From positions 1-45,999 of the forward strand of contig JAUCBJ010004658.1 in NCBI GenBank assembly GCA_032718475.1: a DNA stretch of 45,999 nt, read 5' to 3'. Source of the stretch: Nemertoderma westbladi (Eukaryota; Animalia; Xenacoelomorpha). A program made the position numbers and the translations under genes. A model generated the notes under the pieces. The model worked only from the letters and a program-made list of their open reading frames with translations, did not search any database and was not told the origin of the DNA. Of the stretch, positions 1-45,999 are shown piece after piece. Position 1 is the first letter of the stretch; each line of letters opens with the position of its first letter.

Positions 1-261
1 CTAAATTCCCTTCGTCATTAAATAATTCATTGCAATGCAAACAGGAACTGGTATCTGAAGAAGATACCAACTCCCCAACAGTTTCATTAGAACTACCGGA
101 ATCTGTTGTTGCACAACTGAGTGTCGCTTCTGTACCTTCAGTTTCAATAGGCCTACCATAAGAACACTCTGGGCTGTCGTTTTCCCGTTTTTCAACAATA
201 AAAGAATCTCCAGATGGTTCATAAGAAATATCTTCGTCATCTAGTACAGGGACAACATCTA

Positions 262-1526
262 CAGGCGCGGATCCAAGGGGGGGGGGGGGGGGGGGGCAAA
301 ATCGTGTCGTGATAATAGTCATCACCCGGTTTACGTTTTCTCATTAATATAAAATAAATGTTATGAAAGTATTGCTATATAGCTACTTAGCTGACCACGT
401 GATTCAATTACAGTGTATCCAACCACGTTAATAACTCAGCCAAATCTCGATAAAATATATCCAAACTTGGTACACATGTAGTCTGGCCAAAGTATATAAA
501 TTTTCCAAGTTGAATTTGCGTGGGGTCTTCCTGCAGCATCTGTGTAACTGACTTACAGTTATAATAAATTAGTCTACCCAAAAATTATTAGTCTTGGCAT
601 CAGCTGGTTGCTAGGAGACTACAGGATTACAGTACGGTACCGGTACTGTTAACTGTTACAGTGGTACAGAGTTACCGGTACCGTCTTCAGGTGGAATAAT
701 CCACCAGAATAAAAACGAATTTAAAGACAAACCTCATTATAAACCAATATATCAGCACTTTGTTCACTTCTTTCTTCGTTGGCTACTCAATTATTTTACT
801 ACTTCTTAATATTTATTAATAATTTATCTTTTGCAATCTTTTATCGTCTTTCATCTTATAGTTTCACTTTAACAACTATCATATCGGTACTAATATGAAG
901 CGAACAATGAAGGATTTTTTTGGAGTTTTAGAAAAATCGGCGCGATTGGAGGTGGAAGAGATGATGGTGGCCATTGTACCGGATCCGGAAGTGGCGAGTA
1001 CAAGTAGTAGACAGGCGGATAACCAGACGGCAAGCAGAGATAGCTACGATATATGTGCGGAGCTGGCGCCTAACAAAAGGAATATAGGATATGGACTACT
1101 AAATAAACATTAATCTGATGGGGAACAGTTGGAGTTGGAGCGAACATTTTCAAAACTTAAGCTTTTGAAATCGTACTTACGTGCCACAATGACAACCCCG
1201 ACTAACTGATCTGGCTTTACTTTCAATCCACAAGGATATCAAACTCACACCAGATGAGATAATTAATGAATATCTGAATATGCTGGTCGCCAGGCCCGTC
1301 GATTACTGCTCATTTAACTATTGCCGGTATAAAATTCATTATTGTATTATACAATAGGCTAATTGTATAATTATTACTTTTATTTTAAAAGATTAATATT
1401 AAAATATTTTAATGCTAATATATTTAGTATATAACGAAAATTTAAATGGTTTAAAAAATTGATCTGGGGGTATCATAGTTTTAGCAGCTTAGCCCCCTCC
1501 GAAAAAAATTCCTGGATCCGCGCCTG
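262..1526 (+). mobile_element. Non-autonomous, internally deleted hAT DNA transposon
   Basis: 14-bp TIR CAGGCGCGGATCCA at both ends. 8-bp TSD AACATCTA at 254-261 and 1527-1534. Empty site visible in paralog B near 42168. Confidence 0.92.
895..1280 (+). pseudogene. hAT transposase remnant (N-terminus joined to C-terminal dimerization domain)
   Basis: ORF MKRTMKDFFG..., then from ~1132 ELERTFSKLKLLKSYLRATMT.../LTDLALLSIHKDIKLTPDEIINEY (with a frameshift), the hAT C-terminal dimerization motif. Catalytic core is missing. Confidence 0.8.
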
Positions 1527-1843
1527 AACATCTACTCTACCGAACAAATTGTTGTGATCTTCGATGGGAGATGATCCGTAAACGCACTTCTCTTGTTTGA
1601 CATCAAGATAATAAGGGGTGGAGTCTGTTGGTTCTCTCTTTATAATTATACAGTCTGTTTGTTCTTTCTTTATAACTATACCGGCGCCAGATGATTTCTC
1701 TTTCAATAAATGTTGATCCATTATCAAATCTTCAATAAATATTAATAAATAAATTAAATACAAGTGGCAGTAATTTAAGGTATGTTAAGCTATATATCTC
1801 TATTATAAATTCAAACTCGTATATTTACTCGTATATATATATA

Positions 1844-3998
1844 CTAGAAAGCCCGTGGCCCTTCGGGCCACGGCTTTCTAGTTCACAAGCCTATTATTCA
1901 CCTTTCCAAACATTAATTAATTAACTTAACTTAACAAAACGTCACATGATTGAGTGTTCTCTCAAACAAAAGGACTGAAGCTGTTTTACTTTTCAAATAT
2001 CTACATACTACGTACAACATAAGGCTTAGTTTGTATAAAGTAGATAAATACCTGCCAAGTATCATTTCCAAAGGATTACAAATAGTAAAAATATGCAAGA
2101 AGGTTAAACTGTAGAACTGCAGGTGGTTATCATCCTCATAAACACAACCTATAGTTTATTTAGTTTAGTAGGTAGTGCACAGTACTTTTAGATCGCTGCC
2201 AAGAATAAACTCGAAAGAATTTAAATGGGAGAAGGATTTCACTTTCAGACAATTCGTCCCCTAGTGGCGGACTGGAGAACTGCAGACTGGTCAACGTCCT
2301 TCCCAAAGACGCAGCTTATGATGTAGTACAGTAGACCTCGCCAAGTATCAGCCTAAAAGCATTTTTAATAAATAAATGTGAGAATGTTTTCACTTTTCAG
2401 ACATTTCGCACCCTCTAGCAGTATACTGGAGAACTGCAGACTGGTTAGCATCCGCCCCAAACACACAGCCTATGGTGTAGTATACCTTTCCCAAGTATAA
2501 AAAAAAGCATTAGAAACAACGAAATGGGAGAAGGTTTTCATTTCAGACATTTCACCCTCTAGCGGCAGACTGAGGAATTGCAGATTGGTCAGAGTTGTCC
2601 ACAAAAACGCAGTCTATGATGTAGTAGACCTCTGCAAAGTATCAGCATAAAAGCATTATTAATAACGAAATGGGTGAAGGTTTTCACTTTCAGACATTGC
2701 GCCCCCTAGTGGCAGACAGAAGAATTGCAGGGTTCTCTGAGTTTGCAGAGTTGGTCTGAGTTCTCCACAAACACGCAGCCTATGGTGTTGTAGACCTCTG
2801 CCAAGTATCAGCCTAAAAGTATTATAAACAACGAAATGGTATAAGGTTTTCACATTCAGATATTTCACCCCCTAGCGGCCGAATACTGCAGGTAGTCGGG
2901 CGTCCTCCATAGACACACACCATATGGTGTAATACACATCTGCCAAGTGTCAGCCTAAAAGCATTATTAATAACGAAATGGGATAAGGTTTTCACTTTCA
3001 GACATTTGGCCCCCTAGTGGCAGACAGAAGAATTGCAGGGTTCTCTGAGTTTGCAGAGTTGGTCTGAGTTCTCCACAAACACGCAGCCTATGGTGTTGTA
3101 GACCTCTGCCAAGTATCAGCCTAAAAGTATTATAAACAACGAAATGGTATAAGGTTTTCACTTTCAGATATTTCACCCCCTAGCGGCCGAATACTGCAGG
3201 TAGTCGGGCGTCCTCCACAGACACACACCATATGGTGTAATACACATCTGCCAAGTGTCAGCCTAAAAGCATTATTAATAACGAAATGGGATAAAGTTTT
3301 CACTTTCAGACATTTGGCCCCCTAGCGGTAGACTGGAGAAATGCAGACTGATTCTAGCTCCTCCCCAAACACGCTGTATGGTGTAGTAGACCTCTGCCAA
3401 GTATCAGCAAAAAAGCATTATAAACAAAGAAATGGGATAAGGTTTTCACTTTCAGATATTTCTCCCCCTAGCGGCAGACTGGGGAATTGCAGATTGGTCA
3501 GCATCCTCCCCAAACACACAGCCTATGGTGTAGAAGACCTCTGCCATGTATCAGCTAAAAGGCTTTAATAATAACGATATGGGAGATGTTTTCAGTTTCG
3601 GATATTTCGCCCCCTAGCGGCAGACTGGAGAACTGCAGATTGATCAGTGTCCTCCCAAACATACAGTCTGACAGTCTATGGTCGGGAACAGATCTGCAAA
3701 GTATCATTTACAACAGATTAAGTCTGGTATCAAAAAGTAGCATAATAGTCGAGACCCAACATGTAGAGTGACAGAATGAACTGCTAGGCCTACCGCGCTA
3801 CCGGTACCAAATTCACGAAATCTGCATTCTCGCAAACAAACGCGCAAAATAAGACTCGAGATAGCGACAGTGCACGTGCTCGTGACGAGAGCTTCCGTTC
3901 GATGTGCCGCGAGCTCCGATTGGTGTTTGTGTGTAGAAACGTATAGACGGACAGACAGACAGACAAACAAGCAAACACATGATATTTATATATATAGA
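1844..3998 (-). mobile_element. Non-autonomous Helitron
   Basis: On the minus strand it starts TCTATATATATAAAT followed by a (CTGT)n microsatellite. It ends in a GC-rich hairpin (CCGTGGCCC-GAA-GGGCCACGG) and CTAG. Inserted between A and T with no TSD; absent from paralog B at ~42490. Confidence 0.85.
2215..3720. repeat. ~150-bp tandem repeat, about 10 units, including a near-identical 308-bp dimer
   Basis: Unit AAATGGGAGAAGGTTTTCACTTTCAGACATT..CCCCTAG(C/T)GGCAGACTGG...CTCTGCCAAGTATCAGCCTAAAAGCATT recurs at ~2223, 2374, 2522, 2668, 2833, 2976, 3141, 3284, 3431, 3577. 2659-2966 is nearly identical to 2967-3274. Confidence 0.95.
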
Positions 3999-4140
3999 TC
4001 AGGTTACGGTGGCTGATTTAGGCCACATTTAATTAAATTTTTTTTTCAAAGAGGATTAAGAAAAAAATAAACTAAATTATATTATTTAGGGGATTAAGAA
4101 AACAGAAACAAATTAAACTAAATTATGTGAATATTGATTT

Positions 4141-4685
4141 TGATTTCTGATTGGTTGAAAAAATAAATAAACTAAATTAAGTATATTTCTGATTGGTTGA
4201 AAAAATAAATAAACTAAATTAAGTTATTTCTGATTGGTTGAAAAAATAAATAAACTAAATTAACTGTATTTCTGATTGGTTGAAAAAATAAATAAACTAA
4301 ATTAAGTTATTTCTGATTGGTTGAAAAAATAAATAAACTAAATTAAGTTATTTCTGATTGGTTGAAAAAATAAATAAACTAAATTAAGGGAGGTTTCTGA
4401 TTGGTTGAAAAAATAAATAAACTAAATTAAGTATATTTCTGATTGGTTGAAAAAATAAATAAACTAAATTAACTGTATTTCTGATTGGTTGAAAAAATAA
4501 ATAAACTAAATTAAGTTATTTCTGATTGGTTGAAAAAATAAATAAACTAAATTAAGTTATTTCTGATTGGTTGAAAAAATAAATAAACTAAATTAAGGAA
4601 GGTTTCTGATTGGTTGAAAAAATAAATAAACTAAATTAAGTATATTTCTGATTGGTTGAAAAAATAAATAAACTAAATTAACTAA
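4141..4685 (+). repeat. Left subterminal array: 13 copies of a 41-43-bp unit
   Basis: TTCTGATTGGTTGAAAAAATAAATAAACTAAATTAA plus a short variable linker (GTATAT, GTTAT, CTGTAT, GGGAGGT). Confidence 0.95.
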
Positions 4686-6986
4686 ATTTAACTAAATTTT
4701 GTGGTACTGGTGTACTGCAGTACTGCCTGGCCGTGGTCTGTGTGTGGTATATGTCTGTATGCTGTACTGCTGTATGATGTATGAATAGAATCACCAACAA
4801 CATGGTAAGGCAGGCTACTGTTAAACTGTAGTACTGGTACATGTGGGGCGAGCCACGAAGTGAGTGAGCCTTAGCGTAGTGGTACCATTAATCAACCTGT
4901 CGTTCTGTCGTTCTGTCGTGTTCAATTTTAAACGTTAATAACTCGGCCAATCTTTGATGAAATCTATCCAAACTTGGTACACATGTTGTTTGGCAAAAGT
5001 TTAGAAATTTTCCAAGTAGAATTTCAGTGTGGCCTTCGAGAAGCTAAGATAATAGCAGTTAATTAGTTAATTAAGTTATTACGGTAAAAACACCATTTTC
5101 AACCTGCCTTTTAAAGGAAATTAATTGTTTTACAGTATAAGATTTAAATAATTATAATTAAAAATTATACAGATGTAATCCCCATACGCCATTCTATTAT
5201 AGTTTTTAATTAGTTCAAGTGATTTGCTTTAATAATTGTGTCTTTAATTGATCTAAAGTAATTAAAACGGCAAAAAAAATTTATTCTCATTAAATACTGC
5301 TCATTTATTGGCCAACATGCTGGTACATAGATGGGATGTGTGTGTCATTCCCAGTTGCTGGGAATGATTATTGGTCAAGTCTCTGCTGCTGGCTGGGAGT
5401 TGTTGCTAAGACTAACCAGAGAGGAATAGTAATAGACAACCAGTATTGCTATTCCAGCCCAGACAGCATTCTTTAAATTCACTATAAATGTTGTATTGCT
5501 ATCTCAGGTGAATGACAGATATCATAACATAAATACTATCCATGGCATGGCTGTTGTGTAGGCTTCTGAAATAGTTTATTCCACAATGTATATGTCTGGT
5601 TATTTTTTAATTGAATTTTTGCAAAGTAGTAAAATTAATGTTCTTAAAAATAATATTATTATTTTATATGTAACCTAGGAAATTAGCTACATTTTTTCGC
5701 TGCAGCTTTAAGAGTGTACATTAATTTAATATTATTTCAATACCCATATTACTACATCGGCATAAGATGCGTTGGCGTTGTATCACACATCTCCACATAT
5801 CACACATATCCACATAGATGTATCAACAGTTACTCGCACAGTTTCGAAACTTCGCATAGTTATAACTGTATAAAGATCGTCAGTCTGCGTTTAGGAAAAA
5901 TATTTTATAACAAAACAGGACAAGCGACGAGCGCAACGAGGCATATAATGAAGACGAGTACTGCGTTGACTAAATTATTATATAAACCACCTGGCTTCAC
6001 ATATTGATCGCATCCCTAGTTATTATTATTATAAAGAACGTCCTAGCCTGCGTTTAAGAAATATATTTAAATACAAAACAGGACGAACGCAACGAGGCTT
6101 ATAATGAATACGAGTACTGCGTTTATTATATTCCTATAAACCACCTGGCTTTGCATATTGAACGTGCGATTGGAAATAAGTTCGTGCTACCCTTCCGTGG
6201 GTGGTAGATGTCGCGGTTATGTATTGGTGGTTGGGAAGGGTGGGGGGGGGGGGGGGGGATTAAAAGGGGTGAACACGTACTGTCCCCCTTTCTTTGATTG
6301 ATTGGTGGTGTGGGTAAATTTCTCAAAACCTGATTTTGTGATACAGTCGCTCAATTTTAATTTGTATCTCATAACTGGGCCTCGTGCTGCGCGAAGGCCC
6401 CACGAACGTGTAGCGTTGTAGTGTAGTAGTCAGGTAGTGGTGCCAGTATGCCTGTATGCTATCCTGATGAATAAGCGCTTCGTTTGACTGTGTTGTGTTT
6501 GATGGCAGGACTGTTCTCAGCTTCTGCTGTTGTGTTTTACTACTGTAATCAGTAGGCCTACTGCAGTAATTAATTAATACCTAGGCCTACGTCAGTACGT
6601 ACCGGTATCTACCTATCAGTCTATCACCGATCGACCGATGTATGTGCACCAGCACCAGGCAGCCAGGTACCAAGCAGCCAAGGCGGGGTACAGTACAGCT
6701 GTACACAGTGAGCAGTGGTAGTTCTGTAGCTGGTCGTACTGTAGTACCGGCAGACCGGTATTATATTAAGCTGTTAAGCAGTACCCTAACGGTCTGACGA
6801 CTGAACGGTTGAACTGAACATGGATCAGGTACCTGTACAGTAGTTAGTTAGTACCACAGTACCGGCTGACCGCTGCCGACAAGCTGACAAGGCAACCCAA
6901 AAACCGGCATACCGGGCAGCCGGGTGCCGCTGGAAGTATAGGCCTACATGCCGGATTTTTACTGTTTTAATCTATTAGCCTACTAA

Positions 6987-9260
6987 ATGGAAGGGGGGCC
7001 TGATGATCAGGAGAAACGCCGGCTTTTAACAGACTTAAGGAGGGATACCTATCTCCGTGTGGATGAAGTTTATCGCATATTTCATGATTCTGCATCAGTT
7101 GATACTAATAGGTCTTCCTCTACTGGTACATCACGCCTGACAGGTCATGTAAATGGTTCACACTCAAACCTATATATGGAAGCTGGGCAATTAACTCAGG
7201 GTACAATTAGTGACAATGCCAATAATCCTATTAGAATTTCACATAACCAGCGGAGTCTAAGTTCTGGTACACGGCGGTTGCAACATCGCCGTCAAGATGT
7301 GCTATCTACTCGAAGGCCTATTTCTAGATCTGTAGGACGTCCGTTAGAGGCAATACGAACAATACATTTTACTTGTAGCATTGATACTGGACGTGGTCAT
7401 AAAGTTCTAAAACATCCTCTGGGGGGATCAAATAAACTTGGACTTAAACTCAGGGTGAACCAGACAATGCAGGAAGTTCGTGAAAGTTTAATTAATACCA
7501 TTTTCTCTAGTGAAGGTGGGGAAAACAGGGCTCTAAAAGTACTGAAGAAAGCTTGTAATAGAGATGACTATTTTTGTACAGTCACAAATACGTTCGGTGA
7601 TAGTATCGAAAGCTTTGAGTCACTGGAGAAGTTCTTAGAGAGTGGTAAAATAGTAGGGATTCCTACAATATCTCTTTTATGTAAGAAAAAATCTTCTTTC
7701 ACTACTACTACTACTACCATAGGCGTACCGGTACCGGTAGTGGATGATCCTGGAATCCGGTGTAATTGTGGTCGCACTGGTTCTGCTATAGAAGTGATCA
7801 ATGGTAAATGTTTAGTTTGTCGCCAAGATTATGAATATAATATAAGTTTAGCTGTAGACAAATCTAAAGGACCTGAAGGTGATGAGGAGTTTATTGAAGT
7901 ACCGGTACCAGTGTATGATGATACAATGGATGTTGAAGTCGAAGTTGAAATTTTGGCGGCAGAAACAGGTGTAGATCCAATGCTCTCAAGTGCAACTGTA
8001 GTTCCAGAAGAAGATAACGACATAGAAATATCCCGAGAACAACTGGCTGAAAGACGATCGGTCTTCTACAGCCGCCAGTTTGAAGATGGTCAGTGTACGT
8101 CTAGTAACGATACTGGTCTTCGAAATGATGGTTTATCTCGTCCAAGGCGAAATGCAAGACCACCTCTGAGATACGGTGACTTTTTAGATAACTCAGCAGA
8201 TATTGACGAAATTATTACCTATGATGATGAAGCCGATATTTCGGGTGGCAATAAGAAGGTCTCAGTGAAACTTAATAGAAGTAATCTATTCAATGATGTT
8301 ATAGGAGTATTTACTGCCCTTGATAATATAACGGTGAATTTACTGGACGTAAGTTTTGTGGATGAGAGGGGTATAGATGATAAAGGATTGACACGAGAAA
8401 TGTTAACGCTTTTTTGGGAAGAATTCTATTTGAAGGGGACAAAAGGTTCCAGTGCTCTTGTACCCACTGTTAGACACGACTGGACAGAGGAGATGTGGCA
8501 TATTATTGGGAAAGTAGCTTGGTATGGATTTGTTAATGAAGGATACTGGCCGATAAGGATATCAAGCATATTCTGTAAGTTTGCTTATTTTGGTGAGACT
8601 GTTGCAAAGACCGGGATTACACCAGAAACGATAAACGGCCTGTTGTGCAACAACGAAATAGAATTAATTAAGAAAATCCGTAATAGGGAACCATTGGAGA
8701 AAGAAGATGAAGATCAACTTATAGACGCATTAGATCAGCTCGGTTGTCGGAAACAATTACGAGCTGACAATGTCGATGAAATATTATTGGAGTTAGCTTA
8801 TAAAGAATTCGTTCAAGTTCCGGCATTTATCGCAAAACATTTCCAGTTGGGCGCCCCTGGTAACCCTTTTAATTCACCTGATGAAATTGATAGTCTATAC
8901 AAAACATTACTGCCAACATACTCTAGTTTGTGGAAAAAACTAAACTTCCCCTTAGATATGTCAAAGGCGCAACTCGAGATTCAAGGTTATCTTAAAAAGA
9001 TGTTGAGGGAGTTCGACCCAAAGTTATTGGAAGCATTCGTTCGATTTGTTACTGGTTCAAATCTTCTTGTATGTGAATTTATTGTGGTTGGATTTTTCAA
9101 GGAGGACAAGTTCCAATCGAGTTTCGGACGTTCGATAACTGCGAGAACATGTACCCCACTGTTAACGTTACCAACAGACTATAACTCCTATATGGAGTTG
9201 AAGGAAGAGATACAGAAACTACTCATGAACGGAATGGGGTACTTATTTTCAGATTATTGA
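6987..9260 (+). CDS. HECT-domain E3 ubiquitin ligase-like protein, 757 aa, transposon-borne
   Basis: Uninterrupted ORF. HECT N-lobe motif LNRSNLFNDV...VSFVDERGIDDKGLTRE. C-lobe FVRFVTGS...ARTCTPLLTLPTDYNSY with the catalytic Cys in TC. Middle region has RQDYEYNISLAVDKSK and acidic linkers. Confidence 0.85.
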   Translation: MEGGPDDQEKRRLLTDLRRDTYLRVDEVYRIFHDSASVDTNRSSSTGTSRLTGHVNGSHSNLYMEAGQLTQGTISDNANNPIRISHNQRSLSSGTRRLQHRRQDVLSTRRPISRSVGRPLEAIRTIHFTCSIDTGRGHKVLKHPLGGSNKLGLKLRVNQTMQEVRESLINTIFSSEGGENRALKVLKKACNRDDYFCTVTNTFGDSIESFESLEKFLESGKIVGIPTISLLCKKKSSFTTTTTTIGVPVPVVDDPGIRCNCGRTGSAIEVINGKCLVCRQDYEYNISLAVDKSKGPEGDEEFIEVPVPVYDDTMDVEVEVEILAAETGVDPMLSSATVVPEEDNDIEISREQLAERRSVFYSRQFEDGQCTSSNDTGLRNDGLSRPRRNARPPLRYGDFLDNSADIDEIITYDDEADISGGNKKVSVKLNRSNLFNDVIGVFTALDNITVNLLDVSFVDERGIDDKGLTREMLTLFWEEFYLKGTKGSSALVPTVRHDWTEEMWHIIGKVAWYGFVNEGYWPIRISSIFCKFAYFGETVAKTGITPETINGLLCNNEIELIKKIRNREPLEKEDEDQLIDALDQLGCRKQLRADNVDEILLELAYKEFVQVPAFIAKHFQLGAPGNPFNSPDEIDSLYKTLLPTYSSLWKKLNFPLDMSKAQLEIQGYLKKMLREFDPKLLEAFVRFVTGSNLLVCEFIVVGFFKEDKFQSSFGRSITARTCTPLLTLPTDYNSYMELKEEIQKLLMNGMGYLFSDY

Positions 9261-9909
9261 TCAATACAATGATGTAAAGAAAGTGTTATTGTATATTAAT
9301 TGTGTTATTTTTTATTGTATATTAATTGTGTTATTTTTTAGATACAAATAATCTTTCTTCTTATTTTCAATAATTAGTTGCGTTCAAGTTTGTTTACAAC
9401 CTTTTTCAGTTGCTGAAGTCCCCCCTCCGGAGCCGGAGGTTTGGTAAGAGAGGGGGGGGGGGGGGGGGGGGGGATTTGCTTTTCAGTTCACACGTAATAC
9501 ACACATAATGTCCTGCGACTTAGATAGATCCTTAGTTACAGCTGATTACTAGTATAAAATTAATATGTAACATGTGCTATCGAGTCTCGTTTGTTGTTTT
9601 GGTTACAATCGGTCCGTCACTATATAACCTGCACCCTTCTCGACTGAAAACAACGACATGAACTGTACCAGCCTGTTGTGGATGGGGGGGGGGGGGGGGG
9701 GGGGTACAGTTGGTTGATTGAAGAGTAATAATCCTCATTTACCTAAGTAAATAATGCAAATCTTATTTACCGCTACCATTGACTGAGGGGTAAAAAATAT
9801 AAATTTTAACAATACATATTATTATATAACATATATATTGATATAATATAGTACACATAATGTTGAATTCACACTACTACATTAACCAATGCTTGTTCGA
9901 TTGAATCTA

Positions 9910-10440
9910 TTAGATATACCAATACATCGGCACATTGCCATAACGTACAGTACTACTTTGCTGAGGAGATATAATATGTGGGTTTCTTGATAAGTAATAG
10001 TCACAGATGTTTGATACAGACCTTCGGCATGTTCGCATGTTAATTGTCATTACCGAGTTAAATCTGTCAATCAGATTGATATCCTCTATACTAACTGGAT
10101 GCAAATAGTTTGGATTATCGACAAACAATATGTCAGGTTTACCCCCAGGTGAAATAAGTCCACTTTTACGAAGTCGGTGGCTATTCCATTGAATTCTAAT
10201 AGAGTCAAGTGTTCTTTGAAGTAAGTCTAAATAAACGTAACGCACTATCTCAATATGTAGATTATTAGATGTGTCTATAATGCCATAAATTTCCAGCGAT
10301 CCAAAGTGAGACAACCAAGTTTGCATGCCGAGCATTGGGAACTTAGACCACCATGATTCAATGCGCTGATTGCGCGTGCTTTTTCCATATATAAAAACTT
10401 GTGGATCAGAAATATTTAGTTCATATAGACGTAAAAGTCG
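9910..10440 (-). pseudogene. C-terminal part of an IS3EU-type DDE transposase (integrase-core-like)
   Basis: Frame extends upstream of the listed ORF to RLLRLYELNISDPQVFIYGKSTRNQRIESWWSKF...WNSHRLRKS...PGGKPDILF. It is truncated at 10440, where it abuts the right TIR array. Confidence 0.8.
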
Positions 10441-10770
10441 TTTAGTTTATTTATTTTTTCAACCAATCAGAAATATACTTAATTTAGTTTATTTATTTTT
10501 TCAACCAATCAGAAACCTCCCTTAATTTAGTTTATTTATTTTTTCAACCAATCAGAAATACAGTTAATTTAGTTTATTTATTTTTTTAACCAATCAGAAA
10601 TAACTTAATTTAGTTTATTTATTTTTTCAACCAATCAGAAATATACTTAATTTAGTTTATTTATTTTTTCAACCAATCAGAAATACAGTTAATTTAGTTT
10701 ATTTATTTTTTAAACCAATCAGAAATAACTTAATTTAGTTTATTTATTTTTTCAACCAATCAGAAATCAA
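10441..10770 (-). repeat. Right subterminal array: 8 inverted copies of the same ~42-bp unit
   Basis: TTTAGTTTATTTATTTTTTCAACCAATCAGAAA repeats, the reverse complement of the units in 4141-4685. Confidence 0.95.
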
Positions 10771-11132
10771 TATTCGCATAATTTAGTTTAATTTGTTTCT
10801 GTTTTCTTAATCCCCTAAATAATATAATTTAGTTTATTTTTTTTCTTAATCCTCTTCGAAAAAAAATTAAATTAAATGTGGCCTAAATCAGCCACCGTAT
10901 CAGGTAGATAGAAAGAAAGAAATATAGAAATACACCGCACCATTAACTTTTATAATAAAATTTATGTAAAAATAGTGAGAGGGTTATCCACACTAAAATA
11001 GTAGCAACACCCAGTTTCAAACATTATAACATATAGGCCTAATGTTTATACCGGTATGTGATAGGGAAGAGGACACATTGAAACAGAGTCAGGGTCCCAG
11101 TCCCCTTATTTTAAATATGAATCTTAACATTT

Positions 11133-13300
11133 TTACGTCTGAAGTCCATCTACTTACTCCAGGTATTGTTTGGTATATTTGCATTTTTCTAAAAATAATA
11201 ATAAGAAGACTGGTACAAGGCTGACATAACTTCTGAACTAATCAGGTAGGTAGGTACCAGTACGATTCGAGAGTACAGGTTTTTGGTGATTTATTATATA
11301 TTAGTAATTGGCAATTCATTTAAAGACACAGTGTGCTCGGATGTACTGGGAACTACGTACCGTCGCGGTCACCAGAACAAACTCTTTGGAACTTAATGAA
11401 TTAACTACGTACAGTAATACATAAATAATAACTCAAGTTATCCTGTAGCTGATTATGAAACTGTAACCTGTTCTATGACTGCCGTATATTGTTTTGGTTA
11501 TAGTTACAAGCCACTGTAAGAGTAACCTGCTCAAGTACTTTTTGAAGTACTTTTGTTTATTTTGGAGGTGTCAACCCCCTCCAAATCGATCATTGCGGTT
11601 CCAATGAGCCTAAAGACAATGCAATAGGTGTACCAGAAGTTGGTCACCAGGAGGATAGAAGGCACGCATGCCACATAGCCGCATCAGTTAAAACCTTCCA
11701 CTCATGTATGGGGTATGGCGCCTCTTAGGCTAAACTTTTTCAAATTTTCTGAAGATTTCTTTGCCATGTTTTTGCGCTATTTGAAACATTATTTTGAGGT
11801 ATCAGCAGGATATTTAACTTAGTTATTGCTCAGAATCAGCAAGCCTAAATCTGTAAATGTACTCATACAAAATCATACAGACATATGGAAAACACTGCAA
11901 ACCAGAAATTGATCAGCAGGAAAACAAGGATAGTGCTGAGCATTGAGCTGTATGCTGATTAAATTACTATTCCTCAGTTGGCAACCGAGAAAAGCCACAA
12001 CGCCAGCTTTCTTTCGATTTCTTTCTTTAAAATGACAGGCAGTCCGAGTCCCAGTCTGCCAGTAGTAACCAAAATAATAAACGAGCATGACTGCATGATT
12101 TGGTGAATTGTGTGTTTAAACTGGTAACTTTCTGAATGTGTAGGGGTATTTGGTAAATTATAACATAAACATTCCCGTATGTCTCCCATTCCGACGATTT
12201 TCTTAATCCCCAATCTATGAAAGTTCGCTAACCGAACCCGGAACCACGAACCGATCTCAACTAACCCGCGGACAGCGGACTAACTCATTAAGAGTTCGAG
12301 GTGGTAATGTAATCTGTTTCTATTCGATTATATTACAGGATTATTCGATGAATTTAAGTGCTGATGTCATCAGTACGTGGCGTCGGGGGTGATAGGCTGA
12401 TAGGCCTATTTGCTTATCGCGCCTATCTGCCTAGGCCTATATGTTTGTATATCGGAATTCGATATGGTCTTCTGAGGGACTGCTGGTAGCAACGCTCTAC
12501 CGGCACCGGCCACCTTAATATGCGAAACATCCTCGGTATACCAACCCAACTATTGGCGAAATGGCGACAGTTTACTTACGGCTGTACGGTAAGTTTAGAC
12601 GTTTACGTAACATGCAACCGTACATAAAATACGATACGCTAGTTGCCAGTCAGCCAGCACTTTACGTCGAGTTGGCCTATGGACACGATCATCCGAATAC
12701 TCTGTACATGTGTTTTAAATTAATCGCTAATACTGTAATACAGTACGGTAATAGTGTTGTGATGCTATAATGGAAATGATCTACTGTACTTACTGACAGG
12801 GACAGCCTGTCTTCAGGCATAGTTCCTGAGTTCTGACTCCAACTAAACGAAAGACTAAGCTATACCGTCACACCTAAGCCTATTGAGTATTGAATTGAGC
12901 TCCATTTTCAAGTTCAGATCACATTGTGTCTGCCAACTAGGCCTACTAGGGTACAACTTTTCGCCACATCCGTACAGCCGTATGCATTTGCCGTATCCCT
13001 ATGTACATACTGATTACTGACATACGCGTATGTAATGGATTCCTATGAAGAATAATCCGGGTTTGGCTTTTTGCCGTATATGCACGTAGATGAAATTGTT
13101 CCCGTAGCCTACCGTAGGCTACCGTGCGTAATGTGGGACGTATTTCTGGGGTAAATCTTTTCGACCTACGCGTAGTTCGCAACATTTAGTCATATATCAC
13201 CAGTTACAGAGTTTTAACAATAACTACGCGTAGGTCCTACGCGACCTACGCCTGTACGCGTAGGGGCTACGTATAACTACGCGTAGGTGCTACCCATAAC
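11133..13300 (+). repeat. Duplicated upstream region of zinc-finger gene copy A
   Basis: Colinear and highly similar to 42891-45999 once the MITE at 44606-45560 is removed. Ends in TACGCGTAGG-type short repeats. Confidence 0.93.
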
Positions 13301-13739
13301 TATGCCTATACGTCGTTTATCATTAGTAGGCCTACGTATTCCAAGCGAGTCAGTACTAAAATAAGACACAATACGGTATGTTCAATAAACAACCCACAAC
13401 CATCAAATGCTTTCAACAGTAATGTATCCTATACCGGTATACTCTATGTAGTGGCATACGATAAGACTGCATATTCTTCACTGCATGCGTTGCGGGCGGT
13501 AAAATGTGTTAATAATTAATGTTTAGAGTTCAAAAATAGTTTACAAAGGAAATAGGCCGATGGTTCTTATCGATTCTCTATGCTTTTTATTGCCTTTGTT
13601 CACGATAGGGCAAGGATATACTGTATTTAATATGTTAACCCCTTGAAAAGGGAAGGGGGAGATTGGTTGCACTTGTTATTTAACCAAACAATTTGATTAT
13701 ATGCAGTATTTATCAGCTTTATCAGCTACAGTGACTTTA

Positions 13740-14176
13740 TGGGTGTGAGATATTTACGACAGGTGATCTTGACGGCTTGGATCATGTGAGACGGACCCGT
13801 GCGTTTTACTGGAAGATGTGGGCGGGTATCTCAAAGTACTCCTCTTCAACGGACTTACTCGAAGTTATAGATAATAACGGTACGGGCAGCACTGGCCTAG
13901 ACATCGAGCCCCTATACGGGTTCAGGCGTCGCGCGGCCGCTCAGCTGATCGTTAACAGCTGCCACCAACGATGCTGCGACACGCCAAAATGCTGGCGACC
14001 GACTGATACCTGCATATGCAAACTGTGTCACCGCGCTGCGGATACGAACTTACCTTATACAATCTGCGAGGGGATCCCACCAAACACCACATCGTTACAG
14101 AAAGCAATATTTTTAATGACCCTGGAACTCTAACACTTTTAATAATAATATGCAATAATAATAATAATTTTAATAA
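13740..14176 (+). mobile_element. 3' end of a non-LTR retrotransposon (ORF2 C-terminus plus TAA tail)
   Basis: LDHVRRTRAFYWKMWAGISKYS...CHQRCC...CICKLC Cys/His-rich terminus, immediately followed by (TAA)n-like repeats. Confidence 0.55.
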
Positions 14177-14564
14177 CTTTATTTATTTTAATAATTTAGT
14201 AAACCACCTCTTAACAACCTCTAGTTTGTCTGCTAACAACAGTATATTCAACATGCATATTTCATCTTATTTATCCGAATGTTTGGATGATAATTAAATA
14301 ATTCATATTTAAATAATCCAATGGAAACAAAGATACTTGAATCATGAGACGTGAATTTTAAGTTTACTTTTTATTCATCCTGTGTTTGTATGTGAAAGAG
14401 CCGAATATTATTTATTACCATTGCTGTATATAGAGATATGAGTTTCCGATTCTGTTATTCCATTTGTCAGATAATCAGATACCTGACATAAACCGATACT
14501 TGCCTAACAACTCAACCCTACCGGACTGCTGGACCTGAAATGAAAAATCATTGTTATTAGGACT

Positions 14565-15278
14565 GCTACCGAGATACTCGTAACGGTTGACGATTTCTAT
14601 GGGAGTGTTATTCTAGGTAAACTTGTCTGCGCGAGCTAGATGCCCGGCTTTACGGAATTTAATAATTTTAGTTTTCTTTAAGTTTACAGTCATTCCGTTT
14701 AGGAGGCACCAATCATATAACGCATCGAGAGCGCGTTGTAGTTCCTCGCTGTCATCGGAATACAGTGCCAGATCATCTGCGTAGAATATCAGTTTAATAA
14801 ATCGACACACCCTAAGTATTGTGTGGGCGAGATCAGCGATAAATATTATAAAACACGTTGGGGATAGACAATCACCCTGGAGGATTCCGCGAAGTTGCTT
14901 AATGGTTTTCGATAGACGGAGTCTGTCGTATATTCGGATGTCATTGTTTAGTAGATCTTTAATTATACCGTAAATCTTCCCTTTAATACCAAAGTTATAT
15001 AACTTGTAAAGAAGAACTGCCCTTGGGACAACATCAAACGCCTTCCGGAAGTCGACGAACGCGACAAAAACAAATCGCTTGCCGGAGCCAGTTCGCCGGA
15101 AGGACGCCGAGATATCGGCAAGAAGTTGCTCCACCGCGTGGCGAGTAGACCTCCCCTGCATAAATCCGTATTGGACCCCGGGTATTAGGTGGATTACGTG
15201 TAGGCGAATTCGCTTATTAATTATTGATGTAAATAATTTCAGGAGAACCGAGAGGAGAGCGATTCCTCTATAATTAGC
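14565..15278 (-). pseudogene. LINE reverse transcriptase fragment (CR1/L2-group-like)
   Basis: NYRGIALLS, QYGFMQGRST, FVDFRKAFD, GILQGDCLSP, YADD, NLKKTK. After an in-frame TAG it continues IEIVNRYEYLG. Confidence 0.92.
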
Positions 15279-17054
15279 GTGTTGGTGAGAGTATTTCAAC
15301 CAAATTTGTTCGTAAATATCTCAGGAACATTAATCCCAACGATCTCAATTCCTATAACTTGATCAACTTCATTCGTCAAGATCCGGAATATGGCGATTTG
15401 TTCATCAACTCTCATCCAGAACTACAGGAAGTTCATAGACGACCCTATGAATATAGAGCCCGAGAACGCGAGTTAGAAAGAACTATCAAACAGAGGAAAT
15501 TTCTTACTACTCACGGTCTACCCACCGCTCTCGTGCAAACGACTCGTCAGGGACCAGTAAGAGCTGCTGTACTGAAACGCGCTCTGAAGGTTGTTCGACC
15601 TCACTCCACTGAGGTTGATATCGATCAACCGGGTACCTCGACCGGCAGATACACCGACCGTAATCCTAAACCTTCCAATGCAATTGTATTGCACCCTTCA
15701 CCCAGGAGTTATAGCCCTCCTAGTAAAGTGGCTCGCACCAAAGAGAAAAGGACTCTTGCTAGCCTCAAAAAACTGCGTAAACGCCATCCGCGTAAGAAAG
15801 ACTAACTGTTTAGAGTATTTTTATATTTTAGAAACTGTGATTTTTTATATTTTATAGAATTAAATCCCATTTTCTGGGAGCGGTGTAAAAGCTTTTGCGG
15901 ATATAACCAGTCATTTTTCTCCGCAATGAACTGTTTAGTTGTTTTAGCGGACATAACAAGCCATTTTCTCCGCAATGTACCCTGTAGGTGTTTTAGCGAC
16001 ATAACAAGCCATTTTATGCCGCAATACGCCAAATACTCTAAATAGAGTGTGGTTCAGATGACGAAATCTGTCAGCTGATTTGCTGTCGATGTGGAGCTTT
16101 CTTAACTTTCTTTGTTTGGCTCGCTCGACCAATCAGAGCGATTTTCATTTTATTTTGCACAGAAGCCTACGGGAAATCGCGCAATGCATTATGGTCTTTG
16201 TTTACCTTTCTGAGCGAGAACAACTGCTTGGAAATTATTCTGTACTTCTGTGTTGGAAGTTTCAGACTTTGGCCAACATTAGGCGGCTTTGATTATAAAA
16301 AAGTAAATATATTACCTGACTGATGAAACTGCATCTGGCTGCAAACCAAACAAACTGTCTGCACCAATTTCACCGCATTATTTTACTGCTATTTACTGTC
16401 GGTTATTAATTGTTACATGTTGATGGATATGTTGTTATATTTGGAGAATATCGAAAAATAATCATAAAACCCCAATCTTCTTGATTACCAAAGGTTAGAG
16501 AGACCGGTTACCGGTAGCAATTGCGACTTACATTACAGTGGTTTTAGTGTGCATTAAATGCTATTTCATAATCCCTACATGTGTCAGTTGCTATCCTCCT
16601 TATATATTATCAAATTCAGTGACGGTCGCCAGATCAGTGTGCAGCAATGTGAAGTCGTATGCAGTAGTGTGACAGATAATAAAGCATCTCCTAAAGAATG
16701 CGCCATTTACGAAAATCAATAGCCATCTCGTTGTATTTAGTATAAGTCATAACTCTGTTTTATACTTAAAGCGCCACGTCCTAAAGGAACTGTTAATATT
16801 TCCCCGAAAGTGAATAATATTCTCAGAGATTATATAGTAACTATCAATCGAATAATACCGTAGGTCTGCACCGGAATCCCTTCAAAGCATCCGAATCCAG
16901 TCTCCCTTAACTGTGGGTGAATGATAGCGCATAGACTGGCTTCGGCTAATGTTACTTCATGTGCATTAAATAATTGTTATAGGCTAAAGTCGATTTATAA
17001 ACAAGACACCTAAAATTGGCGGGTTAAACTGCTAAAGGTCTGAAAGCGCGAACA
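15276..17054 (+). mobile_element. 5'-truncated BEL/Pao element of a related subfamily (ORF3 C-terminus, PPT, 3' LTR)
   Basis: 15276-15805 is homologous to 31315-31843. Same GGGAGCGG PPT. LTR at 15884-17054. Confidence 0.9.
15884..17054 (+). repeat. LTR, diverged subfamily, 1171 bp
   Basis: TGTAAAAGCTTTTGC...GAAAGCGCGAACA termini are shared with the other LTRs; the interior is clearly diverged. Confidence 0.9.
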
Positions 17055-17962
17055 ATAAGATCTTCATATGTCTTGGTAAGATCTTGGCACCTTTGCTCTA
17101 TGATCTGAGCAGGGTTGGTAACGATCAATGCAGATCTTTGCAGGATTGGTAAGACCACGGCTGATCTCTGGAGTTTTAGTAAGATCAGTGTAGCTCTTTG
17201 CAGAACTAATGATATATAACAAAGTTCTGCAAAGATCTTAATAGTTCTCAATCAATAATTAAGAAAAATTTGAAGCATTCTTCTGTTTGCACTGTGGATT
17301 GTTACTATGGGGATATGGCAGTGGGGGATGTAGAACTAACCTAACACATCTTACCTACATATCCTACTATACAACTAAGACCTACTCACCTACTCACCTA
17401 ACATTTCCTATTGTCCCTATCCGTATATCTATTGTGTGGTAATGGTATTATATTTAAGCAGAACAAATTTCAATTTGGTTTTAAGATAAAGCCAATTTAA
17501 CTTTGCATTAATATCAATAAATTTATATTAGATTCATATAAATTAATATAATTACCCTACTTGGCCACCATATTAGATAATTCATATTGAAGTAGATTTA
17601 TAAATTTCTTTGTTTCTATACCTATTAATTGATAATTTATAATTAATTATTGATTGATAATTTCTAACTTGATATTATCATGATATGGACATGATAAGAT
17701 CTGAAAAGATCTTCGTATGATATGTAATATTCTGTAAAACGCTGTGAAAGAGAGTACTCTGGTCGGTCAAATACGGCAAAAAATAATAATCATTGGCCTC
17801 TGCCAATGGTGTTTTAAAATTTGGGTACGCTGCATTTGGCTTGCCAATTGTGGATGGCATGGTTATAACAAAATACATTTACCAAGCTTGCATAGCATCT
17901 CAATGTGCAGTTTCAATGCAGCAGGCCGATTATAGTACTGTACAGTAGTAATTGCTTATGAA

Positions 17963-19268
17963 TAGTCCGCCTGCTATTCGTGTGCATCGAACTGCACTAG
18001 CGCGCCATCTAGACATCTAGAGGTTTTAAGAGTTTATTTTATTTGGAACAGTGGAGCACTTTATAAAAACCTTACACTACTTCGACCCCTCTTTCCATTC
18101 CTTACATGATTTCAACGTCCAATCAAATAATAACTTATTACCAATCCCAGGTGTTAATGCAAGAGGTGTTCCTAGTAGTGTAAGGATTGGGAATACGCGC
18201 CCGGCTTAACTTTGTAATTAATCTGTATCTTTGAGTAAGGTTTGTTTGGAAAACCGAGATTTCGTGATTTTTCCTAAAATTTAATGGGTTATCCAACAAA
18301 GCAAACGCCATTTACATGGTCATGTTAGTTTTCGTGCTGTGCTCCCTTTCTGGCACCCATCTCCAGTAGTTTCGTACTAAGATTTTCAATAGTTTTCATA
18401 ATTCACTAAAAATTAATTATATTAAAAAATTAATTTAAAATTAATTAAAATTAATTTATTTGCAATATATAGCGGTTTTTTTGGATGCTGAAAGCGATTA
18501 TAGAACTGCAATATTATTATTTATTTATTATTATTATATATTCGTGAAATTTTTTGGTAATTTTCAAAGTGTCACCTGGGGTACGAATAAAACAAGTAGT
18601 GCAAATATGTTAGTCAAAAATCACGTCAACAGCTTAAGTTCATTCAAATTTCGCATCCTTCCTGTTGGTACATGACTTGAATTTGCATAACTCAATGCAA
18701 TGATGTTGATGTTTGTTTTGTAGGCAGATACAGAGTGAGTACAAAACAAAGACCCAACACCCAATTATAAAGACCTGCATAATCATCTAACATGTGTTAA
18801 CTTTCGTTTATTGTTTTGGTTCCCCCAACACGCCTCAATAACGTGTTCCTTTACTAACCTGTTTCTTTAAATAGCAATGGTACTTATCGCTCTTATGGAC
18901 CTAACGCGACTTCACCTCTTTGTTTTGTACAGAACAGGCAGTAGTCATGGGTCTTTGTTTTGTACTCAACCGGCATATACATGTTGTTGGTTTACAATTG
19001 CGATACAGCAGAGATAGAGTGAGAGAGGATATATTATGGAGCTGGTAGAACATGCATCCAATCAGGTACAGTATTACCATATCCTCTTCATCTAACAGCC
19101 ACCCCAGACCTATGGGAGAAGATACATTGATGATGTGATGAGTACTAAGCTTATATACGATTGGTAGTTGGCTCTGGATAGGTGTCTCTCTTTAAACAAT
19201 ATTTATAAGGTGGCAGCAAGGTTGACTCGATTTCTCCATGTTTTGAACTGAAAAGACGATACCGAAGC
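17963..19268 (-). mobile_element. Degenerate Academ(X)-like transposon 3' part (continues 33114-~33200 after the LTR element)
   Basis: Minus-strand decayed translation VNELRYRLF..KHGEIESTLLPP...RANYQ...GW...WMHVLPAP then a Cys-rich tail. TAGTCC at 17963 is a possible terminus. Family assignment is from recalled motifs. Confidence 0.5.
18731..18977. mobile_element. Tc1/mariner-type MITE
   Basis: Inverted repeat TGAGTACAAAACAAAGACCCA / TGGGTCTTTGTTTTGTACTCA flanked by TA. Absent from the homologous segment at ~33910. Right end is imperfect. Confidence 0.7.
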
Positions 19269-20455
19269 TGTAAAAGCTTTTGCAGAATTAGCCGGTTATT
19301 TTCCCCGCAAAGTACTCTGTAGGTGTTTTAACGGACATAAAAAGCCGTTTCCTTACTGTACCGGTGTTTTAGTGGACATAAAAAGCCATTTCTTCTGTAT
19401 GTGTACCTTAGTGGACATAACTAGCAATTCTATGTCGCAATAGCTAGAATTCTCTTGAAACAGTGTAGTTACTATGACGACAGCTAACAGCTGATCTGTA
19501 CACGTGTAGTTTTTTCCTTGTTCTCCGTTGTTTCTTTGTTTGGCCAACCAATCAGAGCGATTCTCCTGCTATTTTGTACAGAAACCTCCGGGAAGTCGCG
19601 CAATGCATTATGGGTCAATGTTTACCTTTTTTCCTGAGCCCAGAACACCGCCTTTGGAACCTCTGTGTTTTCAGGCTTTAGCCCAACATTAGTAGGCTCG
19701 ATCATAGAAACGTATATCTGTTATCTTAACAAATCAATCATAACATAACTCACCTTATCATATTGTCAACTACAAACACCGCATTTTTACTGCTATTTAC
19801 TGTCGGTTATTGGTTATATCAGTTGATGGAATATTATTATATTTGGAATATCGATAAATAATTATAAAACCCTCAATCTTCTTGATATACTGAAGGTAAG
19901 AGACCGGTTACATATAACAGTTGTGACTCACATTAAAGTGGTTTTGGAGTGAATCTAATGCTATTTCATAGGCACTACATGTGTTGGTTGCTGTTCTCTT
20001 TATATGTGACTAAAATTAGTCAAGGTCGGCAGATCGGTGTGCAGTATTGTGCAGTAGTGTGTATGATTGTGACTGATAACAAAGCATCTCCTAAAGAATG
20101 CGCTATATACGTGAATCCGTAGCCATCCCGTTGTGTCTAGTTTAAGTCATAACTCTGTTTACATATTTAGAGCGCCACGTCCTAAAGGAACTGTTAATAT
20201 TTCCCGAAAGTGAATAATATTTGTCAGAGATTATATATTAACGATCAGTAGAATAATACAGTAGGCCTACATCGCAATAAGGTTGAGCTTCCGAATCCAG
20301 TCTCCCGGGTATATCCAGCGGGTGAATGGTCGCGCATAGACTGGCTTCGGCTAATGTAGTGTATCAAATACTCGTCATAGGCTAAAGTCGATTTATTATC
20401 TAGAAGACATCCAAATTTGGCAGGTTAAACTGCTAAAGGTCTGAAAGCGCGAACA
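19269..20455 (+). repeat. 5' LTR
   Basis: Direct repeat of 31922-33108, about 11 substitutions by eye. U3 has short GTTTTAGTGGACATAA-type subrepeats and a CCAAT box near 19548. Confidence 0.97.
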
Positions 20456-20466
20456 ATAACAGATAT
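20456..20466 (+). promoter_or_regulatory. Putative self-priming primer-binding site
   Basis: ATAACAGATAT directly after the 5' LTR. No TGG tRNA signature. Exact reverse complement of LTR positions 19714-19724 (ATATCTGTTAT). Confidence 0.55.
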
Positions 20467-21961
20467 TGCTTCTTTATTGCAGCGTAGGCAATAAAGCTGA
20501 AGTACCGGTCAACCGGTACCCCGTAGGCCTAACTACCCGGACCGGTACTTACAGCAGTACAGGTACAGCAGTATTATGCGATTGTGATATTGTATACCGG
20601 TAGGCCTTAATATTTAATCAGGGACGGCCGCCCTGGTTTTTTATTGAGATTTTACTTATTTCTGTCAGGTTTTATTTATTTGTAGGTTAATATTGAGCAG
20701 AAGACGTGTAAGCCTGCTCAGATTGTATAGATAATTTGTAGGCTGGACTGTTGTCTGACTGTTGTTAAGTCTGAAGAGATTGTAGTGTGTGTAGAGCGTA
20801 TGTCGGAAAAAGTACTAGTTAGGAACGTAGGGGCTTCCAGTGCTGTGAGGTAAATCCCCTTGAAAGAATAAGTCATACTACTCAGTTAGAACGCATACTA
20901 ACTAACCATTTCGGAGTCTGCATATACTGTGGTTTATTTAGGCTTGATAGTAGTCTGCCAGCGTTTGGTCTGTACTTTGTTTGTGTAGTCTGTAAAGGTC
21001 GCGTAATATTTATTATTCAGAGTTTATGCGATTATTCGCAACATTCATACCCCAAGTTTATTCCTACAGTAATTGTGCTTGTTATATATACCGTTATAGT
21101 TAAACTAACCCCGGTACTACATCAGGGCTGCTCGGCGTAGGTAAAGACTGGTGATTTTGTGCCCCGGTCACTCCAGCAGATACCGTGGTTCTTTTGGCTG
21201 TACAAGTATTTTTAACTACTGATTATTGGTTGTATAAGTACTTGTACCTAATTTAGGGTTTAGTGTACAGTGCTTTCCGAAGGTAATTAGTGTGTAGGCA
21301 GTATATTTGTGTTGTAAAGAGGTTAATAGGCACGTTGGTTCTGGTAGACCGCGGTAATTAACTTCTAGGTAGGAACACTCCGTGATACATAACGTAGTAC
21401 TTATAGCGATACGGCTATAAGTCGTCAGACGGTGGTATTTTTCCTATCTGGACAACGCAATATATTTACTACTACTTATTATTTTCAAATACCGTAGTAT
21501 CCTGTCCGTTGTAATAACCAGATATTCTAACCCTTTGTTAGGCTGGTTTGTAGACTTCTTGTAAAATTACCCTAAAAATTCGTACGTGTAATTTTTGTGT
21601 TTATTTAGAGATTGTAATCTCACCCCGAATTGTACGTAACTAGTAGTATTAAGTAACTTAGGTAAATTAGAATTATTCGTTTTAGTGTCCAACAAGTAGC
21701 ACTTCGCTGAGAGCGTACAGCTTCTGTGCAGTGACTCCTTCCTAGAAATAATAACATTTATTTCGAATATTGACAAAAACCCATTAAAACGGGTATATAT
21801 ATTATAAATCAACTCAAACCGATTTATAAAATAGTAGGCCTGTCTTACAACAATTAGGTCTAAATATCAGTTGGACTACTGCTTAAATAACGGTAATAAA
21901 GTAAAGTAAAGTAACCAAGTAACCCCTAAAATTCAGAAATTCAATTATTTAAAATAATTGA

Positions 21962-22220
21962 CATACCGGTATTTACAATAGGCTTATTATATTTATTTCT
22001 ATAAATTTAGGCTAAATTATATACCGGTATTCTGTAATTAATTCTAGTCTGTAATTATACTTATATATATACATTATAAGTGTAAGCTGTATACCGGTAT
22101 TCACGATAGGCCTATCATATATTTATATATATTTGCGCTGAAATTATATACCAGTATTCTGTGACAAACCTAGTCTGTAATAATACTTATATATATACTA
22201 TAAGCATACTGGTATTCTAA
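21962..22220 (+). repeat. Degenerate ~128-bp tandem duplication in the 5' leader
   Basis: Recurring ATACCGGTATT and CTAGTCTGTAAT..TACTTATATATATAC blocks. Confidence 0.75.
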
Positions 22221-22352
22221 TATATTGTATATATATTACGTTACACTGAGTAACGATATCGGTAATTAATTACTAGGCTAACAGTTGATACTGAATTACT
22301 AGACTTGCTTTAACTGTAATATAGCAGTAGGCATTCAACTGTACAAATAAAC

Positions 22353-25300
22353 ATGTCTGACACAAAGCAAAACCTGTCAGACAGTCTCCTAGATACCACA
22401 ATATGCGACCCAGACAGGAGTGTGGAACGTGTGAGACCGAAGTTCAATTCACCTCCTACTGTAAGAAAGATCATCCCTCCAGTAGTAGTAACAGATCCTA
22501 GGCTGGTCCAACACCATAGGTCAATCATAGGCACTCGAGCTCAGGTCAAGCAGGACCAAGAAGCAGCGGAACAGCAGCAACCCGCGAGCCGAGAACTTAT
22601 TTCTCAGCGGTCCGACAGCTCCAGTAGATGCGGTTTATTCGGACCCCCTTCTCATCCTTCCTGCAGCTGTACTCACTAGGGTATTGATTGCGGTGGAGGA
22701 ACACCAGATTGATTGGGCGAGAAGTAAGCGATCGACCAAGGATAGTTATGCGGGATATACAAGGGAAGAACTGAAGTCTATTGTCGAGTCGCAATGGAAC
22801 TTCCCCGGACCCGGACTCCCGTTTGACTTATCAGAAGCTGCCTGGGAAGACATACACAGGATGGGAGTGACAAAGGAAACCCGCGATCCAGCTGTATGGA
22901 AGAGGTCAGCAGCCGGATACGTACAGGGATTCTTCAGCTCTATGGAGCGATTAGAGGAACAATTGTTTCGACAACCACAAGGACCTCAAGAGCAGGGAGA
23001 GCTGCTTTATCAAGTTAGAGAAAGAATTCTAAGAATCGGACTAATCTTATCTGCCTTTGAGGAGGCTTCGAAAAGAAAACAAGACACGTCGTTGCAAGTT
23101 GCCGTAAAGACTTGGTTACAGCGGGTGAGTCTCCAAGTTCAAAGAACTGCTCCGTGGAAATCTCAGTTGGATGAGCGCTCAACCCATGGAGAATCAACAG
23201 ACGCTACCTTTTCCCAAGTGGAAAGCGAAGCGACAGCAGAGAAACCGCATAAGAGGGATGCTATTGACATCTATCTGTCAGACTATCAACGATTTGTAGG
23301 TGACGAAGAGTTGAGGAGACGGCTGAATGGACTTAGCCCCAATAGTGAAGGAGCCAAGCTTGTATTGGACGCAATCGATGTGGATATGTTAGCTGCGAAC
23401 CAAGCTAAATTCAATGAAAGCATCCGCATCACTAAGGTTCAAGAGGAACAAGTAAGGAAAAAACGTATAGAAGACAGAAAGACAGCAGCAGCAGCAGCGG
23501 CAGCGGCAGAAGTAGAAGCGGAAAGAAAGGCAGCAGAAGTGGAAAAGAAAGCGGCAATGGCAGTGGCAGAAGCAGAAAGAAAAGCGGCAGTGGCAGAAGC
23601 AGAACGGAGGGCATCTGAAGAGACAACCCAACTAGAGTTGGAAAATCTTCAAGAGAGGCAGGACAACTTCAATAAACAGTTAACAGCTAGTCAAATGCAG
23701 ATGATGAGTCAATCTACTCCCAAACGACAGGGATTTACATCATCTGATGAAGGCGATGCCACAGATCTTGAAGGCGGAGGAAATAGATCTCGTCTAAGTA
23801 GGCATAGAAGAATGTCCCACCGTCAGAAATTGCCTGATTTGCCCCCAGCTGTTAGAAAGCAACTAACTAACCCAGACTTAGGTAGTACAGAACCCACAGA
23901 CCAAATAATTAAAATAGAAAGACTCCCTACTATAGTAGATGAGCCTGAAATAATTAGGCCTGTTCTCGACACCACCCCTTCGGTGATAGAGACACCTGTA
24001 CTCCCAGAACTTACCTCTAAATTCCCTCTGCACAGCACTAAGCTACCTGTGCCCCACAGAACCATCCCTGAAAATGTTCATGTCCTGGACTCCGAGCGAA
24101 ATATTAATGATTTGTCGCCCGTTGTCCCTCGTCCGCCCGCTACAACGTTGGCGGCTCCCGCTTCGGCGGTCGAGTGGGTGGATGAGAGACGACGGGGGAT
24201 GGATCTCCTGCTCGGGCAGATGCAGGAGACTGTTCAGCAATTCAAGGGCACAGTAAGGGAAAGTAGGTTAGAGTTGCAAGAAGTGCAGCAAAGTATCGCG
24301 TTAGAACGCGATAAATTAGTAAACACCCAAAGAGGTATACCACCACCCCCGGTAACAATGTGTCAACCTGTTAGGTCTGAAGTATCTCATGCGCAAGGTG
24401 TGGAGCCTACACGCATCTATACTGCTAGTGAAGTAGAAACTCCTATAGTAAACCCTATTAAGGGTAATTATAAACCTGTTGACAATGATATCCCATATAG
24501 ACTTGATAATAATCCGAGAAATTTATATACCGATAACTCGATATTAAATAACACGATGGCCCAAGAAAGTTTTACGCGTCAAATGGCTACAACCGAAGCC
24601 CGTCAAGCGGTAAAGGTGGGAGAGATCGTCAAGTTCAATGGAGATGAGATGAAATGGCTACCTTTTAATGAATATTACAAAGATAACATACAGAACTCTG
24701 TGCTATCAAATGGAGAGAATCTTAGATTCCTCATCGAGTGCTTGGAAGGATCTCCCAAGTTAATGGCGTTAAAGTTTATTGGACATCCAGATGGATTAAG
24801 ACAAGTTTGGGATACCCTCAACATCAGGTATGGTAATAGGAATAACATAGCTAGGTATTTGTATGCAAAATTGGTAGCGCCCTGAAAATTCATTAGCAGC
24901 GGGATTATAGAGTTTTCCGATGAAATTCGGGAGATCTGTAGACAATTAGATTGGCTAGGTAAGTCTCATGAATATCAGAGTTCTATGGTTATTGGAGCCG
25001 TGGCCTCTACTTTACCGAAGGGTGGAGTAGGTACACGCTGGGATAAGAAAGTGTTATATATAATGGAACAGCAACGACGAGACCCTACCATGGCTGATCT
25101 CATGTCATTCTTAGATGGAGAAGTGAAATTACAGCTCCTAAAGCAGTCCAGAGAGAAGACACCGGAAAACAAGGTAAGTGAGAAACCCGTTTCTAGGAGA
25201 AAGGTAACACCAGTGTGTTATACCGACGATGGCGAAAGCCAGGCTTCTCAAGGAGAGGACAGCGAGAAAGACACTGAAAGATCTTATTATGTCAACAAAA

Positions 25301-25557
25301 CGCCAAAAGACGTAAGTAAATTCAGGTCCCGAACCAATGACAGGAGAGAACAGGTAAGAAAAACCCCTCCTACGTCTCCCAAGAGAATTCAGGTAAGAAA
25401 GCCCGAAGAAAGAGCGAGTGTGCACAACGTTACTCAAAATAAAGTAAGTAACATCAAACCAAAATGTGCGCTGTGTGACGGGCCACACCGTTTGAATGTG
25501 TGTGATGAATTCCTAAAGAAATCATTAACGGATAGACGGGAAGTCATGTGGGATAAG
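22353..25557 (+). pseudogene. gag: BEL/Pao gag (frameshifted near 22600 and 24880)
   Basis: Coiled-coil/Ala-Glu region, DUF1759-like KFNGDEMKWLPF...LSNGENLRFLIECLEG...LNIRYGN, and first zinc knuckle CALCDGPHRLNVCDEF. Confidence 0.88.
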
Positions 25558-26174
25558 CCGCATTTCACTTTATAGTGCCATGCCGCGCGTATCTCACCGA
25601 CGAACTTTTGCGGACGTTAATGGAGGAAATCGCCGCCTATCTCAACGAGAGACCGCTTATGCCAGTCTCATCGAGTCCCGATTCCCTGGAAGCGCTAACA
25701 CCCGCGCACTTCCTACTGAAGAAACCTGTGGCCATGCTCCCACAATCGGAAATCACAGACGGAGACGAATACTGCCGGCAAACTTGGCAACTTATGCAGT
25801 TGTTATCCCGTTGCTTCGCTGATCATTTCGAAAAACATTATCTGCCCACGCTACAACTTCGAACTAAGTGGTTTGCGCAGCAAGAAAACGTCAGCGCTGG
25901 AGACATGCTCCTTATTGTGGATTCAGATCTTCCACGTAAGCGGTGGCAGACAGGTCGTATCATCGAGACTCACATCTCGGGTGACGGTTTGGTGCGATCG
26001 GTAGAACTCGTCGTCATGCGACGTAACTTCAAGAAACCGGGAATTGTCTTCGAGACACAGCAGCTCAATCGCCCAGTTGGTCGTTTATGTTTACTGGAAA
26101 GAGACAGAGAACTCTCCGGAAACTATGGGAGGCAAGATACTCTTCCCACGACCACCTCCCTAATCCAACAATAA
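25558..26174 (+). pseudogene. pol: BEL/Pao integrase C-terminal remnant (DUF5641-like)
   Basis: LTDELLRTLMEEIAAYLNERPL...LTPAHFL...YLPTLQLRTKW...WQTGRIIETHISGDGLVRSV. Protease, RT, RNase H and the integrase core are absent. Confidence 0.9.
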
Positions 26175-26479
26175 TTCTTTTTCTCTTTCCTTACTGTCCG
26201 TATTACATTAGAAATACGTAACTACAGTAAGATGAAATGTCCGTACTTATTAAAGTACAATAAAGCTCCTACTATATTCAAGTATTATTGGTAAAGTAGA
26301 GTATTAGGAATGCAAAATTCAGATCCTCGTGTCTCGGCTAAACCAAGCTCTGGGTAGACCTTGGAAACGACTTGCCTCTTCTCACAGACATTGCTTCGTG
26401 CGATATTGCTCTCATACCGTATATTAAATAATACATATAGTAGCGTGATGTCCCTTTAACAGTAGCGTACAACGCAAAA

Positions 26480-26800
26480 TAAATCTGTTAAACCCTTTGA
26501 CCATCTGTAATTCTAGTCGATTAAGATATCGCGGCACCCACCGATATACTTGAAAGACAAAATTCTAGAATCAGTGGTTAACGTCCCCAGACAAGTTCTG
26601 GAATAAACTGGTGCCCATCCTAAATATTAATTATTAATATTTACAAAATCTGTCAAATTTTAGATCCTTTAAAATTCTAGTCTATTAAGATATCGTAGCA
26701 CTTACCGATACTCTTAAAAGGACAAATTTCCTAGAATTCAGGATCCTAGTCCCCAGACATGCTCTGGAATAAAATTGTGTCCATTTAATATTAAATAATA
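26480..26800 (+). repeat. Two diverged ~160-bp direct repeats, each able to form hairpins
   Basis: ATTCTAGTC..TTAAGATATCG..CGATA..CTT(G/A)A..GAC..CTAGAAT...CCAGACA.G.TCTGG at ~26509 and ~26673. Confidence 0.75.
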
Positions 26801-27607
26801 AAATTTACGGGAATAAATTTAAATTCATATTTTAATGAATTTAATAAATTGTCATTTTTATACAATTTATAACATTCCCAAAATTCCATAAATTAATAGA
26901 TCATGGGAGCGGAGATTCACCCTATTAAGTGTATTAGTGTGCGAGAATCTCCAATAGATAGTCAATAGCCGATAAAATTCATAAAATCATGTATAAAGAG
27001 GATATTGACAATTAAAGAATTACTATTAAATAGCATCCCAGATCTGTATGCATGAGAATTACCCTAATTCTACCACTAGCTTTCCATAATGTCACCATAG
27101 CAACAACCACGCTAGAATTAGAAGTGAGTTAAAAGAACAATAGAAAGCTTGCCCCATTGAATAGCATAGGGAATAAATAGCGCACTGCTAGTATCCAAGG
27201 ATACATAATAATAACGTGACATTCTGGAAGGCACTTGACTAACGGACAAATGGCCCGAATGTGTACAATTGGTGTCAGTTGTGTGGAGTTTGTGCGTTTA
27301 TAGGTGAATGTTACTACTAAAGTGTGTTTACAGTAGCGAGTCGCAATTGTGAAAGTAGCCTTAACTCTGGCGCAAAACCTGAAGTACATCTAAGCCTTTG
27401 GGACGGACAGTGGAGTGACTTGTGCCGGTTGTCGTTGTGTAGCTACATCGTTGGCGAAAGCACAGCGACGATGGTACATCGGCGCTGAGGATCTTACACT
27501 GTCCGGGGGCAGAGAGGGGTAGGCAGCAACGCCCTCTCTAGCCTAATATATAAACTCATTATAATATTGGTAAACTCATATAGCAGATATGACTGAGTTG
27601 ATAGAAG

Positions 27608-30600
27608 ATGATCTTGGTATTAGGGAGCGATATACTCTACCTTTACAGGGCGTTTGTCGATGGCTTGATATGCGGCGATGCTGGTCCAACTACTACGGAG
27701 GACGATGGTCGTTATATCGAACCGCCAATGTCCCAGGAGCAACTTACGCGTGAATTGGATTATGGAAAGTTCACCGCTCACTATATGCATCGCAATGGTA
27801 CGTATATGGACTTCTTAACTACTGGCCATCCTATCGATTTACACGATACGGACGATGTAGACACCGAAAGGGTAATGGTTTTATTTAAATATCATACCCA
27901 GCGGAGTCGGAATGATAAACCGAGAATTGAACACGAGAACTCTATTCGAAACAGACTCGAAAGGGAAGACGTTGAAGAGCCGGATAAACGCAGCGACTTC
28001 AACGATTATCTGGAATTCCTGAGAGAGACATATCTCAATATTGCCAGCCAACAAAATCTAGAAACTCGATATCCTCAAGGTATACATCATGACCCTATGA
28101 TAGAACTCAAACGACTCTATTTCACTATGATGTATCTTACCGCCGATCGACCGCTACCTGTCGTCCCAGATAGCTTCGAACAGATGGAGGAATATTGTAA
28201 AACTGGAGAACGATCACCCGCGTTTCCCCTGCAGGACGTGCGTCTTTGGTATTACTGCGACGAATGCCATAGACCCAATCAGCAAACGGAAAGACATAAA
28301 CATCCGCGGAGACGTTGCGCTAAACACAGTTTTACACGATATACTTATGGGAGTTTCGAGCGAAGCCTGTTCGACGTATCACCTACGGTCGCTCGGCTCA
28401 AACGATCCTTGAATAAACCAATGATCAGAGTTCCGGAATACTCGGTCAGACCTCCTCATTCCTCAGTTAGACCTCAGACTCTTGATCCTAATAGTATCAC
28501 GGATCCTCCTGAACTGTACTCACTGTTCAAAGATCTAGTGTTACCCGAACAGTTGATCGGTGGCACTCCGGTAGTGGGCTCACTAGATATTCGCCAACCC
28601 TACCTAGCCGGATTAGGACGCGGTCACCCAATATCGCCGTTTAACCCGTACAATCGTCCCGGCTTCACCCCGATACAACCCGTTACCGAAGTCGAGGAGA
28701 GCGTTGTACGAAACGCGTTAGATGCTATTCGACAGAAAATCGGAAAGGGAACTTACGATTGTTTAGAGAAACGCAAATTGCAGCAACAAGTTCAAGCGGT
28801 GAAAGAATTAGCTTTACCCCAGTTCGATAGAGAAATCCAGAATCTCGAGGAAGACATCGAATGTGGACAAACCTACTCTTTACAAGAGTTCCTAGACGAG
28901 CGTTTGCAACAACAAGCGGAGGAAAATCAGCTCGAGGAGAAACACATAGAAATGGATGAGAGAGAAGAAGCAGCTTTAGCCCAGCCAGAAGCTCAAATCC
29001 TTATGACGGATCTCTATTCCAAAACCATCATCCATCCTTCGATGGTTCCCCATTTCGGAGACAAACTCTTCGCCACGGCACAGCCTCAACCGGTTGATAT
29101 CAACCTAAGATCTCGAGATCTTATCGCTGACGCTCCCATGTTGCAACGTCCGCCAATCGAGGCCGCTCGTGTCGATGGTATACTCGTTTAACCTCCGGAC
29201 AATAGAGTGGATCTTGTCCGTCGTATGGTACACGATGTTAACATACGCGCTAGACCTTTACCGAACTCGTTTTATGGGATCAAAGATCACCCTTATTACG
29301 TCAATCTAACGCAATATTACATGGTAAAACCGGAAGATCCTACACATAGTCTGAGGTTTCTACCACTAATAAATCCTCTCGATCTTGTCGAACTCGAACA
29401 ACTGCAGAAACATCTGGATCAGTTAGTTAAAGTAAACTCATTTCGAAAACCATATAATGTTTCCAGAATAGAGAAAGAGACAATACCTCCGTATAATCTT
29501 GATGGATTCATCAAAACTCGATTAGTACACTGGAATCTTGACGTGTTATTCGAGGAGGAAAGAATACAACGATATGGAGATGTAGAAACATATACTACAC
29601 AATATTTAAAGTATAGAGATTTACCTAATGCTAGCGAATGCGCTACCTTGTGGCATCCAGTGGGAATGACTCTAGAAAACGCCACTAAAGAGTGGAATGA
29701 GACTCTTAACGTTATCGAGATGTATGGAGTTGTCACTTACGATAACGAAGGTAGCGTTCCGGTTGGAGAACTGGGAACTACGCGAATGATACATATACGA
29801 GGACTAGCTGGTTCTACCCACGTATTTACTCGAGCGTGTTCCGATGTGATTGATTATTCTTTTGAGACCCTTACCGAGATACAAAAGAAACTCCGACATG
29901 GACAATTCGAACTCGCGCAGCGTTACATCACCGACACCGAGCGCAAACCGGCCATGGGTATCGATGGATCGATGTTACCCCAGCCCGTGCTCGAGATGTT
30001 GTTTAACGAAAGAATCCTTAAAATCGGCTCAGCTGTTTATGGAGATCTACAAAACGACTTTCGGAACATGGAGAACATTCCATACCCTTTCGTCGATACT
30101 CAGCTGATTGCTCCCTGGGCAGAAGGCCGAGGTTTCTTCCGCACTATGTATGCCAATACACCCAGCGGCATTACTAAAGTACAACGAACCTCCATCGGAC
30201 ATCTTGCCTTTCAAGAATACGGATGGAATTTCAAGGTTGGAAATCCTATCAATTACCAACAAGTATATGGAGATCATTATTCTCGTTTATACTTTGACGG
30301 ACCATTGACCGCCCCTGGCGCCGTGTATAGCTTTATGAGTGTTCCACTTCGTCCCTCCTTAGCTATATACACGATCTTTGAAAACGCCGCACTTGCCGGT
30401 TGGCTAGCCGATGTGTGCAGTCGTACCATACGCGCCCATCCCTTAATACTTGGAACCAAACTCGCCAAGCTAGATGAACACAATAAATTCATCCGCTTCG
30501 AATGTTTCCGGCGCTTTCTGACTCCGTTCCGTAACGTTGATAGTCAGTTCAAGGACCGCGCTCTGACCAAACTCAGTCTAAGAGACTCAGCTGCAGAGAA

Positions 30601-31843
30601 GTTAAACAGCGCGGGATTCGCCCTTTTCCAGGACGTTTGTATACAGAACTTACACTCATCTGTTATACAAAGACCCCGAATACCCACGGGTTATTCTGTC
30701 GTGGAAGTTCAGACAGTGGGTCCGCTTGCGGAGACAGCCGCACCTACCTCAGCTATGCAATTGGAAGACGAACCAATATGCTTAGAATCTGAGGAGATTC
30801 AGCCTACAGCGCCCCGGAGCAGCGATAACGACTACGTCTTGGAGTGGTATCAAGGTCCACAATGTCTCACCGCATACGATTATCGGCACGCCAACTATGT
30901 TTCTCGAAAACGTTGCCGATTATGCGCATCGAGAGATCATTTCACCCCTATGGACTCAGACGTACCCTGCTCCTATTTCCACGAACAACCGATGATGGAG
31001 ATCTATTGTGCGTATTGCAGACTTAATAACTCGCACATTTTTGCAGTTTGCCCCCAATTTATGACTCAATGCCACCACTGTCAACTTAAAGGACATGCCA
31101 GTTTTAATTGCCCTTTTAACCGCGATTTAGAAAGCGTAGATGAGATGATTACCCTGCGCTACATCCGAGCTTGGGAAGCGAACGCGGATTTACATTGTGA
31201 GTCCCGCCATCGCTATTACCCTGGACGCGCTTACGAGGGAGTTTACGCATTCCATCCTTATCTATTCGCGTCTGTTGAACAAAAAACACGCATACCGAGT
31301 TACGAACTAATGAAGCGTGTTGGTGAGTGTATTTCCACCAAATTTGTTCGAAAATATCTCAGGAACGTCAATCCTAACGATATTACTTCATACCATTTGA
31401 TCAATTTCATCCGTCAAGACCCTGAGTATGGCGATTTATTTATCAACTCGCACCCTGAGTTACAGGAAGTATCTCGAAGGCCCTACGAATATCGAGCCCG
31501 AGAACGCGAGCTGGAAAGAACCATTAAACCGAGGAAGTTTCTCACCACTCACGGTCCACCTACCGCTATTGTCCAGACGACACGTCAAGGACCAGTAGGA
31601 GCTGCTGTCCTGAGACGCGCCCTAAAGGCCGTTAGACCTCGCTCCACTGAAGTTGATATCGATCAACCAGGTACCTCGACCGGCGGATACACCGATCGTA
31701 ATCCTAAACCTTCTGATGCAATTGTATTGCACCCTTCACCCAGAAGTTATAGCCCTCCTAGTAAAGTGGCTCACCCCAAAGAGAAAAGGACTCTTGCTAG
31801 CCTCAAAAAACTACGTAAACGCCGTCCGCGTAAGGAAGACTAA
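27608..31843 (+). CDS. ORF3: ~1400-codon accessory protein with a DEDDy-like 3'-5' exonuclease domain and CCHC zinc knuckles (one in-frame TAA at 29189-29191)
   Basis: The 527-aa and 878-aa ORFs share a frame and are separated by a single stop. ExoI VVTYDNEG (~29741), ExoII LPQPVLEMLFNERILKIGSAVYGD (~30044), FVDTQ, TSIGHLAFQEYG, ExoIII-like PLRPSLAIYTIFE (~30368). Then CRLCASRDH..C, CAYC..H..CP, CHHCQLKGHASFNC, and a basic C-terminus. Confidence 0.75.
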
Positions 31844-31913
31844 CTGTTTAGAGTATCTTTTATATTTTAGAAACTGTGATTTATATATTTTATAAATTTA
31901 AATCCCATTTTCT

Positions 31914-31921
31914 GGGAGCGG
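31914..31921 (+). promoter_or_regulatory. Polypurine tract
   Basis: GGGAGCGG abutting the 3' LTR; identical in the truncated copy at 15876-15883. Confidence 0.7.
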
Positions 31922-33108
31922 TGTAAAAGCTTTTGCGGAATTAGCCGGTTATTTTCCCCGCAAAGTACTCTGTAGGTGTTTTAACGGACATAAAAAGCCG
32001 TTTCCTTACTGTACCGGTGTTTTAGTGGACATAAAAAGCCATTTCTTCTGTATGTGTACTTTAGTGGACATAACTAGCAATTCTATGTCGCAATAGCTAG
32101 AATTCTCTTGAAACAGTGTAGTTACTATGACGACAGCTAACAGCTGATCTGTACACGTGTAGTTTTTTCCTTGTTCTCCGTTGTTTCTTTGTTCGGCCAA
32201 CCAATCAGAGCGATTCTCCTGCTATTTTGTACAGAAACCTCCGGGAAGTCGCGCAATGCATTATGGGTCAATGTTTACCTTTTTTCCTGAGCCCAGAACA
32301 CCGGCTTTGGAATCTCTGTGTTTTCAGGCTTTAGCCCAACATTAGTAGGCTCGATCATAGAAACGTATATCTGTTATCTTAACAAATCAATCATAACATA
32401 ACTCACCTAATCATATTGTCAACTACAAACACCGCATTTTTACTGCTATTTACTGTCGGTTATTGGTTACATCAGTTGATGGAATATTATTATATTTGGA
32501 ATATCGATAAATAATTATAAAACCCTCAATCTTCTTGATATACTGAAGGTAAGAGACCGGTTACATATAACAGTTGTGACTCACATTAAAGTGGTTTTGG
32601 AGTGAATCTAATGCTATTTAATAGGCACTACATGTGTTGGTTGCTGTTCTCTTTATATGTGACTAAAATTAGTGAAGGTCGGCAGATCGGTGTGCAGTAT
32701 TCTGCAGTAGTGTGTATGATTGTGACTGATAACAAAGCATCTCCTAAAGAATGCGCTATATACGTGAATCCGTAGCCATCCCGTTGTGTCTAGTTTAAGT
32801 CATAACTCTGTTTACATATTTAGAGCGCCACGTCCTAAAGGAACTGTTAATATTTCCTGAAAGTGAATAATATTTGTCAGAGATTATATATTAACGATCA
32901 GTAGAATAATACAGTAGGCCTACATCGCAATAAGGTTGAGCTTCCGAATCCAGTCTCCCGGGTATATCCAGCGGGTGAATGGTCGCGCATAGACTGGCTT
33001 CGGCTAATGTAGTGTATCAAATACTCGTCATAGGCTAAAGTCGATTTATTATCTAGAAGACATCCAAATTTGGCAGGTTAAACTGCTAAAGGTCTGAAAG
33101 CGCGAACA
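31922..33108 (+). repeat. 3' LTR
   Basis: Direct repeat of 19269-20455, followed by TSD GAAGC. Confidence 0.97.
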
Positions 33109-33519
33109 GAAGCTCGTTCACGTCATTAACTTCTGACATTCATGTATAGCAAAAAGTATTATGCATAAGTCAGGTCCAAGATTAGCTGATATAGTGTTTA
33201 TGTTACAATGCGTTTATTCTACTTAGAGAGCCACACTTTTGAAAAAGCTGGCATTTCAGGACATCGTTTTCATCCCTTGTAATGTATTTGAGTTGGTTGA
33301 AGGTCATGATGGCATTGATTTGTGCCCATTTATTGCCGACACCCTCATTATCATCTCGAATATGAATGTCACATACTTGATCAAGTCTATGACGTTTGCT
33401 ATTGGATACCCCCCCCCCCCCCCCCCCCCCCCCCCCCACAACCCCTTTCAGTGAAACCTGCCTCTGCACTGATGTCTATATTATTCTTAACCTTCCAACA
33501 CATGTTAATATTCATCATT

Positions 33520-36157
33520 GGCGAACATTGGCAACTATCAGAATCGTATCTAGAGATTTAGAAAGTTTTATATGCCAATTATATCTCAGGTGGTCAGATA
33601 TTAATGACGTGAACGTGCTTCAGTATCGTCTTTTAATTTCAAAAAGTGGAGAAATCGAGTCAACCTTGCTGCCACCTCACCTTGTAAGTATGTTTAAACA
33701 CCTATATATCCAAAGCCAAACCAAGCGTATATTTGGAAAAAAGTTTAGTATCCATCATCAATGTACCTTCTCCCATTATACTGTAATGAGGGGGATATGA
33801 TAATACTGTACCTGATTGGATGCATGTTCTTCCAGCTCCATCATCAATCCTCTCTCTCTCTCTCTCTCTGCTGTATTGAAATTGTACTACGTCATGTAAA
33901 CCACTAACGTATCTGCCTACAAAATAAACTTCATTGCATTGAGTTGTACAAATGCACCAAATAGACTGTAAAAGCTTTTGCGGAATTAGCTGGTTATTTT
34001 TCCCGCAAAGTACTCTGTAGTTGGTTTAACGGACATAAAAAGCCGTTTCCTTACTGTACCGGTGTTTTAGTGGACATAAAAAGCCATTTCTTCTGTATGT
34101 GTACTTTAGCGGACATAACTAGCAATTTTATGTCGCAATAGCTAAAATCCTCTTGACACAGTGTAGTTACCATGACGACATCTAACAGCTGATATTGCCA
34201 CGTGGAACATCTCTTTGTTCTTTGTTCTTTCTTCTTTGTTTTTGACTCTGTGTTGGAGGTTGTATACAGAAACTCATGAATTCAGTCAGTATGTGTATTT
34301 TGTCCATAGCCAGAAGACCGGCTTTGGAACCTCTGTGTTTTCAGGCTTTAGCCAAACATTAGTAGGCTTTGGTCATAGAAACGTATATCTGTTATCAAAC
34401 TCACTACTCTACTCACCTCACATAATCATATTGTCAACTACAAACACCGCATTTTTACTGCTATTTACTGTCGGTTATTCATTATATCGGTTGATGGAAT
34501 ATTATTATATTTGGATAATATCGACCAATAATCAGAAACCCCAATCTTCTTGATATACTGAAGGTTAGAGAGACCGGTTACATATAACAATTGCGACTTA
34601 CATTAAAGTGGTTTTGGAGTGAATCTAATGCTATTTCATAGGCACTACATGAGTCGGTTGTTGTTCTCTTTATATGTGACTAAAATTAGTGAAGGTCGGC
34701 AGATCGGTGTGCAGCATTGTGCGACAGTGTACATGATTGTGAGTGTGACTGATAACAAAGCATCTCCTAAAGAATGCGCTATATACGTGAATCCATAGCC
34801 ATCCCGTTGTGTCTAGTGTAAGACATAACTCTGTTTACATATTTAGAGCGCCACGTCCTAAAGGAACTGTTAATATTTCCCGAAAGTGAATAATATTTGT
34901 CAGAAATTATATATTAACAATCAGTCGAATAATACAGTAGGCCTACACCGCAATAAGGTCAAAGCTTCCGAATCCAGTCTCCCGGGTATATCCAGCGGGT
35001 GAATGGTCGCGCATAGACTGGCTTCGGCTAATGTAGTGTATCAAATACTCGTCATAGGCTAAAGTCGATTTATAATCTAGAAGACATCCAAATTTGGCAG
35101 GTTAAACTGCTAAAGGTCTAAAAGCGCGAACATAGACGGAGGCGGAATTGGAATGAACTGATGCACTTGACACCTCAGATGATTTCTAATACAGCAATAA
35201 TTTTATCACATACATTAACTACTCGACTAAGAATATTCTATTTGCTCGGATGACATCATCGCATACCAATTAAGAATACGTACATACATAATTATGTATT
35301 TATTATTAAATAAAGATGATTTAGTATTCAAAAATGTTATTATCGATGGAATCATCTTTGCAGAAATAATCTAGGAATAATTATGATAAATATTAAAAAT
35401 ATATAAATGGAAGTGAATATACTAAAAGAACTAACCTCTCTTTTGCGGTAGGTGTTAAGTCATTTGTTTGTGTCATATCTGAGTCATCTTCAATTGCATC
35501 TGTAGTTGTAGTCATGGTAACCTGTGAAGGAGTATTATCTGAAATGCCATTTAGATGTCACTTGTCATTTTAAAGTGATTTGTAGTCACATCTTGATTGT
35601 TTTTTATTGACATAAATATTTGTTAAAGTCATTATTTTGAAACAGAGTGGAATGAGATTAAATTGATGAAAAATAAAAATATTTCAAACATGGGTATATC
35701 TTTGGAACCTTATATCACCGTTATAACAAAACAGGTTTAGCTCTCAGTATACCAAAATTTTCCAAAACTAATATTCAATAAAACGTGGCAATTTGTTTTT
35801 AAAGTAATGGTATTGTTCTAGAATGTTAGCTATTTTTCTAAAACATGTCAGTTTTTATTTAGCAGCGTTCCCATGGTAACAATAATTATATTCCAGAATT
35901 TTATGTCACATTTAGAATTGTTAGACCAGTAGCTATCTTTTTCAAAAGATGCGATAAATTTATATTGAGTTATTAGAATACTACAGCATGTTTGTTGTTT
36001 TACCATTTCTATGACAACCGGTGATAACACCAAGTCAGCTACCGATTCAGATTTGTTATCATATCAAAATGAATGGCCAGAAGCTAGGTCTTCCCAAAAA
36101 TATAAGTTCCGGGTGGTTACCAAAAAGTATCCCCTATGCTGGCTGGCCCATGGACTA
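33520..36157 (+). mobile_element. Second degenerate Academ(X)-like 3' part, interrupted by the solo LTR
   Basis: LESFICQLY...VNVLQYRLLISKSGEIESTLLPP, then decayed WMHVLPAPSSIL and a Cys-rich tail. Possible terminus ...GGCCCATGGACTA at 36157. Inverted homology to 18630-19268. Confidence 0.5.
33967..35132 (+). mobile_element. Solo LTR of the same BEL/Pao family, 1166 bp
   Basis: TGTAAAAGC...GCGCGAACA with its own 5-bp TSD TAGAC at 33962-33966 and 35133-35137. Confidence 0.95.
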
Positions 36158-36947
36158 ATACAGTAACTACAGGTCAGTAACTATTGCACGAATAGGCTAT
36201 CCCATAAATTAAGAAAAATATAGGACATTTTGTCCGCCGAAAAGGTAAGTCTAAGTAATAAATTTTATAAAAATAAAAGGCCTTAGTGCCTGAGTACTAA
36301 TAGTGGCCCAAGTGGCCCTAAATGCTAGGTAGTATCTGAGGGAATAAGACCCCATTTCCTATTTTATTGTTTTCATATTTTATTTATAATATTTGTTTAT
36401 TAAATTATGTCTTCAATGTTTATATTGATAATTATGTGTGTTGATTCTACATTCTTCTTTTTATGTCTTATCCTGTGGCCATTTTAATCTAGGCCTACTG
36501 TAAACTGCCGTAGGCCTATCAATTTCATTATATTTTAATGGATATGCAATTTAACTTCTTCTTTCATTTAACTTTCAACGCAATCAAATATAACTGTAAG
36601 CTATTGGCTTTCGTTTATTTCTAGATTTAGGCCATGATTTAGATGATAATGATTTAGGTCATGATGATAGAGGGCCATGATTTATTTTTGCTGTTAATTC
36701 GAGATGGGATTTGAATCCCATCGGATTACTCGAGAGAGGACAGATGATATACTATATAAAGAAACAGATGTCCGTGGTTGGATGGATGAGAGCTGTTGCT
36801 TTCAAAACAAAACATCCAAAACATCTCAATGTTGAAGTACTGTTCAAGTCCCTTAGGCTATACGGTTGATAAAGAGGGGCAGATGGGGGTCAGGGTTGAC
36901 TGGTAGACTATAATCCCCGCGATTTCAGGTTACTCAATAAACATATA

Positions 36948-37545
36948 CAGGGTGTCCCACAAAATTTGACACGGTTAGGTTTCGTTTTCAAATAACTCCG
37001 CTGCACCTTAATAAAATTCGGGATTGTTGGTATCATTAGAAAGCTAGAGTGCTAACTTAATGAAAGAAACTTGTTGGAAACAATTATGTTGCTATGGGAA
37101 CCACCTGCGGCAGTTTGTAAAGTAACAAGGGTTTTCGAAAGGTGCATTAATAATTAATTTTAAGAATAAAAATTTTAAGCATTTTAAAGCATTTAAAATT
37201 ACACTAACTTAAGATTGCCATGGGTCTTGAATGATTTCGTTGCAATAGAAACCTCCTGCTTTTAGTGTCTCCAAACATTTTAACTTTATAGTTTTTAAAT
37301 TTCATGTTATAAATGATTCATTTGCAATTATTGTATTTTAAGAATGTTTTGGAAAATTTCCATATTGTTTTGAGATTTGGTATAATTAGAAAGACAATTT
37401 TAATTTGTAAACTAGTCATACTGTATTTGATTTGATTTAGCTAGACTATACACAAGATATACATACCACATAAAAAATAAGTCCCAAGAAATTTGACCCG
37501 TTTTCGTTTTCAAATAACTCCGCTGCACCTTAATAAAATTGAGTC
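36948..37545 (+). mobile_element. Tc1/mariner-like non-autonomous fragment
   Basis: TA|CAGGGTGTCCCA terminus. About 60 bp (TTTCGTTTTCAAATAACTCCGCTGCACCTTAATAAAATT) is repeated at ~37481. No right TIR seen. Confidence 0.45.
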
Positions 37546-38959
37546 GAGATAGCACCCAAAGAATTACAAAACGGTCAGAAGTAAATGGAAATTTAAGCCA
37601 TATAAAATTCAAATGATCCATGGTCTAAAACCTTCTGATTACCCCACAAGATCTCACTTCGGTTAATTGAATGATTTGGTTTATGTTGCATTACAATCAG
37701 CATCCCTGAAAACATTTATAACCTGAAAATCAATGTATTTGAACCACTTTTAAATCGTTTGCAAAGTGATCGGTCTTATCTAGGGGAGATGTGGGTGTGC
37801 TAATTCGATTGTGTCGGAGAAATAAACCTCATGACTGTAGTCAATTAAAAATTAACAATCACCTATTTATTTTATATTTAATTCACTCTCAAAGGAAACA
37901 TCTTTCCAATAATGATCAAATACAAATATAGTTCAGTACAAATAGAACAATTTTGTTACCGGTAACTTTAAGATTTATGAACAGAATTGACATGGGTGTT
38001 TAGGTAGGCTTTCCGACTGAATTCTTTATTACAATAAACGCACTTATGTTTGATACCTTTATGTATAGAGTCGACATGTTGTTTTAGTTTGGCTTTTGTA
38101 GCAAATGATTTTCCACAATCAAAACAGTTGTACTTGATATCTTTATGTAAGTAGTAACGACATGTGGTTTTAGGTAGCCTTTTGTAGACTGAATTCTTTA
38201 TTACAATAACCGCACTTATGTTTGATACCTTTATGTATAGAGTCGACATGTTGTTTTAGTTCGGCTTTTGTAGCAAATGGTTTTCCACAATCAAAACAGT
38301 TGTACTTTATATCTTTATGAAAGTAGTTCACATGGGTGTTTAGAGGCCCTTTCTGGTTGAATTCTTTATTACAATAAACGCACTTATATTTGATATCTTT
38401 ATGTATAGAGTCGACATGTCGTTTTAGTTCGGCTTTTCTAGCAAATGATTTTCCACAATCAAAACAGTTGTACTTGATATCTTTATGTATAGAGTCGACA
38501 TGTTGTTTTAGTTCGGCTTTTGTAGCAAATGATTTTCCACAATCGGAGCAGCTATACTTGATGATACCTTTGTGGGCAAAATTAATGTGGATGTTTAGAT
38601 TCCTTTGCCGGCTGAATTCTTTATTACAATAACCGCACTTATGTTTGATATCTTTATGTATACGAGTCGACATGTTGTTTTAGTTTGGCTTTTCTAGCAA
38701 ATGATTTTCCGCAATGAAAACAGTTGAACTTGATATCTTTATGGGAGTAGTTCACATGGATGTTTAGATTCGTTAGCTGACGGAATTTTTTACTACAATA
38801 ATCGCACTTATGTTTGATACGTTTATGGATATCGTCAACATGCTTCTTTACATAATATTTCCATTTTAAACAGTTTCTCACAATAATCGCATTTATACTT
38901 ATTCTTGACGTCTTTATGAACGGATTCTATATGTCTCTCTAAATTCCCTTCGTCATTAA

Positions 38960-41931
38960 GGGGGGGGTATAATAATAGACCATAAATTTTGGACGCTCTA
39001 TAGATGCATCTAAAATTATTTTTTTGCTAGGAGTCATATTTTGAGTTTTGTGACTAAGGAATTAAAATTTTGGAAAAATTCAAAATTTTTCAAAAATTTT
39101 ATTTTTTCGCCAAAATTTTGCCAAAAAGGCAAAAAATGAAAAAAATGCTAAGGCTTCTAGCCAAATTATCCAAATACTTCAAAACTCACGTGAGAAAGTC
39201 AGTAGGACGTCCCAAACGATTTGCATTGACAAAATTTTGATATCTTGTCGAGAAGAGCAAAAAGCACCAAAAGGGACATTTTTGGTCCAAAAAATGACCA
39301 AAATTTCAAAAATTTGGCCCAATTTTTCGAAAAAATTGAGTTTTTAAAAAAATATCAAAATTTTGTCAATGCATTTTGTAAAGGACCCCACAATCATCGA
39401 TCATGCAAAAAATCAGCACATTTGGGCCATTTTTGACAGAGCCTTAGCATTTTTCGTTTGAAAAATGCTAATTGGAGAAAAACAGGTTTAAAGTTAAAGT
39501 TTGTTTATTTTATTATGAAGTTAAATTTTTGAAATTTCGATTAAATGAGATAAACTCAGTGAATTCTAATAAAATTTTTTTCATCTAGTTCCAAATTTTA
39601 TGTAGATTCCAAAAATTGTATTATTATCGCATGTTAATCTTAAGGTCATATTATTTCATATAAAAGACATGTTAAAGGGTGTGAATTTTTTGACAAAATT
39701 TGAACAAAAAACTGAAATCAATAAAAAATAATAATTCAAATTAGGCACTATATTAATATTCATTAATTAAAATTAAATTTAAAAATTTAAAATGAAATTT
39801 AAAAAGTTAATTAAAAGGCCCCAGATTTATATGACTTATGATCGGGTGCTTGCCATTTCTTTGATGGTTTGTGTTCAGTACTTTTCTGTTTACGTTTTAG
39901 GTTGACCTTCTTTGCTCGTTCTGCAAGGTCACCATCATCTTCCTCAAGGCCAAGCTTCTTCAAAATTATCTGTTCTGCTGAACACCCCCGATTGTGAACT
40001 AAAACAGTATACGAAACATGAAACATGAGTGTACTTAGACCCACAAACGTTTCTTTAGATAGACGAGTCCATAGCCGTGAATGCAGAGATTCGTTCGGAT
40101 TTTGTGTGAGGCCAGGGATACAGCGTTCCAGAATTTCGCTCGTTGTTAGGCGTTCATAAACAGGTAAAATAAACTTCATGTTTGCCTCTTTTATAAATGT
40201 TACATTTTTGTAACTTATAGCATTGTTTTTGAATTTACACCACTTATTTTCAGGGCATAACTCATGTTGTTTCTCAACATTATCTCCATAATCACAATAG
40301 TGATGTGTTGCAGCCACGATTTCACTTCGAATCGTGCTTATGAGCACTGATTTTTCAGTCTCTGAGAGTTTATCTATATCAACATCTGCTATATTCTTCA
40401 CGATCGTATTTCGGTAATATGACTGCAATTGGTGACATCGACTATCAGTCAACCCTCCCTTGCCTCCAAGTTTATGAGTTTTGCGAGCATTGGAAAGACC
40501 TGTATATAGACGCTTCGCAACGTGGTTCAGGCACTCTTTCTTCTGCACTGTTACATTCTGCTCTCTGTAAGGATCGGACTCCAATATGTTCTTCATAACG
40601 CTGCTGTCGCCATCCGATACCATTGATTGATATATGACACCATTATTTGATAGGGATCTATTGAATAGTTTAACAGCTAAATGAGGTTCCATACCTGAAC
40701 TGGACCCTGAATAATTTATATTACACTCATGATCAGCATTGCCATCTTCTTCTTTGTTGCGGCTACAAATATTACAGTATTTTGAACAAACATCGAAATC
40801 AATGACATGTCCTGTATTTTCGGATATGATAAACGCGGCACCATAAAGTGATTGATGGCCTCTTTTCATCCATGTACCGTCAAAAGATATACATATTTCC
40901 CTGTCAATCTCTTTCATTGCACAATTTTTTGCATTTCCTCGTGCAAGTGATTCCGTGACCTTCGAGATTTCGTTGACATGAAATTGCCAGGCTCTCTTCG
41001 CAACAGGAGATGGTAGTGACATTATTCTAGAAAACGTCTCTGCATCACCATGGGTCCCACCAACACAAAGCCAAGCCAGTACTGCACGAAGATTCACATC
41101 CGCTGTTTTTCTTCCAGGACGAGGTTCAGTTCGAGAAACTTGGTCGCTCGTGAAAGTAGAATATTGCCAATCACAACGTGAACATTTCCCCTCAAAATTG
41201 GTACTATAACCACGATGTGACTCATTTATCACTACTGTACCGTCACATTGCTTATCATCATGTTTCTCCATTATCAGTTTCTTTATTATTTGCGTTGCTA
41301 CAACGTTATATCCCTCCAACTTTCCATCTGAGGGTAGGACATTCAGATTCGATGCTATTAGCGACGGTTCTCGATCTTTTGGCACTACCGGTACCGGTAC
41401 TGAAATCGATTTCATATGCGCGAGGTTCAATGTACCGGTATCTTGTTTCTTGGTTCCTCGAAATCCTGCTTTCCGTTGTTGAGTTATTCGTGGCATACTG
41501 TATTATAAAAATTATATCGTCAACGATGTATGTACAATTTTCGATTCGAAGATGGAGGACGCTCTATAGTCTGTGTCCGTCAAAACTGCTGATTGCATTG
41601 ATTGAAACACCAATACAGCATACAGTTAGTAACTAAAACATAACAATGTGCAAATTCTCGTTTTAAACTTCCCGCTAAAATACATTCCAACCTGTAATAA
41701 CTTATTAGCCAATACAATGATTTCAGTGCAACAAGCCGGAAATTTTGTTAATTTTTGTCATTTTTTTCAAATAATTTTCAGGATGCGTGTCTATATAATG
41801 AGCCATAACTCGAAAACTAGACAAGCTAGAAATAAACTGTTTACAGATTTGAAATCTCCATAAAATTTGCTACAAGAAACGGGTATAAAATTTTTTTTAT
41901 ATTTTTTGACCCCAATTATTATACCCCCCCC
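38960..41931 (-). mobile_element. Kolobok-like DNA transposon, 2972 bp, apparently complete
   Basis: 17-bp TIR GGGGGGGGTATAATAAT. TTAA TSD at 38956-38959 and 41932-41935. Empty site CGTCATTAAATAATTC at 13-28. Confidence 0.85.
39811..41496 (-). CDS. DDE transposase, 561 aa (Mutator-like domain family with CxxH; Kolobok-type termini)
   Basis: N-terminal H..C..CxxC zinc site, ISFDGTWMKRGHQSLYG (D), SDGDS (D), ECLNH (CxxH), TQNPNES (E). ORF is uninterrupted. Confidence 0.88.
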   Translation of the reverse strand: MPRITQQRKAGFRGTKKQDTGTLNLAHMKSISVPVPVVPKDREPSLIASNLNVLPSDGKLEGYNVVATQIIKKLIMEKHDDKQCDGTVVINESHRGYSTNFEGKCSRCDWQYSTFTSDQVSRTEPRPGRKTADVNLRAVLAWLCVGGTHGDAETFSRIMSLPSPVAKRAWQFHVNEISKVTESLARGNAKNCAMKEIDREICISFDGTWMKRGHQSLYGAAFIISENTGHVIDFDVCSKYCNICSRNKEEDGNADHECNINYSGSSSGMEPHLAVKLFNRSLSNNGVIYQSMVSDGDSSVMKNILESDPYREQNVTVQKKECLNHVAKRLYTGLSNARKTHKLGGKGGLTDSRCHQLQSYYRNTIVKNIADVDIDKLSETEKSVLISTIRSEIVAATHHYCDYGDNVEKQHELCPENKWCKFKNNAISYKNVTFIKEANMKFILPVYERLTTSEILERCIPGLTQNPNESLHSRLWTRLSKETFVGLSTLMFHVSYTVLVHNRGCSAEQIILKKLGLEEDDGDLAERAKKVNLKRKQKSTEHKPSKKWQAPDHKSYKSGAF

Positions 41932-42890
41932 TTAAATAATTCATTGCAATGCAAACAGGAACTGGTATCTGAAGAAGATACCAACTCCCCAACAGTTTCA
42001 TTAGAACTACCGGACTCTGTTGTTGCACAACTGATTGTCAGTTCTGTACCTTCAGTTCCAATAGGCCTACCATAAGAACAGTCTGGGCCGTCGTTTTCCC
42101 GTTTTTCAACAATAAAAGAATCTCCAGATGGTTCATAGGAAATATCTTCGTCATCTAGTACAGGGAAAACATCTACTCTACCGAACAAATTGTTGTGCTC
42201 TTCGATGGGAGATGATCCGTGAACGCACTTCTCTTGTTTGACATCAAGATAATAGGGGGTGGAGTCTGTTGGTTCTCTCTTTATAATTATACAGTCTGTA
42301 TGTTCGTTCTTTATAACTATACCGGCGCCAGACGATTTCTCTTTCAATAAATTAATATGTTGATCCATTATCAAATCTTCAATAAATATTAATAAATAAA
42401 TAAAATACAAGTGGCAGTAATTTAAGGTATGTTAAGCTATATATCTCTATTATAAATTCAAACTCGTATATTTACTCGTATATATATATATAGAAAGAAA
42501 GAAATAGAGAAATACACCGCAACAGCACCATTAACTTTTATAATAAAATTTATGTAAAAATAGTGAGAGGGCAGGGTGGGTGGTAATGCGTGTTTTTGCC
42601 ATTGGAACAGCAACAGCGAAGCTAGTGTAGCTGGTTCCAATGGCGTTATTACTCTTGAGATGGGGAGGTGGTATGTGGGGGGGGGGGGGGGGTGGTCGGT
42701 GGGTGGGGGGGGGGGGGGTGTGCAAAATTTGGATGTAGATAGTAATATTTATAATTCTGGGCTTAATACATCATGAGGCTCGCAGCTTACCGCGGTTCGT
42801 GTAGGTTGGTGGAAGGATTGGAGTAAAGAGCAAAGGGAGAGTGGAACGCCGCCAACTCGCCAATTTCCTTGATTTGTTTTCACAGGATTT

Positions 42891-45800
42891 GTTTACGTCT
42901 GAAGTCCATCTACTTACTCCAGGTATTGTTTGGTATATTTGCATTTTTCTAAAAATAATAATAAGAAGACTGGTACAAGACTGACATAACTTCTGAACTA
43001 ATCAGGTAGGTAGGTACCAGTACGATTCGAGAGTACAGGTTTTTGGTGATTTATTATATATTAGTAATTGGCAATTCATTTAAAGACACAGTGTGCTCGG
43101 ATGTACTGGGAACTACGTATGGTCGCGGTCACCAGAGCAAACTCTTTGGAACTTAATGAATTAACTACGTACAGTAATACATAAATAATAACTCAAGTTA
43201 TCCTGTAGCTGATTATGAAACTGTAACCTGTTCTATGACTGCCGTATATTGTTTTGGTTATAGTTACAAGCCACTGTAAGAGTAACCTGCTCAAGTACTT
43301 GTATTTTGAAGAATACGATCATTGCGGTTCCAATGAGCCTAAAGACAATGCAATAGGTGTACCAGAAGTTGGTCACCAGGAGGATAGAAGGCACGCATGC
43401 CACATAGCCGCATCAGTTAAAACCTTCCACTCATGTATGGGGTGTGGCGCCTCTTAGGCTAAACTTTTTCAAATTTTCTGAAGATTTCTTTGCCATGTTT
43501 TTGCGCTATTTGAAACATTATTTTGAGGTATCAGCAGGATATTTAACTTAGTTATTGCTCAGAATCAGCAAGCCTAAATCTGTAAATGTACTCATACAAA
43601 ATCATACAGACATATGGAAAACACTGCAAACCAGAAATTGATCAGCAGGAAAACAAGGATAGTGCTGAGCATTGAGCTGTATGCTGATTAAATTACTATT
43701 CCTCAGTTGGCAACCGAGAAAAGCCACAACGCCAGCTTTCTTTCGATTTCTTTCTTTAAAATCTGAAAATGACAGGCAGTCCGAGTCCCAGTCTGCCAGT
43801 AGTAACCAAAATAATAAACGAGCATGATTTGGTGAATTGTGTGTTTAAACTGGTAACTTTCTGGATGTGTAGGGGTATTTGGTAAATTATAACATAAACA
43901 TTCCCGTATGTCGTCTCCCATTCCGACGATTTTCTTAATCCCCAATCTATGAAAGTTCGCTAACCGAACCCGGAACCACGAACCGATCTCAACTAACCCG
44001 CGGACAGCGGACTAACTCATTAAGAGTTCGAGGTGGTAATGTAATCTGTTTCTATTCGATTATATCACAGGATTATTCGATGAATTTAAGTGCTGATGTC
44101 AGTACGTGGCGTCGGGGGTGATAGGCTGATAGGCCTATTTGCTTATCGCCTATCTGCCTAGGCCTATATGTTTGTATATCGGAATTCGATATATTCGGTC
44201 TTCTGAGGGACTGCTGGTAGCAACGCTCTACCGGCACCGGCCACCTTAATATGCGAAACATCCTCGGTAAACCAACCCAAATATTGGCGAAATGGCGACA
44301 GTTTACTTACGGTAAGTTTAGACGTTTACGTAACATGCAACCATACATAAAATCAGATACGCTAGTTGCCAGTCAGCCAGCACTTTACGTCGAGTTGGCC
44401 TATGGACACGATCATCCGAATACTCTGTACATGTGTTTTAAATTAATCGCTAAATACTGTAATACAGTACGGTAATAGTGTTGTGATGCTATAATGGAAA
44501 TGATCTAGGGCCTACTGTACTTACTGACAGGGACAGCCTGTCTTCAGGCATAGTTCCTGAGTTCTGACACCAACTAAACGAAAGACTAAGCTATACCGTC
44601 ACACCCCAGGTTGGAATTCATGCATGAGCGCGCAGGTACGCTTTGTTGTTTTGAAATCACCGCGCACCTGAAATTGGCTCGTCGCGCACCTCATCATAAT
44701 CCAAACAAAATCGCGCAGCTCATGTCAGCATGTCATGCATATCTCAAAAAATCGCACAGTTCATAAGAACAATTTTACATTCCTATTTTACAAGTTTGAG
44801 CGTTTTAAGCTTATCTTTACGTCTGTCTGTGTGTACGTTGAATCTAGGCTAGGCTTACATAATAAATGTAATTTTTGCAACATCAAAATTGTTAATATTA
44901 AAAAATATTTTTTTAATCCACTACTATGGCAGTATGGTGGCCCATCGGGCTCACTGCTTTTTTAACAGAAAATATTATTTTAGATTACAAACAAAACATG
45001 TAATTTCAAAAAAACGAATATTGAAATAGGTACCAGTCTGCCAGTAATAGGCCTACTTTGTAGGGTATAGGCTGATAGGCCTACCTCTGCTGCTCTGTAC
45101 CTAACAATTAGCAGATTAGGCTTAAACATACAGTTGGCTTATAATTAAGTCATACTTATAATACATTGTTACTTTCTGACTTTACCTGTCAGCCTGTTTA
45201 CTAACGTAACATCGGCATAGCATAGACCTAATACTGTAATACAGTAATAACAATACAACAATAGCAGAATAGAGTACTGTACCGGTAGTTAAAATAAATA
45301 GACAAATCCAGCTCCGGCTCCGGTTGCCGGTATTACAGTATTATGGTGAAGTGATTTGACTGTTTGAAGAATTGGAAATGAGAAACTAACTGAGTAATGC
45401 GAGCGAAGCGAGCGAAATTTTTTTGTGTATTTTCGTGATTTCAATTAATTTGTGGTGCGCATCAGAGGCAGAGCTGCGCGCTGGGGCGCAACGCGCACCT
45501 GTCTCACCCGAACGCGCACCTGTCTCACCCAAACGTTTTGCAGCATGAATTCCAACCTGGGTCACACCTAAGCCTATTGAGTATTGAATTGAGCTCCATT
45601 TTCAAGTTCAGATCACATTGTGTCTGCCAACTAGGCCTACTAGGGTACAACTTTTCGCCACATCCGTACAGCCGTATGCATTTGCCGTATCCCTATGTAC
45701 ATACTGATTACTGACATACGCGTATGTAATGGATTCCTATGAAGAATAATCCGGGTTTGGCTTTTTGCCGTATGTGTACGTAGATGAAATTGTTCCCGTA

Positions 45801-45999
45801 GCCTACCGTAGGCTACCGTGCGTAATGTGGGACGTATTTCTGGGGTAAATCTTTTCGACCTACGCGTAGTTCGCAACATTGGGTCATATATCACCAGTTT
45901 CAGAGTTTTTAACAATAACTACGCGTAGGTCCTACGCGACCTACGCGTAGGTCCTACGCGACCTACGCGTAGGTGCTACGTATAACTACGCGTAAATGC
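42891..45999 (+). repeat. Duplicated upstream region of zinc-finger gene copy B
   Basis: Colinear with 11133-13300. Confidence 0.93.
44606..45560. mobile_element. MITE with 8-bp TSD (hAT- or P-type), 955 bp
   Basis: 18-bp TIR CCAGGTTGGAATTCATGC. TSD GTCACACC at 44598-44605 and 45561-45568. Empty site at ~12867. CGCGCACCT subterminal motifs at both ends. Confidence 0.92.

Follow-up and report, generated by a model that had tools for sequence, protein, structure and literature searches.

The locus described here raises the question of how an LTR retrotransposon begins reverse transcription when no tRNA-type primer-binding site (PBS) follows its 5′ LTR. The element lies in a window of 45,999 nt from Nemertoderma westbladi (contig JAUCBJ010004658.1). 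The initial annotation had proposed that this element, read as BEL/Pao, primes with a piece of its own transcript in the manner of the fission yeast element Tf1. Our analysis supports the core of that proposal: comparison across related families and RNA folding make it likely, at a probability of roughly 0.7, that the element primes minus-strand DNA synthesis with a piece of its own RNA. An RNA start exactly at 19714, a fixed 11-nt primer, the part assigned to an exonuclease and the full Tf1 structure were not supported.

The element spans 19269-33108 on the forward (+) strand, on which its parts and the other LTRs described below also lie. It covers 13.8 kb with the RT region absent, and is bounded by a 5-bp target site duplication, GAAGC, at 19264-19268 and 33109-33113. 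Its 5′ LTR (19269-20455; 1187 bp; TGT...ACA, with the terminal ACA at 20453-20455) is 99.07% identical to the 3′ LTR (31922-33108), which is preceded by a purine-rich tract, GGGAGCGG (31914-31921). The TG..CA LTR ends, target duplication and polypurine tract (PPT) are hallmarks of Belpaoviridae, as are the gag-type and integrase-type domains, found here as a gag region with DUF1759 (22353-25575; Pfam, E 8e-6) and a C-terminal integrase remnant with DUF5641 (25557-26174; Pfam, E 1e-19). Together with PF05380 in three of four homologues of the integrase remnant, these domains bear out the BEL/Pao identity, and on DUF1759 and DUF5641 we classify the element as a young, defective member of BEL/Pao (Belpaoviridae). 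The gag region of this copy is disrupted by a frame change near 22530-22680 and an in-frame stop at 24883-24885, and its pol lacks protease, RT, RNase H and most of the integrase, so that this copy would need help in trans. Two ORFs follow in one frame, separated by a single stop codon (27605-31843): ORF2 (27605-29191; 528 aa stop to stop), with no Pfam match, and ORF3 (29192-31843; 883 aa), with a predicted DEDDy-like 3′-5′ exonuclease domain and CCHC zinc knuckles. A tree of integrase fragments did not resolve the place of the element, and its long branch (1.85) and identity of at most 44% indicate that its relatives are distant. The LTR region was covered by 11,739 contigs in run X1 and 3,486 in run X3; these thousands of contigs, a figure that is not a copy number, point to an abundant family.

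The window holds two further LTRs of this kind, a solo LTR (33967-35132; TAGAC duplication; 87.6% identical) and the 3′ LTR (15884-17054) of a 5′-truncated, diverged copy (15276-17054; 78.9%). The truncated copy adjoins an RVT_1 fragment on the reverse strand (14613-15320, (-)). The element itself is flanked by 77% inverted copies of one sequence (18993-19268 and 33617-33886), which suggests insertion into a small element with inverted ends. Elsewhere, apparently inverted arrays of 41-42 nt units (4043-4689, 6987-9260, 9910-10446 and 10436-10767) surround one ORF with a HECT domain and another that resembles an rva_4 integrase, and the region that they bound is possibly a DNA transposon with cargo. 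Two copies of one unidentified repeat, 95% identical (11132-13308 and 42892-45994), a C2H2 zinc-finger array (37974-38850) and a Mutator-like transposase (39811-41502, (-)) were also observed.

The primer-binding site and its match in the LTR

Directly after the LTR end lies a PBS of a non-tRNA type (20456-20467), which reads ATAACAGATAT at 20456-20466. The initial annotation had noted the lack of TGG in these bases, and TGG is in fact absent over the whole stretch between 10 nt upstream and 100 nt downstream of the LTR end. The 11 letters are the exact reverse complement of ATATCTGTTAT at 19714-19724 in the 5′ LTR. With the preceding T, this motif forms the candidate self-primer (T)ATATCTGTTAT (19713-19724), 731 nt from the LTR end. 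The reported retention of the motif in the 3′ LTR (32367-32377) and the solo LTR (34385-34395) was confirmed, as was the difference in the diverged LTR at 15884, which reads AAATATATTAC at this site and departs from the motif at 4 of 11 positions. Because the latter is the 3′ LTR of a 5′-truncated copy, its own PBS is unreadable. The next letter is C in all four LTR copies, and the solo and diverged LTRs diverge immediately past the primer motif.

The AT-rich letters of the motif, the defects of this copy and the changes at 4 of 11 positions in the diverged LTR would all suit a chance match of an 11-mer, or else an RNA fold that has nothing to do with priming, the true PBS having been lost from this copy. 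We consider this highly improbable, with p about 0.001-0.01 for the match. In dinucleotide shuffles of the LTR, at least 11 nt matched in 28 of 20,000 cases at offset 0 and in 87 of 20,000 at offsets 0-5. Only 3 of 11,456 interior 11-mers, this site among them, have their reverse complement in the LTR, and with spliced junctions permitted too, 5 of 500 interior sites reached 11 nt. The LTR-PBS junction is moreover common to many contigs across several runs, and relatives have the same feature at the same place, as described below.

Variation within the family was examined in contigs of four runs aligned over 20418-20505, with variants listed from a share of at least 2%. No such variant was listed at 20457-20462, 20465 or 20466. 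The PBS variants were 20456 A>T (37% in X1 and 36% in X3), 20463 A>T (10% and 9%, respectively), 20464 T>C in one contig, and 20467 T>A. The A at 20467 is the majority letter, with 66% of summed contig depth in X1 and 64% in X3, and it pairs with T19713, so that the complementarity grows to 12 bp. The T alleles at 20456 and 20463 mismatch the motif of this LTR unless those subfamilies, which are unphased, altered their motif too; none of the 40 LTR variants listed out of 387 lay inside the motif. Position 20456 is perhaps an unpaired spacer, because relatives show spacers of 0-5 nt. A second high-depth leader (X4 record 23) differs from the window's PBS at positions 5, 7 and 9. We rejected this leader as evidence of covariation: two of its changes would be compensated by the diverged motif, but the two are unphased and only 8 of 11 letters fit, and another site in the diverged LTR fits it better (9 letters). 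Contigs of run X5, which we guessed to be RNA, do not cover 19510-19733 and say nothing on the RNA start.

The lack of listed variants at 20457-20462 in the four runs would also suit a host RNA primer, such as a 5′ tRNA fragment ending in the anticodon loop, in which case the LTR match would be a competing switch or incidental. The PBS core TAACAG is complementary to CUGUUA, which we take to be the loop of tRNA-Asn(GUU), and the 20456-T allele lengthens this match to 7 nt. Priming by half-tRNAs exists in copia lineages (PMC6317226). The tRNA match nevertheless amounts to only 6-7 nt, compared with 11-12 nt for the element's own LTR, and the PBSs of relatives are unrelated to one another, each matching its own LTR. 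On these matches a host primer is quite improbable. The window itself has no tRNA gene.

Primer-binding sites of related families

A metagenome scan with two BEL/Pao polyproteins as queries yielded 77 loci in 61 families (80% identity). The 56 loci (47 families) with at least 450 nt upstream of the match were searched for own-LTR complementarity, 21 loci being left out; the search took contiguous matches and GT-AG junctions, and complement-only and reverse-only searches served as controls. Of the 47 families, 18 gave a hit of any kind (controls, 7 and 7) and 12 gave a match of at least 12 nt (controls, 2 and 2). The best hit was a strong GT-AG splice junction in five families, versus 0 and 0. 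In a wider search the counts were 24 versus 6 and 12, or 12 versus 0 and 1 when matches of at least 12 nt were required; its filter was picked after seeing the data, and for most of the hits the LTR end was deduced from the match. The hit in L068 and a 15-nt hit in L058 were rejected as plain inverted repeats rather than primer sites. DNA-pattern scans of the metagenome and viral contigs gave 0 matches, and protein scans of the viral contigs found no relative.

In six related families the LTR end is defined, in four of them by comparing two copies whose flanks differ and in the other two by the contig end. TGG was present in the first 8 nt of none of the six. In five of the six, the PBS pairs with 12-15 nt of its own LTR (null 0-1/500 each), while the window's element reached 11 nt in the same test (null 5/500). 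These matches run across an intron in L007 (15 nt), L019 (14 nt), L008/L076 (12 nt) and L058 (13 nt), and L021 has a 12-nt contiguous match. L014 fails, as its 5′ LTR gives 4 nt and only its 3′ LTR has an 11-nt junction. L008 and L058 fail too once the splice rule is made stricter, and the rule was loosened after L008 was seen. Set against the LTRs of other families, each PBS matched only 4-9 nt. The letters of the PBS thus change between families yet the complementarity stays, which is not what a tRNA primer would give. This own-LTR match across families, together with the absence of TGG, makes self-priming likely.

The 20 selected cases, the window included, share further features. The primer ends in AC or AT, with C next in 16 of 20, and both the GTTAT end of the window's primer and the TTAC of the diverged LTR, each followed by C, fit this pattern. 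In 13 of the 20, an A(A/T)TAAA signal follows the primer within the LTR, and in none of the 20 does one occur in the 60 nt upstream; a primer placed at the start of R would lead one to expect this arrangement. Where the primer is split, the intron is present in both LTRs of the relatives, which would fit splicing of the 5′ copy only.

In eight loci (L002, L007, L015, L016, L019, L032, L036 and L059) the complement of the PBS exists only across an LTR intron; these introns are GT-AG, 75-478 nt long, with donors mostly GTAAGT or GTGAGT. Spliced and contiguous types showed no significant clustering in the integrase-fragment tree. Spacers of 3-5 nt separate the LTR's CA from the paired site in L007, L017, L021, L025, L027 and L035. 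Integrases usually remove 2 nt, which is shorter than these spacers.

We think it reasonably probable that a broad branch of BEL/Pao is free of tRNA priming and uses an own-RNA primer, often joined by splicing, with elements of the window's type as intron-less derivatives. If this is true, splicing of the LTR intron would be a switch for reverse transcription in many BEL/Pao families. For the window's element itself a splice-built primer was considered and rejected. A junction at 19720/20423 would give 12 bp with 20456-T, but GTTATC makes a poor donor, GG replaces the acceptor AG in the diverged LTR, and a hairpin explains the bases.

Transcription start, primer formation and ORF3

Folding predicted a 19-bp helix between 19664-19682, likely part of U3, and the LTR end (about 20431-20450). 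In the young LTR this duplex has a predicted energy of -24.7 kcal/mol (0/60 shuffles), and its equivalent in the diverged LTR -18.4 kcal/mol (13/60 shuffles, not significant). On this modelling, the helix could circularise the RNA or turn off priming of transcripts that start upstream. A structured U5 domain is also predicted just 5′ of the PBS (20330-20452), in which 20330-20342, downstream of the primer, pairs with the U5 end at 20438-20452, and 20416-20437 forms a hairpin. The hairpin after the PBS noted in the initial annotation is real, with coordinates that were off by 4 nt: it occupies 20473-20495, its arms TTTATTGC and GCAATAAA lie at 20473-20480 and 20488-20495, and its loop and outer stem differ among copies. 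A possible 76-nt GT-AG intron 3′ of the primer (19896-19971) is suggested by the sequence and by an insertion variant in contigs; its sites are missing from some copies.

The predicted probability of the central primer/PBS pair was 0.85-0.97 for RNAs starting at 19668-19714 and 0.10-0.23 for RNAs starting at 19560-19656. This drop coincides with inclusion of 19664-19682, which competes if it is at the RNA 5′ end. A start exactly at 19714 is thus not supported, since pairing is predicted wherever the RNA begins between about 19668 and 19714. A fixed primer length of 11 nt is likewise not supported, as the paired stretch in relatives is 10-20 nt and often lies across an intron.

For the self-priming that we favour, transcription would start shortly upstream of the motif, at about 19668 to 19714, and the RNA 5′ end would fold onto 20456-20467. 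Cleavage of the RNA would then fall between ...GTTAT and the conserved C at 19725; the RNase H of RT is the probable agent, as described for Tf1, and an intact copy would provide this RT in trans. The RT would extend the 3′ end so made across U5 and R, and plus-strand synthesis would copy the primer and regenerate the PBS, and in this way the two sites would stay matched.

Own RNA might instead prime from the 3′ LTR copy. Transcription would then start downstream of the motif. The diverged LTR speaks for such a start if its TATAAA at 16294, which precedes the motif by 11 nt, serves as a TATA box; in the young and solo LTRs TATAAA is absent and the corresponding letters are CATAGAA. The U3 copy at 32366-32377 would pair with the PBS, the RNA would be circularised by a helix of the 19664-19682 type, for which the strong U3/U5-end duplex of the young LTR speaks, and the primer end would arise by cleavage or by exonuclease trimming, ORF3 looking like a 3′-5′ exonuclease. 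With the polyadenylation signal located 3′ of the primer in 13 of 20 cases, however, cutting or trimming at that site would cost the RNA the R copy that strand transfer requires. The intron in both LTRs of relatives with split primers, which would fit splicing of the 5′ copy only, and the lack of ORF3 in relatives also argue against priming from the 3′ copy, and we regard it as unlikely.

ORF3 had been suggested to help generate the primer 3′ end. From its sequence, it is predicted to resemble a 3′-5′ exonuclease with zinc knuckles: its Atlas score against the PF01612 cluster is 0.92, and its motifs YDNEG, GD and YTIFEN align with those of protein P0005, the third having E in place of D in both proteins. 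Pfam gave no hit for the exonuclease domain, a PDB search returned nothing significant and the fold model (pLDDT 33) was unusable. A word-index search found 0 homologues and a full HMMER scan two remote hits; besides ORF3, only the remote proteins P0005 and P0006 combine exonuclease and knuckles in this layout. Homologues of ORF2 or ORF3 were found in 0 of the 77 related loci, and in nine of nine signature-bearing loci measured, the 3′ LTR begins 139-303 nt past pol. As signature-bearing relatives are without ORF3, the signature exists without the enzyme and its role as primer maker is not supported. The ORF3 exonuclease is probably an accessory gene, dispensable for the priming step.

Comparison with known priming systems

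The ICTV profile describes Belpaoviridae as tRNA-primed, with an 18-nt PBS for tRNA-Arg or tRNA-Gly and genomes of 4.2-10 kb, and terms their replication poorly understood (PMC8742986). The window's element resembles them in its LTRs, PPT, DUF1759 and DUF5641 in gag-pol order and homologues with PF05380. It differs from the profile in lacking a tRNA PBS, in its length of 13.8 kb even without RT, and in its extra ORFs. The profile's statement on the PBS does not hold for this element. Term searches found neither "PBS" nor "tRNA" in PMC3118150 and PMC554778, and no report of self-priming in BEL/Pao was found in a search that had most subscription journals and Repbase notes outside its scope.

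An extra 3′ ORF3 with a DEDDy-like exonuclease likewise occurs in the LTR elements Juno and Vesta of bdelloid rotifers; in the portion of PMC5408684 available, the role of these ORF3s is given as unknown and no tie to priming is mentioned. Juno and Vesta belong to other LTR lineages, whereas the domain in the window's ORF3 is joined to CCHC knuckles and has E in its third motif.

Self-priming has been predicted for TAR copia elements (Houba, Osr-1) and for the plant Tcn1 clade, on the criterion of at least 10 nt of complementarity beginning at an offset of 0-5 nt from the LTR; the accessible text of that study (PMC6317226) does not list BEL/Pao as a self-priming group. The complementarity of the window's element falls within this definition, although TAR and Tcn1 are plant elements of superfamilies other than BEL/Pao.

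Tf1/sushi elements offer another close parallel. The Tf1 primer is the first 11 bases of its own RNA, cut by RNase H (PMC7175516), and lies with the PBS in a three-duplex structure, the "pretzel" (PMC10085805). In Tf2, start-site choice decides whether the RNA can be reverse transcribed (PMC5341516). In Tf1 and Tf2 of S. pombe, Tj1 of S. japonicus and the Tf1/sushi group, the PBS follows the 5′ LTR directly and, in place of a tRNA site, offers complementarity to roughly 11 nt of the LTR (PMC7175516, PMC4600332, PMC10085805); the window's element has this same feature, a PBS complementary to about 11 nt of its own LTR within 0-5 nt of the LTR end. The PBSs of Tf1 and of the window (20456-20460) also both open with ATAAC (PMC11042837).

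Tf1/sushi elements are Ty3/gypsy chromoviruses, whereas the window's element carries BEL/Pao domains only, and its ORFs that were scanned gave no chromodomain match. Folding found no Tf1-type flanking helix adjoining the primer or PBS ends (window rank 0.99), so the full Tf1 structure is not supported. The primer of the window's element also lies 731 nt from the LTR end, and its relatives differ from Tf1 in their 0-5 nt spacers and often intron-split primers. If the self-priming reading is true, a mechanism shown in fission yeast extends to a third LTR superfamily, in animals, and such elements would be overlooked by PBS-based annotation and may lie beyond silencing by 3′ tRNA fragments. We conclude that the element likely primes as Tf1 does, without being a member of Tf1/sushi.

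What the first reader, a model, noticed from the sequence alone, without database searches (positions are those of the whole stretch)
27608..31843. BEL/Pao retrotransposon with a giant DEDDy exonuclease-zinc knuckle ORF in the env position
Seen: between the integrase remnant and the PPT lies a ~1400-codon frame with no obvious transmembrane segment, so it is not env. It has correctly ordered DnaQ/DEDDy motifs: VVTYDNEG; LP..VLEMLFNERILKIG.AVYGD; FVDTQ; SIGHL; and PL...AIYTIFE, with E where ExoIII normally has D. Three Cys/His knuckles and a basic tail follow. Established: this fold is that of RNase D/WRN/EXD/Mut-7, several of which trim small RNAs. I recall DEDDy accessory ORFs reported in bdelloid rotifer LTR elements, but not this large architecture in BEL/Pao. 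Inference: an element-encoded nuclease for anti-silencing, primer trimming or cDNA processing.
Basis: partly seen in the sequence, partly recalled or inferred. Interest (0 to 1): 0.9.

Follow-up and report, generated by a model that had tools for sequence, protein, structure and literature searches.

The report
Exonuclease gene in BEL/Pao retrotransposon
A young, abundant BEL/Pao jumping gene carries, where a viral coat gene would sit, a large conserved gene joining an RNase D-like domain to zinc knuckles, which likely trims RNA ends, possibly the element's own predicted self-made primer.

Summary
The ORF is real and family-wide. It lies in a young, pol-deleted BEL/Pao element (LTRs 99% identical, 5-bp TSD). 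Its last 175 codons are under purifying selection (dN/dS 0.09). The RNase D-like (DEDDy) assignment holds for ExoII-ExoIII: 18 of the 20 best blind matches in 301 bacterial genomes are RNase D domains, and a 30%-identical homologue keeps the same motifs, the ExoIII glutamate and the knuckles. ExoI placement is not statistically secure, folding was low-confidence, and activity is untested. A second homologue is degenerate. New here: no tRNA primer site; the 11 bases after the 5' LTR pair perfectly with an LTR 11-mer (9 of 5000 shuffles), a Tf1-like self-priming signature. DEDDy ORF3s are published for rotifer Juno/Vesta elements, and the Exo-plus-knuckle layout resembles trypanosome RNase D; I found neither in print for BEL/Pao. 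Verdict: new variant of a known kind; likely a knuckle-guided RNA 3' trimmer.

The parts
19264..19268 (.). 5' target-site duplication (5 bp), repeated at 33109-33113
   Evidence: same 5-mer on both sides of the element
19269..20455 (+). 5' LTR, 1187 bp, TG...CA
   Evidence: 11 differences from the 3' LTR (99.07%)
19714..19724 (+). candidate self-primer: 11-mer complementary to the bases right after the LTR
   Evidence: 9 of 5000 shuffles reach 11 or more; also present in the 3' and solo LTRs, 4 of 11 different in the divergent upstream LTR
20456..20466 (+). primer-binding position: no tRNA-type TGG; pairs with 19714-19724
   Evidence: pair probability 0.95-1.0 for 9 core pairs; family variants at 3 places
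22531..25575 (+). gag remnant: DUF1759, one in-frame stop at 24883-24885, first Cys-His box CX2CX3HX4C, then truncated
   Evidence: (E 8e-6)
25557..26174 (+). integrase C-terminal remnant (DUF5641); PR, RT, RH and most of IN deleted
   Evidence: (E 1.3e-19)
27608..31843 (+). ORF3, 1411 codons, no membrane helix, one in-frame stop private to this copy
29189..29191 (+). in-frame stop, codon 528
   Evidence: not seen in contigs of runs X1-X4
29699..30430 (+). RNase D-like (DEDDy) domain: ExoI candidate D712/E714 (29741, 29747; register unproven), ExoII D813 (30044), ExoIII Y921 and E925 (30368, 30380)
30914..31111 (+). three Cys/His knuckles
   Evidence: (zf-CCHC_3, E 0.0012)
31112..31312 (+). 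post-knuckle module shared with homologues P0002 and P0003 (twice in P0003)
   Evidence: knuckle plus module 29.4 bits vs max 10.3 in 1000 shuffles; module alone 7.1 bits, 1 of 1000 reaches it
31914..31921 (+). short purine tract abutting the 3' LTR
31922..33108 (+). 3' LTR
15276..17054 (+). 5'-truncated divergent copy: last 175 codons of ORF3 (89% aa identity), purine tract and LTR
   Evidence: dN/dS 0.09
33967..35132 (+). solo LTR of the same family with its own 5-bp TSD

Best explanation
ORF3 is a conserved accessory gene of a BEL/Pao family that joins an RNase D-like domain to three zinc knuckles and likely works as a knuckle-guided 3'-to-5' RNA trimmer on the element's own RNA ends, possibly including the primer predicted to come from the element's own leader. 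Shown: element anatomy, family-wide open frame, purifying selection on the C-terminal part, ExoII-ExoIII homology, and perfect 11-bp LTR/primer-site complementarity. Inferred: the knuckles hold single-stranded RNA and feed the 3' end to the active site, as in trypanosome RNase D; D712, E714, D813, Y921 and E925 form a working two-metal site; the enzyme stops at a duplex and leaves a paired 3'-OH; it acts in trans for copies that lack pol or lack the nuclease domain. My odds: real selected DEDDy-knuckle protein 0.9; catalytically active 0.55; substrate is the element's own RNA 0.4 overall; specifically the primer 0.15-0.2.
For: NCBIfam: the only 2 hits among 18,950 models are RNase D (E 0.0032, 0.02). 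Blind search of 301 genomes: 18 of the 20 best loci are RNase D-type domains. An HMM of 30 RNase D domains scores the domain 20.2 bits vs a maximum of 4.5 in 1000 shuffles; hhalign probability 82-86%. Homologue P0002 (E 1.2e-6 among 1.84 billion) has D-x-E, D, and PL-x6-Y-x3-E with RNase D spacing; ExoII and ExoIII segments align with 0 of 5000 shuffles matching; its Atlas neighbours are DNA_pol_A_exo1 families, the first also carrying zf-CCHC (0.86, a lead only). dN/dS 0.09, 50 synonymous vs 20 non-synonymous changes over 175 codons. Primer site; the commoner family allele at 20467 adds a twelfth pair; the LTR end also pairs with an inner LTR segment, as in one flank of the Tf1 pretzel (PMC10085805 passage). 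TbRND needs its knuckles for RNA binding and trimming (PMC7797062 passages).
Against: No Pfam DEDD hit for the window protein and no relevant PDB sequence hit. ExoI register not significant and unresolved by AlphaFold (residues 1-84 mostly under pLDDT 50). ExoIII has E for D; the D230A change in TbRND leaves only trace activity (PMC7797062 passage; that this is its ExoIII aspartate is my reading), and I found no assay of a D-to-E form. Homologue P0003 has lost the ExoI glutamate and ExoIII, and sits upstream of a tRNA-type TGG site. dN/dS covers only the region after the knuckles, not the nuclease domain. About 37% of contig depth differs at the first primer-site base and about 10% at the eighth; the four compensatory changes predicted from the divergent LTR were not seen. 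The transcription start is unknown. Tf1 makes its primer by RNase H cleavage without an exonuclease (recalled). Derivatives deleting the nuclease domain exist (joints skipping 2.7-2.8 kb).
Confidence: 0.4

Rival explanations
1. ORF3 is a counter-silencing nuclease that over-trims or degrades host piRNA/siRNA precursors aimed at the element.
For: Animal DEDDy relatives act in small-RNA pathways (Mut-7/Nibbler, EXD1; PMC5408684 discussion and recalled). EXD1-like is the second Atlas hit (0.77). The family is very abundant: 101,589 contig records were laid in run X1 (not a copy number). A trans-acting suppressor would explain retention in pol-less copies.
Against: No small-RNA data. The rotifer study found no clear link between a DEDDy ORF3 and copy number or silencing (PMC5408684). 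Mature piRNA 3' ends are 2'-O-methylated and resist such enzymes (recalled).
Confidence: 0.25
2. The nuclease fold is weak or dead and ORF3 is an RNA-binding scaffold, like Egalitarian or EXD1, that packages, protects or transports element RNA.
For: ExoIII D-to-E change; uncertain ExoI with a 35-45 aa insert; P0003 degenerate with a doubled knuckle module; about 700 N-terminal residues without a known domain; Egalitarian and EXD1 among the weak fold matches.
Against: P0002 keeps acidic residues at all four positions plus the tyrosine at about 30% identity, which is hard to explain without metal binding.
Confidence: 0.25
3. ORF3 is a host gene captured once and carried passively.
For: The Exo-plus-knuckle layout exists in cellular proteins (TbRND; Atlas cluster). 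The host genome could not be searched.
Against: Intronless, covered by contigs in 4 of 4 runs, present in a second divergent copy at dN/dS 0.09. The distant homologue in L001 is also intronless and is followed by purine-tract-, LTR- and PBS-like sequence (read by eye).
Confidence: 0.05
4. ORF3 is a DNA exonuclease that proofreads or trims cDNA ends for reverse transcriptase or integrase.
For: WRN and Pol I exonucleases share the fold and appear among weak fold matches.
Against: Sequence matches point to RNase D; CCHC knuckles mostly bind RNA (recalled).
Confidence: 0.05

Closest known systems
DEDDy ORF3 of bdelloid rotifer Juno and Vesta LTR retrotransposons and Athena/Terminon elements (PMC5408684; parts 1-3 of 5 and figure legends read)
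   Same: RNase D-like DEDDy domain in the ORF3/env position, no transmembrane segment, altered acidic motif, function untested
   Different: Other lineages, with a dUTPase-bearing pol (the paper does not mention BEL/Pao as a group); motif given as DEED, here D-E-D-E; no triple knuckle module described; I could not compare sequences
Trypanosoma brucei RNase D, TbRND (PMC7797062; passages read)
   Same: DEDD Exo domain followed by CCHC knuckles, a pairing its authors call very unusual
   Different: Cellular 351-aa (7c42 chain) mitochondrial enzyme with four knuckles that trims U tails; here three knuckles after a spacer of about 170 aa in a 1411-aa element protein; homology beyond shared domain types not shown (E 2.9; Z 3.3)
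Self-primed Tf1/sushi retrotransposons (PMC4600332, PMC10085805; passages read)
   Same: Primer site directly after the 5' LTR is complementary to an LTR segment; one flanking duplex predicted
   Different: Those are Ty3/gypsy chromoviruses with a mapped 5' end; here BEL/Pao, start site unknown, about 740 nt between the partners
BEL/Pao (Belpaoviridae) elements (PMC3118150, PMC554778; passages read)
   Same: LTRs TG...CA within 0.2-1.2 kb, DUF1759 gag, CX2CX3HX4C box, DUF5641
   Different: 13.8 kb even without most of pol (usual 4.2-10 kb); the extra ORF is not env

Membership tests
BEL/Pao LTR retrotransposon | Paired LTRs TG...CA, TSD, purine tract | tested here: met
BEL/Pao LTR retrotransposon | BEL-type gag and integrase tail (DUF1759, DUF5641; association with BEL/Pao recalled) | tested here: met
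   both above curated cut-off
BEL/Pao LTR retrotransposon | Triple Cys-His box in gag (PMC554778) | tested here: inconclusive
   first box CX2CX3HX4C present, the rest lost in the deletion
BEL/Pao LTR retrotransposon | RT phylogeny and PR-RT-RH-IN order | not testable with these tools
   pol deleted in this copy; no host genome held
DEDDy (RNase D-like) exonuclease | ExoII aspartate with the L...K...DL...DTQ block | tested here: met
DEDDy (RNase D-like) exonuclease | ExoIII PL-x6-Y-x3-D | tested here: inconclusive
   spacing and Y kept, D replaced by E here and in P0002
DEDDy (RNase D-like) exonuclease | ExoI D-x-E on the first core strand | tested here: inconclusive
   aligned by E-INS-i but not significant; other modes choose another place; low pLDDT
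DEDDy (RNase D-like) exonuclease | RNase H-like fold | tested here: inconclusive
   model pLDDT 51 built with RNase D rows, hence circular; best Foldseek E 0.07, best Z 4.6 (rmsd 3.6, 85 aligned), top rows DEDDy
DEDDy (RNase D-like) exonuclease | Metal-dependent 3'-5' exonuclease activity | not testable with these tools
   needs an assay
Env glycoprotein | Transmembrane anchor or known env homology | tested here: not met
   max hydropathy 1.33; no env family hit
Tf1-type self-priming | Primer site complementary to an LTR segment, no tRNA site | tested here: met
   no tRNA gene in the window
Tf1-type self-priming | Complementary segment is the 5' end of the transcript | not testable with these tools
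   needs 5' end mapping
Tf1-type self-priming | Covariation of the two partners across the family | tested here: inconclusive
   three variant places, one extends and two break the pairing with this LTR; predicted compensatory set not seen; partners cannot be linked on short contigs

The most novel reading that the evidence does not exclude
A BEL/Pao lineage has dropped tRNA priming, primes from its own leader, and encodes a dedicated knuckle-guided DEDE exonuclease that trims that RNA back to a paired 3' end: a retroelement with its own primer-maturation enzyme.
Probability: 0.15. Interest if true: 0.85.

Novelty: new variant of a known kind. Interest (0 to 1): 0.58.

Why it matters
It extends nuclease ORF3s from rotifer elements to BEL/Pao, in a large Exo-plus-knuckle form under strong selection in an abundant family. 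The open question from the rotifer work, what such ORFs do, becomes testable: the domain is intact downstream of the stop, has a biochemically studied look-alike (TbRND), and has a defined candidate substrate in the self-complementary primer site. Either outcome, primer maturation or counter-silencing, would be a new retrotransposon function.

Tried and rejected
Host genome: none held, so no genome-wide tBLASTn and no test in pol-complete copies. Word-based homologue searches: none with the ORF, only P0002 itself with alignment A1; one search was uninformative because it searched only proteins of 30-32 aa. No relatives in viral contigs, JGI metagenomes or phages; plasmids gave only weak rows, 1 of 6 under an rnd gene. 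Single-sequence AlphaFold failed (pLDDT 32) and was not searched. The Atlas could not read the window protein. PDB sequence searches found only knuckles or noise. No RNA holder listed; this says nothing on expression. An element-encoded tRNA-like primer was not found. A splice-junction primer is not needed: the best spliced match (12 nt) uses a poor donor and does not beat the unspliced one. A partial match of the primer site to a tRNA anticodon loop (7 nt, recalled sequence) was dropped as too short. No loose end or joint was listed at the pol deletion, but those tables are capped, so whether pol-less copies dominate is open. Not-in-print claims rest on searches (DEDD ORFs in BEL/Pao; self-priming in BEL/Pao), listings only unless a paper is cited; Repbase, GyDB, subscription journals and all supplements were not seen and may describe this family.

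Full report
Element. The ORF lies in an LTR element at 19269-33108. The 1187-bp LTRs differ at 11 places, end in TG...CA, and are flanked by one 5-bp duplication, so the insertion is recent. Inside are a gag remnant (DUF1759, E 8e-6; one in-frame stop; first Cys-His box CX2CX3HX4C as in Pao-like gags, PMC554778 passage) and an integrase tail (DUF5641, E 1.3e-19). PR, RT, RNase H and most of the integrase are missing, so this copy is non-autonomous and RT-based placement was impossible. A divergent truncated copy (15276-17054) and a solo LTR (33967-35132) lie in the same window.

Observation. The frame has 1411 codons and the quoted motifs are where stated. It has no membrane helix. Contigs of 4 of 4 runs (at most 3 samples, one organism label) cover all 30 bins of the interior, and all depth at that codon reads a sense codon. 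The family form is therefore one long frame. The last 175 codons differ from the second copy by 50 synonymous and 20 non-synonymous changes, dN/dS 0.09; this does not cover the nuclease domain. Joints skipping 2.7-2.8 kb show derivatives that lack the nuclease domain.

Is it DEDDy? Pfam gives no hit and PDB sequence searches give noise. Four other tests agree. NCBIfam returns 2 of 18,950 models, both RNase D. A blind six-frame search of 301 bacterial genomes found matches at E up to 1 in 64; of the 20 best loci, 18 are RNase D-type domains. An HMM of 30 such domains gives 20.2 bits against a maximum of 4.5 in 1000 shuffles. The only two hits among 1.84 billion representatives, P0002 and P0003, share the layout of a DEDD-like domain plus triple knuckle plus a short conserved module. 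P0002 keeps D-x-E, D and PL-x6-Y-x3-E, so the ExoIII glutamate is probably a family trait. The weak point is ExoI: one alignment mode places D712/E714 on it, but the segment is not significant (986 of 2000 shuffles) and other modes choose VIDYSFE. AlphaFold with RNase D rows gave pLDDT 51, high only around ExoII, and supported neither register. Its fold matches are DEDDy proteins but weak and circular. P0003 is degenerate. Its contig L001 shows, by eye, an intronless ORF, a purine run, about 350 bp with AATAAA, a TGG-type primer site and the start of another ORF, which suggests a second LTR element of unknown group.

Primer site. No TGG follows the 5' LTR. The next 11 bases are the exact reverse complement of 19714-19724 in the LTR: 9 of 5000 dinucleotide shuffles reach 11 or more, and 3 of 11,441 interior positions do, the site itself included. 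In the folded leader 9 core pairs have probability 0.95-1.0, and the LTR end pairs with an inner LTR segment. This matches the geometry described for Tf1/Tj1 (PMC4600332, PMC10085805 passages). In the family the commoner allele at 20467 adds a twelfth pair, but about 37% and 10% of depth differ at the first and eighth bases, and the compensatory changes predicted from the divergent LTR were not seen. The start of transcription is unknown. I noticed this before consulting scan notes; unchecked notes on other genomes report similar sites in BEL/Pao elements, some made by splicing, which is not needed here. Those notes mention no nuclease ORF, which if true weakens a required link between the two features.

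Mechanism. Most likely the knuckles bind single-stranded RNA and feed a 3' end to the RNase D-like site, as shown for TbRND (PMC7797062 passages). I commit to trimming of the element's own RNA ends (0.4), with the self-primer as the most specific candidate (0.15-0.2). Rivals are counter-silencing (0.25), a dead RNA-binding scaffold (0.25), DNA trimming (0.05) and a passenger gene (0.05). No step of function is shown.

Comparison and novelty. DEDDy ORF3s are published for rotifer Juno/Vesta and Terminon elements, with activity untested (PMC5408684, parts 1-3 of 5 read; PMC6431247 and PMC5718144 passages). BEL/Pao surveys mention env as the extra gene and have no occurrence of 'exonuclease' in the main text (PMC3118150, PMC6238403; term look-ups). 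Searches listed no BEL/Pao nuclease ORF3, and 56, 69 and 98 no BEL/Pao self-priming; Repbase, GyDB and supplements were not seen. Unchecked scan notes report other nuclease ORF3s in invertebrate LTR elements, so the theme may be common. Verdict: new variant of a known kind, interest 0.58; the boldest reading, a self-priming element with its own primer-maturation nuclease, has probability about 0.15.

Noticed in passing
window 4005-10899: Element bounded by inverted repeats of about 460 bp (96%) holding 41-43 bp tandem units, with a candidate 6-bp TSD; it carries a 757-codon ORF (6987-9260) with a weak C-terminal HECT match (E 0.0018) and no transposase hit.
   Followed up: partly
window 39811-41502 (-): Mutator-like transposase PF20700, E 1.4e-55.
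   Followed up: no
window 14613-15320 (-): Reverse-transcriptase fragment (RVT_1, E 3.7e-33) abutting the truncated second copy of the LTR family at 15276.
   Followed up: no
window 11132-13308 and 42892-45994: Two copies of another repeat, about 95% identical.
   Followed up: no
window 19896-19971: Candidate 76-bp intron inside the LTR with a strong donor and acceptor, downstream of the candidate self-primer, consistent with a long transcribed R/U5.
   Followed up: partly
window 27608-29700: The N-terminal half of ORF3 has no family match; it holds a Cys/His cluster at aa 217-241, a proline-rich stretch and an acidic stretch.
   Followed up: no
window 26481-26808: About 165-bp duplication (77%) in the 1.4-kb spacer between the integrase remnant and ORF3.
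   Followed up: no
L001 124-3685: P0003 carries the knuckle-plus-module unit twice and a degenerate nuclease domain; it is followed by LTR-like and tRNA-type primer-site-like sequence.
   Followed up: partly
window 20469-20499: Predicted hairpin directly downstream of the primer site.
   Followed up: no
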